This document shows positions 1 through 64,000 of a DNA stretch of 64,000 nucleotides, piece by piece. Both the position numbers and the translations under genes were made by a program. The stretch lies in contig OY760686.1 in NCBI GenBank assembly GCA_963663865.1, positions 2,848,001-2,912,000 of the forward strand. The letters are read 5' to 3'. Position 1 is the stretch's first letter. The number at the start of each line of letters is the position of its first letter. Origin of the DNA: Spirochaetota bacterium. GTDB lineage: Bacteria > Spirochaetota > UBA4802 > UBA5550. The notes beneath the pieces were generated by a model. That model saw only the letters and a list, made by a program, of their open reading frames with translations. It did not search any database and was not told where the DNA came from.

Positions 1-2609
<2,609 letters not shown>

Positions 2610-2616
2610 ACCGGCC

Positions 2617-4500
2617 TCAGTCAGAGTAGAACACAGCCCGAACCTCAACCGGGCTGTAGCCGTTGCCGGCCCCGTAAACAGGGTGAAGGCCGGTTTCCAG
2701 ACCGGCTCCCGCGCTGTACTCCCAGTCGGGGCCAGGGCTGACCTGAGAGTCCCATATTTTAAGATTGTCAACCGCCACGAAGGACCTCTCTCCGTTTTCC
2801 TGAAAGGGATTGATATGAACGATGTCAGCCGAGAAGTAGAGCCTTGAGAGGTCCGCGCAGAACGGCCCTTCAAGGCTTCGAATCTCATCTCCATTGACGT
2901 AGACCGTTGTAGAGGCCTCGTCCCAGACGACGTAGACGTGGACCCAGCCCCCGCCGATGTTCAGGGTGTTCTCGCTCAGAGAGCCTTCCTCACCCGTTTC
3001 AACAACAAGATAGCCTTCTATCGGAGAAGAAATGCTAATTGCACCGTTGCCGCTCTCAGTAAGAAGGCTTACATATACAGTCTCACCTCCGGAGGCCGGC
3101 ATGGCCTCAAACCAGAAGGACACTGCCCCTCCGCCGCAGGGCCTCGGGATTTCAGAGGCAAACGGCATTATGAAGTAGCCCCCGCCGAGGCCGCTGTCCC
3201 CCATTCCAGGCACTCCGCTCAGGAAAAGGGCATTTCCGAACTTACCGGGCTCAAAGGACTCAGCGAGATCGGCTGAGCTGTGAATTATGCCGCCCGGCCG
3301 GCCGCCCGATTCGGGTGCCAGAAGTGAGGCGCTGTCCTCCATTCTGCTCCAGAAAACAGGGCCCGGCAGCAGGTACTCTCCCCTGTCTGGGTCAACATAG
3401 AAGCTGCCGGGCCCGGGCCGGCCGGGCGTCAGGGCGAGGTCCATCATGACGGGCACCATAGACCGGTCAGCTTCGCCGCTCAGAACATTGCTCCCGTTTA
3501 TCAGGAATCTTATGTAGCGTCCTTCCTGCAGGGGGCCCGATGTGTTTTCATCAAATACCGAATCCATGGGGCCGCCCCGGCTCAGTGACGCCAGCGAGCT
3601 CAGGGGATCGCCGTAATCGGTCCTGAGAACAGCGCCTGTGGCATCTTCACCTTCATCAGGCCTTGAAAAGAAGCCCCTGCCCGCAGTATCCGGAGCTGCT
3701 GCCTCATAGACCGCTGCTCCCAGTGAAAAGCGCTGTGAGTACTCAGATATCATAACATTTCCGGAAAGGTCGCTTATTCCCGAGAAGCTGAAGTTGTAGT
3801 GGGTATTTCTTACGAGAAGCTGCGGGTCAGGCCTTATCACAAGGATCCCGCCGGCTGCGTTGTAGCTGTACTCAAAGGGACATGACACTCCGTCAGCCCT
3901 GGTAATGCTCAGGCCGCTGTTTTCAATTGATGAGGGGTCGACAGGCTCGCTGAAAACAAGCACCAGCTGCGCGGTCTCCAGAGAAACGCTTTCAACAATG
4001 CCCGGAATCCCGCTCAGCACCGCAGGCGGCACAAGGTCCGCTTCGCGCCCTGTGGTAAAAGACCACTGGTAATCAGAACCGAGCTTAATCCCCCCGCTGT
4101 CGCGAATATCCCCCGAAATAGAAACCGTGTAGACTGTATCGGGCAAGAAGCCTTCACCGGATGAAGGTTTAATAATATAACTTAACGAATCAGCCTCCTC
4201 GACGGTGACAGGAATTACTGTTCCGTCTTCGTCGCGGACCTCGACCGAATCTGAGGTCAGAGATATCGGGTCGCATGAGCGGTTAAGGCAGAACAGCAGG
4301 GACGAATTGATCTCAACACCGCTCTCTCCACCGTACGGCGATGTGTAGATGACACTGAGCCTGTCCACATTACTTTCAGCCTCTAGCGTTGAGGATTCAG
4401 CTGTCTCGCCCGGAACAGGCTGAGGAACATCGTGAAAGACATTCGAACAGGCCGCGGAGAACAGAAGCAGCGCGGCAGCCAGGGCCCGATTCAAAGCCAT
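2617..4500 (-). CDS. Lipoprotein with two bacterial Ig-like (Big_5-type) domains and a probable LamG/ConA-like C-terminal domain
   Basis: GGAGG before ATG at 4500; lipobox LFSAAC. Big_5-like patterns (YTVSISGDIRDSGG..WSFTTG; VFSEPVDPSS..ISDLSGNVM). LamG-like GGAVSFWF..WVHVYVVWD..VYVNG..VDNLKIWD. Confidence 0.7.
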   Translation of the reverse strand: MALNRALAAALLLFSAACSNVFHDVPQPVPGETAESSTLEAESNVDRLSVIYTSPYGGESGVEINSSLLFCLNRSCDPISLTSDSVEVRDEDGTVIPVTVEEADSLSYIIKPSSGEGFLPDTVYTVSISGDIRDSGGIKLGSDYQWSFTTGREADLVPPAVLSGIPGIVESVSLETAQLVLVFSEPVDPSSIENSGLSITRADGVSCPFEYSYNAAGGILVIRPDPQLLVRNTHYNFSFSGISDLSGNVMISEYSQRFSLGAAVYEAAAPDTAGRGFFSRPDEGEDATGAVLRTDYGDPLSSLASLSRGGPMDSVFDENTSGPLQEGRYIRFLINGSNVLSGEADRSMVPVMMDLALTPGRPGPGSFYVDPDRGEYLLPGPVFWSRMEDSASLLAPESGGRPGGIIHSSADLAESFEPGKFGNALFLSGVPGMGDSGLGGGYFIMPFASEIPRPCGGGAVSFWFEAMPASGGETVYVSLLTESGNGAISISSPIEGYLVVETGEEGSLSENTLNIGGGWVHVYVVWDEASTTVYVNGDEIRSLEGPFCADLSRLYFSADIVHINPFQENGERSFVAVDNLKIWDSQVSPGPDWEYSAGAGLETGLHPVYGAGNGYSPVEVRAVFYSD

Positions 4501-4517
4501 ATCAACCTCCAATCACA

Positions 4518-5546
4518 TCACCTGAAGCTCCTTGCTACGGAAAGCCCCATCCTTGAATAGTAGACATTTCCCTTCCTCTCAACGATGCCGCAAAGTTCGT
4601 AGACGGCATTCAGCCTGAGGTTTTCGTAAAGGCTGTATCCTCCCCTCATGCCGGCAAAAAACGAAGGCTCTGTTCCTGAACGCCTTGAGGTATCTTCCGT
4701 GTCCTCTTCTGTATAGTAAAACAGGCACGCGTAAGAGAGCCCGGCGCCGGCCTGAACGCCGTAACTGAACCGGCCGTATTCAAAGCTCAGACCCGCGAAC
4801 AAAGAGCATCCGGCCGTGTAAGCAGTCTCCATCCTGTCAGCGGGAGCCTGAAAGATAACGTAATCGAACCTGCCGCCGACAATCAGGCCCCTGAAAAGCA
4901 CATCCTCAAATCCTGCCGATGCCGACACTGCCAGCCCGCGGGAAGAAAGCCCGGCGAGCATACCGTGCGGAAGCGAATACGCCGCGATAAGCTCGACTGA
5001 AGGCATTGCGTCAACGACCTCAAAATCTCTTTTCCTCAGCCTTGACGCCAGCCTCAGCCCCGCGTCAAGGCTCTCCGAGCGGAGGCCCGGCAGGTCATCC
5101 GCGCTGACCTCCTCCCTGTAGACATAGGCGCTCTGTGCGACATCGACGATGCTCAGTGTGAGCCTGAGCGGACTTGTATTCTCGAATGTGCCGACAATGA
5201 CGTAGTCGGCGTTCAGTATTCTTCCGGCGGAAGCGGCCTCTCCGATATTACCTCTGGCGTAGAACACGGCCCTCCGCTTATTAACCAGGTCAAGCCTGCT
5301 CCTCTCAAGTATCACCAGACCGCCGCTTCTGAAAAGGGAGTGCTCAACCGCGTTCCTCATTACAGAAGCAGACATGTCGTCCCCGCCTGCTCCGGCAAAG
5401 TTGAGCACCGAGACCTTCACCTCGCCGCCGTTTGCGGAAAAAAGCCTGCCGGCGCTCGCGGTAACCCACAGCAGCAGAAACAGGAGCACAGGCCATAACC
5501 CGCGCCTGCTCACCGCTGATCGTGTAATCACAGCTCTTTGCGTCAT
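4518..5546 (-). CDS. Exported protein: CsgG/FlgO/TolB-N-like domain plus probable C-terminal outer-membrane beta-barrel
   Basis: Signal peptide; VSVLNF..LERSRLD..GRILNADYVIVGT..LSIVDV pattern. C-terminal half has amphipathic aromatic-rich strands ending in SFR. Confidence 0.6.
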   Translation of the reverse strand: MTQRAVITRSAVSRRGLWPVLLFLLLWVTASAGRLFSANGGEVKVSVLNFAGAGGDDMSASVMRNAVEHSLFRSGGLVILERSRLDLVNKRRAVFYARGNIGEAASAGRILNADYVIVGTFENTSPLRLTLSIVDVAQSAYVYREEVSADDLPGLRSESLDAGLRLASRLRKRDFEVVDAMPSVELIAAYSLPHGMLAGLSSRGLAVSASAGFEDVLFRGLIVGGRFDYVIFQAPADRMETAYTAGCSLFAGLSFEYGRFSYGVQAGAGLSYACLFYYTEEDTEDTSRRSGTEPSFFAGMRGGYSLYENLRLNAVYELCGIVERKGNVYYSRMGLSVARSFR

Positions 5547-6337
5547 TGACCGCTGAATCTGTTTATAACACGCGAGAGCTCATCCGCGATGCCGTCCACT
5601 CCCGCAGCGGCTTCTTCCTCACTGTCATAGTCCCTGACAGCCACATGAAGAACGCGGGAATCCTTTATGTCCACAATCCTGACAGTCAATGTGATGCTGC
5701 CCGAGTTTTTCTCAACGCTTCCAAGCGCAAGCAGCCTGCCGCCCCTGACATCATCGCTGTCCCTTGAGGCCGCGCCCTTAATTCTTCCGGACACCGCGCT
5801 GTAGAGCGATGCACTGATTCGGTCGCGAGCGGGTCCTTCGACCTCAAACGAGGTGAAGCGTCCGAAAACGACATCGTAACGCGGCGCTGACTGCGAAATT
5901 CCGTCAGAGACCGGCATTCCGGTTTGCTTTTCTTTTTGGGGGAATGATGTTCTGACGGATGTCACGGCATTTCCGGTTGTCAACGGAGCTTCATCAATGT
6001 TTTGAGGCACAGATATTCTCTGCTCAGAAGTCCGTCCGGCGCTGTCAGCACGCTCTACACGGGTAACGCTGAAGTATATTACCGCAGCAGCGGCTGCCAT
6101 TATCAGGGCGCCCGCGGCCGCTTTGAGGACGGGTACGCTCATGCCGAACCTGTTGATCCTCAGGTTTCTAAGCGACAGCAGCCAGATAATTACAGCGGCC
6201 ACGCCTGCCCGCTTCAGCGTCTTCCTCATCTCCGCTGACTTTATGGATTCAATGCGCCTTCGAATTTCCTCAGGTATGGGACTTACCATGCCCTCTCTCT
6301 GCATGAGGGATTCAAATATCTCAATATTTCTGTTCAT
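5543..6337 (-). CDS. Putative anti-sigma factor (membrane-anchored, C-terminal CsgG/FlgO-like domain)
   Basis: Overlaps the ECF sigma stop codon. Short cytoplasmic N-terminus, hydrophobic segment(s), Pro/Ser/Thr linker, then LALGSVEK..ITLTVRIVDIKDSRVL. Confidence 0.6.
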   Translation of the reverse strand: MNRNIEIFESLMQREGMVSPIPEEIRRRIESIKSAEMRKTLKRAGVAAVIIWLLSLRNLRINRFGMSVPVLKAAAGALIMAAAAAVIYFSVTRVERADSAGRTSEQRISVPQNIDEAPLTTGNAVTSVRTSFPQKEKQTGMPVSDGISQSAPRYDVVFGRFTSFEVEGPARDRISASLYSAVSGRIKGAASRDSDDVRGGRLLALGSVEKNSGSITLTVRIVDIKDSRVLHVAVRDYDSEEEAAAGVDGIADELSRVINRFSGQ

Positions 6338-6837
6338 AGCAAATCCTCCAGGCTTCTAACGCCTCTGCCGGCAAGGTAGCTCTGAATCGCATCGACAATT
6401 TTTCCGTACTTGTACCTGACCTTTCTCTTGCTCAGTCCAAGATGTCTTCCTGTTTCATTGTAAGTAAATTTGTGAACAGCCACAAGCTCAAAAAGCAGCC
6501 TGCTGTCCTCATCTTCACCGCAGACCGCGGCAACGGTCTCCTTCAGAAGCATTCTGATTTCGCTGCTGCCATACTGTTCATCGGGTATATCGTCTTCGGC
6601 AACAATGCTGGCTGCCCCCCTTTTGCGGTAGTATGAGAGGAACTCATAGCGGGCTGCTCCGTAGAGCCAGCCCCCGGCCGACTCGACGGAGTCAAACTTC
6701 TCGTACAGCCTGGCGAATATGTTCTGGCACATGTCCTCGGTGTCGTTCATATTGCCCGTTTTGGAATACAGCGACGCATACACAAGCGGGTAGTACCTGC
6801 TGTATGCAGCCGCGAAATCACTGTTCTTCTTCGACAT
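6334..6837 (-). CDS. ECF-family RNA polymerase sigma factor
   Basis: Region 2 (YYPLVY..DTEDMCQNIF..WLYGAAR) and region 4 HTH (FTYNETGRHLGLSKRKV). Start placed at MSKKN (6837). Confidence 0.85.
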   Translation of the reverse strand: MSKKNSDFAAAYSRYYPLVYASLYSKTGNMNDTEDMCQNIFARLYEKFDSVESAGGWLYGAARYEFLSYYRKRGAASIVAEDDIPDEQYGSSEIRMLLKETVAAVCGEDEDSRLLFELVAVHKFTYNETGRHLGLSKRKVRYKYGKIVDAIQSYLAGRGVRSLEDLL

Positions 6838-6939
6838 AGGCGGCCCTGTCCGATTTTTTAGAATTATCGGACAGGAACCTGCACTGCTAAACTGTTTTTT
6901 GTGCAGATACGGCACTTATGTTGCCTTTAGCTGCTAAGC

Positions 6940-9204
6940 TCAACCGCTATGAACTACGCCTTTTCTCGCGTTGACGGCAGCCGCGGCCATATTCCTTATT
7001 GCCGGCTTCACCTCTTCCCATTTTCTGGTCTTCAATCCGCAGTCAGGATTGACCCACAGGCTCTCAGCAGGAACCACGACAAGCCTGCTGTTGATCTCCT
7101 CCTCAAGCTCAGCCTGCGACGGGACCCTGGGCGAATGAATATCGTAGACTCCCGGTCCTATATCGCCAGCGTATCCCCTGTGTTCGAATATCCTCAGGAG
7201 GTCGTTGCCGCTTCTTGAGGTTTCAATGGAGATAACGTCGGCGTCAAGAGCCTCAATCGCGTCGAAGATATCGCTGAAATCGCTGTAGCACATGTGCGTG
7301 TGTATCTGTGTTTCTGGGCGGGCGGTGCTGACAGCGTCCCTGAAACACTCAACGGCCCACTTCTCGTAATCCTCCCGCTTGGAGCGCCTCAACGGATATC
7401 CTTCCTTGAAGGCAGCCTCATCGACCTGAATAATCCGGATGCCGGCCCGCTGAAGGTCATCGATCTCCTCTGAAATCGCGGCGGCAATGCTCTGGCAGAT
7501 TTTCTCCCTCGGAACATCGTCGCGCGCGAACGACCAGTTGAGAATAGTCACCGGACCGGTCAGCATTCCCTTGACCGGCTTCGATGTAAGGCTCTGAGCG
7601 TACTTGATGATGTCGACCGTCATAGGCCTGAAGCGCGCCGCGCTGCCGTAGATAACGGGCGGTTTCACGCAGCGGCTGCCGTAACTCTGCACCCACCCGT
7701 TTGACGTGAAGGCGAAACCTTCAAGCTGTTCTCCGAAGTACTCGACCATGTCGTTCCTTTCAGGCTCTCCGTGAACGAGGACATCAAGCCCTGCCTCCTC
7801 CTGAAAGACGATGCACTCGTGGATGTAGTTTTTTATTCCGAGATCGTATTCTTCGATTCTGATGACGCCCTTTTTATAGTCTCTCCTCAGCGCCCTCAGT
7901 GCAGGCGTCTGCGGGAAACTCCCGATCGTGGTAGATGGCAGCAGCGGCAGATTGAGCGCCTTCTGCGCCGTCTTCCTCGACATACGGCTGCCCTCTCTTG
8001 AACGCCGGGCGGCTTCATCGTCCGCTGACATTTCGAACAGAGCTGACCTAGACTGAAAGACAGCCCTGTTGTCAGCAAGAGGCCCGTTGCTGCCGGCAGC
8101 AACATTCCCGGAAATAATGTTCGAGAGGCCGGCAAGCTCGTGCAGCTTCTCTACCGCGAAGCTGAGCCTTTCCCTGACTTGCTGATCGAGCTTATCCTCG
8201 GACCTGAGCGAATAGGGAACATGCTGCAGCGAACATGATGTCGAAAGAACAATGTTTTCCGGCGCAACCTTTCTTGAAATCGTTTCGTAAAGGGCGAGCG
8301 TTCTGCTGTAGTTGTTCTTCCATATGTTTCTGCCGTTTACCACGCCGGCAAAAAGCTTCTTGCCGTTAAGGTATTCAAGCGCCTCAAGGTTTTCAGGCCC
8401 ATAAACAAAATCAAGCGCAATGCCGTAAAGCGGCACATCGCGAAGAGCCTTTACCGCCTCAGTGGCATGATCGAAGTATGTCGAGAAGATAATATCGACT
8501 CCCTTAACCTCTGCAAGCGCGTCGCAGATCTGTCTGAAGACATCGGGCGTAGGCGAGTGAGTATCGCTAACTGCAACAGGTTCCTCAATCTGAACTAAGA
8601 CACGCCCGTTTGCCGCAGAGGCTATATCCTCAAGCAGTTTTTTATAGAGCGGGATGAAGACTGGAAGCAGGTCGATGGGCCTCCCGCCGTCTGTACGGCG
8701 CGAAAGCGCAAGAAATGTGGCAGGTCCGATAATATTAACCCTGGGAACAATCCCGTGAGAGATTGCCTCTCTGTAGCGGGAAACCGGAAGCGATGAATTG
8801 CATTCATACGCCTGATTATGCTTGAGCTCCGGCATGATGTAGTGATAGTTGGTATTGAACCACTTGGTCATTTCCATGGCCGGGCCGCTGCTGTTTCCCC
8901 TTGCCATGGCAAAGTAAAGCTCCGCCGGGTCCTCTATTGAGGCAAAGCGTTCCGGAACAGCGCCGAACATGACGGCGGTATCGAGCATCCTGTCATAGAG
9001 GCTCGAATCGCAGCAGCTGATATAGTCGATTCCGGCGCTCTTCTGCTCAAGCCAGGCGGCCTTTCTGAGCGCGGCAGCAGTCGATTCAAGCTCTTCGAAA
9101 GGAATCTGCCCGCTCCAGTACTTTTCAAGGGCCCACTTGAGCTCCCTGTTCTCCCCTATCGAGGGGAAACCTGTCACACAGGTCTGAATTTTTGTTGATG
9201 CCAT
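6940..9204 (-). CDS. metE: Cobalamin-independent methionine synthase
   Basis: EMTKWFNTNYHY, TTIGSFPQT, HGEPERNDMVEYFGE, GWVQSYGSRCVKPP, HTHMCYS, WVNPDCGLKTR. GGAGG RBS supports the start at 9204. Confidence 0.98.
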   Translation of the reverse strand: MASTKIQTCVTGFPSIGENRELKWALEKYWSGQIPFEELESTAAALRKAAWLEQKSAGIDYISCCDSSLYDRMLDTAVMFGAVPERFASIEDPAELYFAMARGNSSGPAMEMTKWFNTNYHYIMPELKHNQAYECNSSLPVSRYREAISHGIVPRVNIIGPATFLALSRRTDGGRPIDLLPVFIPLYKKLLEDIASAANGRVLVQIEEPVAVSDTHSPTPDVFRQICDALAEVKGVDIIFSTYFDHATEAVKALRDVPLYGIALDFVYGPENLEALEYLNGKKLFAGVVNGRNIWKNNYSRTLALYETISRKVAPENIVLSTSCSLQHVPYSLRSEDKLDQQVRERLSFAVEKLHELAGLSNIISGNVAAGSNGPLADNRAVFQSRSALFEMSADDEAARRSREGSRMSRKTAQKALNLPLLPSTTIGSFPQTPALRALRRDYKKGVIRIEEYDLGIKNYIHECIVFQEEAGLDVLVHGEPERNDMVEYFGEQLEGFAFTSNGWVQSYGSRCVKPPVIYGSAARFRPMTVDIIKYAQSLTSKPVKGMLTGPVTILNWSFARDDVPREKICQSIAAAISEEIDDLQRAGIRIIQVDEAAFKEGYPLRRSKREDYEKWAVECFRDAVSTARPETQIHTHMCYSDFSDIFDAIEALDADVISIETSRSGNDLLRIFEHRGYAGDIGPGVYDIHSPRVPSQAELEEEINSRLVVVPAESLWVNPDCGLKTRKWEEVKPAIRNMAAAAVNARKGVVHSG

Positions 9205-9212
9205 TTTTCCTC

Positions 9213-9340
9213 CTTTTTGTTTTCGCGACAAAAAATCAGCAGCTGCCATGGCATTCGGACTTCGGGAGTTCCTTAAGACCTCCCGTTACCGTAGCGCGAC
9301 TGTGTCCGACTCTCACGGACTTCCCCATATACGGCAGCTG
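9213..9340 (-). promoter_or_regulatory. Cobalamin riboswitch (compact form) controlling metE
   Basis: Minus strand reads CAGCTGCCGT..GGGGAAGTCCGTGAGAGTCGGACACAGTCGCGCTACGGTAAC..GAAGTCCGAATGCC.ATGGCAGCTG: closing stem, GGGAA, T-loop arm, P5 and a B12-box-like segment. A downstream P13 hairpin sits next to the SD. Position upstream of B12-independent metE is the classic context. Confidence 0.88.
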
Positions 9341-9443
9341 AAGGGCAACATATATGTTGCTGTGATGTATTCTGTCTATAAGAAATTTTCATGACAGGGT
9401 TTTATCTCCGCTTTTCTTTTAGAAAGAAAAGTGGTTATAGCCT

Positions 9444-9472
9444 GTAGAGCCGCCCAATTTGGGCGGCTCTAC
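9444..9472. repeat. GTAG-type REP-like palindrome, family 1, copy 1
   Basis: GTAGAGCCGCCCAATTTGGGCGGCTCTAC; near-identical copies at 10740 and 23099. Confidence 0.85.
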
Positions 9473-9516
9473 AGGGTGCCGGAACCAATTGGCGGAATCA
9501 AGAGACCGCAGGCACA

Positions 9517-9795
9517 CTGCTTCAACACCTCATCCAGTGCGATTTGCATGGATGCAAATCGCCCGGGCGCCGTTTCATCAGGATGATGATAACGGCGTTG
9601 CAATGGTCAATTAACTGCAAAGGCCAAGCCATTCCGGCGATTGAGGAACGGCTTTTTCCCGCCGCTTTTTGGCCGGTCAAAAAGCGGCAAAAGAAGTACC
9701 ACGCTCTCAGCGTGAAAATGGATGCAGGCACCCTGCCCAAAATGCGCGTCGCGCAGCACTGTGGCGGAAAATTGCCTGTGCGCTCCGCACAAAAA
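9517..9795 (+). repeat. Composite palindrome-rich repeat, left copy
   Basis: 9517-9757 aligns without gaps to 23243-23483; 9517-9650 aligns to 23586-23719; 9761-9795 aligns to 23757-23791. Confidence 0.92.
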
Positions 9796-9814
9796 TCACA
9801 GGAAGATAACTATC

Positions 9815-9843
9815 TTGACATTATGAAGTAAACAGTTTACTTT
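9815..9843 (+). promoter_or_regulatory. Sigma70-type promoter of the TA operon with an overlapping palindromic operator candidate
   Basis: TTGACA-17 nt-TACTTT; perfect inverted repeat AAGTAAAC-A-GTTTACTT at 9826-9842. Confidence 0.55.
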
Positions 9844-9919
9844 CCCGAAATACTAATAAAAACAATTGAAATAAACATCAATTCAACTATTCAAAAAGAT
9901 ACCGGCTGAGGAATTCAAA

Positions 9920-10099
9920 ATGCTAACTATTAAACAAGAGGCAATAAACGCCATCTCAAAACTACCTGATGATGCCAATATTGACGATATCATGTATCGT
10001 CTTTATGTCATTGATAAAGTTGCCCGCAGTCAGCAAGCTGTCAAAGATGGAAAGACTATTACCGTTGATGAGTTAAAAAGAGAAGTTCAATCATGGTAG
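9920..10099 (+). CDS. Small antitoxin (59 aa) of a RelE/ParE-type TA pair; not in the ORF track
   Basis: MLTIKQEAINAISKLPDDANIDDIMYRLYVIDKVARSQQAVKDGKTITVDELKREVQSW. GAGGA RBS; overlaps the toxin start. Confidence 0.85.
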   Translation: MLTIKQEAINAISKLPDDANIDDIMYRLYVIDKVARSQQAVKDGKTITVDELKREVQSW

Positions 10100-10386
10100 C
10101 ATGGTCCGATCTTGCAAAGGAAGACCTTAAAAACATCTATGACTACATCGCTCAAGACTCACCATTCTACGCTCATAAGGTAGTTGATGATATAATCGAA
10201 TCCTCAGAATCACTTGAAGGATTTCCTGCATCGGGCCGTGTTGTTCCATAACTCAGTGACGTTAACATCAGGGAGCTGCTCATTTATTCATACAGGATTA
10301 TCTATGAAATCATTGATAGTGATGCGATAATTCATGCTGTTATTCATGGCAAAAGAGACTTCATTAAAGCCTTTAAAATTGATTAA
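10093..10386 (+). pseudogene. RelE/ParE-family toxin interrupted by an in-frame TAA
   Basis: MVAWSDLAKEDLKNIYDYIAQDSPFYA..FPASGRVVP*LSDVNIRELLIYSYRIIYEI..IHAVIHGKRDF. The stop at 10249-10251 falls where the family usually reads GRxVPE. Confidence 0.88.
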
Positions 10387-10739
10387 TATAGCACTTTCCG
10401 CCAGATACGCAGCGCTTTCCCTCACCACTTTTCTTATAACAAGCTCCAAAAAACCTTTATATTGCATGTCATTTCACTCGTTTAAGTTCAATTTTAACTG
10501 CAAAATAATTGGTGTGCCTGCGTTGAAATTTTTCCGCTCGGATTCTCACAACAACCGCTGACCCTGCAAAAAACACTCATCCAAGGCGTTTCAGCGACCG
10601 CCCGGCTCATCCACGGCTTTTCAGATGTGGAGGGGCTTGTTATCATGAGGCAGAATCTCTTATGTATATACTAATTTTAGTGGCAAATTCTCATCGGTGA
10701 TTTCCGGCAATTTTATATCGGTGCTGACACAATAAGCGG

Positions 10740-10768
10740 GTAGAGCCGCCCAGATTGGGCGGCTCTAC
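10740..10768. repeat. GTAG-type REP-like palindrome, family 1, copy 2
   Basis: GTAGAGCCGCCCAGATTGGGCGGCTCTAC. Confidence 0.85.
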
Positions 10769-10782
10769 CCGTAGCGTTTGCG

Positions 10783-10814
10783 GTTTCACTCCACGCGCCC
10801 GCACGGAGTGCGAC
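10783..10814 (-). CRISPR. Solitary type I-C-like CRISPR repeat (single unit, no array)
   Basis: Minus strand GTCGCACTCCGTGCGGGCGCGTGGAGTGAAAC, 32 nt, matches the I-C pattern GTCGC..GCGTGGATTGAAAC. I saw no second repeat and no cas gene in the window. Confidence 0.7.
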
Positions 10815-10849
10815 CAGGAGTGCCATCGATAGTAGAAATTTACAAGGCT

Positions 10850-10963
10850 TCATAGGCCTGGAGCAAGAAGCTGTTTCAACTTTGCATTTTCAGATTCAAG
10901 TTCCCGCATCTTCTTTAAATCTGAGACTCCCATTCCGGAATACTTTGAATGACAATTATAAAA
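10850..10963 (-). mobile_element. IS3-family transposase OrfA remnant
   Basis: Translates FYNCHSKYSGMGVSDLKKMRELESENAKLKQLLA, resembling the IS3/IS407-type OrfA pattern FYxWKxKYGGMxxSDxKRLKxLExENxRLKxLLA. No start, OrfB or terminal repeats seen. Confidence 0.75.
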
Positions 10964-11004
10964 ATAGAAATTGGTTCTACAAATGCCACTGTATTCTCCT
11001 TAGT

Positions 11005-14000
11005 TTATTCATCCCTATACTTCTTAAAGTTTTCAGCCTGTTCAAATATCTCTTTGAACACTTCATCCTTCGGAACCGGTGGATACCCGTGTTCTGCGAG
11101 AATCAGTATCAAATCAACTTTCAATTCCGCCTTTATATCGTCTCGTTGTGACCAGTCGGTGTACCTGGCCTTGTCATCAACGACCTTCTTTACTGCTTGC
11201 GATAATGCAATAAGCTTTTCGTGCGGGTATTCAAATTCATGCTTTTCTGCGACTGCTTTCAGAATGTCATAGAAGGCTTTTTCCTCAAAATTGATACCCA
11301 TTTCTTCGAATGAGTTTTTCTCTTTTTGCAGGTCTTTGAAAAGGTCCGCGAAATGCTGGGCAATATCATCAAGAACATCGTTTGCAAGTGCAAGGCTCTC
11401 TTTTCGTTCGTTGTATTTTTCGATTAAGGCCTTAAACCGCTTGGTAAAATCTATTCCTTTTATTCTGTTAACCTTTTTGAACTCATCTATTGCTTTTTTG
11501 AGTAATTGTTGTAAGAGTTTTATCTTCGTATTCGGCAATTTAATCCTGTCGATTTTTGCCATGTATTCATCACTGAAAATATCGATGTCTTTGTCAGCCT
11601 CATTTTCGCCAAGCTTGAAAACTTCCTCAACACCGTCAGCCAACAGTGCTTCTTTTATCATCTCCCGGACTTTCTCGTTCATCTGGGCAGTGTCAGGTGC
11701 ATTCCCCTTGGTCAGCTTGTGTACTATAGAGGCTATTGCCATATAAAAATGAATATGGTCCCGTTCATTTTGATTTAGCTCCTCGCTGGTTGAGCAGATT
11801 TTATATGCACCCCTGAGTTTTTTTGTCATTGCCATGAAGCGGGTTTCAGCTTCTTTTGTAATCTGAACGTATTCTGCACCCTTGTTCAGGCATTCAAGCT
11901 GCTGCAATGGCGTACCGTTGAAATAAGGATTAGTATCGAATTTTAGAAAAAGTCTTCTCAGCAAATCAAGCTGGTCTTTTACGATAATGACCGCTTTATG
12001 GATATCCTCAAAATCGTCTTCTTCGACCTGTGAATATTTCTTGAGGGCAAAATTCATGTTGCTTTTGATACCGATGTAATCGACAACAAGTCCGGCTTCT
12101 TTTCCCTCATACACACGGTTTACCCGTGAGATGGTCTGAATAAGTGAGTGCTGCTGAATTGGTTTGTCAATGTATATGGTATCGAGAAAAGGAACATCAA
12201 AACCGGTGAGCCACATGTCAACAACCATGGCAATCTTGAAATTTGACTTCGCATTCTTAAACTGCCGGTCAAGTTCTTTGCGGTAGTCTTTTGTTCCAAG
12301 CATATCCCAGAGTTCTTTGGGATCGTCTTTGCCTCTGGTCATCACCATTTTGATTTTTTCCATCGGCTTAATTTCTTTTCGGTCTTTTTCCGAAAGGGTT
12401 ACCCCTTCATCACATTCCCGTACTTCTGCCCATTGCGGGCGGAGTTTTATTATTTCCTTGTACAGGTCATATGCAATCTGTCTGCTTGATGAAACAAACA
12501 TGATTTTGCCCAGAACCGTTGAGCCTTCTTCAACCCGTTCCTCGTAATGGGCAACAAAATCCTTTGCCAACTCTTCCAGGCGGTCGGGGTCACCGAGTAT
12601 AACTTCCATATTGGTGACAGCCTTTTTACTCTCTTCTATCTGGTAATCATTAGTGCCTTCGTCAGCGCATTGCTCGTAATATTCTTCGATTTCTTGTAGC
12701 TTCTTCTTGTCCAGAAGCACCTTGGCGGCTCTTCCTTCATAAACAATGCGAACCGTGATATTATCCTGAACAGATTCCTTCATCGTGTATGCGTCTACAA
12801 CCTTGCCAAAGACATCGAGAGTGGCATCAATCGGCGTACCGGTAAAACCAACATAGGTGGCGTTGGGCAGTGAATCATGCAGGTATTTGGCAAATCCATA
12901 TGTCTTCTTCACTCCCTCTGTTGTTACACGAACCTTCTGGTCGAGATTTATTTGTGACCGGTGGGCTTCATCGGAAATACAGATGACATTCGACCGGTCT
13001 GTCAGCAATTTCATATCTTCGGTGAATTTCTGTATGGTCGTCAGGAAGACCCCTCCGCTGTTTCTGTCTTGCAGGTATTTGCGGAGTTCTTCGCGGCTTT
13101 CAACACTGATTACCGTTTCATCACCGATGAATTTCTTGGCGTTGGTGAATTGACCTGAAAGCTGGTCGTCCAAATCGGTACGGTCTGTAATTAGCACAAT
13201 GGTCGGGCTGGAAAAGTGGGCGCTTTTCATTAAAAGGCGGGTAAGGTAGAGCATGGTATAGCTCTTTCCGCTTCCGGTGGCACCGAAATACGTTCCGCCT
13301 TTACCATCACCCTCTGGCCTCATGTTTTCTTTAATGGAATGAAAGAGCTTTCGAGCCGCGTAATATTGCGGATAACGGCAGACAATCTTGATGTCTTCTT
13401 TGGTTGTATCCGGGAAATAGACGAAATTTCTGATGATGTCAACAAGCCTCTGGCGGTTGAACAGCCCTTTGACCATGGTGTACAGGGAATTGATGCCGTC
13501 TTCTTCTTTGAGTTCGTAGCCGTCTGTTTTTCGCCAGGCATAGTAGAAATCATAGGGAGCAAAAAGAGAACCTGCTCTATTGTTTGCACCGTCGCTGATA
13601 ACACAAAAGACATTGTATTTCAGCAGTTCCGGAATATCCCGCCTGTAACGTATGGTCAACTGGTCATAGGCATTCTTGATAGTTGTGTTTTCTTTGATAG
13701 CACTTTTGAACTCTATAACAACAAGCGGAATACCATTGATATAGACAATGGTATCGGGTATGCGTTTCTCATAGCCCTGGATTTCAAGCTGGTTTGCAAT
13801 TTTGTAAATATTCTGGCTGGTGTCATACTGTGCAGATTCTTCTGCTACAATAGTTGTTAATTCATAGGCTTTTGGTTTTAGCGTCGGTGGAAGATTACTG
13901 TAGTCAATGAGTTCAATAAAAAGGTCTTTTTTGGTGCGGTCTTCCCGTTTGAGAACGAAACCGTCTGCAATGAGTTTGTTGATTTCCTTGTTGCTTTCGT

Positions 14001-14229
14001 AGAGCGCCGAAGATGGGTATAGTTCAAGTTTACGTATGATTGAAGAGATTTCATTCAGGGTAATATCTTCAGAAGAATATCTGTTGAACAGGTATTGTTT
14101 GAGGTCATCACGAAGCAGTACATCCGCCATCTCTTTATGAATCTGGTCGCCGGTGAGGTGTTTATAGCCTTCGGCTTCAAAAAGTTCGATTACGGCTTGT
14201 TCAAGTTTTTCTTCGGTGAATTTAATCAA
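11005..14229 (-). CDS. hsdR: Type I restriction enzyme, R subunit
   Basis: PD..YINGIPLVVIEFK nuclease motif, ATGSGKS, DEAHRSQ, GFTGTP, VVDMWLTGFDVP, QTISRVNR. Confidence 0.97.
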   Translation of the reverse strand: MIKFTEEKLEQAVIELFEAEGYKHLTGDQIHKEMADVLLRDDLKQYLFNRYSSEDITLNEISSIIRKLELYPSSALYESNKEINKLIADGFVLKREDRTKKDLFIELIDYSNLPPTLKPKAYELTTIVAEESAQYDTSQNIYKIANQLEIQGYEKRIPDTIVYINGIPLVVIEFKSAIKENTTIKNAYDQLTIRYRRDIPELLKYNVFCVISDGANNRAGSLFAPYDFYYAWRKTDGYELKEEDGINSLYTMVKGLFNRQRLVDIIRNFVYFPDTTKEDIKIVCRYPQYYAARKLFHSIKENMRPEGDGKGGTYFGATGSGKSYTMLYLTRLLMKSAHFSSPTIVLITDRTDLDDQLSGQFTNAKKFIGDETVISVESREELRKYLQDRNSGGVFLTTIQKFTEDMKLLTDRSNVICISDEAHRSQINLDQKVRVTTEGVKKTYGFAKYLHDSLPNATYVGFTGTPIDATLDVFGKVVDAYTMKESVQDNITVRIVYEGRAAKVLLDKKKLQEIEEYYEQCADEGTNDYQIEESKKAVTNMEVILGDPDRLEELAKDFVAHYEERVEEGSTVLGKIMFVSSSRQIAYDLYKEIIKLRPQWAEVRECDEGVTLSEKDRKEIKPMEKIKMVMTRGKDDPKELWDMLGTKDYRKELDRQFKNAKSNFKIAMVVDMWLTGFDVPFLDTIYIDKPIQQHSLIQTISRVNRVYEGKEAGLVVDYIGIKSNMNFALKKYSQVEEDDFEDIHKAVIIVKDQLDLLRRLFLKFDTNPYFNGTPLQQLECLNKGAEYVQITKEAETRFMAMTKKLRGAYKICSTSEELNQNERDHIHFYMAIASIVHKLTKGNAPDTAQMNEKVREMIKEALLADGVEEVFKLGENEADKDIDIFSDEYMAKIDRIKLPNTKIKLLQQLLKKAIDEFKKVNRIKGIDFTKRFKALIEKYNERKESLALANDVLDDIAQHFADLFKDLQKEKNSFEEMGINFEEKAFYDILKAVAEKHEFEYPHEKLIALSQAVKKVVDDKARYTDWSQRDDIKAELKVDLILILAEHGYPPVPKDEVFKEIFEQAENFKKYRDE

Positions 14230-15586
14230 CTATTACCTCCCAGTGCCCGCCCCTGGCAGGTCCGATACGTTTGAGCAGTCCCTTTTTCTTGAGTAATGCT
14301 ATCTGTTTTTCCACTGCCCGGGATGAAATGCCAATACTAGAAGCCAGTTCTTCAGCAGATATATCAGGCGAATTTTTTATCAGCTCCAGAATTTTCTCCG
14401 AACTTTTCTCCGAACCTTTCTCCGAACTTTTCTCCGAACTTTTCTCGCCGTGGTTCCCGGGAGACTGAACAAACAAAGTCGTAGAAACCCCGCCATTCTT
14501 TTCAACTATCTCCGGTTCCGGTAATCCGGCATCTTTACAGGCATTAATGATTTTCAGCGTTCCCCGGCCCCAGGCATCAATATAGCCGCCTAAAAAACAG
14601 GTGTTGGCCAAAAGGGGATTTCGTGGGCGTGAACTGTGTTCTTTTTTGAGGTCTTCGAGGCTCAAACCGTAGGGTAAAGCGCCTTCATTCCAGATGGAAA
14701 GCCGGTCATCATAGACCCGCATTTGAATCGTTGCGCCCATGTAGGTGCGGTGAACCAGCGCATTCAAAAGCATTTCTCTTAGCGCTGCAACCGGATAAAG
14801 ATCATGTTCCAGCCGTTGAAAGCCTTCAAAAGTAATGGGGCGAATCAAAAATTTATGATTAAGCTGTACCTGAACTTCGTGGTACATATGTACCAGATTA
14901 CCCTCGATAATTTCATGAAACCGTAAATCCGCGGCATCTACGCCAAAACGGCCGATTTTTACCTGTATATTGGGATAAAACCGCATGGGGTCTTTACCAA
15001 ACATGATAATGGCAGCCCGTTTAAGTTTTTTGCCATCAGTGAGTTTGAGTTTTTCCAAAAACTGAAAGGCGTTTAAACCTCTGGTTTCAGGCAATCGGCC
15101 TTTGTCGCTGCTGTCTTCGATGAATATGGCAATGCTCTTTTCGTCGATGTCTTTAATCGTCGCATTATCTTCGACCATGTCATCCCAGGTTTTCCCGGCT
15201 TTTTTAATGAGAAACTCATTGAGTTCCACGCCGGTAAGCTCCATTTTGGTGCTGCCGGAACGGTAATAAAATCTTCCCCGCAGAGAAACCGGCACGGAGT
15301 AAGGATTGACCTGAATGCTGATATATTTTTTATCGTCTTCTTCATGAAGCTGCACATCGCAAATAATACCCATGGCATTGCGGATTTTATTAGGGAGGTC
15401 TTCCATGAGTTTTGCGTAATCGGATAAGCCAACGACTTTTCCGCTGTCATCCCTGCCGATAAAAATCATTCCTCCGATGGCGTTGGCAAAACCGCAGATC
15501 CATTTGAGGTAATCGTCGTGCCAGGAAGATTTGAATTCGGTGTTGTGGGATTCGGGGGTATGTTTGATCCCTTTCTCTTTATCCAC
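14222..15586 (-). CDS. AlbA_2 (Schlafen-like) domain + RecG-C/HATPase_c_4-like domain + winged HTH protein
   Basis: ESHNTEFKSS..ICGFANAIGGMIFIGRDDSG; YPVAALREMLLNALVHRTY; RPRNPLLA..GRGTLKI; C-terminal LKRIGPARGGHWEV. Confidence 0.88.
   Translation of the reverse strand: MDKEKGIKHTPESHNTEFKSSWHDDYLKWICGFANAIGGMIFIGRDDSGKVVGLSDYAKLMEDLPNKIRNAMGIICDVQLHEEDDKKYISIQVNPYSVPVSLRGRFYYRSGSTKMELTGVELNEFLIKKAGKTWDDMVEDNATIKDIDEKSIAIFIEDSSDKGRLPETRGLNAFQFLEKLKLTDGKKLKRAAIIMFGKDPMRFYPNIQVKIGRFGVDAADLRFHEIIEGNLVHMYHEVQVQLNHKFLIRPITFEGFQRLEHDLYPVAALREMLLNALVHRTYMGATIQMRVYDDRLSIWNEGALPYGLSLEDLKKEHSSRPRNPLLANTCFLGGYIDAWGRGTLKIINACKDAGLPEPEIVEKNGGVSTTLFVQSPGNHGEKSSEKSSEKGSEKSSEKILELIKNSPDISAEELASSIGISSRAVEKQIALLKKKGLLKRIGPARGGHWEVIVD
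14392..14446. repeat. 12-bp coding tandem repeat (about 4.5 units)
   Basis: (TTTTCTCCGAAC)n, encoding EKSSEKSSEKGSEKSSEK just before the HTH. Confidence 0.9.
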
Positions 15587-17603
15587 TCATCACCTCTTTT
15601 TGAACACCCACCTGTGTTAAATCCACAACTTCCCATCCTGCTGATTTATAGGTTTCAAAACTATGAGTAATATTTTCTTTTAAGCATGCGAAACAAAGCA
15701 AATGTGTAGGTCTTGAAAAGCCAACATACATCATTTTGACTGCTTGTTTATCATATTTACCATTACAACAATGCTCTTGAGCTAATAAAGGATTAGAATT
15801 TCTTTTTATAATCTTTTCACTTTCGTAAGGAGGTCGTTGATATGCTGTTTCTACATACATTGTAGCACAATGCGTTTGCCCTTTTGCTGAATGAACAGTG
15901 CCAATTTCAATTTTCATTGAATTCTCGTCATCATTTCTTGTATGATCGTTTGTACTATTTATAATTATTCTTTCTAAATGGCTGCCAATAAACTTAATTG
16001 TATTCTGTGAAATTGTTAGATCAAACCATGTTTTAAAATCATTCTCAATAAATTCTTTTATATTGTTGTATGTTTCTTTATAATTCTTATTAACAGCCAG
16101 ATCGAATGACCATTGATATACTTTGCTTTTAAATAATTCATAATCACAATGGTTTTCTTTTGATTTAATATATTCTATCATTTCGGCTTTTGTGTAATAC
16201 CGGTTTACCTGACTGCCTCGTATTTTTATCAGGTGAGTTTTACCTTCAATTCTTAAAACATGAATTAAGGCATTTAAAACAGCTTTTCTGACTGCTTCTA
16301 AAGTAGGCTTTTTATGATCAAATAATTGTACATATTTACTCAGAGAATTATATGATTCTTTATTCCCTGCCGCTTCTTTTTTATATGATTTAAAAATATC
16401 TTCTAACCGTAGTTTGCCGTCATGATCTTCAGCATCGTCCCACCTGGCATTCCATCCTATTATCTTAAAACCATATTTTTCTGCTTCTTTAGCTTTATGA
16501 AGTGAAAAGTTATGGATTAATTCTTTAAATTTCTCTTCTAATTGTTTCATAGTATTATTATCAAACAGAATAATATGCGGTTTGATTGGTATATTAAGAT
16601 TCCTGCGTCCCTCAACAACAAAACGAGGCGAATCGTTTTCATCTTGTTGTTTGTCAAGTGTAAAACAATTGACGATACTGGCTATTTCACGAGTCAGCCT
16701 GTTCGAACCATTTAAGTACATTTGATTTCTTGGCACCCAGTCTGCTTCAACCTTAATTTTTTTCGCGGAATTATAGATTGCCTGATTAATATCACCAATT
16801 CTTTGAATTACTGTTGATATATTTGTACCATAAAATATTTTATCAATAATTTTAATTTGAGTCTCATCTAAATCCTGCATTTCATCAATAAAAACGTATT
16901 TGAAACGACATTGCAGAATTTCTATTATTTCAAAATGTTTTTCTAAGTAATAATCAGCCAACTCAAAAGAATTATAGTAGAAAATCTCTCCATTGTTTTT
17001 TAGATCATCATATATTTTTTTTAATTGTTTACCAGACGCAGATGTAAAACTGAGAGAACAACTTCTAAATCTATTTGAAACAAAATTATTTTGACTGTAT
17101 TTTATTGTTTTTACAACATCGATAATTATTTCATTGTTTCTAAGAAGTTTTTTTAAATAAAAATACACTTTACTTTGTAAACCTATCTTCTTTACTATTT
17201 GGTCGTTTATTAAATCATCATCATTTATTCTGATATAAGAACCATATTTTTCAAAACAGGCCTGGTTCGCGATAAATGTATTCACAAAACTTTGCACTGT
17301 CCCGACAAAATTAGGATACTGAAAAAGTACAGGGCAAAATGGCTTTAGATGCTTTTCAATTTCTTCCACCGCTGCGTTGGTATGGGACAAAACTAGAATT
17401 CCTGAACCGTCTTTAAATGGCAAATGTTTTGCGATGCAATAAAGCTTTGCCAAAAGTGCGGTCGTTTTTCCGCTCCCTGGAACCGCCAACAAATCACAGG
17501 CGTCCAGGTTTTTAATAAAGGGAACACGTTCTTCTGGATCAAACGTTTTTCCGCCAATTAAAATCTTCTCAGCTTCTTTGATATGTTCATCTTGAATAAT
17601 CAT
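15579..17603 (-). CDS. gajB: UvrD/SF1 helicase-like protein (Gabija GajB-like)
   Basis: AVPGSGKTT, LSHTNAA, FIDEMQD, IGDINQAIY, TVHSAKGQT, YVGFSRP. Directly downstream of and overlapping an OLD nuclease gene. Confidence 0.8.
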   Translation of the reverse strand: MIIQDEHIKEAEKILIGGKTFDPEERVPFIKNLDACDLLAVPGSGKTTALLAKLYCIAKHLPFKDGSGILVLSHTNAAVEEIEKHLKPFCPVLFQYPNFVGTVQSFVNTFIANQACFEKYGSYIRINDDDLINDQIVKKIGLQSKVYFYLKKLLRNNEIIIDVVKTIKYSQNNFVSNRFRSCSLSFTSASGKQLKKIYDDLKNNGEIFYYNSFELADYYLEKHFEIIEILQCRFKYVFIDEMQDLDETQIKIIDKIFYGTNISTVIQRIGDINQAIYNSAKKIKVEADWVPRNQMYLNGSNRLTREIASIVNCFTLDKQQDENDSPRFVVEGRRNLNIPIKPHIILFDNNTMKQLEEKFKELIHNFSLHKAKEAEKYGFKIIGWNARWDDAEDHDGKLRLEDIFKSYKKEAAGNKESYNSLSKYVQLFDHKKPTLEAVRKAVLNALIHVLRIEGKTHLIKIRGSQVNRYYTKAEMIEYIKSKENHCDYELFKSKVYQWSFDLAVNKNYKETYNNIKEFIENDFKTWFDLTISQNTIKFIGSHLERIIINSTNDHTRNDDENSMKIEIGTVHSAKGQTHCATMYVETAYQRPPYESEKIIKRNSNPLLAQEHCCNGKYDKQAVKMMYVGFSRPTHLLCFACLKENITHSFETYKSAGWEVVDLTQVGVQKEVMSG

Positions 17604-19365
17604 TTTTCCTACATGCGTGTTTTATTGCATTTATAAGGTATTGGATATATTCATCGTTTTCATCGATAGTTAACCTGTTTTCAATAATTCTTTCCGCAAA
17701 GCAATTTGCAACCTTTACCTTATCTAATGGTGAAGTACTGTTTCTTTTACTTAACTTTTCAATCAGTTTTGTTTTAAAATCAGATTTAAACTTATTATTT
17801 TCTTCTGGTTTAAATTCATCAGTGCCTGAATGAACTTCGGAAACCGTTTTTTTAAACTGTTCCGATAAGTTTGACTTGAACAAGCACCATTCCAGAGTCC
17901 ATTGCTTGGCAATCTCCAATTTGACATCCGTGCCATTAAAAATTTTAAAAGCTTTTATGATACTTGTTCTTTTCTCTGATTCCATTTCAGTATTGAAATC
18001 TCCATTTTCATCAGGACGAACATCCAAATCCGTAACCACTGAAACAGGAACACCCATTCCCATGCCGTCTTTTCTCAAATAAATTTTCGCGAAATGCAAA
18101 TAAGCAGTAGACCCTACATTGACAATGGACACCTCATTTTTCGTCAAATCATAACCGATTCTTTCTGCTAGGGCAGGGATTAAAATTTCTTCTGCCCAGC
18201 CTTCAACAATTATGACCCCTTTGGCGAAGAAAAGATTGGATTTTGTTACATCCATAAAACGTTTTAAATATGAATAGTTATCAGGCTCTAGCTTAGTATT
18301 CTCTTTTCTCAAGGGATATACATAACAATCTTTACATATAATTAATTTTTCAATATCTACTTTAGAAGCAAGGTTTGGGCTGTGGGTGGTCAAAATAAAC
18401 TGGACTTCCTTTTCATTTAACAAAGCCTCGACCACTTTCATTTGAGCCTGCGGATGTAAATGGGCTTCCAATTCTTCTATAAGGCAAAGTTTCAACCCGT
18501 TCCACTCTTTTTTCAGGTGCAAGAGTTCTGCCGCCATATAAAGACGGTTCATAGTGCCAAGCCCCAGGTTTTTAGATTCGGAAATGCCTAAGGATATTTT
18601 TTCCAGGATTGCTTTTATTTCCGGGTCAGTAAGTTGCAAACTTGAATTAACGGTTTCTTCTATAAATTTCTGTAAAAAACCGTCTACTATATCCTTAATT
18701 TGTTCCTTATTTCCTTTTTCTCCTTCAACAGTGGCGGGTGTTTCAAACCAGATTTTAATTTTTTCATTAACCTCTGAGAACCAACTTACGAATTCGTGCT
18801 TCTGCCCTTCTTTTTCCTTAAATAAATCATGTCCCTGTAGAATTTGAGAAACTCTTGAATTCTTCTTTGCCACCAATTCATTGTCAGCATCCCTTAACGG
18901 TTTTAAATATGTGGATTTCAAATATTCCCGTGCTTCCGCGTTGAGTGGAAAACCTGTTGCATCCATCCCCGCTTTAATATCTGTAGGTAGAATACGATCG
19001 TTTTTTCTTTCTACTTCATAAATAAGACGTAGAATGGGCTTCGCGCCATCACCTTCGCCTTCCCATCCAAGCCATTCCGTAAAATTCTTGGCTTCCTCCA
19101 TTTTTAAGCCTTTAAGTATTATTTCTATACGAAATTTATTTGAATCATTGTAAAAATCTGTATCTTCAACTTTAATCCACTCATAAGCATGTGTTTTTAA
19201 AACTAATTTTATTGCATCCAGAATTGCTGTTTTTCCGGAATCATTCTCACCAATTAATACATTCAGACCTTCATTGAAAGGAACAGTTAAATGGGGCTGT
19301 ACCAAATTCCATTCTGATTTTCCATATTTCCTGAAATTCCAGAGTTTAAGCTCTGATATATACAT
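17587..19365 (-). CDS. gajA: OLD-family ABC-ATPase/TOPRIM nuclease (Gabija GajA-like)
   Basis: MYISELKLWNFR, Walker A GENDSGKT, Walker B LIEELEAHLHPQAQ, TTHSP, TOPRIM VEGWAE and TDLD. Confidence 0.85.
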   Translation of the reverse strand: MYISELKLWNFRKYGKSEWNLVQPHLTVPFNEGLNVLIGENDSGKTAILDAIKLVLKTHAYEWIKVEDTDFYNDSNKFRIEIILKGLKMEEAKNFTEWLGWEGEGDGAKPILRLIYEVERKNDRILPTDIKAGMDATGFPLNAEAREYLKSTYLKPLRDADNELVAKKNSRVSQILQGHDLFKEKEGQKHEFVSWFSEVNEKIKIWFETPATVEGEKGNKEQIKDIVDGFLQKFIEETVNSSLQLTDPEIKAILEKISLGISESKNLGLGTMNRLYMAAELLHLKKEWNGLKLCLIEELEAHLHPQAQMKVVEALLNEKEVQFILTTHSPNLASKVDIEKLIICKDCYVYPLRKENTKLEPDNYSYLKRFMDVTKSNLFFAKGVIIVEGWAEEILIPALAERIGYDLTKNEVSIVNVGSTAYLHFAKIYLRKDGMGMGVPVSVVTDLDVRPDENGDFNTEMESEKRTSIIKAFKIFNGTDVKLEIAKQWTLEWCLFKSNLSEQFKKTVSEVHSGTDEFKPEENNKFKSDFKTKLIEKLSKRNSTSPLDKVKVANCFAERIIENRLTIDENDEYIQYLINAIKHACRKNDYSR

Positions 19366-20599
19366 TTTGTTGTTCCGCCTTGGTCATTTTTTCAAGCAAT
19401 AACGTTTTCATCTGCCTTAATGAATTATTCTCTTTTTTACGAATATCAGCAAATTCAAATTGTGATTTAAATATTCGAGCGGACTTCAAAAGAATTTCAT
19501 CTTTTGGAAGTGGAAAATATATATTCAATAAATCCTCTGGGTTAATCGAAGGATATGTTGAAACACTCATTTCTGCCCTTGCTTGCAAACTATGTAAATT
19601 CTCAACATTAGTGATTAACAGATAAATCAATTCTCCGCAAACATTTGGGTAAGTTGGTTTTAATACAGCAAACCCTGTAGACACGATCATGTTCTGTTTG
19701 GGATTTTCTAAAATCCCAAAATGCTTAAGATTTGGGCGAACTGTTGAAAAAACTATGTCGTTATGATTTACTTTTCGTTTTGCTCTACTTGGTATGATAT
19801 CCTCATTTAAATTTAAGGTTTGCACAGCATATATTTCATTATTAGTAATATTGCTCGTATCTAAATATTCAATTGTTTTAAATTTGTCTTTAGCTGTTAG
19901 TGTTGAAACATTACATTTTGCAACATCGCCAACCGTTTTAGTACACCACCCCATCGGAATCTCCTTCTCCAATTCCTTACACCAAACCATCTCCCCGCCA
20001 CTCGACTTATACGGCTTCCCATTCTCATCCGGGAATTCAAAATCCACAAACCACTGCTTATAAATCGCCTGTGCGGTTTCTTCCAGTTTCCGGTTGAGTT
20101 GTTCGTTCAGCTTTATGCGGTTTACGATGGTGTTGTATTCGGTGACGATTTCTTTTTGTTTATCGAGGGTAGGGATGGGGAGTTGCATATTGCAAAATGC
20201 CTTCCAATGCAAGCCACCCCGTACATCAGCGTCAGTATAAAACCAGGCATTTCGGTCAAATTCTTTCCTTGAAAACCACATCATCAAGTATTCTGGGTTC
20301 AGGACATTCTCATCCTTTATTTCAAAAACGTCATAAGCGGGTGATACAAGGAAATCCTCTTCACTTGTCGATAATGCAACAGGTAGTCTTTTATCTCTTC
20401 CGACATGCATCCGGTTACAGGCAAATTGCCCCTTTTTGACCACCTTGTATTTTGTCATATCTGTACCAACAATATTTGCTACAGAGGGCATGAAGTATTT
20501 ATCAATATTTACACCAAGCAAGTTGCTGACAGTGCCTTCAGTATTTCGGGCTTTGACCTCTCTTATATACTTCCCTATGGGCTTATAATTTGATTGCAT
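19346..20599 (-). CDS. hsdS: Type I R-M specificity subunit
   Basis: Two TRDs separated by the conserved IPTLDKQKEIV..LEETAQAIYKQWFVDFEFP..GGEM..EIPMGW. Lies next to hsdM. Confidence 0.95.
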   Translation of the reverse strand: MQSNYKPIGKYIREVKARNTEGTVSNLLGVNIDKYFMPSVANIVGTDMTKYKVVKKGQFACNRMHVGRDKRLPVALSTSEEDFLVSPAYDVFEIKDENVLNPEYLMMWFSRKEFDRNAWFYTDADVRGGLHWKAFCNMQLPIPTLDKQKEIVTEYNTIVNRIKLNEQLNRKLEETAQAIYKQWFVDFEFPDENGKPYKSSGGEMVWCKELEKEIPMGWCTKTVGDVAKCNVSTLTAKDKFKTIEYLDTSNITNNEIYAVQTLNLNEDIIPSRAKRKVNHNDIVFSTVRPNLKHFGILENPKQNMIVSTGFAVLKPTYPNVCGELIYLLITNVENLHSLQARAEMSVSTYPSINPEDLLNIYFPLPKDEILLKSARIFKSQFEFADIRKKENNSLRQMKTLLLEKMTKAEQQNVYIRA

Positions 20600-22160
20600 A
20601 GCCCAATTCCTCGAAAACTTTTAGTAGTGCCTTCTTTGAGTCATCTTCCTCTTTGAGCAAGCTGGTAAAATCATTCTGTAACAGCTTCATCTTGTCATCA
20701 AAATCGATATTTTCATCCCTGTTTATGAATTCTATATACTTGCTGGGAACAAGCGAGAAATCTTTAGCCTTGATTTCATCAACTGTAGCACTATAGCAGT
20801 ACTCTGGTGTATTTTGGTAAGTCTTTTCATAATCAGTTTGTTGCCAGTTATGGTAAGTCGTTGCAATCGTTGCAATATCTTCTTCCGTTAGTTCTGTATA
20901 TTTTTTTTCGAAAGGCGAGCCCATTGTCCTCAAGTCAAAAAAAAGGATTTCACGTTCTCTGTTACGATACTTTTTTACAGTTCCATTATGCTCAACAGTT
21001 CTTGCTTTCTTGTTCTTATTTAGAATCCAAACAGTAACGCTAATATTTGTGGTATAGAACATATTCATGGGCAAAATCAAAATCGCTTCAACCAAATTAT
21101 TCTCAATCATCTGCCGTCTGATTTTGTATTCATCCCCTCCGCCGGAAAGCGCTCCATTGGCCAGGATAAATCCGGCAACACCGTTTTCAGACAGCTTTGA
21201 CACCATGTGCAGAATCCAGGCATAGTTGGCATTGCCTGTGGGTGGTATTTCATAACCATTCCAGCGGGAGTCATCAACTAATTCATTATCCGCCCGCCAC
21301 TGTTTCTGGTTAAACGGGGGATTGGCCATGATATAATCGGCTTTCAAGTCTTTGTGTTGGTCGCGGAAGAACGTGTTTTCGGCAACATCACCAAGGTTTC
21401 CGGAAATTCCCCTGATAGCCAGGTTCATCTTTGCCAGTTTGTAGGTTGTTGAAGTGTATTCCTGACCATAAATGGAAAGATTTTTCTTGTTCCCGTGATG
21501 GCTTTCTATAAATTTCACGGATTGCACAAACATACCGCCCGAACCGCAGCAGGGGTCATAGATTGTACCGCCGTAAGGTTCAATCATTTCTGCCAGCAGA
21601 TTAACAATGCACTTGGGTGTGTAGAATTCACCTTTTCCTTTTCCTTCAGCCAATGCGAATTTGCTCAGGAAATATTCATATACACGACCGACAATATCCT
21701 GTTCTTTGTCTTGAAGTGTATCGATGTTATTTATCGTATCAAGAAGTGAGGCCAGTTTGGCCACATCAAGGTCAAGCCGGGAATAGTAGTTGTCAGGCAA
21801 AGCGCCTTTTAATGAAGGGTTATTCTTTTCCACCGTTGCCAGTGCGGTATCAATCTTTAGAGCAATATCATTCTGCTTTGCGTTCTTCTTTAAATAATTC
21901 CAGCGGGATTCTTCGGGAAGATAAAACACATTTTTCATGGTGTAGAATTCCACCATGTCGATATATTTCTCTTTGCCTTCGACGATGAGCTCCCGTTTTC
22001 TTTCTTCAAACTTGTCGCTGGCAAATTTCAGGAATATCAAACCAAGAACAACATGCTTGTATTCGGATGATTCCACTTTTCCGCGTAGCTTGTTTGCCGA
22101 CTCCCAGAGGGATTCCTCGATTGATTTTTGATTTTTCGATGCTGTTTTTGTCTTTGCCAT
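20583..22160 (-). CDS. hsdM: Type I R-M N6-adenine methyltransferase
   Basis: LWESANKLRG, GEFYTP, YDPCCGSGGMF, ANPPFN. Confidence 0.97.
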   Translation of the reverse strand: MAKTKTASKNQKSIEESLWESANKLRGKVESSEYKHVVLGLIFLKFASDKFEERKRELIVEGKEKYIDMVEFYTMKNVFYLPEESRWNYLKKNAKQNDIALKIDTALATVEKNNPSLKGALPDNYYSRLDLDVAKLASLLDTINNIDTLQDKEQDIVGRVYEYFLSKFALAEGKGKGEFYTPKCIVNLLAEMIEPYGGTIYDPCCGSGGMFVQSVKFIESHHGNKKNLSIYGQEYTSTTYKLAKMNLAIRGISGNLGDVAENTFFRDQHKDLKADYIMANPPFNQKQWRADNELVDDSRWNGYEIPPTGNANYAWILHMVSKLSENGVAGFILANGALSGGGDEYKIRRQMIENNLVEAILILPMNMFYTTNISVTVWILNKNKKARTVEHNGTVKKYRNREREILFFDLRTMGSPFEKKYTELTEEDIATIATTYHNWQQTDYEKTYQNTPEYCYSATVDEIKAKDFSLVPSKYIEFINRDENIDFDDKMKLLQNDFTSLLKEEDDSKKALLKVFEELGYAIKL

Positions 22161-23098
22161 TAAAATTCCTTCTTATGCTTCCTTATTCAGCCCGCCATGG
22201 ACTTGCTGCGATTCGATGAGCAGCAATGGCGGGCTTGGAGCGGAGTTAAGAAATGTATATATCATCAATTCATTTTCCTCTTCACTGTGTTGGCGCTCTG
22301 ACTTTCGTATAACTATCATTGTCTCCACAAAAACTTCATTTAATATTTTTGGAGGTAACACATATAAAAATCAAACTATATTCATTAATATTCTGAAAAA
22401 AGTAAAACAAACTGCATAAAAATTTTGTTTAATTGTTAGTAGTATAAATTGCCTTTCGAACAACTGCCGGATAAGCTAAAATTTTCATTGAAGTTTTCGC
22501 AGTTGCCTCGCCATGACTTTGTCATTGGGTACTATCATCTCTTTAGCAAGTCATTGCATTGCGTGGAAAACCTGGCAGTATAAGTTGTTATAGTGCCCCT
22601 GAATACATAAGTGATAAAATTATAAAAATCGGCTTTGTATAAAGATATTGAACTGCGATACATGCAGCCACCTGTAAGAATAGAAACTCCACCGCACAAC
22701 ATACCCCACTCCTCCCAAAAAACCTATCCCTTCAGTGCCTACGTTGTACTTTTCACGGGCTGTTTTAGCGCGAAGAGCCCATTTCCGGGCGTTTTTGCCC
22801 CCTCACGGACTGTTTTTCCTTCGTTATATGTTCGTTCTTTTACTTTTTTTAATCTGATGCAATTTCTTTTAATTTTCCCCCGATGCCGTACGTTTTACTA
22901 AAATACCCGATACCGAAACAGAAGATGGAAAAGAACCATTTTCACGGATGCAAATCGCCCGGGCGCCTTTTCGTCATAGTACTCTTAGAACTTTTCTTTT
23001 TGCAAGAAAAGGAGTCAAAAGAAATCTGCCGCCAATGTTCCGGCATTCGGCTTCCCGACTCATCTTGTCATCCGCGGGGCGCTGCGTGTCACGGTGAG

Positions 23099-23127
23099 GT
23101 AGAGCCGCCCAAATTGGGCGGCTCTAC
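23099..23127. repeat. GTAG-type REP-like palindrome, family 1, copy 3
   Basis: GTAGAGCCGCCCAAATTGGGCGGCTCTAC, followed by the same AGGGTGCCGGAACC tail as copy 1. Confidence 0.85.
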
Positions 23128-23242
23128 AGGGTGCCGGAACCTATTGGCGATTAAATCAATATGATAACGTAATATTATAAAGAAGTCAAAGTGCCATCGG
23201 CTGCCAGGAACACAATGGCGGAATTAAGAGACTGCAAGCCCC

Positions 23243-23791
23243 CTGCTTCAACACCTCAACCAGTGCGATTTTCACGGATGAAAATCGCCTGGGCGCCGTT
23301 TCATCAGGATGATGATAACGGCGTTGCAATGGTCAATTAACTGCAAAGGCCAAGCCCTTCCGGCGCCTGAGGAACGGCTTTTTCCCGCCGCTTTTTGGCC
23401 GGTCAAAAAGCGGCAAAAGAAGTACCACGCTCTCAGCGTGAAAATGGATGCAGGCACCCTGCCCAAAATGCGCGTCGCGCAGCTGAACGAGTTAAAACCT
23501 GCGGCAACACACCTTTTTGGATCGAAAAAAGAAAGTAACAAAAAAGGGCCTCACACTCCCAGTGTGGAAAGGAACGGCAAGCTCCCTGCTTCAACACCTC
23601 AACCAGTGCGATTTGCATGGATGCAAATCGCCCGGGCGCTGTTTCATCAGGATGATGATAACGGCGTTGCAATGGTCAATTAACTGCAAATGCCAAGCCA
23701 TTCCGGCGATTGAGGAACGCCTTTTTTTGGCCACTTTTTTGTGGCGCGACAAAAAAGTGGCGGAAAATTGCCTGTGCGCTCCGCACAAAAA
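23243..23791 (+). repeat. Composite palindrome-rich repeat, two tandem right-hand copies (23243-23483 and 23586-23791)
   Basis: Direct repeats of 9517-9795; a further fragment lies at about 22938-22967. Confidence 0.92.
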
Positions 23792-23797
23792 ACAGCA

Positions 23798-23890
23798 GTA
23801 GGGGACCGGTCGAGACCGTCCCGATTAAACGCAGTACCACGCTCTCAGCGTGAAAATAGATGATGGTAGGGGACGGTCGAGACCGTCCCG
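23798..23890 (+). repeat. GTAG-type REP-like palindromes, family 2 (two copies)
   Basis: GTAGGGGAC(C)GGTCGAGACCGTCCCG at 23798-23823 and 23866-23890. Confidence 0.8.
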
Positions 23891-23909
23891 AAAAACCAAA
23901 GTGCCACTC

Positions 23910-24965
23910 TCACTTCTTTCCCCGCTCATTACGCCGGCGCTGAGTCGTCTTCTTTGCCTTTTTTGCAACCGCCCTCATATCCACCGCGGGATCATACTCA
24001 TCAACAATTTCGATACCGAGAAGAGTCTCCACAGCGTCCTCAATAGTAACAATGCCCGAGTAGTCTCCGTACTCGTTGAGGACAAAGCCCATCTGAGCCC
24101 CGTTTTTTGAGAACCACCCGATGAGTTTAAGCACGGACATTGTTTCGGGAAGATACAGCGGCTCTGTACTCACTGAGCGCAGCTTAACCTCATTCCTGGA
24201 GGACCCGATAAGCTCAATAAGCTCACGTCGCAGGACAAGCCCCTTAATCTCATTAGTATGCCTGTCGTAAAGAGGAATCCGAGAAAAGCGGAGCGTTTCG
24301 GCGGACGACCTTATGTCTTTAATGGATAAATCAGGGTCAAGTGTTTCTACAACCATTCGGGGAGTCATTATCTCGCGCACCCTTATTCGTCTCAGGCTGA
24401 GAAGGTTTTCAATTATATGGAACTCGGCCTTCTCGACCGCACCCTGCCTGTATCCAATTTTAATATAGTTATAAATCTCAGCCTTTGTTACCTCCTCGCT
24501 TCTGTGGCTTCCTGAAAAAAAACGCGAGACCCAGTTCATAGGAACCACAACCGGCTTAAGAATAAGGACAAGAAAGCGCAGAACGTAGGCGCACATCGGA
24601 CTGAGCGATTTCCAGTATCTGGCCCCTATTGTCTTGGGGATAATCTCTGAGAGCAGCAGAATGAGAAATGTGAGAACTGCCGAGAAGGCGCCCATCCATC
24701 TGGACCCGAACATCTCCACAGCCATCGCTCCTGAAACCGCCGCCCCGATAGTATGCGCGATCGTGTTTAAAGTCAGAATTGCCGCGATGGGCTCGTCTAT
24801 GTTTTCCTTCATCGCTTTCAGCATTGCACCGGCTTTTTTCCCTTTATCCACAAGGGTCTGAATAAAAGGCCTGCTCATGGACAGGAGCACGGCCTCGAGC
24901 ATGGAACAGGTAAACGAAAAGAATAAAAGAATGGCAACTACAGTTATAAGTTCAGTCATAATCAA
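23910..24965 (-). CDS. CNNM (DUF21)-CBS domain membrane protein, CorB/HlyC family
   Basis: CSMLEAVLLS, ILTLNTIAHTIGA, SEIIPKTIG, VREIMTPR, FSRIPLY, EYGDYSGIVTIED, EIVDEYD. Confidence 0.92.
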   Translation of the reverse strand: MIMTELITVVAILLFFSFTCSMLEAVLLSMSRPFIQTLVDKGKKAGAMLKAMKENIDEPIAAILTLNTIAHTIGAAVSGAMAVEMFGSRWMGAFSAVLTFLILLLSEIIPKTIGARYWKSLSPMCAYVLRFLVLILKPVVVPMNWVSRFFSGSHRSEEVTKAEIYNYIKIGYRQGAVEKAEFHIIENLLSLRRIRVREIMTPRMVVETLDPDLSIKDIRSSAETLRFSRIPLYDRHTNEIKGLVLRRELIELIGSSRNEVKLRSVSTEPLYLPETMSVLKLIGWFSKNGAQMGFVLNEYGDYSGIVTIEDAVETLLGIEIVDEYDPAVDMRAVAKKAKKTTQRRRNERGKK

Positions 24966-25177
24966 ATCCCGGCGCTAACCGGCAGAGTACCTCCATGGAA
25001 GTGTCTAAGCTCATAGCAGCATAGACTGCCTCAGCTTGAGAGCATTACAATAAACCCTCGTTTTATTAAAGCAATATATTGACGGAAACATATTAATTTA
25101 TTCAGTAATTTTTGCAAATAAATGATTTTTACTCAGAAATAACCTTGCCATATTTACATGGCAAATAAATTAAAATA

Positions 25178-25981
25178 ATGCAAAATAAAAACCCTTTTAC
25201 ATCAAGGACTGCTCTGGTCCTCGGAGAAGATGCGCTTAAGCGTATTAGAAAAACCAGAGCCATAGTTGTTGGCGCCGGAGGCGTCGGCAGCTGGTGCGCG
25301 GAAGCCCTCGTAAGAACCGGACTTGAATACATCACCGTGTCTGACGCAGACGTAGTCTGCCCGACCAATATCAACCGGCAGTCTCAGGCATTCACGTCAA
25401 CAACCGGCCTCATGAAAGTTGAAGCAATTGCATCTCGTCTTGCCGATATCAACCCCCATGCTGAGATTAAAACTCACAGCCTGAGGTTCAGCCATGAAAC
25501 GCTTCAGGAATACTCTCTCTCAAGCTACGACTACGTAATAGATGCCATTGACAGCGTCGCTGATAAGATTCTCCTTATCGAAGAATGCCTGGCTGCCGGC
25601 ATACCAATAATTTCGTCGATGGGAGCCGCCGGGAAAAGTGACCCGGGACAAATAGCAGTATCAGATATTTCCAAAACTCACAGCTGCCCTCTGGCAAGGC
25701 TTGTCAGACAAAGACTCAGAAAGGACGGCATGGCAGGGAAACTGCCCTGCGTGTGGAGCAGCGAGGCTCCAGTCAGGCCGGCAACTTCTGCAGCAGGGAC
25801 GGAAGCTGACACATCTGTGAGGACGGCGGCTGAAGCAGAAGGCGCATCCCCGGAGGATATGAGCAGAAACAAGAGGCAGATAAACGGCGCCCTCGTCTTT
25901 GTCACGTCGGTCTTCGGCATGATGATGGCCGGCGCGGTGATACGGGACGCCGCGGGAATCAAAAAGCTATCAGATTACTGA
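25178..25981 (+). CDS. tcdA: ThiF-family protein, probable tRNA threonylcarbamoyladenosine dehydratase
   Basis: VGAGGVGSWCAEALVRTG, TNINRQ, YVIDAID, ISSMGAAGKSDP, DISKTHSCPLARLVR. Confidence 0.85.
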   Translation: MQNKNPFTSRTALVLGEDALKRIRKTRAIVVGAGGVGSWCAEALVRTGLEYITVSDADVVCPTNINRQSQAFTSTTGLMKVEAIASRLADINPHAEIKTHSLRFSHETLQEYSLSSYDYVIDAIDSVADKILLIEECLAAGIPIISSMGAAGKSDPGQIAVSDISKTHSCPLARLVRQRLRKDGMAGKLPCVWSSEAPVRPATSAAGTEADTSVRTAAEAEGASPEDMSRNKRQINGALVFVTSVFGMMMAGAVIRDAAGIKKLSDY

Positions 25982-25984
25982 CGC

Positions 25985-26506
25985 TTACATCTGCTCGTTA
26001 ACATTAACAGTCACCTGTGTCCCGTCAGGCATATTGACATGCATCAGCTCGGGCTTCATAGAGTCTATTCTGCTCAACTCGATACGCTCTCCGTTTCCTT
26101 CTACAAACCACGTGAGGCTCTCCTCGTCGAAAACAAGCGATGTCTGAACACCGGCCTTCACACCTTCAATGCCTTTCACATCGAACCTGTTTCTGGTAGC
26201 GGTAATTTCATAAGTAGTTCCTTCATTGTTAACGATCTGAACTTCTTTTTCTCCCTCCGCCATAGCGAGAGGATTGGAACCGGTCCAGAACTGAACTGTG
26301 TTGAGCACAAAGAAATCAACTAAAAGACAAATGCCATATACAGGTATTATCCAGAGAATCACATGAACAACTGAGTTGACCCACTTGTTCCCGAGTGTGC
26401 CGTTCCATGTGTTCAGCTTTCTGAAAAGCGCGTAGTTTCCATGGCAACCAAATGAGAAGAAACACATTACAGACAGAAGAAGCGCGGCGGTAATCTTTTT
26501 GTACAT
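25985..26506 (-). CDS. DUF3332-like lipoprotein
   Basis: Lipobox-like SFGC, then HGNYALFRKL..WN..NKWVN..IIPVYG..DFFVLNTVQFWTGSNPLA, recognised as the DUF3332 pattern. Confidence 0.75.
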   Translation of the reverse strand: MYKKITAALLLSVMCFFSFGCHGNYALFRKLNTWNGTLGNKWVNSVVHVILWIIPVYGICLLVDFFVLNTVQFWTGSNPLAMAEGEKEVQIVNNEGTTYEITATRNRFDVKGIEGVKAGVQTSLVFDEESLTWFVEGNGERIELSRIDSMKPELMHVNMPDGTQVTVNVNEQM

Positions 26507-26662
26507 GATAACGAACCTCCAATATTTGTATTACTCCGGTACCTATCCCCCGCATTCATAGTGCCCGGATTCCGTCCACCGACAGGCTCCACACTGGAAC
26601 ATGCTAAACTGGACTGAACTTCGGGCAGAGCATAAGGGGGAAACCGACAAGAATTATCCTCA

Positions 26663-26692
26663 ATTATACAGCAGCACTTGCAGCTCTGTCAA
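26663..26692 (-). promoter_or_regulatory. Consensus sigma70 promoter upstream of the DUF3332 gene leader
   Basis: Minus strand TTGACA-18 nt-TATAAT. Confidence 0.7.
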
Positions 26693-26820
26693 CAGATTAT
26701 ATTACAGGCTCAATGATAAATATTTACGTTTCTGAATATTGTTCCTTCGTGCACATTCAAATTCAGCTTGACCGCCTCTGATTGCAGGAGTAGCCTCGCT
26801 GCATACCAGGGGAGCACCGT

Positions 26821-27720
26821 ATGGAAACCATGAACACTACGCGCCGAACCGCTGTATTCGGAAGACCGAATCTCTCAGAGGGCGCACTTGAATTCTACAA
26901 AAGACTTAACGCCTGCCCGTCAGTCTTCTGCCGAGGCCTTCCGGGCTCAGTCCGTGACAGGGCATATCTCTTTCTGACATCTTACTTTGGGGCAGGCCTC
27001 ATCGACCCGGATTTTTTTAAGGCCTACTTTCCGCCCTCATGGACCTTTGTCTATCACCTCATAGACAAAAGCCCTGACCCGTCCGCCCCCAATCTTCTGC
27101 AGAATGTCCTGCGTGCTCACGCGGCCGCGCTGCTTCTGCACTCCATCGACGACCATCTTGCCGACGGCGATCTTGATCCGGGTCACATTGAGGTTCTCGT
27201 CCGAAGCGAGATTTGGCGCAATATGATTGAGTCTCTCTCAATTCTGGGGGGGGATATCGGCACACCGGCCCGCGATGCTGTTTCAGAGAACCTGTCCCTC
27301 TACTACTACTCAATCACCCGCGATGATGAGCCGCGAAACCTCGAGCATTACTTAGACAACTTCCGCGGAGAGATGGCGACCTGGACAACCGTACCCGAAC
27401 TGATATCCATTACCTACAGAGACAACGGCGTAAGGAGCGGCATAAGGGCCGCCTACGAATCCTTCGGAATCGCGTGGAGGCTTCTTGACGACATCAACGA
27501 CGCAGATGAAGACATCGCCTCTTCAAAAACAACATCCGTGACTCTGGCCCCGGGGACGGCAGCGGCAGCACAGGATGGGCAAACCGGGCTCAGAGAGGCC
27601 GATATCCTGCTCATAAAAAGAATAGCGGCGGAACTAAAATACGCTGAGGAGATAACCGAAGCCCTGGGCTTTCATGAGCTTTCAATGGAGCTCAATAATA
27701 TGAGGATGGGACTCAAATGA
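26821..27720 (+). CDS. Class I isoprenoid synthase-fold protein (ComQ-like prenyltransferase candidate)
   Basis: Two Asp-rich motifs: LLLHSIDDHLADGD and FGIAWRLLDDINDADED. Helical character, 299 aa. Confidence 0.7.
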   Translation: METMNTTRRTAVFGRPNLSEGALEFYKRLNACPSVFCRGLPGSVRDRAYLFLTSYFGAGLIDPDFFKAYFPPSWTFVYHLIDKSPDPSAPNLLQNVLRAHAAALLLHSIDDHLADGDLDPGHIEVLVRSEIWRNMIESLSILGGDIGTPARDAVSENLSLYYYSITRDDEPRNLEHYLDNFRGEMATWTTVPELISITYRDNGVRSGIRAAYESFGIAWRLLDDINDADEDIASSKTTSVTLAPGTAAAAQDGQTGLREADILLIKRIAAELKYAEEITEALGFHELSMELNNMRMGLK

Positions 27721-28748
27721 ACGCGACAGGCGAGAATATAAGCCTCGAGCTTACCCGCCGCTGCAATTCGGCGTGCGCGCACTGCTTCGCCAGAGCCGGT
27801 ACCGGCGCTCCCGTCTCGCTTGATTATGAGCAGGCGGTTGAAATGGTTCTTGAGGCTGCATCCTGCGGATACAGCGGCCTTCATCTAACCGGAGGAGAGC
27901 CCCTCATGTGGCCGCGCCTGACAGAGTTAATCGAATTCGCACTGAAAACCGGATACGAAAACGTCTTCATAAACACAAACGGAACGCTCGTAGACCGGGA
28001 GTTCTGTAAAAGGATGGCGCCCTTTCGGGAGAGAGCGGCCTTCTCGGTCAGTCTTCAGGGCCCCGAAGACCTGCACGACTCTGTGAGAGGCAGGGGCTCA
28101 CACAGCGCGGCAAGCGGAGGCATTAAGCTTCTGCTTGAGTCGGGACTTCCTGCATACATCTTTTCCGCGGCAGGAAAGTCTCTGCTCCCTTCACTGGCTT
28201 CGTTCTGCTCCGCTGCCCTTCAAGCCTTCCATGAAATCAGCGGTATCGCTCTCATCCAGATGATCCGCATTCCCGGAACGGACATGAGCACCGAAGAGGA
28301 GATGCTCTCTGCCGAAGATATGCTGCAGGTGATCAGAACAGTATCGCTTCTCAACCTTGCCGGCGGCAGGGTTTACATTCTCGAAAACCCTGCCGCCGCT
28401 GCCGCGGCGAAAATGCTCAGGCTTCCATGCTTTCCGGCGACGCCTCATCCTGTTAGGCCGGGCCGTTTGACCGTGCTTGCCGACGGCCGCATTGTCACAT
28501 CGCACTCGTCAAGAAGCATTTTGGACCGATACAGCCCCGGGAAAATACGGAAGGTAATAGAGTCTGCGAAATATACAGAAGAGCTCGCTTCAGGAAACGA
28601 AATATGCGCGAACTGCCCCTTTCTGTCTCAGTGCTCGTTGTCCGGAGAAGCAAGGCCCTCTGACAGCTCAAGGTCCGCCGGGGGCAGCCCATTCTGTGTC
28701 GAGCTTATGCGGGCAGCTTCAGCCTGCCCGGTCAGCTCATCCTCCTGA
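27717..28748 (+). CDS. Radical SAM enzyme with SPASM-like C-terminal domain
   Basis: ELTRRCNSACAHC (CX3CX2C), LTGGEPL, INTNG, SLQGPEDLHDSVRG; C-terminal CANCPFLSQC..FC. ATGA overlap with the upstream gene. Confidence 0.92.
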   Translation: MNATGENISLELTRRCNSACAHCFARAGTGAPVSLDYEQAVEMVLEAASCGYSGLHLTGGEPLMWPRLTELIEFALKTGYENVFINTNGTLVDREFCKRMAPFRERAAFSVSLQGPEDLHDSVRGRGSHSAASGGIKLLLESGLPAYIFSAAGKSLLPSLASFCSAALQAFHEISGIALIQMIRIPGTDMSTEEEMLSAEDMLQVIRTVSLLNLAGGRVYILENPAAAAAAKMLRLPCFPATPHPVRPGRLTVLADGRIVTSHSSRSILDRYSPGKIRKVIESAKYTEELASGNEICANCPFLSQCSLSGEARPSDSSRSAGGSPFCVELMRAASACPVSSSS

Positions 28749-31700
28749 GGGTTATGATGCTCACATCATCATCTCCATACCGTATATTTCTGCCTGTCCC
28801 CTTCATAGCCTTCATGAGAGATTCATTAAACTCTTCCGGAAGAAGAGAATAGTCACATCCCTCAAGAACTTCCTTTAGATAGCGCTCATCCTTGAGCACC
28901 CTTCTCTCCTTCTCAGCTGGAATCGACACCGCCCCGAAGTCGTCGATCAGTCCATCGGTGTACATTACAAGCGCCGCTCCGGGACTAAATGGAAGGGTGT
29001 GTGTTTCGTAACGGGCGTCATGCTTAAGTCCGATAATCGGGCCCTTGGGCCTGCACGAATGAAGAACGCCCTCGGCATCGCGCATATACTGTTCAGGATG
29101 TCCCGCCACCGCAAAGGTTATTTTATCGTGCTCAAGGTCAATCTGAGCGAGGGCGCAGGTAAAAATAATATTATTGCTGCTGTGTTCAAGACAGAATTTG
29201 CTGTTCAGCCCTCGAATAATCTCTCCGGGGGTCATGCCACTCTTCTTCAAAAGGTTATATTCAGACATTATTGTAATTGAATTGAGCGACGCGTTTATGC
29301 CGTGCCCCGTCGCATCGGCCAGAAAGACATTGATGGTCCCATCCGGAAGCTCATATATGTCATATAGGTCGCCTCCAATCTCAATGAGAGGCTGATACGT
29401 CACGCTGAAGGCGACCCTGTCGGTCCTCACATCTGAAGCCATAAGTCTGGCGATAAAGCTCTTGGATATTTCAAGGTCACGGACAATAATCTCTTCCCAC
29501 TCCTTCATCTTGTCAACGGTATGAGATAGCTGTCTTCCCCTTTCAACGAGTGATGATTCGAGAACTTGCTTTTTGTCTGTCAGGTCTCTTCTTATGCGCT
29601 TCTCCATCTCAAACATGTGCTTCATGACGAGCTGATTCTGTACCCTGACCAGAAGCTCCCTCGGATTATAAGGCTTGGTTAGATAGTCGCTGCATCCGAT
29701 AGTGAAGCTTTTTACCAGGTCTTCAAGCTGGTTCTTGGCCGAAACCATTATCACCGGGATATAAGCATCCGGATATCTCGTCTTGAGAGAGGTTAAGATT
29801 TCATATCCGCTTACTCTGGGAAGCATTATATCAAGGAGTATGAGCTGAGGCTTCTCGGCATCGAGCATATCATAGGCCTGCATAGCGTCCGAGGCGGTCA
29901 ACACCCTGTATCCCTCATCAATGAGAATCCGCTTTAGAACATGCAGGCTGACCTCGTCGTCGTCAACGGCCATAATCAGCTCCCCGGCAAGGGGTGATGC
30001 TTCATATTTTGTATCAGGAATTGAGTCAGCAGCGATCTTTCGGTCAACTTCGGTTGATATTTCGCCCTCAGCAGCTCTGTGCTCCCCACGACTCATGGCA
30101 ATTGAAGAGACTAAAATAGAGTGTTCAAACGGAAGAAACACTGTGAACATGCTTCCGCGGCCAGGGGTGCTTGCCGCTTTGATTGTGCCTCCATGCAGCT
30201 CCACAAGCTTCTTTGTTATGGCAAGACCAAGTCCTGCTCCGCCCGCCATTCTCGTGTCGGCTGAGTCGGCCTGAACATATGGATCCCATATCTTTTCAAT
30301 TCGGTCCGGTTCAATACCCACTCCTGTGTCAGACACCCTGATTGTTATACCGTCATCGCCGGCACCCGCGCTGATAGCTATGCTCCCCCTTTCTGTATAC
30401 TTTGCGGCATTTCCGAGAATGTTCAGCAATATCTGTTCAATACGGTTCTTATCGCCGATTATTACAGGAAGCCCTGCCGGAACCGCGGAGTGCACCTCGA
30501 CAGGCCTGTCGCCGAGCAGACCCCTTATGAGAGATACGATTGATGGAATAGTCTCGGACAGCCTGACAGGTCCCACCATCAAGTCCGCCCTGTCAGCCCT
30601 GAGCTTGCTGAAGTCCAGAATCTCATTGACGAGGGAAGTAAGCCTTTTTGAGCTTGAGGCAATATAGGAAATATCCTCTCGCTGAGTCGTGTTAAGCGGC
30701 CCGGATCGCTCCGTAAGAAGGGTTTCAGCCAGCCCGGTAATTCCGTGGAGCGGAGTCCTCAGCTCATGAGATGTAGTCGCAAGAAAATCATCCTTCATCC
30801 GGTCAAGCACAAGCAGATCACCATGCGCGGTTTCAAGCTGCGTGTGCACCTTCGCAAATCGCGACGCCAGCGCCGAAGCGAAGATTAGTGTCATTGCAAA
30901 ATATCCCTCGGCTGTAAGGTCCGGCACATAGAGTATATCAAGGAAGCTCAGGCTGTTAATGATAAATACCGATGCCAGTACGCTCATTGACACCAGAATG
31001 TAAGCGGCATATGGCCTTTTAAGCCGAAAGCCCTTAATTGAAAGCCAGAGCGCGTAAAGAAAAACCGCGAGAGACTGCATTATGAAGCCGTCGTAAAGGT
31101 ACTCGGCTGTAAATGAAATATCATCATGAATTATGCATTCCGCCAGCACTGCAGCAGCGAAAAGCGAATTCACCGCGACAATAACCTTGATCAGGTTGTT
31201 CCTTCTGAATCCTAAAAATGAGTTAACGAATGAAACAAGCGACATGCATATTACGGCCGCGCAGAAATATGTTGAAACAACATACGCAAGATGCGAATCG
31301 ATAACCCACAGTACAAAGCCCTGGTAGCCTATTATGAATCCGGCGGCAGATAAAGCCAGTATGGAAAAATACAGATAGTAATGCTCTTTGCGCCTGAAAA
31401 AAAAGATAAGGCCGAAAAAGAAGACCAGAAAAGCGCTCAGCGACGAAAGAAAGATGTTCCAGACAAAGCCTCTCAACCAGAACGACCTTGCTTCAGGCTC
31501 CGCAGCAATCCTAACCGGAGCCGATATGCCCCCCTTAAAGTCCAGAAATCCGGATTTCACAGCGATAACATTACCGCCCTCTTTCAGAAGTCCGGAAGGA
31601 AGGGTTACGATGTCGGGTTTTCCCGGAATACGCTCAAAGCTGCCTGAAGCGTCAGTCCGTCGCGAGGAATAAAAAAGGCTGCCGTTAAGATACCACTCTG

Positions 31701-32055
31701 TTCCGGAATACTGCATGGGAAGAATCAGCGCGAGCCTGGTACCGCCGGACTTATTGTTTAAAAGAAGCCTGTACCAGGAATTCTCTCTGTGGTTCTTGAA
31801 CTTCTCATACATGTTCCACAGATAGTAGGGATGCACATAGTCCCAGTCCTCAAGATAGTGATCGGGCCTGGAATAAGCGGGGTCGTCATCAGCCTTAAAA
31901 AACCACCTGTTTTCGATTGTCTGTACTCTGCTTAGATCACCGCTTTGTATCTCGAAAATTCCGTCTGATGCGGTTGAGGCCTGTACCGACAAAACAGCCG
32001 GGCCCGAGAATAGAATTCCCAGGCCCAGACATAAAATGTAATAAATCCTATTCAC
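28732..32055 (-). CDS. Hybrid sensor: periplasmic jelly-roll + 7TM-DISM-like region + histidine kinase + receiver + SpoIIE/PP2C phosphatase
   Basis: Signal peptide and about 7 TM segments; H-box TSHELRTPL; NILGNAAKYT, DTGVGI, GAGLGL; REC (VDDD, LLDIMLP, TKP); PP2C (IGGDLYD, LADATGHG, YTDGL, DDVS). Confidence 0.92.
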   Translation of the reverse strand: MNRIYYILCLGLGILFSGPAVLSVQASTASDGIFEIQSGDLSRVQTIENRWFFKADDDPAYSRPDHYLEDWDYVHPYYLWNMYEKFKNHRENSWYRLLLNNKSGGTRLALILPMQYSGTEWYLNGSLFYSSRRTDASGSFERIPGKPDIVTLPSGLLKEGGNVIAVKSGFLDFKGGISAPVRIAAEPEARSFWLRGFVWNIFLSSLSAFLVFFFGLIFFFRRKEHYYLYFSILALSAAGFIIGYQGFVLWVIDSHLAYVVSTYFCAAVICMSLVSFVNSFLGFRRNNLIKVIVAVNSLFAAAVLAECIIHDDISFTAEYLYDGFIMQSLAVFLYALWLSIKGFRLKRPYAAYILVSMSVLASVFIINSLSFLDILYVPDLTAEGYFAMTLIFASALASRFAKVHTQLETAHGDLLVLDRMKDDFLATTSHELRTPLHGITGLAETLLTERSGPLNTTQREDISYIASSSKRLTSLVNEILDFSKLRADRADLMVGPVRLSETIPSIVSLIRGLLGDRPVEVHSAVPAGLPVIIGDKNRIEQILLNILGNAAKYTERGSIAISAGAGDDGITIRVSDTGVGIEPDRIEKIWDPYVQADSADTRMAGGAGLGLAITKKLVELHGGTIKAASTPGRGSMFTVFLPFEHSILVSSIAMSRGEHRAAEGEISTEVDRKIAADSIPDTKYEASPLAGELIMAVDDDEVSLHVLKRILIDEGYRVLTASDAMQAYDMLDAEKPQLILLDIMLPRVSGYEILTSLKTRYPDAYIPVIMVSAKNQLEDLVKSFTIGCSDYLTKPYNPRELLVRVQNQLVMKHMFEMEKRIRRDLTDKKQVLESSLVERGRQLSHTVDKMKEWEEIIVRDLEISKSFIARLMASDVRTDRVAFSVTYQPLIEIGGDLYDIYELPDGTINVFLADATGHGINASLNSITIMSEYNLLKKSGMTPGEIIRGLNSKFCLEHSSNNIIFTCALAQIDLEHDKITFAVAGHPEQYMRDAEGVLHSCRPKGPIIGLKHDARYETHTLPFSPGAALVMYTDGLIDDFGAVSIPAEKERRVLKDERYLKEVLEGCDYSLLPEEFNESLMKAMKGTGRNIRYGDDDVSIITLRRMS

Positions 32056-32074
32056 TTAATCAGGAAAAAGGTTA

Positions 32075-32290
32075 TCAGTACGGTCCCCTGACGGCCGCGT
32101 CACCAAGCTCAACCACTCTGTCCTTCTTGTCGATGATATCCGAGCAGATATCACCGCTGACGCTGTACCCCTGCGAGCTGAACCATTTTGCCAGAGCTCC
32201 AGCATCAGCTTCCGCTACTGTATCCATAAACCCCTTCAAAAGACCCTCGTCCTTTGACGCATCCGCCACGAAATCGATAAAACTCTTCAT
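32075..32290 (-). CDS. Nif11-like leader peptide, putative RiPP precursor (71 aa)
   Basis: GAGAGG RBS before ATG at 32290. MKSFIDFVADASKDEGLLKGF..ALAKWFSSQGYSVSGD resembles the Nif11 leader pattern F...DxxL...A..GY.(F/V)(S/T). Tail ..ELGDAAVRGPY. Confidence 0.7.
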   Translation of the reverse strand: MKSFIDFVADASKDEGLLKGFMDTVAEADAGALAKWFSSQGYSVSGDICSDIIDKKDRVVELGDAAVRGPY

Positions 32291-32521
32291 GCTACACCTC
32301 TCTTCATTGTATTTAAGCTTCAACCGGCAAGGCCGGGAAAGGGACAGAATGATTCCAAAAAAAAACATTTTACTGACATTACGTCAACAATAATTCTTGT
32401 TATGACTCAGCACGCAAAAATAATTACGGAAACGTTTTTTTTCATTTATCTCTAATCGGTCTGAAGTGAGTTGACAAAGCCGCGTTCTGCTTCAACTATT
32501 GCGGCATAAGATATATAAACC

Positions 32522-33337
32522 ATGGAGAGACAGTTGAGATTCTATTCAACAATACTGCTCATAATAACATCGCTTGTTTTTTTGAGGGGAGATGTCGGCG
32601 CCGCTCAGGGAGTAAACTTATCCGCCTCCCTGTCCCCTTCAGGATGGTCAAAGCTGGCTATGCCGTACACAGGCGAGTCCAACGGCACAGCAATCTCCGA
32701 TTCAGGTGTGCCCTCATTTCCCGGCACATCATCGTGCTATTCTCTCTCAGCCGCATACTACTACGAAAAATTTCAGGCCGGCATTTCGGCGTCAAGATTC
32801 AGCTCGGACAGCATGAGCTTCCCCGCCGGCAACAGTGAAGCGCTGTCTACCTCGGAGGCGGCCACTCTGCGTTTTGACGCGGGCCTGAGACTCGCAGAAG
32901 ATGAGTCAGCCTCCTCCAGCTTTATCTTCGTAAGCGCTCTCAGAAACAGCCTTTCATTTTCCTACGGCTCCTCCGAATCCACCGGATGGGGAGGCGCGGC
33001 AGGATTCAGAGGCTTCTACACTATACTTTCAGCCGGTAATTTTGAGTTCGCGTGGGGTGCTGAGTTGCTGATCGGCCGATTCTACAAAGCCGATTTCACC
33101 TCAGATCTGGGTTTTTCAGAGCCTCACAAGACAGAATCTCTTTACGCCTCGGCTTCAATCACTGCCGGAGTGTGTTTTGTCCCATGGGGGACTTCACTGC
33201 TGCTGAAAGCCTCGTCTGAAGCAGTCCACACAGCCTACAGCGCCATGCTCGGGCCTGATCGCATTGATGTTTCCTTCAGGTCTGTAGGCGTATACGCCGG
33301 ATTTGAAATTGTCTATTGCGGGGCCTGGGACAGATGA
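32522..33337 (+). CDS. Exported protein, probable outer-membrane beta-barrel
   Basis: Signal peptide; Gly/Ser/aromatic-rich amphipathic strands. Confidence 0.5.
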   Translation: MERQLRFYSTILLIITSLVFLRGDVGAAQGVNLSASLSPSGWSKLAMPYTGESNGTAISDSGVPSFPGTSSCYSLSAAYYYEKFQAGISASRFSSDSMSFPAGNSEALSTSEAATLRFDAGLRLAEDESASSSFIFVSALRNSLSFSYGSSESTGWGGAAGFRGFYTILSAGNFEFAWGAELLIGRFYKADFTSDLGFSEPHKTESLYASASITAGVCFVPWGTSLLLKASSEAVHTAYSAMLGPDRIDVSFRSVGVYAGFEIVYCGAWDR

Positions 33338-33786
33338 GGCATTTTCTTTTCATAACTGCAGCGGCTGTTCTGACAGCCGGCTGCTCATCTCACGGTACAG
33401 GCTTGAAATACAGCGATCCGATTTACGAAGAAGCAGGTTTTATAAACTACGAGTATTCCAACCGTGGAATCAGCGATGAGCTCGCTCTGCAGAACTGCCA
33501 CATCAGACTGCGAATTGACAGGCCCGAGTCAGAATTCACTGTAACAGCGGCCCCCTCAAGGCTAAGAAGAGCAGGAGCTCTTTCCGGGACAGCCATACTC
33601 AGGGCCCGGTCCGACAGCTCCGGGAAGGTCATATCGGTGAGCTTCCTGAAGCGCGCAGGCCTTGGCCTTGACAGCGAGGCAGAAGCCATTGTCAGAAAAA
33701 TGAAGCTGAAACCCCTGCTGAAACAGGGTCGGCCTCTTCCCTCAGAGGTCACCGTGCGCGTTGTATTTCCAGGAGGCCGCCCATGA
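33334..33786 (+). CDS. TonB C-terminal domain lipoprotein
   Basis: Lipobox LTAGC; GTAILRARSDSSGKVISV..GLGLDSEAEAIVRKMKLKP..GRP..VRVVF. Confidence 0.75.
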   Translation: MRHFLFITAAAVLTAGCSSHGTGLKYSDPIYEEAGFINYEYSNRGISDELALQNCHIRLRIDRPESEFTVTAAPSRLRRAGALSGTAILRARSDSSGKVISVSFLKRAGLGLDSEAEAIVRKMKLKPLLKQGRPLPSEVTVRVVFPGGRP

Positions 33787-35963
33787 GATTAGCGGCCGCC
33801 CTCATCATCCTCATAGCTTCAAGCGCCGCCGCTGCCGCTTTCACCCTTTCGGGGTCGGTGTTTGATGCTGACAGCGGCAAGCCCCTGAACAATGCAACGG
33901 TTGGCATCATGGAACATGGAGCCGTAGCAGAAAGCGGCAGCGGCGGCGTCTTCGTAATCAGAGACATACCCCGGTCTGTCTGTACCGTCACTGTGACAGC
34001 AACCGGCTACCGGGCTTATGAACGGAAAATCAGCCTCAACAGGGACAGAAGCATCACCGTGCGGATGGAGAAGGATCCGTACCTCCAGGAGTTAATATCC
34101 CCCCCTGAAAAAAAAGAAGGACAGCCGGGCTATAAAAGCATCTCCAGAGAAGACATCAAGAAGTATCCAATGCGGGGCTTCGGGGACTCACTGCACCTGC
34201 TGCAGTCATTGCCGGGCATTGGAGGCGGATCATCGCTCTCCACAGTCCCCATTATAAGGGGGCAGAACCCGCTTTACACGAAATACTACATTGACGGGGT
34301 TCCCGTTGACTTCCCTTACCACTACGCTGCGGCCTTCATGCCGATGCTCTCGTCCCTTAACGAAGAGAGCATCGACTCGGCATCGCTTAACAGCGGCCCC
34401 GGATCGTCAGCGCTCGGCGACAATCTCGGAGCAGCTGTTATTATAAACACCAGAAGCGCTGAAGCCCCGGGGCTGAACGCCAGAATCCACATTGACCCGT
34501 TCCTTCCGCTCTTCCCCGGCATCTCATTTACCGCTGTACCTTACGCGGGCTTCTCCGCCTCCGGGAACGCCAGGCGCACAACGGCAGACATTCTCGGCGA
34601 CTTCGAGTACACTGATTCATCCATGCGAGACCACTTTCTCAAGCTTGAATGGAATCCGCACAGCAGCCACAGGCTCACGGCATTTACCACTGGCTCATCG
34701 GACAGCTTCAGCTACAAAAAATGGAATGCCGAGTCATCATCTTCGGTGTCATCGGCGCTTCACGAATTTGCCTTCAACGACATGATCGCGGTCAGAACAC
34801 GTCTTTCGCATTACGGATGGGAACAGAGCTTTGAAAACAAACAGCTTTACGAAAACGGAACCGGCGCCCGTGTCGTCTTCAACCCTTCCGAGACAAGGTT
34901 TTACCAGGAAGCTTTTTACGCGCATGACAGCTTCAGCGCTTCAGTAGGCTGGGAATATGCCGCCTACAGCGGAGGCTGCCGCGGGAATATCAGCCTTGAG
35001 CAGATAGGCGACATTGACCTGCCAGACCTCTCGTCGCTGAACGAATACCTGGTCTTTCCGGTCGAAGGCAGGGGGCTTTCATCTTTCTGCTCAGCACAGG
35101 GCTCTTTCGGCAAATACTCCGGAGAACTCGCCCTGCGCTATGAGCATTACGGCCCGCTCGACACCCACTCCGTGACCTGGTCGGCAAAAGCCGCCATGTC
35201 TGTGCTGAAGGGACTGTCCGTTTATCTCTCTGCAGGTCGCTCAGAAGCTCATCCGGACATATACTACTACCTGGGCAGCTCAGAGCCGGACTTCAGGAAC
35301 GCTTCATCGCTGAGCTTTGAAGCCGGCGCGGAGGCTTCCGCGCTCAAAATCTTCACGTTCAACGCGGCGCTTTACACGGCTGACTACGACAACCTCAATC
35401 CGGGGGCTGTTTACACAGTAAGCGACGAATATCTCAAGCGCCTTCTGCAGATACACCCGTTCTCCGATGAAAACAGCGGCCGAAGCTTCGGCAGCGAACT
35501 CAGCGCCGCGTGGAATTACAAAAGGCTTTCCGGCAGGGCCGCTTACTCATTCTGTTCGACAAAGATGAATACCTCAAGCGGCCAGGAAGCTCCCTCAGAG
35601 TTTTCGCAGTCCCACATATTCCGCCTGCTTCTCGATACGCATTCGGGACGATGGACCTGGTCGCTCATCTGGAGCGCCTATTCCTCACTACCGTACACCC
35701 CTGTAACTTCACAGTCTGAGAACGGAACGGCTTACGGGGACTACAACTCCGCCCGCTTCAACGCGCACAACAGGGTCGACCTGAAAGCCGCCTACACATT
35801 TCCGGGCGGCTCGCGAATCTCAGTCGAGCTGTGGAACGCTTTCTTCCAGAGCAATACCGTATTCGAGTACTACAGAGAAGGCCGCGCGCTGAGCTCATCA
35901 AACCCGGAAAAGTTCGACGACATTCCGGTATTTCTCTGGGTCGCCGCCGAGGTTTCCCTGTGA
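33783..35963 (+). CDS. TonB-dependent receptor with N-terminal carboxypeptidase-regulatory-like domain
   Basis: LSGSVFDADSGKPLNNATV; plug motif LQSLPGI..IIRG..YYIDGVPV; barrel strands; YNSARF..HNRVDLK. Confidence 0.88.
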   Translation: MRLAAALIILIASSAAAAAFTLSGSVFDADSGKPLNNATVGIMEHGAVAESGSGGVFVIRDIPRSVCTVTVTATGYRAYERKISLNRDRSITVRMEKDPYLQELISPPEKKEGQPGYKSISREDIKKYPMRGFGDSLHLLQSLPGIGGGSSLSTVPIIRGQNPLYTKYYIDGVPVDFPYHYAAAFMPMLSSLNEESIDSASLNSGPGSSALGDNLGAAVIINTRSAEAPGLNARIHIDPFLPLFPGISFTAVPYAGFSASGNARRTTADILGDFEYTDSSMRDHFLKLEWNPHSSHRLTAFTTGSSDSFSYKKWNAESSSSVSSALHEFAFNDMIAVRTRLSHYGWEQSFENKQLYENGTGARVVFNPSETRFYQEAFYAHDSFSASVGWEYAAYSGGCRGNISLEQIGDIDLPDLSSLNEYLVFPVEGRGLSSFCSAQGSFGKYSGELALRYEHYGPLDTHSVTWSAKAAMSVLKGLSVYLSAGRSEAHPDIYYYLGSSEPDFRNASSLSFEAGAEASALKIFTFNAALYTADYDNLNPGAVYTVSDEYLKRLLQIHPFSDENSGRSFGSELSAAWNYKRLSGRAAYSFCSTKMNTSSGQEAPSEFSQSHIFRLLLDTHSGRWTWSLIWSAYSSLPYTPVTSQSENGTAYGDYNSARFNAHNRVDLKAAYTFPGGSRISVELWNAFFQSNTVFEYYREGRALSSSNPEKFDDIPVFLWVAAEVSL

Positions 35964-37771
35964 AGCGTTTAATGCTCATATTTCTGCTTTTTATTTTAGG
36001 GGCGAATGTGCACGCGGAGATTTACGACTCCCCGTTTCACAACAGGCAGGTCTACAGCGAAAATGCCGATATCCTCAAGAGAATAATTTCGCGCGGGCAG
36101 CACAGGACTGCTGACATAGAGACGCTCGTAAAATACCTGTACGCGCTTGAAAGCTTTAAGGAAGTCATTCAGTGGTCCGGCAGGATAAAGCCCTCTGAAA
36201 GAAGCACTGAAGTCCTCTACATGAGGGCCTCATCTTACGCCGCGCTTTCCGAGTACGCCTCTGCAGCAAGAGAGCTTGAAGAGCTTTTCAGACATCGTGG
36301 CACTGGCCGCTCTGATGCCGCACGCATCCGAGAACAGATAGCCATTCTGCGCTCATCGCTTCCAACATCAGGAAGGCCCGAGTTCAGCCGTCCGCACCCT
36401 GACGGGAGCGGCCTGACACCGATTGGACGCATCGACATGAAATCACTGACAATTCTCGCTGACAGAGCCCGCAGCAGGTTCATCCTCTGGGATGACAGGG
36501 GCAAAGAGGTCAAAGAACTGCCGCCTGCGCTGTACGGGCTTTCTCCGTCCAGCCTTGAATATCTGTCTGTTTCCGCCGACGGACGTGAGCTTCTCGCCAG
36601 CGTCCGTGACGAGGACTCGGCAGAGATACTATACGCCAGAAGGTCATCCGCTGATGAAAAACCCGACTGGGTATCGCCCTTCATCCTTAATCTCGGAACA
36701 GTCAACACATCAGCGCACTTCATGCCCGATGGAATTCACGCGGTCTTCACGTCTTCACGCGGCTTCGGAGGGGGGCTTGATATCTATTCTGTCCGGCGCG
36801 ATGAAGACGGAGGCTGGTCTGACGTGAGAAGAATCGAAGGAGCAAACACCCCGCACGATGAGCCCTCAGTCTTTATTCACCCTGACGGCGAAACGCTTTA
36901 CTTTTCAAGCGGGGGCCTGCCCGGTCAGGGCGGCTTTGACCTCTTTACGGCCAGGCTGCTAAAGAAGGGATTGTCGTTCAAAACAGCCGATATCCGACCC
37001 CTTAAACCGTTTAACACCTGGCGCAACGAAGCGCGAGTACCGGTCATACCAGCTGACTCATCACAGGCATATCTTGCCTTCACAATCAATGGAAGAGACA
37101 GCGTCTACAGCGGCCTGCTCCGAGGCTACATGCCCGCGCCGGTCGCGCTTGTCAACATTAGGACGGCTGACGCCTCGTCGAAGGAGCCATTGACAGCAAT
37201 GGTCAAGGTCATAGGAGGCGACAGACCGGAGTCAGATCCATCCGTTTATATCAACATTACTGACAACCAGGGGAATGCCCGCTTCGCGCTCGAGAGGGGC
37301 AGACAGTACACTATTACGCTCTGGTCACAGGGATTTCTCTACGAATCGCTGGAGCTTAATGTTCCTCATGGCGCCGACAGGGTTGACAGGAGCTGCTATC
37401 TCAGGAAGGGCGCCATTAAAAGCGGCTACTCGTTCCTTGCCGACAGAATCTACTTCGACACCGGTTCATATTCAATACGCAGGGAATCCCAGCCCGAGCT
37501 CGAACGCCTCTACGACTTTCTGCATAAAAACCGCGGCCTTGACGTTATAATCTCAGGCTACACCGACAATGTCGGCGGTTACGAGTACAACATGAAGCTT
37601 TCGAGAAAAAGGGCAGAAGCAATCGCAGGCTATCTTAAAAAACGGGGCATCAGCAGATGGCGAATCGAAACAGAGGGCTTCGGTTACACCCGCAGCATCG
37701 CCCCGAACACGACCGAAGAGGAAAGGCGTAAAAACAGGCGTGTTGAAATCACCGTTACTTCATCAGAATAA
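35960..37771 (+). CDS. OmpA-family protein with TPR-like and PD40 repeats
   Basis: GTG start overlapping the TBDR stop; signal peptide. PD40 (PSVFIHPDGETLYFSSGGLPGQGGFDLF); OmpA_C (IYFDTGS..GYTDNVG..YNMKLSRKRAEA..NRRVEI). Confidence 0.9.
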   Translation: MKRLMLIFLLFILGANVHAEIYDSPFHNRQVYSENADILKRIISRGQHRTADIETLVKYLYALESFKEVIQWSGRIKPSERSTEVLYMRASSYAALSEYASAARELEELFRHRGTGRSDAARIREQIAILRSSLPTSGRPEFSRPHPDGSGLTPIGRIDMKSLTILADRARSRFILWDDRGKEVKELPPALYGLSPSSLEYLSVSADGRELLASVRDEDSAEILYARRSSADEKPDWVSPFILNLGTVNTSAHFMPDGIHAVFTSSRGFGGGLDIYSVRRDEDGGWSDVRRIEGANTPHDEPSVFIHPDGETLYFSSGGLPGQGGFDLFTARLLKKGLSFKTADIRPLKPFNTWRNEARVPVIPADSSQAYLAFTINGRDSVYSGLLRGYMPAPVALVNIRTADASSKEPLTAMVKVIGGDRPESDPSVYINITDNQGNARFALERGRQYTITLWSQGFLYESLELNVPHGADRVDRSCYLRKGAIKSGYSFLADRIYFDTGSYSIRRESQPELERLYDFLHKNRGLDVIISGYTDNVGGYEYNMKLSRKRAEAIAGYLKKRGISRWRIETEGFGYTRSIAPNTTEEERRKNRRVEITVTSSE

Positions 37772-37907
37772 AATATTCCCTTGACGATGAGCCTTTTTTT
37801 TATTATATTCACCGGATTTCCCTTCTGGAAGTCCGTTCCTGTCGGTGCCAGGCTTTTTTGCCCGGCTGAGATGGGGACGATGACAGAAAAATACTCTGGA
37901 GAAAACA

Positions 37908-40085
37908 ATGAAATCCCGTATACTCTTATCTGCTGTGCTTATTCCGGCGGCCCTCTTTCTGATATCATGCTCAGAGTCCCTTGACGAGAACGTTGCATCA
38001 CCAGTGTTCAAGCTCAAGCTCGGAACATTCTATGAAATCGAAATGTCATCCTCAACCGAAGGAGCGTCTATTGCGTACACAACCGACGGAACTGACCCGA
38101 AGGACTCTGAAAGTGCAGTGGAAGGCAGCAGCGCAGAGATAGATTACCTGACCGTCATTAAGGCCTACGCCTATAAGGACGGTATGGTCAGCTCCGATAC
38201 GGTTGAATACCGTGTCCCGTCAGCCGGGCGGTCAATCAAGCTCAGATATGCTCCGGACTACTCAATCAATTCATACACCTTTTCAATAGTTGACGAAAAC
38301 GGTGCCCCCGCTGCCAATATCAGCGTAACCGGCCCCGGCGCCGACTCCCTCTGGCTGACCGAAGATGATGTAAAGGGAGCCTGCTCTGTTAATGTGTACC
38401 AGAACGGAACTATTTCTGAGACAAGGCATTTCAGCGCACCAGGTTCTGACGGAGAGTGGCTGTCTTCAGACGACATTCTATCCGGCAGAACTGTTTACAC
38501 CCGTGACGAATCAGGGAATGTTATTGAAAAAACAGTCTATTCGGCTGACGATTCCATTGAAACAGTGACTTCGACAACCTACTCGGATGGTAACCCTGCC
38601 TCTGTCATAGTCAGACAGGGGGCCTCGGACGGAGAAATAATATCTAATTCATCATACAGCTTCACCTCAAGCGATGAGTACCGGATTAGCAGCCTCGACC
38701 CCGAGGACGGCGTTACTATCCTCGGCTACACGGACTACTTCATGAGCGGAGGCCTGACTCAGAGGGTTGAAGAGAAAGACGCCCCTGGTGAAATTCAATC
38801 AGCGCAATTATACAGCTACGAAAATACTCTGAGGCACGTCGAATACACATACAGCGGGGACTACGTTGAAGGCGCTCTCAATCAGCCGTCAGGCTTTGCC
38901 GGCTATCTCTACTACGGCGAAAGCCTCCCCGAGATGTCCGCTGTAGTAACCTCAACAGGAACAGCCGCTGAATATGAAGTCACAACAGCAGCCTACTCTC
39001 CCTCCGGGGATGAGGTTTCCTCGTCTACGGAGGGCTTCCGTCTGATAAACGGTACGCTTTACACGGTCAGCAAAACTGCAGCTGATGAGTCATGGTCCTA
39101 TGAGTTCAACGACTCGGGTCTGCCGGTAAAAAAGACCGTGATGTCAAATACGTCAGGTGCCGGAGATTCATCGTCACAGAGCCTGTTAGCCGAAGAATCA
39201 GTTTTTGAATACGACAGCCTCGGCCGCAGGATTTCAGAAGAAGCATGGACCTACACGTACAACAATACCGCAAAGATTGACTTCAGCCTTTCAGTATCCG
39301 CCGGTTACGTCGACGGAGGCTACTACTCAAGCGGCGGATACAGCTTCTCGCACGAGGGCGCTGCCATCAGCCAGCTTCCTGAAGAGGCTGAAGGCCGCAG
39401 GCAGCTCCTCAAAAGCTTCATCGAAAAACTCGGCTATATATACAAGAACATCAGCATTTCATCCAGCGGAACAGAGATTCCTGGAGAAGAGTCAGGCAGG
39501 GTATTAATTACGGCCAGGGTATCCGAAGACAACCAGGTGAAGGTGTTGTACTGCTTCGACTCATATTCCGACGGAGACATCAGCGTAAATGGTACGATTA
39601 CAGCGTCAATATCGGGGAAAATCGATCTGACTGGAAACCTCTCCGGTTCTCTTGACGGCTCAATCAGCGGATCGCTTAAGATTTCAGGCAGCGGTATTGA
39701 GCTTGATTCTGATTCATATCAGAGTTCAAGAATAATTTACACATACGAAGGTGAATCGCTTCAGCCAGCGTCAGAGTCCCATTACAGCGCGCCAGGCAAC
39801 GACGGAGTCTGGGGTACTTCAGATGATTCCGTCACAAAAACCGTCACATTCACCTATGACGTGGAAACAGGCTTAAAAACACGCTCAGTAACAGATGAGG
39901 AAGGAACAGTAACAAGTGCTTTCTTTACCTACGACGCGGACTCAAGGCTTATTTCCCGTACAGAAACAGCCGAGTTCGGAGTAATGACACGGAAATTTGA
40001 TGGTTCCGGAGAGGACAGCAACTGGCTCACAGCAGAAGACAATTCACTCGTCGAGGCTTTCTTCGAGTTTTCAGAAAGCGAGTGA
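37908..40085 (+). CDS. Acidic lipoprotein with FN3-associated/CHB_HEX_C-like domain and YD-like repeats
   Basis: Lipobox LISC; STEGASIAYTTDGTDP..IKAYAYKDG; repeats YTRDESGN, YEFNDSG, FEYDSLGR, FTYDADSR. Confidence 0.7.
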   Translation: MKSRILLSAVLIPAALFLISCSESLDENVASPVFKLKLGTFYEIEMSSSTEGASIAYTTDGTDPKDSESAVEGSSAEIDYLTVIKAYAYKDGMVSSDTVEYRVPSAGRSIKLRYAPDYSINSYTFSIVDENGAPAANISVTGPGADSLWLTEDDVKGACSVNVYQNGTISETRHFSAPGSDGEWLSSDDILSGRTVYTRDESGNVIEKTVYSADDSIETVTSTTYSDGNPASVIVRQGASDGEIISNSSYSFTSSDEYRISSLDPEDGVTILGYTDYFMSGGLTQRVEEKDAPGEIQSAQLYSYENTLRHVEYTYSGDYVEGALNQPSGFAGYLYYGESLPEMSAVVTSTGTAAEYEVTTAAYSPSGDEVSSSTEGFRLINGTLYTVSKTAADESWSYEFNDSGLPVKKTVMSNTSGAGDSSSQSLLAEESVFEYDSLGRRISEEAWTYTYNNTAKIDFSLSVSAGYVDGGYYSSGGYSFSHEGAAISQLPEEAEGRRQLLKSFIEKLGYIYKNISISSSGTEIPGEESGRVLITARVSEDNQVKVLYCFDSYSDGDISVNGTITASISGKIDLTGNLSGSLDGSISGSLKISGSGIELDSDSYQSSRIIYTYEGESLQPASESHYSAPGNDGVWGTSDDSVTKTVTFTYDVETGLKTRSVTDEEGTVTSAFFTYDADSRLISRTETAEFGVMTRKFDGSGEDSNWLTAEDNSLVEAFFEFSESE

Positions 40086-40108
40086 TTGTGCGCTTTCATT
40101 AAATCCTC

Positions 40109-40145
40109 CGGCCGGCCCTACTGAGAGGGGGCCGGCCGCTTTTTA
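40109..40145 (+). terminator. Intrinsic terminator
   Basis: GC-rich stem GGCCGGCCC..GGGCCGGCC followed by a T-run, between convergent genes. Confidence 0.7.
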
Positions 40146-41309
40146 CAGCTTTTCCCCTGACAACATTTTGCGTCTGGAACGCCTGTGAAGCTCAATGCTG
40201 ACGAGCGCCGTTATCGGCATGCTGAGAAACATTCCCATGCATCCGACAGCTGATTTGACAAGTTCACTCAAAACCGGATTGTAGTTCAACGCCAGCCAAA
40301 CGGGCATACCGGGTTCAAACTTCATCCAGATAAGAAGAACAACCGGAAGCGCTCCCCCCAGATAAGAAAAAAGAAGCGTATTGACCGTTGCTCCCAGCAT
40401 ATCGGAGCTTACGCTGAACACCGATTTAAAGGCCTGACCGGCACTGATCTCAGGATCGGTCTTGAAAATCTCATCGGCCGCTGAAGCAATAGAAATGCAC
40501 ACATCCATTATAGCCCCGAGTGCTGAAAGCACCATTCCGGACAAGGCCAGTCCTCGCAGGTCAATATCGATTCCCGACGCGTAGAAAACCGTCATCATCT
40601 CTCCTGTCACAATGCCGGAAAGATGCATCAGCCATCCCGCAAAAAGAGAAATCAGGACCGCAATTATTACCCCTGCTGAAGCACCGGTGATTGACGCGGC
40701 TGTCTTCTTTTTAAAACCCAGCATCACCGGAATCGAAATACACACTGCGGCCAGGCTTATCATAACCGTCAGAGGCAGAGGAGAACGTCCTTCAAGAGTC
40801 CCGGGGATGAGCACAACGAAAACCAGAATCATTGTGGCTATAAGGGAAAGCATTGAAAGAAGTCCGCGGAAACGTCCAACCAGAAGAACAGTCAGCGCAA
40901 AGAGAACGCCCATTATGACAATTCCTTTCGTGTTATCCACATCATATATCGATATATACTCCACGCTGTCTGCGCCCGGAATAGTTGAAATACCTATAAA
41001 AACCACATCGCCTTCGCTGTAAAACATTCCGCCTGGCATATCGTCCTCTCCCCGGTAGACCGAGACAAAATCCCTCCCGCGATGCTTTCCGTCAACCGCC
41101 CTCAAATGCACGCGAATCTCGACAGCGTTAACAGGTCCATCAATGTTATTCTTTTCTATTTTGACTACTCTTGCCCTCGCAATCTCCCGCGGGTCATAAT
41201 AGCCCTGTTTCTGCGCATATAATCCGGTCGCGGATGCGGCGAGAAATACTATTATAATCAGCTGTCTCATCAACAGGGCGGCCGTAATCGTGCGGTCTCT
41301 ACTCATCAC
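40143..41309 (-). CDS. YibE/F-family membrane protein
   Basis: ALGAIMDVCISIAS, DMLGATVNTLLFSYLGGALP; many TM helices. Confidence 0.88.
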   Translation of the reverse strand: MMSRDRTITAALLMRQLIIIVFLAASATGLYAQKQGYYDPREIARARVVKIEKNNIDGPVNAVEIRVHLRAVDGKHRGRDFVSVYRGEDDMPGGMFYSEGDVVFIGISTIPGADSVEYISIYDVDNTKGIVIMGVLFALTVLLVGRFRGLLSMLSLIATMILVFVVLIPGTLEGRSPLPLTVMISLAAVCISIPVMLGFKKKTAASITGASAGVIIAVLISLFAGWLMHLSGIVTGEMMTVFYASGIDIDLRGLALSGMVLSALGAIMDVCISIASAADEIFKTDPEISAGQAFKSVFSVSSDMLGATVNTLLFSYLGGALPVVLLIWMKFEPGMPVWLALNYNPVLSELVKSAVGCMGMFLSMPITALVSIELHRRSRRKMLSGEKL

Positions 41310-41442
41310 TCTTCATTCCTCGTTTTTTATGTATGATGAAGCTCTTGTACAGATGAAGCTTCGTGTGTCAAGCTCGAAGCCCCTGACAGGCTTAAGCCAC
41401 CTTGCACAATATCTTCCCGTTGAGCTCATGCTTCTATCTCTG

Positions 41443-41835
41443 TTATTTGTGATTGTAGAGCTTACGCGCGCAATCGTTGCACAGGGTGTGAGTCAGATCG
41501 ACAGATGATTCGTCGCGGAGCAGCTCTTCAAGCGGAATCCAGTTACCTTTGACCTCAACACTTCTGCAAGCCGAGCATATCCTGTAAAATCCAGCCAGAT
41601 GGTTAACAGCTTTAATAAATCTCGCGGCAAGAAACCATACCATCACGTTCGAAACAATTATAACTAAAGATTCCATAAGGGCCTCAACCCAGTTCACCGG
41701 AGTTGAAACAGCCCCGAAAATCACGTGGGGCATATCAACAATTTCATTAAGCCAGATAAACAGTACAATTATAAGAGTGTTGCAACACAGAAAAAGAGTA
41801 ATCTTATTTTGAATCCCCTTCTTGCTGATTTTCAT
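41443..41835 (-). CDS. Small two-TM protein with C-terminal Cys/His zinc-ribbon-like domain
   Basis: GGAGG before ATG at 41835; ICSACRSV..W..THTLCNDC. Confidence 0.7.
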   Translation of the reverse strand: MKISKKGIQNKITLFLCCNTLIIVLFIWLNEIVDMPHVIFGAVSTPVNWVEALMESLVIIVSNVMVWFLAARFIKAVNHLAGFYRICSACRSVEVKGNWIPLEELLRDESSVDLTHTLCNDCARKLYNHK

Positions 41836-42055
41836 AGTTCCTCCGGCAAATATCATTTCGGATTGATAAAGCATATTTCCAATCCGGAAATAAACAATAA
41901 AAAAACCTATATGCAATCGGTAATTATCATCAACCCGGCAAAACACGTCTGCAATCTCCCGAAATTATTCCGGCGAAGAAAGGCAATATACTTGACTAAT
42001 TATTATGGAGGATGTAATCTACAACGATACTAATATTACCGGAGGATGTTTGTCC

Positions 42056-42613
42056 ATGAAAAAAATCAAGATGCTAACAGCCGCTCTGGCTCTCCTCGCA
42101 CTGCTGCCGACAGCCGGCTTTGCTCTGGCCGATATCTCAGCTTTCGGCGGATACTCATGGGGCACAAGCGATACAATTGACCCAAGCGGCTTTCAGTACG
42201 GGTTTGACGCTCACATTAACACAGAGTTCCTTTACTTCTTCCAGCTCGGATTGGGCGGGTTCTACAAAAAATCGGACATGGAGCTCTCGTATTTTGACAG
42301 AGATGTTGATTACAACAGAAGTACCGCGGGAATTGACGCTTATGCCCAGCTTGAGCTTCCGCTTATCCCCATTGACCCTTACGTCAGGTTCAGATCGGCA
42401 GTATGGGAAAAGGTCAGCGGGCAGGTTATAGACAACACTGAATACTTCAAATCCTATTCAGTTGGAGGGGGCATCTTCCTGACAGTTCTTCCAGTTCCTG
42501 GAGTAATAAAGCTTCAGCTCTTCGGCGAATACCTCTACGACATAACGAAACAGGATGGCCATAAAGTCAACGGCCACACCTTCAACCTGGGAGTAAGAGC
42601 GGACGTTCTCTGA
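42056..42613 (+). CDS. Small outer-membrane beta-barrel protein
   Basis: GGAGG RBS; MKK signal peptide; about 8 amphipathic strands ending HTFNLGVRADVL. Confidence 0.7.
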   Translation: MKKIKMLTAALALLALLPTAGFALADISAFGGYSWGTSDTIDPSGFQYGFDAHINTEFLYFFQLGLGGFYKKSDMELSYFDRDVDYNRSTAGIDAYAQLELPLIPIDPYVRFRSAVWEKVSGQVIDNTEYFKSYSVGGGIFLTVLPVPGVIKLQLFGEYLYDITKQDGHKVNGHTFNLGVRADVL

Positions 42614-42640
42614 CGATTAACCACAGCTCAAAAATATACT

Positions 42641-42668
42641 AAAAAAGGGGATAAATATCCCCTTTTTT
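42641..42668. terminator. Bidirectional intrinsic terminator
   Basis: AAAAAAGGGGATA-AA-TATCCCCTTTTTT between convergent genes. Confidence 0.85.
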
Positions 42669-42671
42669 ATT

Positions 42672-45275
42672 TTACTGGTGCTCATCGGGCATCAGCTCTA
42701 CTACCCTGTCTCTGAACTCAACAGCCCTTTTGCGGTTCGCGAGGGACACCTCGGTGTTCTTCCTTCCCGGCGCCGTCTCCTTCAGGATGCCAATATCAGC
42801 AAGTCTGTCGAGACATCCTTCATATCCGGAAGTGAGCAGGGATTCAGCGAGTTTAATCCTTCCGAGATGATACATCTTCAGAGCGTTCTTCCTTGTTTCT
42901 ATAACTACATCTTTTCGGGCGGTTTTACCCCGTTTCAAGGCAGATACCGTGTCTGCAGCGGCATAGTAGGACTCAAAGCTGTCTCGGATAATCCCCGCAA
43001 ATCCTTTTATCTCGGGAGAAGCTCCGTCATTGAGCTTTATTTTTTTTCTGGATACAGTGAGAAACCCCTTTGACTGAAAATAGTTCAGGGCCTCCTTGAA
43101 ACCGCCGCCAGCCGCATCCATAACTCCGGAATAGATAAATTCCTTAGCAAAGAGTTCCCTTATCTCGGAATAGATTGACGAGACCGACCCGATGTCCATC
43201 CGTCCCTCTCTCTCGGCCTTAAGAATCGCTGAAGAGAAAAAGGCAGGCGGAAGCAGGTAGTGTATCATTGTGTTGCGGTAGAAACTGATTCTTCCTCTTT
43301 GTTCCTCGTCGATAACGATTACATCCTCAGCTTCAGCCCGCCCTTCTCTGGCCGAAGCCTCTATCTCAACATCGAGACTTTTAAGTATTCCATCGTCTCT
43401 GAACGACTTGATTACGTAATCAACCGCTGCTTTGAGCTCAGCCCCATTACCCGCTAATGATTCAGCCATGGGAGCGCCGCAGTATTTCAGATAGCCGTAA
43501 ATCATCGAAAGTCTTGCATCGAGTATCTTTCTTGAAAAGCCTCTTGAAGATGAGAGCAGTATTGCGGCCGTCGTCATAGCAAAAGGAGTAACAACTGCTA
43601 TCTCGTTAATGCGTTTTGTTATATGCTCCGCGAATGCCGCCGGAAGTTCGTCGCCTTTTTTTTCCTTCTTTTTAAAATCAGCGAGACTGATAGGGTCGTC
43701 AAACGAAACATAGACCTTCCCGTAATTCCTTTTAAGAAGCTTACGGCTCTTGAAGAATGCCCCGGTTGTTTCTCTGTTCTTCTCCTTACCCTTAAGCTCC
43801 TTGTCGTAGGAACCCTCTTCGAGGACCCTGTCATAGTTTATGCTGACAGGAACAAAGTTAAGATCACGGCTGTAGCCCTCGAGCTGAGCGTCAATCAGGT
43901 ATTTAAGAACGCCAATTTTTGGAAACAGAACACGGCCGGTTCTTGTCCTGCCGCCCTCTATAAAAAACTCAATGCTGTAGCCCTCGCTGATAAGCGTTTT
44001 CAGGTACTGTTTAAACACCATCGTATAAAGGTCTAAGCCCTTGAAAGACCGTCTGACAAAATATGCCCCCGACTTTCTGAAAATAAGCCCCATAGGGAAA
44101 AAGCTGAGATTAACTCCGGCGTGAACATGAGGAGGCATCAGCATATTCTGGTAAAAAAGCGTTGAGACGATCAGATAGTCCATGTGGCTTTTATGCGCAG
44201 GCACAATAATCAGGGGGGCCTTCTGAGACGCCTCTCTAAGCTTCCTGAAATCATCGCTGTTGTACTGTATGCCGTCAAAGATCTTTCTGAATACTGTAGA
44301 CAGTATTGAATCAAAAACCTTAATGTAAACGATTGAAAAGTCCGAGGCAATTTCATTGTAGTACTTAAAAGCGCTGCGTCTCAGCTTCTTCTCATGTCCT
44401 CTGCGTCCTGAAGAAAGTTTCTTTATTTCATTAAGTACATTTTTATGATAAAGCACTTTCTCCATCATCTCACCGCGGTTTTTAATTATCGGGCCGAGAA
44501 CTGAGCGCTTCTCATTGTTGTAAATCTCTAATATTCGCGAACGTATCGATGAGGTAACCCTGGCAACATCGCGTGTAGATAATTTAGCTATCTCTTCCTT
44601 GAGATTGATCGGCTTTGGAATTCTAATGAAGCCCGGTGTCAGGCTTTTAAGTGTGGTAATGAGACCGGCAAAAAAACCCATATCTCCGGTCGGTTCAAGC
44701 TTGGCTATTGCTCCCGACCTCTCAGGATTTCTGTTCCAGAAAAGAAGCTGCGGAAAGACATATATCGGCTCTTTTGTCTTTTTTTGGATTTCTATGAGCT
44801 GCTGAAGATTATCGGTCTTGATATCGACATAACGTCTCATAAACAGGCTGGCTGAGAGAAAGGAGAGACAGATACATCCTCCTTTTGAAATAACATCAGC
44901 GGCAAGCTCTTCATCAGTAACACGCCTGTCCCGCTCCGGGCTGAAAACAGCAACAAGCCTCGACACGCCCCTAATAATAAAAGAGCCGATCCTCTGAGTA
45001 AAATACGGACTGAATCCCACTGCAAATTCAGGAACAGGCAGCCCCTCCTTCCTGAGGAGGTTTGTAAAAATTACAAGCGAGGTTGTTGAACTCTGAAGTG
45101 ACGCGTAAACAATTCTGCCTTTTGAGGAATATTCGCGGAGTGTTTCCAGCGTCTCATCGTCGAAAACGAATTTGGTAAAAATTGATCCGACAATAAGTTC
45201 GTAAAAAGCTCCGATACTCTTTCGCAAAATACCGCCGGAAATATATGAAGTGCTTCCCTTTTCAATTGTCTGCAT
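42672..45275 (-). CDS. plsB: Glycerol-3-phosphate acyltransferase, PlsB-like
   Basis: PAHKSHMDYL (HX4D), GAYFVRRSF, FFIEGGRTRTG, VPVSINYDRVLE. Confidence 0.88.
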   Translation of the reverse strand: MQTIEKGSTSYISGGILRKSIGAFYELIVGSIFTKFVFDDETLETLREYSSKGRIVYASLQSSTTSLVIFTNLLRKEGLPVPEFAVGFSPYFTQRIGSFIIRGVSRLVAVFSPERDRRVTDEELAADVISKGGCICLSFLSASLFMRRYVDIKTDNLQQLIEIQKKTKEPIYVFPQLLFWNRNPERSGAIAKLEPTGDMGFFAGLITTLKSLTPGFIRIPKPINLKEEIAKLSTRDVARVTSSIRSRILEIYNNEKRSVLGPIIKNRGEMMEKVLYHKNVLNEIKKLSSGRRGHEKKLRRSAFKYYNEIASDFSIVYIKVFDSILSTVFRKIFDGIQYNSDDFRKLREASQKAPLIIVPAHKSHMDYLIVSTLFYQNMLMPPHVHAGVNLSFFPMGLIFRKSGAYFVRRSFKGLDLYTMVFKQYLKTLISEGYSIEFFIEGGRTRTGRVLFPKIGVLKYLIDAQLEGYSRDLNFVPVSINYDRVLEEGSYDKELKGKEKNRETTGAFFKSRKLLKRNYGKVYVSFDDPISLADFKKKEKKGDELPAAFAEHITKRINEIAVVTPFAMTTAAILLSSSRGFSRKILDARLSMIYGYLKYCGAPMAESLAGNGAELKAAVDYVIKSFRDDGILKSLDVEIEASAREGRAEAEDVIVIDEEQRGRISFYRNTMIHYLLPPAFFSSAILKAEREGRMDIGSVSSIYSEIRELFAKEFIYSGVMDAAGGGFKEALNYFQSKGFLTVSRKKIKLNDGASPEIKGFAGIIRDSFESYYAAADTVSALKRGKTARKDVVIETRKNALKMYHLGRIKLAESLLTSGYEGCLDRLADIGILKETAPGRKNTEVSLANRKRAVEFRDRVVELMPDEHQ

Positions 45276-45284
45276 GAAATTCCC

Positions 45285-45620
45285 TTACAGTATCTGGTCT
45301 TCGGAGCTCAGAACAGTAAAAAATTCATCCAGTCCTACCATTTCGAGCAGGGAACTCACATTCTCAGTCACTCCAAGGAGAACCAGCTCGGCACCGGCAT
45401 CCGTCAACCTGTCCTTAATGAAAATGAGCTCTCCCAGGCCTGAACTGTTAAGGTATCTTTTCCTGCTCATGTCAAAGGCAATCTTTCCCGGAAGCTGCGG
45501 AACGAGCTTGAGTATTTCCTCAACAAACCTGTCAACATCCTCTTCAATAAGAGCGCCATCAATACTGTCAATCTCCACAATAAGGCTTTTTTCATTGTAG
45601 TAGCGGTGTGCAATAAGCAT
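45285..45620 (-). CDS. STAS-domain anti-anti-sigma factor
   Basis: FDMSRKRYLNSSGLGELI..LLEMVGLD. Confidence 0.85.
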   Translation of the reverse strand: MLIAHRYYNEKSLIVEIDSIDGALIEEDVDRFVEEILKLVPQLPGKIAFDMSRKRYLNSSGLGELIFIKDRLTDAGAELVLLGVTENVSSLLEMVGLDEFFTVLSSEDQIL

Positions 45621-45825
45621 TCGTGATCCCTCGTCATTTAGTTATCGGGCCGGCTGCCCGAGTATGACTGTATATACTATAATCTTTATTGTCAGCTAAA
45701 TAGACAAGAATTAATTCAATACAGGGCTAAAAAGAAGCCTACCCTTTCAATCAAAAAAAAGTATATATATTCGAAATAATAATTGAAAATGTAGATATAT
45801 CATGGGGGATTGACTCATCATAATA

Positions 45826-45899
45826 CGGGATGTAGCGCAGCCAGGTAGCGCGCTTCGTTCGGGACGAAGAAGCCGGGAGTTCGAATCTCCCCATCCCGA
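45826..45899 (+). tRNA. tRNA-Pro (CGG)
   Basis: Acceptor stem CGGGATG/CATCCCG; anticodon arm CTTCG-TT CGG GA-CGAAG; GTTCGAAT T-loop; CCA not encoded. Confidence 0.96.
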
Positions 45900-46003
45900 A
45901 TTACGATATTTTCCACTTCTGCTGTATTTTTTTTCCTTGCTTTATTAAGCTGTACAACCGCATAGTTTGGCTTTAATATATCGCATATACGGAAGCCGGG
46001 GAA

Positions 46004-46411
46004 ATGAGTCTGATCCTATCCGAACAATACCATTCCGACAAAAATACAAAAAAATCATCCGTAGACTCTGTATTCGACGCAATAATGTTAAGCGATGCCT
46101 CTCTGGGCATTGGCGAAGACGAACTTTACCTGGTTATTGACGAAGCCATGACTAACGCCATGGAACATGGAAACAGATGGGACCCGTCGCTGACAATCAC
46201 GGTATCGGCAGAACTCCAGAAAGACTTTCTCAGCATAACAATTGAGGACAGAGGAGAAGGATTCAACTCACAGGATGTAAACATATTCTCCAGTATTGAC
46301 AATAAGCTTAAACGGAGAGGAAGAGGGCTTTATATTATCAAGCAGTTTGCTCTAACCAGGTGGAACGATTCAGGAAACTGTATAACACTTGAATTCAGAA
46401 CGAGAAATTAA
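46004..46411 (+). CDS. RsbW/SpoIIAB-like anti-sigma Ser kinase (HATPase_c_2)
   Basis: LVIDEAMTNAMEHGN, IEDRGEGF, RGRGLYII, WNDSGN. Confidence 0.88.
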   Translation: MSLILSEQYHSDKNTKKSSVDSVFDAIMLSDASLGIGEDELYLVIDEAMTNAMEHGNRWDPSLTITVSAELQKDFLSITIEDRGEGFNSQDVNIFSSIDNKLKRRGRGLYIIKQFALTRWNDSGNCITLEFRTRN

Positions 46412-46550
46412 TAGTGTGTTTGAAAAACTTTGACATTCACTCAATCTCTGCTTACATTCAGGATTGTTCGCAATAACCGTTAAATTAACTTAATAATATT
46501 TGACTTAAAACCGTTATAATTACAACTGATACACGTGCAAAGGTAGGGAA

Positions 46551-46847
46551 ATGCTTAATATCAGCGATACAGGCGATGAAAGGTATTTTGTGCTCAAAGG
46601 GGACAACATCTCCGCGGGACTTAGCCAGTTAGAAGACGCGCTGAACTCGTTCACACGCGAGGACAAGCGGAACGCTGTCATAGACCTCAGGAACGTAACC
46701 CGGATTGATTCAATGTCACTTGCTGCGATCATCAGGGTGAAAAACAGGCTTGCCTCAACAGGAAGAAGCCTTGAATTAATAAACCCCACGGAAGGCGTTC
46801 TCAGAGTACTTCAGCTTGCCGGCCTTGATGAATTCCTTATGGATTAA
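46551..46847 (+). CDS. STAS-domain anti-anti-sigma factor
   Basis: VIDLRNVTRIDSMSLAAI..VLRVLQLAGLD. Confidence 0.88.
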   Translation: MLNISDTGDERYFVLKGDNISAGLSQLEDALNSFTREDKRNAVIDLRNVTRIDSMSLAAIIRVKNRLASTGRSLELINPTEGVLRVLQLAGLDEFLMD

Positions 46848-46947
46848 GCCGGTTACATATCCGGACTCTCCCGAAACCGAATTTCCAGCCGAAGCATCCG
46901 GCCTTTTGCCGCGTTGCCGGCTATAACACGCATTACAAGGAGTATAA

Positions 46948-48600
46948 ATGAAAAAGCTTAACAGGATGAATAAAATCGAGAGAAAAGGCCCGGTTGTCCT
47001 TGTCATCATGGACGGAGTGGGTATAGGCAAAAAAGACGAAGGAGACGCATTTTTTAACGCCCGCACTCCCCTTCTCAACAGCATTATGCAAAACTGTATC
47101 AATACAACACTTAAGGCCCATGGAATGGCTGTCGGCCTTCCCTCTGACGACGATATGGGCAACTCTGAGGTTGGCCACAACGCCCTCGGAGCAGGAAGGG
47201 TCTTCGCTCAGGGCGCAAAGCTTGTAAACAAGGCCATCGAAACAGGCGCCATATTCGAATCTGATACATGGAAAGAGCTTACAAAGTCTCCCTCAAAGGG
47301 CAGCGCAGCTCTCCACTTCATAGGCCTTCTGTCAGACGGCAACATCCACTCTCACACCGATCATCTTTTCAAGATGATCGAAAAAGCCGCGTTAGACGGC
47401 GTCAAAAGGCTGCGGCTCCATATTCTGCTCGACGGACGCGACGTGCCTGAGACATCAGCTCATATCTACTTAGGCCAGGCTGAAAAATTTCTCGAAGCTT
47501 TCACATCAAAGGGCCTTGACTTCCGAATAGCATCCGGCGGCGGAAGAATGATAACTACAATGGACAGGTATGAAGCTGACTGGAGCATTGTAAAGCGCGG
47601 GTGGGACGCACATGTGCTCGGAAAGGCACGCCCCTTCAGATCGGCCATGGAAGCTCTTGAGACTTTTCGCAGTGAAGACCCCTCAATAACCGACCAGTAT
47701 CTCCCGTCTTTCACCATTGTTGATGATAACGGCCCGGTTGGCACCGTTGAAGACGGAGACTCAGTCATCTTCTACAACTTCAGAGGCGACAGATCAATTG
47801 AGATATCACGGGCATTTGAAGAAAAGGACTTCGACAAGTTTGACAGAGAACGATTTCCGGAATGTGTCTTTGCGGGTATGATGGAGTACGATGGAGACCT
47901 GCATATTCCCTCAAGGTATCTCGTAACTCCGCCGGCTATTGATAAAACCCTGAGTGAATATCTTGCGAATACCGGCGTTAAACAGTACGCTGTCTCCGAA
48001 ACACAAAAATACGGGCATGTAACGTACTTCTGGAACGGAAACAGGAGCGGCAAGTTCAACGACTCGCTTGAGGAATACAGAGAAATACCTTCAGACAGAA
48101 TAGAGTTCAACCAGCGCCCCTGGATGAAGGCCGCTGAGATAACTGACAGCACGATTGAAGCGCTGAAAAGCGGGCAGTTCGGATTTATCAGGCTGAACTA
48201 CCCCAACGGAGACATGGTCGGACACACAGGTGACCTTGAGGCTTCAATAATCGCGGCTGAGACTCTTGACATCTGCCTGAAGCGTCTGCTTCCGGCGGTA
48301 AAAGAAGCCGGCGGTATAGCCCTTATCACAGCAGACCATGGCAACCTTGAAGAGATGTTTGAGATGGACAAAAAGTCCGGGGCTCCGGCTGTCGACAGCG
48401 AAACCGGTCAATTTAAAAAGAAAACAGCTCATACACTAAACAAAGTACCAGCAATTGTTTACGATCCAAATTTCGGGGGGGAATATGAACTTTCCGAAGT
48501 TGAGGAACCTGGACTTGGAAATGTAGCGGCTACCCTTCTGACGCTTATGGACTACGAGGTTCCGGAAGGATATCTGCCTTCGATAATCAAGTACCGTTAA
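46948..48600 (+). CDS. gpmI: 2,3-bisphosphoglycerate-independent phosphoglycerate mutase
   Basis: MDGVG, MGNSEVGH, LDGRD, NFRGDR, SETQKYGHVTYF, NGDMVGHTG, TADHGN. Confidence 0.97.
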   Translation: MKKLNRMNKIERKGPVVLVIMDGVGIGKKDEGDAFFNARTPLLNSIMQNCINTTLKAHGMAVGLPSDDDMGNSEVGHNALGAGRVFAQGAKLVNKAIETGAIFESDTWKELTKSPSKGSAALHFIGLLSDGNIHSHTDHLFKMIEKAALDGVKRLRLHILLDGRDVPETSAHIYLGQAEKFLEAFTSKGLDFRIASGGGRMITTMDRYEADWSIVKRGWDAHVLGKARPFRSAMEALETFRSEDPSITDQYLPSFTIVDDNGPVGTVEDGDSVIFYNFRGDRSIEISRAFEEKDFDKFDRERFPECVFAGMMEYDGDLHIPSRYLVTPPAIDKTLSEYLANTGVKQYAVSETQKYGHVTYFWNGNRSGKFNDSLEEYREIPSDRIEFNQRPWMKAAEITDSTIEALKSGQFGFIRLNYPNGDMVGHTGDLEASIIAAETLDICLKRLLPAVKEAGGIALITADHGNLEEMFEMDKKSGAPAVDSETGQFKKKTAHTLNKVPAIVYDPNFGGEYELSEVEEPGLGNVAATLLTLMDYEVPEGYLPSIIKYR

Positions 48601-49069
48601 AATTGCACCCGACACCGCCAGGGCTTTTCGCTCAAGCGGTGTCGGAATCTTGCAAAGCCTGCCCCGAAAATGGAATAATAAAATCTTGATTCCCTATCCC
48701 ATGCAATACTGTCATAACCGCTGAATTGAAGAAAATCATGAAATTATACGAGAAATGCAAAATTTGATTAAATATAGCATTATAAAAATATATCTATTCT
48801 TTAATATACAATTATTGACAAATGCCCATTGTCCAACAATTCGTCAGCTTAAAGTTAAACTCTCTTCAAAAAACGTTTCTGATAAATTTTTTTCACTGAC
48901 CTTTACTATTTAATTATGTTTTGTCCTTTACGTAATATATAAATCATCAGACATAAAGGTAAATACACGAGGTTTTTTATTTGTAGAATGGGAGAACCTC
49001 TTATAAAATTACTTTACACTGCCGGGCATATTTTTATACCTGAGCCATAAAACGTTTACCGGATGGATC

Positions 49070-50530
49070 ATGAAAACCTTTAACATATTCAGAAAAAAGA
49101 AGAAAAACTATGATGGAAAGCCGCGGGAGGAATGCGGAGTTTTTGGAATCTACGGCAATCCGAGGGCTGCCAATCTGGCATATCTCGGGTTATACTCCCT
49201 TCAGCACCGGGGTCAGGAATCCGCAGGCATAGCCTCCAGCGACAGGGATCACATTTACCGTTATGCCGGAATGGGCAAGGTAATAGACATTTTTCAGCAG
49301 CAGCACATTGACAATCTTCACGGTGATATAGCTATAGGACACAACCGGTACTCAACCACCGGCTCATCGTTCCTCAGAAACGCACAACCGTTCCGTGCTG
49401 AATCAAACCTTGGTCCCATAGTGCTTGCTCACAACGGGAACCTTTCGAATGCGGGCACACTCAGAGCACATCTTGAAAAGCAGGGTCATATTTTCCAGAC
49501 CACCATAGACTCAGAGGTAATCGTGCATCTGATGGCGAAATCCGGCGAGACGGATTTTCTTGCCGCAATGATTCACGCGCTCAAACAGGTAAGGGGAGCT
49601 TACTCCCTGTTGATAATGAACAAAGAAAAAATCTACGCGGTCCGGGACCCGCACGGGTTTCGCCCGCTGGTACTCGGCAAACTCGACGACGCATGGGTTG
49701 TCGCTTCCGAGACATGTTCTTTTGATATTATAGACGCCGACTACGAACGTGAGGTTCAGCCCGGTGAGCTTATTGAGATATCAAAATTTGGAGCAAAATC
49801 ATACTTCCCGTTTGAAAAGAAAAAAGAATCTCTGTGTATTTTTGAATACATATACTTCTCGAGACCAGACAGCATCATATTCGGCGAGTCGGTACACGAA
49901 ATGCGCATCAATCTCGGCCGAATGCTGGCTAAGACCTCTCCTGTAGAAGCTGATATTGTCGTTCCGATACCTGACTCTTCCGTATCAGCCGCAATCGGGT
50001 ACTCGAGAGAATCAGGCATCCCCTACGACCTGGCTATGATAAGAAGCCACTATATCGGCCGTACATTCATTGAGCCCTCCCAGCGCATACGCGACTTCGG
50101 CGTGAAGATCAAGTTCAACGTTGTCAAATCCGCCATCAAAGGCAAACGCGTCGTTGTAGTGGATGACTCAATAATGCGCGGTACAACGATGAGAAAAATC
50201 ATCAAGATGTTCAGGAATGCCGGAGCGAAAGAGGTCCATGTGAGGATATCTTCCCCTCCTACCTTATTTCCCTGCTTCTACGGAATAGACATACCTACTC
50301 ATAAGGAATTGATTGCCGCGACTCACACCATTGAGGAAATCAGAAAGTATCTTCGCGTAGATTCAATTGAGTACATGACTGTTGACACCATGCTCAGTGC
50401 CATCAACCGGCCCAACATGAACTTCTGCAACGCTTGTTTTAACGGCGACTACCCGTCTCCTCTGGAAGAACACACCGATGACAATCAAAAATACCTTTTT
50501 GAGGATTCAAGCTGCAGCGAATACTACTGA
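49070..50530 (+). CDS. purF: Amidophosphoribosyltransferase
   Basis: EECGVFG, LQHRGQESAG, GHNRYSTTG, CIFEYIYFSRPDS, VVVDDSIMRGTT, PCFYGID. Confidence 0.97.
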   Translation: MKTFNIFRKKKKNYDGKPREECGVFGIYGNPRAANLAYLGLYSLQHRGQESAGIASSDRDHIYRYAGMGKVIDIFQQQHIDNLHGDIAIGHNRYSTTGSSFLRNAQPFRAESNLGPIVLAHNGNLSNAGTLRAHLEKQGHIFQTTIDSEVIVHLMAKSGETDFLAAMIHALKQVRGAYSLLIMNKEKIYAVRDPHGFRPLVLGKLDDAWVVASETCSFDIIDADYEREVQPGELIEISKFGAKSYFPFEKKKESLCIFEYIYFSRPDSIIFGESVHEMRINLGRMLAKTSPVEADIVVPIPDSSVSAAIGYSRESGIPYDLAMIRSHYIGRTFIEPSQRIRDFGVKIKFNVVKSAIKGKRVVVVDDSIMRGTTMRKIIKMFRNAGAKEVHVRISSPPTLFPCFYGIDIPTHKELIAATHTIEEIRKYLRVDSIEYMTVDTMLSAINRPNMNFCNACFNGDYPSPLEEHTDDNQKYLFEDSSCSEYY

Positions 50531-50703
50531 CAAATCCATCCCTGATAAATCTGGCGGCCCCGCTTTAAGGGCCGCCGCATTAATTACCGCTTATTCTGAT
50601 TCAACAATCACCAAAAAATCTGGAAAAAAATATGAAACCGTCCTTCACGAAAATACTTGACGTATACCGCCGGCTGTTGTCGTATGTAAAAGTATTAAAA
50701 CAC

Positions 50704-50776
50704 AGGCTACTAGCTCAATTGGTAGAGCACCGGTCTCCAAAACCGGGGGTTGGGGGTTCAAGTCCCTCGTGGCCTG
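50704..50776 (+). tRNA. tRNA-Trp (CCA)
   Basis: Acceptor stem AGGCTAC/GTGGCCT; anticodon arm CCGGT-CT CCA AA-ACCGG; GGTTCAAGT T-loop. Confidence 0.96.
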
Positions 50777-50788
50777 CATCTCTTTCTT

Positions 50789-51742
50789 TCAGTAATACTC
50801 CTTCACAAGCGGCATATCAATATACTTCATCCTTTCCGAGCCGTCATCTGTTTCGATCCTTGTGACAATTGTATGCACTGGCGTCAGAATTTTACACCCA
50901 TCTGCTTCGACAGGGTACCATGCTCTTTCAAGCCCGGCAATACGGATCCTGTTGACTTGCCTGACCTCCTCTAATTTACGCATATTCCTGACCTGTTTCA
51001 GAGCTGAAACTGCCTTCTTCAAAGGTTCACTCTGCGCGACCTGCTTCCTTGGCGTCTTAATCTTCTGGAATTCAGGCCATTTAATCTCAATCGATTCGAT
51101 CTCCCCGCCAGCCTTGAATGTAAACTCGGCGTACGACACACTGCTTCTAACCGCTCCCCCTTCAAACACCCTTCGGAAAGTCAGCGTCACCGAGTCAACA
51201 CGTTCACTTCCCTCGGGCTCTCCGCTGGAATCACAGCGCTGTTCATAATCAATTGAATAGCACGAGTATTCCACATTCCCCGGGCAGAGTCCAGTAAGCG
51301 CGATAATATCTGATGCTTTATCCACATACTCAGAAAGCCTTAAATCGTCTGCATTCTGCACGGCCTTCACGGGAGCGCTGTTTGCTCTTGTTAGTCTTAT
51401 AAGACTTTTTTTCGGGAATTGTTTAACTGACATCTGCGTGATATCCTCTCTCCCTGACCTCAGAATGTTCTCCTCTATCTCTAATATCCCCGCAGAGCTC
51501 TCAACAATCTCGTATTCCCCCTGCTCTCCCCTGCTCCATCCGGTAGAAAAACCTGTTCCTGCTTTAACAGCCGACTTCTTCAACTCAGCGTTTGACCTGT
51601 GCGTAACGGCCTTCCCTGTTTCCAGAAGAGCCGCATAGCTCTCAACACTGCTGTCGATTACAACCTCAGTTTCATCCTCTCCGCCGCAGCTGAGAATGAA
51701 AAGTAAAAGCATACTTGTTAGAATAAAAGCTAACCGTTTCAT
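50789..51742 (-). CDS. Hypothetical lipoprotein
   Basis: GGAGG RBS; MKR..ILSC lipobox; 13 bp downstream of the next gene on the same strand. Confidence 0.7.
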   Translation of the reverse strand: MKRLAFILTSMLLLFILSCGGEDETEVVIDSSVESYAALLETGKAVTHRSNAELKKSAVKAGTGFSTGWSRGEQGEYEIVESSAGILEIEENILRSGREDITQMSVKQFPKKSLIRLTRANSAPVKAVQNADDLRLSEYVDKASDIIALTGLCPGNVEYSCYSIDYEQRCDSSGEPEGSERVDSVTLTFRRVFEGGAVRSSVSYAEFTFKAGGEIESIEIKWPEFQKIKTPRKQVAQSEPLKKAVSALKQVRNMRKLEEVRQVNRIRIAGLERAWYPVEADGCKILTPVHTIVTRIETDDGSERMKYIDMPLVKEYY

Positions 51743-51755
51743 AAATTACCCTCCA

Positions 51756-52568
51756 TCAATATTCAGGATTGCCCCATACAGTGCGTGTTTTCCAGAAACC
51801 GTCAGACGCTTCTGAAATGGTCAAAGGCTGATTATAAACATTTGAGATAACCTCCCTGTGACCATAGAGGTACTGACCATCTACAGCCCCCCTCAGGTGA
51901 AAAGATGCAATTTCGACATCATGGTCTCCATCATCCACAATCTTTTCTTTCACAGATGTCCTGAAGGCAGTATACATGTCGCTGCCGTCAGTCCAGCGGT
52001 CGGAAAAATCAGACCACTGGTACTCGGATTTAACTGTTTTGAAGAAGGGCCAGCTTGAGATCGCAATGACCTTGCTGAACTCATAGGACAATGAAACAAA
52101 TCCAAAAATTGAATGCACACCGTTAAAGCGCTGCCGCATTGATGCATAAGTGGTATTCAGAGTCAGACAGCAGTCGAAAAAGACCCACCTCGTGGCGCCT
52201 CCAAAGGCCTTGTTATAAGAATATAGCGTGCTGTCATAAAGCCTCGGCCCATAGGTGTTTCCATGACCCGAGAAAAAAACAAAGTGATAGCTGTCAGAGT
52301 ATGTTGTCACATAGCTCTTCAATGCCTGAGAATCCTTGACATTGTTTCTGAAGGTAGTAATCGAGTATCCGTTAGATGATATACCCGACACAAGATAGTT
52401 GTAAAAATAATCCCCATGCTGATGACATCTATCAAGATCCATATCGGAGCCTGAATAGTCCTCAATTGTCACCGTCATGGAATATAGCCAGGGAGGAACT
52501 CCCCAGTCAGAGGCATACAGTGATCCCGACAGCAGAAAAGAGAAAAAAACAAGTAGAAACCGCTTCAT
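51756..52568 (-). CDS. Secreted DUF6345-like protein (possible His/Cys clan-CD-type peptidase fold)
   Basis: GGAGG before ATG at 52568; signal peptide; FVFFSGHG..FGGATRWVFFDCCLTL..FNGVHSIFGF. Confidence 0.6.
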   Translation of the reverse strand: MKRFLLVFFSFLLSGSLYASDWGVPPWLYSMTVTIEDYSGSDMDLDRCHQHGDYFYNYLVSGISSNGYSITTFRNNVKDSQALKSYVTTYSDSYHFVFFSGHGNTYGPRLYDSTLYSYNKAFGGATRWVFFDCCLTLNTTYASMRQRFNGVHSIFGFVSLSYEFSKVIAISSWPFFKTVKSEYQWSDFSDRWTDGSDMYTAFRTSVKEKIVDDGDHDVEIASFHLRGAVDGQYLYGHREVISNVYNQPLTISEASDGFWKTRTVWGNPEY

Positions 52569-52746
52569 GATATAACCTCCGGAGTAGAAAATAAGCGAAG
52601 CCGCTCGGAGCGCTTCATGTGAAGTTAACACTATTTCAGGAAATTTCGAGATTTTATGAAAAAATAATAATTTTTTTTCAACCGCACTCCTGCTTGACAT
52701 AGCCATGGGGCTGAAAAAAAATCACTCAAAACATGAGAGAGACAAA

Positions 52747-53415
52747 ATGAAAGGCCGAAAACTATATAAATACAGCTGTGTTTCAGAGTTCCCGAATGTT
52801 CTTGAGCCAGGTTTTAAATGGGGGGGGGATAATACCGGTTGCCCGGTCTATGACCCCTCGGTTTTCCCGACGGTGGGCCCACTGATCATTGAGATCGGAT
52901 GCGGCAAGGGAGATTACAGCCTGGCTCTCGCGAGGAGAAATCCTGAGAAAAACTACATGGGAATAGACATAAAGGGAGCAAGAATCTATCACGGCGCGCT
53001 GGAGGCCCTTGAGGAAGGCATATCAAACCTTTCATTCCTGCGGACGCAGATTGAGTATCTTGACCTGTTTTTTCCGCAAGATTCCGTTTCAGAAATCTGG
53101 ATAACATTTCCGGACCCCCATCTCAAAAAGGAAAACAGCGCTTACCGTAAAAGGCTGACTGCTCCCCGCTTTCTCTCTCTGTATAAAAAATTCCTCAAAC
53201 CCGGTTCGTTCATTCATCTTAAAACCGACAGCCAAACGATGTTCAGCTATACTGCTGATACAGTGAATTCAGAAGGCTTTAACATTGTTGACAGCACCGA
53301 AGACCTCTACTCAACACATGGAGAGTGCGAGGCCACCTCCATTCAGACAAACTACGAGAAGAAGTATTTAGCGCTTGGGATACCAATCAAATATCTGAAG
53401 CTGAAAATGTCATGA
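52747..53415 (+). CDS. trmB: tRNA (guanine-N7)-methyltransferase
   Basis: EIGCGKG, GIDIKGAR, WITFPDP, HLKTDS, IQTNYE. Confidence 0.94.
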   Translation: MKGRKLYKYSCVSEFPNVLEPGFKWGGDNTGCPVYDPSVFPTVGPLIIEIGCGKGDYSLALARRNPEKNYMGIDIKGARIYHGALEALEEGISNLSFLRTQIEYLDLFFPQDSVSEIWITFPDPHLKKENSAYRKRLTAPRFLSLYKKFLKPGSFIHLKTDSQTMFSYTADTVNSEGFNIVDSTEDLYSTHGECEATSIQTNYEKKYLALGIPIKYLKLKMS

Positions 53416-53422
53416 GACTTTA

Positions 53423-54433
53423 TTAACGGTAGCCGTCAGGGTTTTCTTTCTGCCAATTCCAGCTGTCTCGGCACATGTCTTCAATCCCGTACTCAGCCTG
53501 CCAGCCAAGAACATCGCGGGCCTTCGTCGGATCCGCGTAGCATGAATCAATATCCCCTGGACGCCGCTCAGCGATACGAAAAGGCACTCTCACTCCGTTT
53601 GCCTTTTCGAAGGCCTTCACAACATCGAGGACGCTGTATCCTTTCCCGGTACCGAGATTGTAAATTTCCGTGCCTTCGGCGTTTGCCATGCGTTCAAGCG
53701 CGGCCAAATGTCCCCTGGCAAGATCAACTACGTGAATGTAGTCCCTGACCCCCGTGCCGTCATGCGTGTTATAATCGCTGCCGAAAACAGATAGCTCCTT
53801 AAGCCTGCCGGAAGCAACCTGGGTTATGTAGGGCATCAGGTTGTTGGGTATGCCGTTCGGGTCTTCTCCGATAAGTCCGCTTTTATGTGCTCCTATGGGA
53901 TTGAAGTATCTCAAAAGCACTGCCTTCCATTCACTGTCCGCAGCGCAGATGTCCCTCAGTATATCCTCAATCATAAGTTTTGTCATGCCGTACGGATTGG
54001 TCGCTGACCGCGGAAATTCCTCGGTTACAGGCACTGATTCCGGGTTGCCGTAAACTGTCGCTGAAGAGCTGAACACAATCTTTTTTACACCGTTGCGCCT
54101 CATCACATCACAAAGCGTCAAAGTGCCTGCAACATTGTTAGAGTAATATTCAAGAGGCTTTTGTACCGACTCGCCGACTGCCTTCAGTCCCGCAAAGTGA
54201 ATTACGGCATCAATAGCGTTTTCTTTAAAAACGCCCTCCAGAGCTTTCTCATCCCGAATGTCCGACCTGTAAAAAGAAACGCTTCTTCCTGCAATCTTTT
54301 CAACCCGGCGAAGCGATTCTTCGCTGCTGTTGGAAAGGTTATCAACAACGGCTACATCATGCCCTGCCTCAAGAAGTTCAAGGCAGGTGTGGCTCCCTAT
54401 AAATCCGGCTCCGCCGGTAACAAGTATTTTCAT
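53423..54433 (-). CDS. galE: UDP-glucose 4-epimerase
   Basis: [58 protein letters not shown]. Confidence 0.97.
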
Positions 54434-54844
54434 CATTATCCTCATATCCTTTTTTAAGTCGATTTCTTCAAAAAGCTTTATCAAACACCATTGTCCTCAT
54501 CTGAGCACTAACAGTTCTTTGCAGATGAAGAAGACGATCAAAGATTATTTCACATAGATTAAAATCACACAACTCCAGAAAGCGATCATTATAAATCAGA
54601 GTCAACTATCATTTAATCCCTATCAAATCGCGGACGTTTAATTATTTAGCACTCACATCTAAATATATTGTTGACTGTATTATCTATTTCGTGATATAAA
54701 CAGTTGTATATTTCTTTATGAAAGTATTTATTTTGTCATTCACATATTGTCAAAATTAAGTGTACCAGTTACAAATCAAATACCGTCACTGATACCTGCG
54801 GCTATTGGCGCTTCAGTGTGTAACTTATTCAGCGGGAGCATCCA

Positions 54845-55480
54845 TTGGAATTCAGAAGACTCCTCTCCCTCTGTGCCATAGTCGGCCTAATCGCTCTGCC
54901 GGGCTGCACAAGCTACGGAACCAGAGGCTATTCCCCGGTGCCGGAACTTCCGGACGCTCCAGACGGTAACGTCAAGAAATCGCTCTGCGTTCAGATTAAA
55001 CTCATGAGCAACGGAGTGATGGAAAGCCCCCTTAAATATGAATCCATTTCTCTTTTGACAAACAGCCTGTCTAAAGAGCTTGCAAGCACAGACAGATTTT
55101 CCCAGGTAACCGTCGCTCTCGACAGCTACCCGGAACCATGGAGCTCCAGGCCCGAAGCCGACCTGTACATGTTTTTTACTCTCGACATCGTTTCGTTAAA
55201 TGGATTCGGACAAACATGTTTCAGCTGCCTGACTATTCTCTCTCTGGGCTTCATACCTTCGAAATCTTCAGATCTTTATAAATGGCGCGCAGAGATAACA
55301 GACCACTACGGCAACCATCTTGCATCTTTTGCATCTGAGACCATAGTTACAGTATGGTACGGCAACTGCCTCCTTCCGCTTCAGCTTATTCTTGAATCCG
55401 GCAAAGAATCACGGTTTGAGACTTTGAAGCGCATTTCACGGTATACGGCTGTCAAGGCGGTCACAGTCAATGCGCTTTAG
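54845..55480 (+). CDS. Hypothetical lipoprotein
   Basis: TTG start after GGGAG; lipobox LPGC; internal LTILSLGFIP segment. Confidence 0.6.
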   Translation: MEFRRLLSLCAIVGLIALPGCTSYGTRGYSPVPELPDAPDGNVKKSLCVQIKLMSNGVMESPLKYESISLLTNSLSKELASTDRFSQVTVALDSYPEPWSSRPEADLYMFFTLDIVSLNGFGQTCFSCLTILSLGFIPSKSSDLYKWRAEITDHYGNHLASFASETIVTVWYGNCLLPLQLILESGKESRFETLKRISRYTAVKAVTVNAL

Positions 55481-56264
55481 GCCCGGGTTTTCACTATTAT
55501 CCATCATTTTGTTTATGACCTCTTTTTATCCTGTCAGGGCATCAGGAGACGAGGTCCATCTTAAAAGCGGAGTCATTCTGAGGGGAAAGGTTACCAGAGA
55601 AACATTCAGAACGGTTTTTATCGACCCTTACAATCCAAGAAAACATACTTTTTTTACTCCGGGAAAAGTTGTAATTCCCCTTGAGGATATAAAAAGCATC
55701 CATTACTCAAAAACCGGAGTGACGAAAGAATATAACGAAACTTATAAACCTTACTGGAAATTTACCGCCGATTCAGGAGTCCTTTTTCAGACCATTCTCA
55801 ACAACAAAATGGGCATCTTCTATTCCATAGAAGTTGGATTTGGAATTACGCCTTTTCGATGGCTTACACTGCAAAGCTTTATTACTATTGCTACAACATC
55901 TTCCGGAAAAACACTCTACACAGTAGATGATCATGATAATACGGTCAAATCACACAGAGTAGAGCTCGATATGGGAACCATTGAATCCTGTTTTTCACTT
56001 ATCAGGGGCGATACATGGAAACTTGAAGCAGGTTTTGGGTTTGGTTTCGCGGCTCTTGATTTTATGACAAAAAACAATGTGGAAGGAAATACTCTGTTTT
56101 CCTCTAACTACGCTGCCGGAATATACTTTGTGAAGAAGATCGAATTACTTTCATCTTTCTGTGTAAAAGCCAAATATCACGTTGTCGATTTCGACAACAG
56201 CGGAGGAAGCGACATTTCAGGAAACTTCCTCGGGCTCTACGTTGGCCTCGTTTTCAACTTCTGA
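55470..56264 (+). CDS. Exported protein with C-terminal outer-membrane beta-barrel
   Basis: Signal peptide; DEVHLKSGVILRGKV N-domain; ends GLYVGLVFNF (terminal Phe). Confidence 0.65.
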   Translation: MRFRPGFSLLSIILFMTSFYPVRASGDEVHLKSGVILRGKVTRETFRTVFIDPYNPRKHTFFTPGKVVIPLEDIKSIHYSKTGVTKEYNETYKPYWKFTADSGVLFQTILNNKMGIFYSIEVGFGITPFRWLTLQSFITIATTSSGKTLYTVDDHDNTVKSHRVELDMGTIESCFSLIRGDTWKLEAGFGFGFAALDFMTKNNVEGNTLFSSNYAAGIYFVKKIELLSSFCVKAKYHVVDFDNSGGSDISGNFLGLYVGLVFNF

Positions 56265-58151
56265 TTCAGCGCCTTCAATTATCTTAAGCATTTTTTCAAG
56301 GGTCTTTCGGTTGAACAGACTGCCTTCGTACAGGCCCTTATAAAGATACTCCGACCTCTTAGCCACCATAACGTCCTCCGAAAGGCCGGAGCCTTCCCCG
56401 CCGATATCATAGCCTTCTTTAATTGTGTGAATAACCTTCTGGCTTGTGAGGCTGATCATATCCTTAATATTCTTTTTTGATGATATTATCCTGTCGCATT
56501 CAGCAAGCCTGCCGAGAGCGTAGTCCACCTTGGCGCCGTCGCGCTTTGAGGCGGCTAACAGAGCGGCAAGCCTGCCCGCGCTTTCCACAGCCCGTGAAAG
56601 CGCGGGCAGGAGTCCCTGCAGATCGGAAAGCATCGCCTTTATCTTGACTGCAATCTGCCTTCCGGGGCTGTATCCTTCCCTTCGCCTTTGAAGAGAAGCA
56701 GTATATATTTCATCAATTCTCTCAGCTATGCAGCAGCCCGGTTCAGGAAATCTCAATGATCTCTGTCCGCGATGTTCAACTCCTGGAATAAGCGCCCCGC
56801 TGACCGTCGCATTTATGAGCGAAGCATCCTGTCTTTTAGCGAACCAGCTGCGGAATATCATCATCTTGTGGTTCGTGCGGACCCTGCCGCCCCCTATTGC
56901 CTCTACGTAAACAGCGGGAAGCGCCCTCTGCTGAAAGCGGTTATGGCAGTGCGCGTTCCAGGTCCGGTTAGTCCTCAGGTAAACCTGTTCATCGAGATAT
57001 GATCCACGGGCATGAGCCAGACCGTCAGAGAACGACAGATCCTGCCCGACCATGACAACGGGAGAACAGCCCAGCCTTCTCGCGAAGTCATATGCGTTTG
57101 TAGAGACTGAGCCGCCGTTCGTTATTTCGCCGTGCTCACCGGCCTCGGACTCAATCCATTTCAGCAGGTTGAACGCGATCCCCGTTGTCACGTAACGCCC
57201 GCCAAAGAGCCTGAACACGGACGGATGCACCGTAGGATCAGCGACCAGCACTGTCGATTCAGGACAGCTCCCTTCAAAGTACCGGGCGTTGACAGGCTGA
57301 GGGTCGACCGCTACAGTGAAATCGGGGGTTATGCCGTTTTTCTTAAGCACTCCGTAAGCTGTGTCGACCGCGACAATAAGCGCCCTGCCGCGGATTGAGC
57401 GGATGAACTCAATGCTCCGATTAAGAGAAGGGCCGGCCGCGACAACAACCGCGCCGACTCCTTCGAACCTGCCGTAAAAGTCCGAGGCCCCTGGCGAACC
57501 AATAAACCTATTTATATTTCGGGCAATGTTGGAACTCCATATCTTTTCAAAGCGTGCCAGAGTCGCGATGTTTACTGTCTTTGACGACAGCTGTGCCCTG
57601 CAGGTTTCGAGCATCGTACTATAATAATCGGGAAACAGCTGATGCGACCCACGATGCGTGAGAAAAGAAACGCTGGCTGATGAGCGGTCCCTCAATGCAT
57701 CAAGTATCTCCTCGTCGGACGGGGCGATCATAAGATTTACCCTTCTGTCCCCGAACAAAGCTCCGAGCTGCCGCCTTTTCAGGGCCTCCGCTGCAATAAG
57801 AGGGCTTTTTTCAATGATGATGATTGATGAATCAGCGGAAACCCTGCGGGCAAGCTCTTCCACATGATAGGCAAAGCCGAGCCCCAGCACAATAAACAGG
57901 TCGTGACTGTCCGCTCCGACTCCTTCAATAAATCGCGCCGCCTCCTTGACCGGATCGAAGCGGCTGTGCAGCATAAGCTTCCTTCCCTCAAAATGGACAG
58001 CCGGAACAGGGTTACCCGCGCTGTTCTCGATCACCTCAAGTTCCATGCCTTCTCCGCCGAGAGCTGCCCTTTCATTGAGCGACTTTATAAGTTCTTCGTA
58101 TGATTTATCCAATATCTTCCCCGCTAATGTTCCGGACTGACGGCCCTGCAT
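56217..58151 (-). CDS. Motility-associated factor (Maf/DUF115) glycosyltransferase-family protein
   Basis: LHSRFDPVKEA, LGLGFAYH, AAGPSL, PDFTVAVDP, GGSVSTNA, VGQDLSF, INAT. Start codon uncertain. Confidence 0.85.
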   Translation of the reverse strand: MQGRQSGTLAGKILDKSYEELIKSLNERAALGGEGMELEVIENSAGNPVPAVHFEGRKLMLHSRFDPVKEAARFIEGVGADSHDLFIVLGLGFAYHVEELARRVSADSSIIIIEKSPLIAAEALKRRQLGALFGDRRVNLMIAPSDEEILDALRDRSSASVSFLTHRGSHQLFPDYYSTMLETCRAQLSSKTVNIATLARFEKIWSSNIARNINRFIGSPGASDFYGRFEGVGAVVVAAGPSLNRSIEFIRSIRGRALIVAVDTAYGVLKKNGITPDFTVAVDPQPVNARYFEGSCPESTVLVADPTVHPSVFRLFGGRYVTTGIAFNLLKWIESEAGEHGEITNGGSVSTNAYDFARRLGCSPVVMVGQDLSFSDGLAHARGSYLDEQVYLRTNRTWNAHCHNRFQQRALPAVYVEAIGGGRVRTNHKMMIFRSWFAKRQDASLINATVSGALIPGVEHRGQRSLRFPEPGCCIAERIDEIYTASLQRRREGYSPGRQIAVKIKAMLSDLQGLLPALSRAVESAGRLAALLAASKRDGAKVDYALGRLAECDRIISSKKNIKDMISLTSQKVIHTIKEGYDIGGEGSGLSEDVMVAKRSEYLYKGLYEGSLFNRKTLEKMLKIIEGAESEVENEANVEPEEVS

Positions 58152-58216
58152 TAATTATCGAATTACAGCCGGGTATGGTAAAAGTATTTTCTTTTTTGGC
58201 GGGGGGATAATGACCT

Positions 58217-59902
58217 TCAGCGGCTCCCTGTTTTCCCCTCCGCATCGGACTTCCCGCTTCCGAGGTTTCTGAGCTTTCCAGGCTTTTCGTAACGGCCTCC
58301 AAGCCCCATTAGCGGAAGTACCCTGTCGGCAATCGCGGCAAACACAGGGGCCGCAACCTCTCCTCCGCTGCGGTTCACTCCCGGATCATCAAGCACTACC
58401 AGTATGCACAGAGCCGGGTTCTCGTAAGGGACTATTCCCGCGAATGAAGATACGTATTTGCTGGAATATATTCCCTCCTTTCTCGAAAACTTTTTGGAAG
58501 TACCCGTTTTCCCGGCCGCGCTGTAAAACTCCGGCGCTCCGCCTCTCCCTGTTCCCTCACGCACTACATTTCTCATGAGACTCATCATCAGCGAGGCTGT
58601 CTTTTCTGAAAGAACTTTGCCTTTACTTCTGGGGTAGAAACCTCTCTTCCAGCTTCCATCCCTGGATATGATGGACTCAACTATCATCGGACTCATGTAA
58701 ACACCTCCGTTAGCGACCGAAGCAAAGGCCGAGGTAAGCTGTATGGAGTTTACTGACATCTCATATCCAATTGAAATAGAGAACTTAGAAAGTCCAGACC
58801 AGCGTCCCTCCTCTCGCAAAATCCCCGAGCTCTCTCCGGGCAGCTCAACTCCGGTCTGTTCACCGAATCCAAAACGCTTGAGACCCTCGTAAAGGGTCTT
58901 CTGCTTTACCCTCTTCATCAGCTCAATAACACCTGAATTGCACGAGTGGGTCACAATGCCTTCAAGACCGAGTTCACCATGAGGTTTTGTGCAGCTGATT
59001 ATTACGTCAGCTATCTCGCTTTCGCCTTTACAGTTTATCCTGATATCCCGCAGCGAAGGATTTGCCTCAAGCGCCGATGCCAGTGCGAATATCTTCATCG
59101 TTGAACCCGGCTCAAATGTATCGGTAAAGCTGAAATGCCTGAAGTTTTCCCTGCTGAATCTGTAATAGTAATTCGGGTCGAAACCGGGCGACTTGGCAAA
59201 TGCAAGAATTCTGCCCGTTTTGACTTCCATGACAACCGCCGCACCGCTTCCGGCTCCGTATCGGGCAACGGCCCTGTCAAGCTCCTTCTCAGCCGAATAC
59301 TGAATGAATCGGTCAATAGTAAGCTGCAGGGTCTTCCCGTACACCATCACATCATTAGCATCAGAGCCAAGCCTTTCCTCCTCGCCGCAAAGCGACGACT
59401 CAAAATGATACTCAAGTCCTTCCATTCCGCTATTTTCAGCATTCACAAAGCCCAGGATGTTTGATGCGAGTCTGCCTTCAGGATAGACCCTCTTATACTC
59501 TTTTCTGAAACCAAGCCCCCTGATTCCGAGCTTCCTTACAGCTTCCGCCGTCTCCGGGTTCAGCTTTCGCTGAATCCACACAAAGCTCTTATCTTTCACG
59601 AGTCTTGCTTTTATCCAGGACGGGTTGAGTCCGAGCACGGCCGCCAGCCTCAATGCCGTTGAATCTGGATCATCGACAAGCCCCGGGTCAGCGAACAGTG
59701 ATTCGGTTTCTATACTCATCGCGAGTATACGGCCATTTCTGTCAGTAATGTTTCCTCTGACCTTGACAGCCTTTCTGTCATCGGGAAGTATTATGCGGGT
59801 GGAAAAGTGAAGTTCGAAGAGCCGGACAACGAGAAGCACTGTCAGCACAACAACAAGCGCCGCCGCCATTACTATTCTTCGTCTGATAGAACCGTCATTC
59901 AT
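58217..59902 (-). CDS. ftsI: Class B penicillin-binding protein (FtsI-like)
   Basis: RGNITDRNG, EYKRVYP, FEPGSTMK (SxxK), SCN (SxN), AGKTGT (KTG). Confidence 0.85.
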   Translation of the reverse strand: MNDGSIRRRIVMAAALVVVLTVLLVVRLFELHFSTRIILPDDRKAVKVRGNITDRNGRILAMSIETESLFADPGLVDDPDSTALRLAAVLGLNPSWIKARLVKDKSFVWIQRKLNPETAEAVRKLGIRGLGFRKEYKRVYPEGRLASNILGFVNAENSGMEGLEYHFESSLCGEEERLGSDANDVMVYGKTLQLTIDRFIQYSAEKELDRAVARYGAGSGAAVVMEVKTGRILAFAKSPGFDPNYYYRFSRENFRHFSFTDTFEPGSTMKIFALASALEANPSLRDIRINCKGESEIADVIISCTKPHGELGLEGIVTHSCNSGVIELMKRVKQKTLYEGLKRFGFGEQTGVELPGESSGILREEGRWSGLSKFSISIGYEMSVNSIQLTSAFASVANGGVYMSPMIVESIISRDGSWKRGFYPRSKGKVLSEKTASLMMSLMRNVVREGTGRGGAPEFYSAAGKTGTSKKFSRKEGIYSSKYVSSFAGIVPYENPALCILVVLDDPGVNRSGGEVAAPVFAAIADRVLPLMGLGGRYEKPGKLRNLGSGKSDAEGKTGSR

Positions 59903-59963
59903 AATTCGCAGTACCGCAGGCGGCCTCAACAGCCGCCTGCGGAGCGGGCCCTCCTCCGGCGTT

Positions 59964-61046
59964 TCAGCGTATCAGGCCGAGACGTGAAAAGTCCAGATTG
60001 AAGACCTGATCAGTATTCCAGTAGAGCACAAACGCGCGCCCCTTGATCTTGGCAATATCGAGGTAGCCGAAGTAGCGCCCATCCATTGAATTCTCCCTGT
60101 TGTCTCCGAGAACCACAAGTTTCCCTTCAGGAACCACGCCCTGAATTCTGCTTGTTTCAGGATCATCGAAGGTGAGTCCTTTAACGTAGGGCTCGTTCAG
60201 CTTCTCGCCGTTGATGTAGACATGCCCTCCCCTGATAGAGAGTTTGTCACCGGGAACACCGATACATCTCTTTATGTAATCCTTATCCTGCTCATGGGGA
60301 GGTCTGAAGATCACTATATCGCCTCGCTGCACATCTCTAACACCCAGAAAATCGAGGTGTATCGGCCCGTCCATGCCGGCCATCTGAGGTATTATCGGGC
60401 CGTAGGTGAGCTTCTCGACAAAGAGGTGGTCTCCTACAATCAGGGTATCCTCCATTGAGCCTGTAGGAATGAAATACGCCTGAACAACATACTGGATTAT
60501 GTGTACAGCTAAAACAAGGGCAACCACAACAGCATCAATAAATTCCCAGACTTTTCTATAAATCCTGGTCCTGCCGGGAGCCATATCGACGAAAGAAGCA
60601 AGGAGAATCTCCCTCTCGTCAGGATTGAGGAGCACTGAGGGAAACGAAAATGATGTCTTCTCGCATCGGACAACAACATTGCCAAGAATGTTATGCTCTA
60701 TGTATCTGATGTCGCCCGCTGGAACAGCCACTTCAGAATCTACCCCCTTTAGAGTCACTCCGTCAGATTTAATTTTCAGGCTGCCCCCTTTGAAGCGCCT
60801 GTAACCGACAATATGATTGATATACCTGACGGCAAAAATAACTGTAGCGAATCCGCCTATGAAGTAAACAGGCTCGAAAGGCGTCTCGACAAAGGGAAGA
60901 GCGACTGCAAGGAACAGCGTTGAGTATATAAAGAGCACAAGCTTGACAGCCCTCTTAACAAAAAACTTCACGGACTCCCGGCCTGAAATGACGGAGTAAA
61001 CCGCCTCAACCGCCGAATCTTTCTCAAAACGGAAAAACTGGATCAT
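59964..61046 (-). CDS. lepB: Signal peptidase I with N-terminal membrane extension
   Basis: IPTGSMEDTL..GD, RGDIVIF, DYIKRCIGVPGD, LGDNRENSMDGRYFG. Confidence 0.92.
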   Translation of the reverse strand: MIQFFRFEKDSAVEAVYSVISGRESVKFFVKRAVKLVLFIYSTLFLAVALPFVETPFEPVYFIGGFATVIFAVRYINHIVGYRRFKGGSLKIKSDGVTLKGVDSEVAVPAGDIRYIEHNILGNVVVRCEKTSFSFPSVLLNPDEREILLASFVDMAPGRTRIYRKVWEFIDAVVVALVLAVHIIQYVVQAYFIPTGSMEDTLIVGDHLFVEKLTYGPIIPQMAGMDGPIHLDFLGVRDVQRGDIVIFRPPHEQDKDYIKRCIGVPGDKLSIRGGHVYINGEKLNEPYVKGLTFDDPETSRIQGVVPEGKLVVLGDNRENSMDGRYFGYLDIAKIKGRAFVLYWNTDQVFNLDFSRLGLIR

Positions 61047-61196
61047 CTATTGCTCCTTATTAAGTGGCTAAACCGGCTACAAAAGGGAAAAAAGGACTTT
61101 TTTTCTCGTTTGAGACTATGCCGGGAGTAAAACTGATTGCAGAAATAACTGCGTCTATATAAAATAGTCATAAATCAGTGTCTACAACTTTTTGAC

Positions 61197-63089
61197 ATGA
61201 AATCTATTAACGAATCCATACAGAAAATCACCCAGGAGTCGATGAAGTCAATCGCTGATGTGGTGAGCCGCGGACAGAGTTCCGAGAAGGCAGTCCTTTC
61301 AGGATTGCTTTCTATAACTGGTATAGATTCACTGTTGAAAAACCTCAGCGAGAATGAGCTGACTGTACTTGCTCATGTTTACAGCGGTGACGATGGTATT
61401 ACACTCATTGACCTCGAAAAAAAGACCGGCATCTCCGTAGACATTCTTGACGCCTGCGCGGCTTCACTCTCCCAATATCTTCTCATCTACACAATTAAAA
61501 ACCGCCAGCTCCTCACAAACAAGCTCGATAAGCTTTATGGCATTGAAGAAATCGGTCCATTTATAAACTTTACTGATAACACTGAAATCGCAGCAGAGGC
61601 CGGCCGCATAAGAGATTCTCTTTGCTCTCCTGACTCAGGCAAAACCCCGCACGAGCCGCTTCTTAAGGACAAAAAAGCATTTCAGCTTCTGACAGAGACA
61701 ATAAAACTCGGCGGAGTCATCCCGTTAGAGAAGTCGGTTGAGCTCCTGGGGGCAGCCGCCGAATCGGCAATACAGAAATGCATCAACTCGGGGATACTGA
61801 AACACTGCAGCATCATCACCCCGGGCTACGGCACTTACTTCACAGTTTTTCCTGAATATGCTTCAGAGCTCCTTAAAAAGTCCTATAAAAAGCCTTCAAA
61901 AAGTTCGCCCCGAATCCATAACAGATACCGCATTCTGCTTAATCTCCTCAAAGCCTATGACTCAATATCAGGTAATGGCCTGTTTCTCACAAAGCAGATG
62001 AACTTCCGCAAGATTGACATAAAACGCATTGAGGACTCAATGTTGAGAATGATGCGGCTCGACGGCAGCAGCGTTCCCGCAGAGGATTCGGCCCTGTTTG
62101 TTTTATTCATTCTTTCCAGGCTTCAATGCCTGAAAGTCCGAAAGGATTCAGCTTCAATTTCTTTGAGGAAAATCAGGGATTACTTTGGAGCACCTTCTTC
62201 ACTAATAGCTGAAGTACTCGCAATTTTTGACTCCAATGATCCCAGGAACGATTATTTCCCGTCGCCCTTAAGAATCCCTGAAATGAGCGTGATTGACTGC
62301 AGTCTCGAAACAGCTGCTTTACTTCGTCAGGCTGACCCGGAATATCTCAAAACAGCCATCGTCTCCGGCCTTACAGCCATGCAGGGGAGAAAATTCGGAG
62401 AAACAGCTCCTCACACCAACCTGCCTCAGCAGGAGTCAGAGGACGCACTGGCCCTCCTGTTTCTCCTGGGAATCATCGAAGAGGAAGGCGGACAATTAAC
62501 TCTCTCGGACATCGGTGAAATGGTTTCTTCTGTAAGAAACAACGATTCCAGTGAATTGAAGCCGGAAGAGGAAGCAACGGATGGGGAGCAGCCTCCATCC
62601 TTTAAAAAGTGCGTCTACATAAACCCCGATTTCACGCTCATGGTTCCCTCGGAAGAGCTGCCATCCGATTCGCAATTCTTTCTTCTCACTCATACTGATA
62701 TTGAGAACGATGACGTGATAATAAACTGTACAATTACAAGATCATCAGTTGTGCAGGCCCAGAAGCGGGGCATTCCGATGGAGCTTTTCATGGACAGCCT
62801 GGAAAAACATGCGAGGAACAAAATACCGCAAAATCTAAGCTTCCTGATACAGGAATGGTCAAGACAGACAATAAGAATTGACATCAACAACACCATACTG
62901 CTCCGAACGAGTCATCCCTCGTTCATTCAGGACATACTTCTGAGCAAGAAGAAGAAGGCAATAATAGAACAAATCTCTCCTAACTATGCCATCGTCGACA
63001 GAAATCATCTTGATGATATTATAAAGATCGCCCGGACTGGAGATACGGTTGTCTCGCTCTTTGAAGGCGAAGAAGATGAAGACGACTGA
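61197..63089 (+). CDS. Protein with C-terminal helicase-associated (Helicase_C_3 / XPB N-terminal-like) domain
   Basis: INPDFTLMVP..ITRSSVVQA..G..LEKHARNKIPQNLSFLIQEW. No Walker motifs. Confidence 0.7.
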   Translation: MKSINESIQKITQESMKSIADVVSRGQSSEKAVLSGLLSITGIDSLLKNLSENELTVLAHVYSGDDGITLIDLEKKTGISVDILDACAASLSQYLLIYTIKNRQLLTNKLDKLYGIEEIGPFINFTDNTEIAAEAGRIRDSLCSPDSGKTPHEPLLKDKKAFQLLTETIKLGGVIPLEKSVELLGAAAESAIQKCINSGILKHCSIITPGYGTYFTVFPEYASELLKKSYKKPSKSSPRIHNRYRILLNLLKAYDSISGNGLFLTKQMNFRKIDIKRIEDSMLRMMRLDGSSVPAEDSALFVLFILSRLQCLKVRKDSASISLRKIRDYFGAPSSLIAEVLAIFDSNDPRNDYFPSPLRIPEMSVIDCSLETAALLRQADPEYLKTAIVSGLTAMQGRKFGETAPHTNLPQQESEDALALLFLLGIIEEEGGQLTLSDIGEMVSSVRNNDSSELKPEEEATDGEQPPSFKKCVYINPDFTLMVPSEELPSDSQFFLLTHTDIENDDVIINCTITRSSVVQAQKRGIPMELFMDSLEKHARNKIPQNLSFLIQEWSRQTIRIDINNTILLRTSHPSFIQDILLSKKKKAIIEQISPNYAIVDRNHLDDIIKIARTGDTVVSLFEGEEDEDD

Positions 63090-63356
63090 TTAGATTACAA
63101 CTACTCTTCTTGGAAAATCCCAGTCCATATACTCCTGCAAAGCCCTTATCGTTTTATCCTGCACAAAGTATAGCTTGTCGTTAAGCTTTACAAGTCCTCC
63201 CTTGTAGTGTGTGTACTTCATCTGATGATCAACCCAGCCGATCAGCTCAACCTTTTTCCAATTTGAGGTCGTTTTCAGAATTGGCAGCTTCCTGAGATAA
63301 AGCTCTTTGATTTGCCCGTTTCTTACCGCATCCGATAACTGTCTTTCCCATTCCAT
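63090..63356 (-). CDS. Hypothetical protein (88 aa)
   Basis: Open frame with natural amino-acid composition, abutting the convergent gene. Confidence 0.65.
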   Translation of the reverse strand: MEWERQLSDAVRNGQIKELYLRKLPILKTTSNWKKVELIGWVDHQMKYTHYKGGLVKLNDKLYFVQDKTIRALQEYMDWDFPRRVVVI

Positions 63357-63386
63357 TATTAAGCAATGCCGTCCTGATTTAGCGAT

Positions 63387-63956
63387 TTAATTAGTACTTC
63401 TGCTTTCTTCTGCTTTAAGCTGGCGTATTTCCTCCAGAAGGCGTTCAATTTCACCCGAAAGGGTCTGATTAAGCTTTTTCTCCCTTTTAAGCTCTTCGTG
63501 AAGATTCAGGGCTTCCTGCCGGCCGAACTCGATGACCTTCTCTGAAGCTTCGAGTATATCAAGGGTGTCATGGAGCATGTGAGAAGAATAGTCAATAACG
63601 GATTCCTGAGCGTTAATTGTCTCTTTGTCATTAAGCATCTCCTTCCGCCTGAGACTCGCAAGCATGTCTTCAGCATCGACTCTCCTTCGCATATCAAACA
63701 GCTCCTCAGGGTCAAGCGGCGCCACCTGGTCAATCGCCTTTTTCAGCTTTTTCTGCTCTTTAACTATTTTCTGTTCGTACTCCATAATCTTGCTGAAACC
63801 GTCCTTTCCGGCGCCGGTTTTAAAAACGTTTTTCCGGTTTATACCCATTACCCCTTCTATTGATTCCATCTGAGATTCAGTTTCCCTTGAGCAGGCAAAC
63901 ATGAGCTTTCGGTAACGCTCAACGAGGATTGACTTTTCAAACAGGAGGAGAAACAT
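63387..63956 (-). CDS. Hypothetical coiled-coil protein (start uncertain)
   Basis: Long Glu/Lys-rich heptad-like open reading frame. Confidence 0.6.
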   Translation of the reverse strand: MFLLLFEKSILVERYRKLMFACSRETESQMESIEGVMGINRKNVFKTGAGKDGFSKIMEYEQKIVKEQKKLKKAIDQVAPLDPEELFDMRRRVDAEDMLASLRRKEMLNDKETINAQESVIDYSSHMLHDTLDILEASEKVIEFGRQEALNLHEELKREKKLNQTLSGEIERLLEEIRQLKAEESRSTN

Positions 63957-64000
63957 TGACGAATCAACAGGTCTCGGTAAAAATTCTATGTGAAGAATAT

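What the first reader, a model, noticed from the sequence alone, without database searches (positions are those of the whole stretch)
26821..32290. Candidate ComQXP-like peptide signalling system: Nif11-type precursor + isoprenoid-synthase-fold enzyme + radical SAM + dedicated sensor
Seen: a 71-aa ORF with its own RBS (32290-32075), a Nif11-like leader and a short tail ending VRGPY lies 19 bp upstream of, and in line with, a 7TM hybrid sensor kinase. Converging on the sensor's 3' end is a coupled pair: a protein with two Asp-rich motifs (DDHLADGD, DDINDADED) and a radical SAM/SPASM-like enzyme. Established: in Bacillus ComQXPA, the isoprenyl-diphosphate-synthase homologue ComQ prenylates Trp of ComX, which is sensed by the adjacent kinase ComP; Nif11-family leaders mark RiPP precursors; SPASM radical SAM enzymes modify peptides. 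Inference: this locus makes a prenylated and radical-SAM-modified peptide sensed by the co-transcribed receptor. The terminal Tyr is the likeliest target because the only Trp lies in the leader. I know of no described system with this combination. No peptidase or exporter is visible in the locus.
Basis: partly seen in the sequence, partly recalled or inferred. Interest (0 to 1): 0.88.

Follow-up and report, generated by a model that had tools for sequence, protein, structure and literature searches.

The report
Tyrosine-ended modified peptide signalling cassette
A spirochaete carries a conserved four-gene set that seems to make a chemically modified small peptide ending in tyrosine and to sense it with its own membrane receptor, a style of signalling so far characterised mainly in Bacillus and its relatives.

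Summary
All four genes are at the stated coordinates. They form a conserved module in the window's order, whose related records are titled Spirochaetes or Leptospirales. The 299-aa protein has a trans-polyprenyl-synthase fold with two invariant Asp-rich motifs. The coupled radical SAM enzyme resembles the peptide-modifying SPASM enzymes anSME, SuiB and SkfB but lacks their leader-binding domain. Among 61 relatives the two enzymes occur in exactly the same 23 genomes, and fused forms exist. The small ORF is a real gene: 65 of 67 distinct homologues end in Tyr, against 2.5% of background small ORFs. The 15 or so residues before that Tyr vary. Its leader is only remotely Nif11-like. A complex model docks the leader on the fold enzyme (0.69 against 0.02 for controls). 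In this order the peptide gene sits directly upstream of a 7TM kinase-receiver-PP2C sensor. In Desulfobacterota the same enzymes and peptide sit beside a cyclase-STAND-TPR protein instead. In cyanobacteria and a Bacteroidota genome a flavin oxidase replaces the radical SAM enzyme. The closest known systems are ComQXP and PalPXQ, which modify Trp. Here the Trp-recognising Gln is an invariant Arg. The chemistry and the sensing are inferred, not shown. Four genomes have peptide-sensor pairs with no enzymes found.

The parts
26821..27720 (+). 299-aa trans-isoprenyl-diphosphate-synthase-fold enzyme, the candidate peptide prenyltransferase. First Asp-rich motif at residues 110-117, second at 223-231. 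Residues 34-67 are the predicted leader-binding surface.
   Evidence: ORF. No Pfam or NCBIfam hit. AF2 model pLDDT 91.1, pTM 0.90. Foldseek top hits are all trans-polyprenyl synthases. VIA Z 20.9, rmsd 3.1, 269 aligned. Invariant H107, S108, H112, W219, R220, D223, D224, D227, D231. Complex model.
27717..28748 (+). 343-aa radical SAM enzyme, translationally coupled to the fold enzyme by a 4-bp overlap. It has a CX3CX2C cluster (C16, C20, C23) and one C-terminal auxiliary-cluster motif (C297, C300, C306, C327). It has no N-terminal RRE domain.
   Evidence: Pfam Radical_SAM 4.6e-23. Invariant Cys. AF2 pLDDT 91.3. VIA Z 26.1 to anSMEcpe, 25.6 to SuiB (aligned from SuiB residue 103), 25.2 to SkfB. 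Found in exactly the same 23 of 61 genomes as the fold enzyme. Fused forms.
28732..32055 (-). 1107-aa sensor. It comprises a signal or TM1 segment, an extracytoplasmic domain of about 170 aa with no family hit, 7TMR-DISM 7TM (199-399), HisKA (420-487), HATPase_c (534-644), a receiver (694-805) and a SpoIIE/PP2C phosphatase (904-1105).
   Evidence: Pfam. The first 200 aa have no Pfam hit at E<=10. The N-terminal 400 aa are single-copy in the own genome. Orthologues lie directly downstream of the peptide gene in relatives.
32075..32290 (-). 71-aa precursor-like peptide: a structured, remotely Nif11-like leader of about 56 aa, then a variable tail ending in the invariant C-terminal Tyr71.
   Evidence: ORF. 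Single copy in the own genome. Homologues in 27 of 61 relatives. Tyr at the end in 65 of 67 and 63 of 65. hhalign to true Nif11 domains 75.9%, E 2.3e-5.
32295..32302 (-). Ribosome-binding site GAGAGGTG, ending 4 nt before the peptide ATG.
   Evidence: Read directly from the sequence.
31998..32028 (-). 14-bp GC-rich hairpin followed by CUGUUUUGUC, 47 nt after the peptide stop and inside the first 20 codons of the sensor. It may be a partial terminator or processing site that sets the peptide:sensor transcript ratio. This is a lead only.
   Evidence: Terminator scan. Only 3 sites were found against 5.8 expected, so the scan itself is not significant. Fold: -32.2 kcal/mol, z -3.95, 0 of 200 shuffles as stable.

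Best explanation
This is a RiPP-type peptide-signal cassette. The 71-aa product is a precursor. Its structured, remotely Nif11-like leader docks on the N-terminal helices of the isoprenoid-synthase-fold enzyme. That enzyme and its translationally coupled radical SAM partner then modify the one invariant position of the variable tail, the C-terminal Tyr. The radical SAM enzyme has no leader-binding domain of its own. The most likely chemistry is Mg-dependent ionisation of a prenyl diphosphate at the two Asp-rich motifs, transfer of the prenyl group to the Tyr phenol ring or oxygen, and then a radical oxidative step (cyclisation, cross-link or decarboxylation) on the prenyl-Tyr. The lipidated product, with or without leader removal, would be the ligand of the co-transcribed 7TM sensor, whose kinase-receiver-PP2C chain feeds a partner-switching output.

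Shown here:
- the gene module and its conservation;
- the folds;
- the invariant Tyr;
- strict co-occurrence and fusion of the two enzymes;
- a confident leader-enzyme model.

Inferred:
- that Tyr is the acceptor;
- that the group transferred is a prenyl;
- what the radical SAM enzyme does;
- processing and export;
- that the sensor reads the product.

My step odds are as follows.

| Step | Odds |
|---|---|
| The cassette is one functional unit | 0.95 |
| The enzymes act on the peptide's C-terminus | 0.7 |
| The modification is prenylation | 0.5 |
| The product is sensed by the adjacent sensor | 0.55 |
For: **Module.**
- All four genes are clustered in 13 of 20 fetched relatives' loci.
- Among 61 genomes of the order, the fold enzyme and the radical SAM enzyme are in exactly the same 23. 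The peptide is in 22 of those 23, and the sensor's N-terminal part at E<=1e-30 is in 22 of 23.
- Five of 8 long family members checked are fold-enzyme-radical-SAM fusions.

**Precursor.**
- 65 of 67 distinct homologues end in Tyr against a 2.5% background. The count is 63 of 65 with a leader-only model.
- The tail has a median of 15 aa, and positions -2 to -6 are variable. Trp occurs in 5 and Cys in 7 of 65 tails.

**Enzyme.**
- Polyprenyl-synthase fold: Z 20.9, rmsd 3.1, 269 aligned.
- The second motif aligns with the SARM of solved prenyltransferases, and the invariant R220 falls on their Gln.
- The 2026 review PMC13290415 (section 2.4, read) names that Gln as the Trp-recognition determinant. 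A changed acceptor therefore fits.

**Leader binding.**
- Complex model score 0.69, best of 3 controls 0.02. In calibration the mark was reached by 58 of 80 solved complexes and 2 of 110 mismatched pairs.
- The runs agree in at least 89% of contacts, and the partner pLDDT is at least 82. My own alignments were used, so these counts hold only roughly.
- The interface joins enzyme residues 34-67 to peptide residues 3-62.

**Radical SAM enzyme.**
- It matches anSMEcpe, SuiB, SkfB, ChlB and CteB over its full length, but starts where SuiB's and CteB's catalytic domains start.

**Signalling link.**
- 28 of 66 distinct peptides have the sensor within 400 bp downstream on the same strand.
- Peptide and sensor N-terminal part are each single-copy in this genome.
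- In Desulfobacterota the same enzymes and peptide sit next to a Guanylate_cyc-AAA_16-TPR protein in 30 loci. This is a second, independent tie to signal transduction.

**Precedent.**
- PalPXQ (PMC10853753, Results read): kinase, structured-leader precursor, isoprene-synthase-fold prenyltransferase, strictly specific for the C-terminal residue.
Against: - No experiment of any kind supports this, and no RNA run is listed.
- The confident contacts of the complex model stop at peptide residue 62. Tyr71 is not placed in the active site.
- Four genomes (83, 93, 95 and 90% complete) have peptide-sensor pairs, but neither the enzyme profile nor the radical SAM profile finds a match. Either modification is not obligatory for the peptide-sensor relation, or these are remnants. 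One of their sensors is split (L039).
- No peptidase or exporter is conserved beside the cassette, and the peptide has no signal sequence.
- Every characterised trans-IDS-like peptide prenyltransferase acts on Trp (PMC13290415). A class-I fold with Asp motifs could also be a cyclase or synthase acting on a non-peptide isoprenoid.
- Nif11 similarity is only remote.
- Outside this order there is no 7TM sensor.
- The window's enzyme is the most divergent row of the tree, with a branch of 1.58.
Confidence: 0.45

Rival explanations
1. Scaffold-peptide logic, as in mycofactocin or PQQ. The peptide is only a carrier. The enzymes build a small prenylated, oxidised tyrosine-derived molecule on its C-terminus. 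A housekeeping peptidase then releases it to act as a diffusible signal or redox cofactor.
For: Only the terminal Tyr is invariant, and the preceding residues vary freely. The radical SAM enzyme shares its N-terminal core with the mycofactocin maturase, which acts on a C-terminal Tyr (TIGR03962, E 1.8e-16), and with PqqE (Z 20.6). In other phyla, oxidative partners replace the radical SAM enzyme. They are FAD_binding_4 genes in 3 of 3 cyanobacterial or Bacteroidota loci, plus FAD fusions. That fits chemistry centred on a phenol.
Against: The score against the mycofactocin model is 60 bits against a cut-off of 265. No MftB-, MftE- or MftD-like genes and no peptidase are conserved nearby. Variable tails are equally what pherotype-like peptide signals show. 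The ties to receptors fit a ligand better than a cofactor.
Confidence: 0.2
2. A cell-autonomous regulator rather than a secreted pheromone. The modified, lipidated small protein stays in the producing cell. It binds the 7TM domain from the membrane, or the TPR domain of the cytosolic cyclase-STAND protein in Desulfobacterota. It would then report isoprenoid, SAM or redox supply.
For: There is no signal peptide, exporter or peptidase in any of the conserved neighbourhoods. The partner in Desulfobacterota shows only soluble-type Pfam domains: Guanylate_cyc, AAA_16 and TPR. Its membrane topology was not tested. The leader is a folded domain that the model keeps intact on the enzyme.
Against: ComX and PalX also lack dedicated exporters in their clusters (PMC10853753; for ComX this is recalled). 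TPR receptors of the RRNPP type bind re-imported peptides (recalled). Duplicated peptide-sensor pairs in one genome (G007) look like diversifying signal-receptor pairs.
Confidence: 0.15
3. An antimicrobial or other non-signalling RiPP whose neighbouring sensor merely regulates production or immunity.
For: Radical SAM enzymes and structured leaders are common in antimicrobial RiPP clusters, and the nearest folds include the sactipeptide and sporulation-killing-factor maturases.
Against: No transporter or immunity gene is conserved. The tail is short. The peptide gene is wired to the sensor rather than to the enzymes in this order. A different signalling protein takes the sensor's place in another phylum.
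Confidence: 0.07
4. The linkage is only partly functional. The small protein is an unmodified accessory of the sensor, and the enzyme pair makes a terpenoid unrelated to it.
For: Peptide-sensor pairs exist where no enzymes are found. In some genomes the two gene pairs lie on different contigs or about 12 kb apart (G042, G027).
Against: In Desulfobacterota and cyanobacteria the peptide gene lies directly beside the enzymes with no sensor. The complex model binds the leader to the enzyme with controls at 0.02. The peptide is found in 22 of 23 enzyme-bearing genomes.
Confidence: 0.05

Closest known systems
PalPXQ of Paenibacillus alvei (PMC10853753; Results section read)
   Same: A cluster of a histidine kinase, a precursor with a long structured leader, and an isoprene-synthase-fold (trans-IDS-like) enzyme. 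The only conserved core position is the C-terminal aromatic residue. The leader enhances recognition by the enzyme. No exporter is in the cluster.
   Different: - The acceptor there is Trp, and PalQ did not modify the other electron-rich residues tested at that position. Here Tyr is invariant, and the Gln upstream of the second Asp motif is an invariant Arg.
- The leader there is NHLP. Here it is remotely Nif11-like.
- A strictly co-occurring radical SAM enzyme is present here and absent there.
- The sensor here is a 7TMR-DISM hybrid with receiver and PP2C domains.
- The hosts here are diderm spirochaetes, Desulfobacterota and cyanobacteria rather than Bacillota.
ComQXPA of Bacillus subtilis
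   Same: An isoprenyl-diphosphate-synthase-like enzyme modifies a ribosomal peptide that is sensed by an adjacent polytopic membrane kinase.
   Different: ComQ prenylates an internal Trp, which then cyclises (PMC13290415, section 2.4). The ComX leader is short and unstructured, and ComP signals to a separate regulator, ComA (both recalled). There is no radical SAM enzyme. No Pfam or NCBIfam model of any kind hits the window enzyme.
Mycofactocin maturation (MftA/MftC)
   Same: A radical SAM/SPASM-type enzyme acts on the C-terminal Tyr of a small precursor (recalled). Partial HMM similarity over the radical SAM core.
   Different: The score is 60 bits against a 265-bit cut-off. There are no MftB, MftD, MftE or MftF genes, and the conserved Val-Tyr end is absent because position -2 varies here. 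An isoprenoid-synthase-fold partner is present instead of an RRE chaperone.
SPASM/twitch peptide-modifying radical SAM enzymes (anSME, SuiB, SkfB, CteB, ChlB)
   Same: Full-length fold match: Z 23.7-26.1 over 266-318 aligned residues. CX3CX2C motif plus a C-terminal Cys-rich auxiliary domain.
   Different: Only four conserved C-terminal Cys. Pfam SPASM is not hit. There is no N-terminal RRE: alignment starts at SuiB residue 103 and CteB residue 90. Sequence identity is 12-18%.
Cyanobactin Tyr prenyltransferases (PagF/PirF type)
   Same: They are the known enzymes that prenylate Tyr in ribosomal peptides (mentioned in PMC13290415).
   Different: They have an ABBA-barrel fold (recalled), not the all-helical isoprenoid-synthase fold found here. 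They are not tied to a receptor.

Membership tests
Trans-IDS-like peptide prenyltransferases (ComQ / PalQ / ChrPC P-domain) | Isoprenoid-synthase (class I, all-helical) fold | tested here: met
   AF2 pLDDT 91.1. Foldseek top hits are all trans-polyprenyl synthases, TM 0.45-0.66. VIA Z 20.9, rmsd 3.1, 269 of 299 aligned.
Trans-IDS-like peptide prenyltransferases (ComQ / PalQ / ChrPC P-domain) | Two Asp-rich motifs (FARM and SARM) | tested here: met
   LHSxDDHxxDG, and FGxAWRxxDDxxDxxxD with D223, D224, D227 and D231 invariant in 19 sequences. The second motif aligns with the SARM of 8hdl_A and 4wk5_A.
Trans-IDS-like peptide prenyltransferases (ComQ / PalQ / ChrPC P-domain) | Conserved Gln immediately upstream of the SARM, implicated in Trp recognition (PMC13290415, section 2.4) | tested here: not met
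   In the HMMER alignments the Gln of FQLADD and FQIYDD aligns with the invariant R220 (WRLLDD) of this family.
Trans-IDS-like peptide prenyltransferases (ComQ / PalQ / ChrPC P-domain) | Trp as acceptor in the precursor core | tested here: not met
   Trp occurs in 5 of 65 tails, while Tyr is the last residue in 63 of 65. The window peptide's only Trp lies in the leader.
Trans-IDS-like peptide prenyltransferases (ComQ / PalQ / ChrPC P-domain) | Prenyl transfer to a peptide demonstrated | not testable with these tools
   This needs co-expression or an in vitro assay with mass spectrometry.
Nif11-like leader RiPP precursors (PF07862 / TIGR03798) | Match to the family HMM above its threshold | tested here: not met
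   The window peptide has no hit to either model at E<=1. PF07862 matched 2 of 37 relatives (best E 0.028) and TIGR03798 matched 4 of 37 (best 0.027), all below threshold.
Nif11-like leader RiPP precursors (PF07862 / TIGR03798) | Remote homology of the leader to bona fide Nif11 domains | tested here: inconclusive
   hhalign of 37 peptides against 9 cyanobacterial Nif11 proteins found with PF07862 gave probability 75.9%, E 2.3e-5, 52 columns. In the Atlas, a Nif11 cluster is second at 0.78, which is a lead only.
Nif11-like leader RiPP precursors (PF07862 / TIGR03798) | Gly-Gly type leader cleavage site before the core (recalled feature) | tested here: not met
   There is no conserved GG or GA column between the leader and the tail in the 37-sequence alignment.
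SPASM/twitch radical SAM peptide maturases | CX3CX2C radical SAM cluster motif | tested here: met
   C16, C20 and C23 are invariant in 27 sequences. Pfam Radical_SAM 82.6 bits.
SPASM/twitch radical SAM peptide maturases | C-terminal auxiliary-cluster domain with the seven-Cys SPASM motif (motif recalled) | tested here: inconclusive
   Only C297, C300, C306 and C327 are invariant, and Pfam SPASM is not hit. Even so, the whole length including the C-terminal part superposes on anSMEcpe: model 4-343 on chain 2-368, Z 26.1.
SPASM/twitch radical SAM peptide maturases | N-terminal RRE for leader binding (present in SuiB and CteB) | tested here: not met
   The protein begins 15 residues before the CX3CX2C motif. 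Alignments start at SuiB residue 103 and CteB residue 90.
Mycofactocin system | MftC equivalog score | tested here: not met
   TIGR03962 scores 60.2 bits against a cut-off of 265.
7TMR-DISM receptors | 7TMR-DISM_7TM domain | tested here: met
   PF07695 scores 48 bits against a cut-off of 29, residues 199-399.
7TMR-DISM receptors | Known extracytoplasmic DISMED domain | tested here: not met
   The first 200 residues have no Pfam family at E<=10.
ComQXPA-type quorum-sensing locus | Modifying enzyme, precursor and membrane kinase encoded together | tested here: met
   Window. All four genes together in 13 of 20 relatives' loci.
ComQXPA-type quorum-sensing locus | Extracellular accumulation of the peptide and density-dependent response | not testable with these tools
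   No RNA or culture data exist. No RNA holder is listed.

The most novel reading that the evidence does not exclude
This would be the first ribosomal peptide-pheromone system of spirochaetes. It would be built on a new branch of isoprenoid-synthase-fold enzymes that prenylate a C-terminal tyrosine rather than tryptophan, and that also serve as the leader-binding subunit for a radical SAM partner lacking an RRE. The same biosynthetic core would have been wired independently to three receptor types. These are a 7TM kinase-receiver-PP2C sensor in Leptospirales, a cytosolic cyclase-STAND-TPR protein in Desulfobacterota, and possibly an AAA_16-GAF-kinase protein in a cyanobacterium. If so, a prenyl-tyrosine peptide would be a widespread, unrecognised signalling currency of anaerobic and sediment bacteria.
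Probability: 0.3. Interest if true: 0.9.

Novelty: new variant of a known kind. Interest (0 to 1): 0.8.

Why it matters
Prenylated peptide pheromones are known from Bacillus (ComX) and Paenibacillus (PalX). According to a 2026 review, every characterised enzyme of this fold class targets tryptophan. This cassette would extend the chemistry to tyrosine and add a radical SAM step to it. It suggests a way for a radical SAM enzyme to borrow leader recognition from a partner enzyme. It would also give spirochaetes, for which I found no peptide signalling described in the searches listed, a candidate signal-receptor pair that can be tested directly.

The family is small: 285 representatives at E<=0.001 among 1.84 billion proteins. 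Apart from one generic 'class 1 isoprenoid biosynthesis enzyme' label, every member that carries a source name is called 'hypothetical protein'. The invariant C-terminal Tyr gives a simple handle for mass spectrometry. A terminus-specific Tyr prenyltransferase would also be a useful tool for lipidating peptides.

Tried and rejected
**Family and annotation searches**
- Pfam and NCBIfam scans of the window peptide and the 299-aa enzyme gave nothing at E<=1, apart from one chance-level row for the peptide.
- Scans of 37 peptide homologues gave only sub-threshold Nif11 rows among scattered chance hits.
- The single-sequence search of the 5.8-billion-protein set with the peptide found only itself. 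The profile found 11, all unnamed or 'hypothetical' and without Pfam domains.
- The enzyme profile found 62. Where they carry a name it is 'hypothetical protein', apart from one 'class 1 isoprenoid biosynthesis enzyme'.

**Neighbouring genes**
- A conserved peptidase, exporter or TonB-type neighbour was considered. The window's own flanking genes have no homologues in the 20 relatives' loci. These are ThiF, DUF3332, and the 271-aa protein that starts the neighbouring operon.
- Clustering of 1002 neighbouring ORFs gave only the enzymes, the sensor, the cyclase-STAND-TPR protein and a B12-type radical SAM enzyme as frequent families.
- The B12-type radical SAM enzyme has only a weak match elsewhere in this genome, at 1.56 Mb. 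It is not part of this locus.

**RNA and expression**
- No Rfam family is present in 22000-33000.
- No RNA holder is listed for the stretch. Nothing can be said on expression.

**Complex model**
- It gives no confident contact for the last nine residues. It neither supports nor opposes Tyr entering the active site.

**Phylogeny**
- The careful tree search did not finish. A quick IQ-TREE tree was used, with 86 rows and none dropped.

**Literature**
- Eight searches found no description of this system. The library lacks most subscription journals.
- The paper on polycyclic isoprenoid RiPPs (ChrPC, PMC11484575) is not held, so I know it only through the review.
- The search for '8HDL' did not reveal what that PDB entry is, so I cite only its depositor name, 'Trans-prenyltransferase'.
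- Supplements are closed. The PalQ paper's supplementary figures (homologue conservation, SSN tables) and the review's Figure 4 SSN could contain this family as an uncharacterised cluster, and I could not see them.

- Direct sequence comparison with ComQ or PalQ.

Full report
**What is in the window**

One search lists the four ORFs at the stated coordinates.

| Gene | Coordinates | Strand | Length |
|---|---|---|---|
| Isoprenoid-synthase-fold enzyme | 26821-27720 | + | 299 aa |
| Radical SAM enzyme | 27717-28748 | + | 343 aa |
| Sensor | 28732-32055 | - | 1107 aa |
| Peptide | 32075-32290 | - | 71 aa |

The radical SAM start overlaps the enzyme's stop by 4 bp. The sensor converges on the radical SAM gene and overlaps its 3' end by 17 bp. 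The peptide ORF ends 19 bp before the sensor's GTG. It is preceded by GAGAGGTG, which ends 4 nt before its ATG.

Pfam reads the sensor as 7TMR-DISM_7TM, HisKA, HATPase_c, Response_reg and SpoIIE. It reads the 343-aa protein as Radical_SAM. From the translation, the H-box (SHELRTPL), the receiver Asp region and the PP2C motifs (GGDLYD, ADATGHG) are intact.

The 299-aa protein and the peptide have no Pfam or NCBIfam family at E<=1. The only exception is one chance-level row for the peptide.

**The 299-aa protein**

Nineteen homologues from relatives align with 39% mean column identity. They share LHSxDDHxxDG and FGxAWRxxDDxxDxxxD. H107, S108, H112, W219, R220, D223, D224, D227 and D231 are invariant.

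- The AF2 model is confident: pLDDT 91.1, pTM 0.90.
- Every top Foldseek hit is a trans-polyprenyl diphosphate synthase.
- VIA-align gives Z 20.9, rmsd 3.1 Å, with 269 residues aligned.
- A profile search of PDB sequences finds only the second Asp motif. The best hit is 8hdl_A, 'Trans-prenyltransferase', at E 0.005.

In those alignments the Gln of F-Q-x-x-D-D falls on this family's invariant Arg220. Section 2.4 of a 2026 review (PMC13290415, read) makes two relevant statements. All characterised trans-IDS-like peptide prenyltransferases target Trp. A Gln just upstream of the second motif is implicated as the Trp determinant. So the fold claim is supported. The family departs from ComQ and PalQ at exactly the position tied to acceptor choice.

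By eye, the consensus lacks the RRG that follows the first motif in chain-elongating synthases. That motif is recalled, not tested. Its absence would fit a transferase rather than an elongase.

**The radical SAM enzyme**

Twenty-seven homologues keep C16, C20 and C23, and also C297, C300, C306 and C327. The model has pLDDT 91.3. It superposes over its whole length on peptide- or protein-modifying SPASM/twitch enzymes.

| Structure | Z | Aligned residues |
|---|---|---|
| anSMEcpe | 26.1 | 314 |
| SuiB | 25.6 | 305 |
| SkfB | 25.2 | 266 |
| ChlB | 23.8 | 318 |
| CteB | 23.7 | 290 |

The alignments begin at SuiB residue 103 and CteB residue 90, so the N-terminal leader-recognition domain is missing. 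NCBIfam gives only sub-threshold core matches. Examples are AhbC and ScmF, and the mycofactocin maturase at 60 bits against a cut-off of 265.

**The peptide is a real, conserved gene with one invariant tail residue**

Searches of 61 genomes of the same order found peptide homologues next to the enzyme or sensor genes. Searches of 20 fetched loci found the same.

Iterated HMM searches covered 99 loci: 20 from relatives and 79 from the genome collection. They gave 67 distinct peptides, of which 65 end in Tyr. Among 6547 other small ORFs in the same DNA, 162 (2.5%) end in Tyr.

A model built from the leader alone avoids any bias from the last column. It gives 63 of 65. The tail has a median of 15 residues, and positions -2 to -6 are variable. 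Trp occurs in 5 tails and Cys in 7.

There are two exceptions. One is an ORF that reads on past ...TAY. The other ends ...FVYAKL.

Homologue N-termini (M-x-x-F-I-D-F) support the 32290 start rather than the longer ORF from 32368.

**Is the leader Nif11?**

The similarity is only remote.

- PF07862 matches 2 of 37 homologues (best E 0.028), and TIGR03798 matches 4 of 37 (best 0.027).
- The protein Atlas puts a Nif11 cluster second at 0.78, below the level it calls more than a lead.
- I collected nine bona fide Nif11 proteins from four cyanobacterial genomes with the Pfam model. hhalign then gave 75.9% probability, E 2.3e-5, over 52 columns, including the G-Y-x-(V/F)-(S/T) turn.
- No Gly-Gly site precedes the tail.

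I therefore call the leader 'remotely Nif11-like' and do not file it in that family.

**Linkage of the genes**

In the 61 genomes, the fold enzyme and the radical SAM enzyme (E<=1e-40) are found in exactly the same 23. The peptide profile hits 27 genomes, including 22 of those 23. The sensor's N-terminal 400 residues at E<=1e-30 hit 29, also including 22 of the 23. These counts come from my reading of those tables.

All four genes lie together in 13 of the 20 fetched loci.

Five of eight long family members examined are fusions of the fold enzyme and the radical SAM enzyme. The other three are fused to FAD-binding oxidoreductase domains.

Of 66 distinct non-window peptides:
- 28 have the sensor within 400 bp downstream on the same strand;
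- 24 have the radical SAM gene just upstream;
- 4 have the fold enzyme just upstream.

In this genome the peptide and the sensor's sensing half are each single-copy. One relative (G007) has two peptide-sensor pairs and two enzyme copies.

**Wider distribution**

The enzyme profile finds only 285 representatives at E<=0.001 among 1.84 billion proteins. In the genome collection, 102 stretches encode relatives, and 79 loci were kept. By record title they come from Spirochaetota/Leptospirales, Desulfobacterota, cyanobacteria (Calothrix, Aetokthonos) and Telluribacter. One MAG is labelled Planctomycetota and one Firmicutes. Three architectures emerge.

- **Spirochaete type:** a peptide-sensor pair plus an enzyme-radical-SAM pair.
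- **Desulfobacterota type:** a protein of about 1200 aa (Guanylate_cyc, AAA_16, TPR), then the enzyme, the radical SAM enzyme and the peptide. A B12-type radical SAM enzyme often follows. The large protein occurs in 30 loci and the B12-type enzyme in 28.
- **Cyanobacterial/Bacteroidota type:** the enzyme, the peptide, a conserved unknown protein of 271-302 aa, and a FAD_binding_4 oxidase, in 3 of 3 loci examined.

A quick tree of 86 enzyme sequences puts the cyclase-context rows in one clade (32 rows, SH-aLRT 91). It puts the cyanobacterial/Bacteroidota rows in another (98). The window's sequence is the longest branch.

The invariant core is therefore the fold enzyme plus a Tyr-ended peptide. 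An oxidative partner accompanies it and is interchangeable between radical SAM and flavin enzymes. A signal-transduction protein has been attached at least twice.

**Leader binding**

A complex model of the enzyme with the peptide scored 0.69 (runs 0.70, 0.68, 0.69), against 0.02 for the best of three controls. In the tool's calibration the mark was reached by 58 of 80 solved complexes and by 2 of 110 mismatched pairs. The runs agree in at least 89% of contacts, and the partner pLDDT is at least 82. My own alignments were used, so these counts hold only roughly.

The interface joins enzyme residues 34-67 to peptide residues 3-62. That stretch of the enzyme holds the invariant L40 and P41 and the nearly invariant G61. 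The last nine residues, including Tyr71, are not confidently placed.

The radical SAM enzyme has no RRE, is translationally coupled to the fold enzyme, and occurs fused to it. Together with the model, this suggests that the fold enzyme presents the substrate to both active sites. That is inference.

**Mechanism proposed**

1. The precursor binds the fold enzyme through its leader.
2. The enzyme ionises a prenyl diphosphate at the Asp motifs, and the C-terminal Tyr captures the cation.
3. The radical SAM enzyme carries out an oxidative step on the prenyl-Tyr. In other phyla a VAO/BBE-type flavoenzyme would do this.
4. The lipidated product is read by the 7TM sensor, whose kinase, receiver and PP2C domains pass the signal on.

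The terminus-specific precedent is PalQ. It prenylates only a C-terminal Trp, loses activity when residues are added after it, and sits beside a kinase and an NHLP-leader precursor (PMC10853753; Results read).

Flavoenzymes of the FAD_binding_4 family are known to oxidise 4-alkylphenols and to cyclise prenylated phenols. This is recalled and is only a rationale.

**Evidence against, and gaps**

- Nothing has been measured, and no RNA run is listed.
- Four genomes (G023, G045, G059, G060; 83-95% complete) hold peptide-sensor pairs, but neither the enzyme profile nor the radical SAM profile finds a match. At two of these loci the neighbours are unrelated genes: an Fe-S protein and hydrolases at one, an Rce1-like protease at the other. 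One sensor is split.
- No exporter or peptidase is conserved nearby.
- The acceptor, the donor and the radical step are all inferred.

The rivals are a scaffold-derived small molecule, a cell-autonomous ligand, a non-signalling RiPP and an unmodified accessory protein. Each is set out with its odds in the Rival explanations section.

**Comparison and novelty**

Members of both families are annotated 'hypothetical protein', apart from one 'class 1 isoprenoid biosynthesis enzyme'. Eight full-text searches found no description of this cassette. One relevant paper is not held, and supplements are closed.

The kind of system is known from ComQXP and PalPXQ: an isoprenoid-synthase-fold enzyme, a ribosomal peptide and an adjacent kinase. 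This one differs in five respects.

- The target residue is Tyr, with a Gln-to-Arg change at the acceptor determinant.
- A radical SAM enzyme co-occurs with the fold enzyme, in the same 23 of 61 genomes of this order.
- The leader is of a different type.
- The receptor is of a different class.
- The host phyla are different.

I rate it a new variant of a known kind and of high interest. The chemistry is still to be shown.

Noticed in passing
L045, L050, L066-L072, L077, L082-L083, L088-L091, L094, L098-L104, L106, L108-L109, L112, L114-L115, L117-L118 (e.g. L045:2287-5892): In Desulfobacterota-type loci a protein of about 1200 aa with Guanylate_cyc, AAA_16 (STAND) and TPR domains lies directly upstream of the fold enzyme, in 30 loci. 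It is a candidate cytosolic receptor or effector for the same Tyr-ended peptide.
   Followed up: partly
e.g. L045:10493-11764, L026:9396-10970, L036:9919-11886: A second radical SAM enzyme, with a B12-binding/DUF4070-type domain in some members, accompanies the cassette in 28 loci. In some spirochaete loci it lies directly upstream of the peptide gene. The window's genome has only a weak match elsewhere, at 1.56 Mb.
   Followed up: partly
L110:664-4144, L111:6929-10380, L123:6887-11940: Cyanobacterial and Telluribacter loci carry the fold enzyme, a Tyr-ended peptide (...INY or ...VNY), a conserved unknown protein of 271-302 aa (48% identical between two phyla), and a FAD_binding_4 oxidase in place of the radical SAM enzyme. 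L110 also has a convergent 1371-aa AAA_16-GAF-HATPase protein.
   Followed up: partly
window 31998-32028 (-): A stable 14-bp hairpin followed by a U-rich run lies 47 nt after the peptide stop, inside the sensor's first 20 codons (-32.2 kcal/mol, z -3.95). It may be an attenuator between the peptide and the sensor. Its conservation was not checked.
   Followed up: partly
L039:7431-8555 (G045): An Rce1-like (CPBP, 'CAAX prenyl endopeptidase' family) membrane protease lies about 1 kb from an enzyme-less peptide-sensor pair. It is a single locus, so this is only a lead for a processing protease.
   Followed up: no
window 22938-23911: A non-coding stretch between the type I methylase gene and the CNNM/CBS gene holds direct repeats with a period of about 340 bp (171-nt copies 89% alike, plus shorter 36-43-nt repeats). 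There is no Rfam match.
   Followed up: partly
window 10000-22200: A low-GC block (0.31-0.44, against about 0.50 around it) ends with a type I restriction-modification methylase, HsdM (20583-22160). It is probably an acquired island.
   Followed up: no
window 32522-37771 (+): An operon runs divergently from the peptide gene. It encodes a 271-aa protein with a hydrophobic N-terminus and no family hit, a TonB_C protein, a CarboxypepD_reg-Plug TonB-dependent-receptor-like protein and an OmpA/PD40 protein. The 271-aa protein has no homologue beside the cassette in the 20 relatives' loci. The other three genes were not searched for there.
   Followed up: partly
L026 (G007:C29:70000-89999): One relative carries two peptide-sensor pairs with different tails (...TVQPLY and ...NNNVKY), two copies of the fold enzyme and one radical SAM enzyme in 20 kb. 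This looks like duplicated signal-receptor pairs.
   Followed up: no
(Atlas), window 26821-27720: By language-model features, the nearest Atlas clusters to the fold enzyme are unannotated 'hypothetical protein' clusters commonest in Actinomycetota, Myxococcota and Chloroflexota (0.95-0.96). This hints at a wider unannotated superfamily of such enzymes.
   Followed up: no
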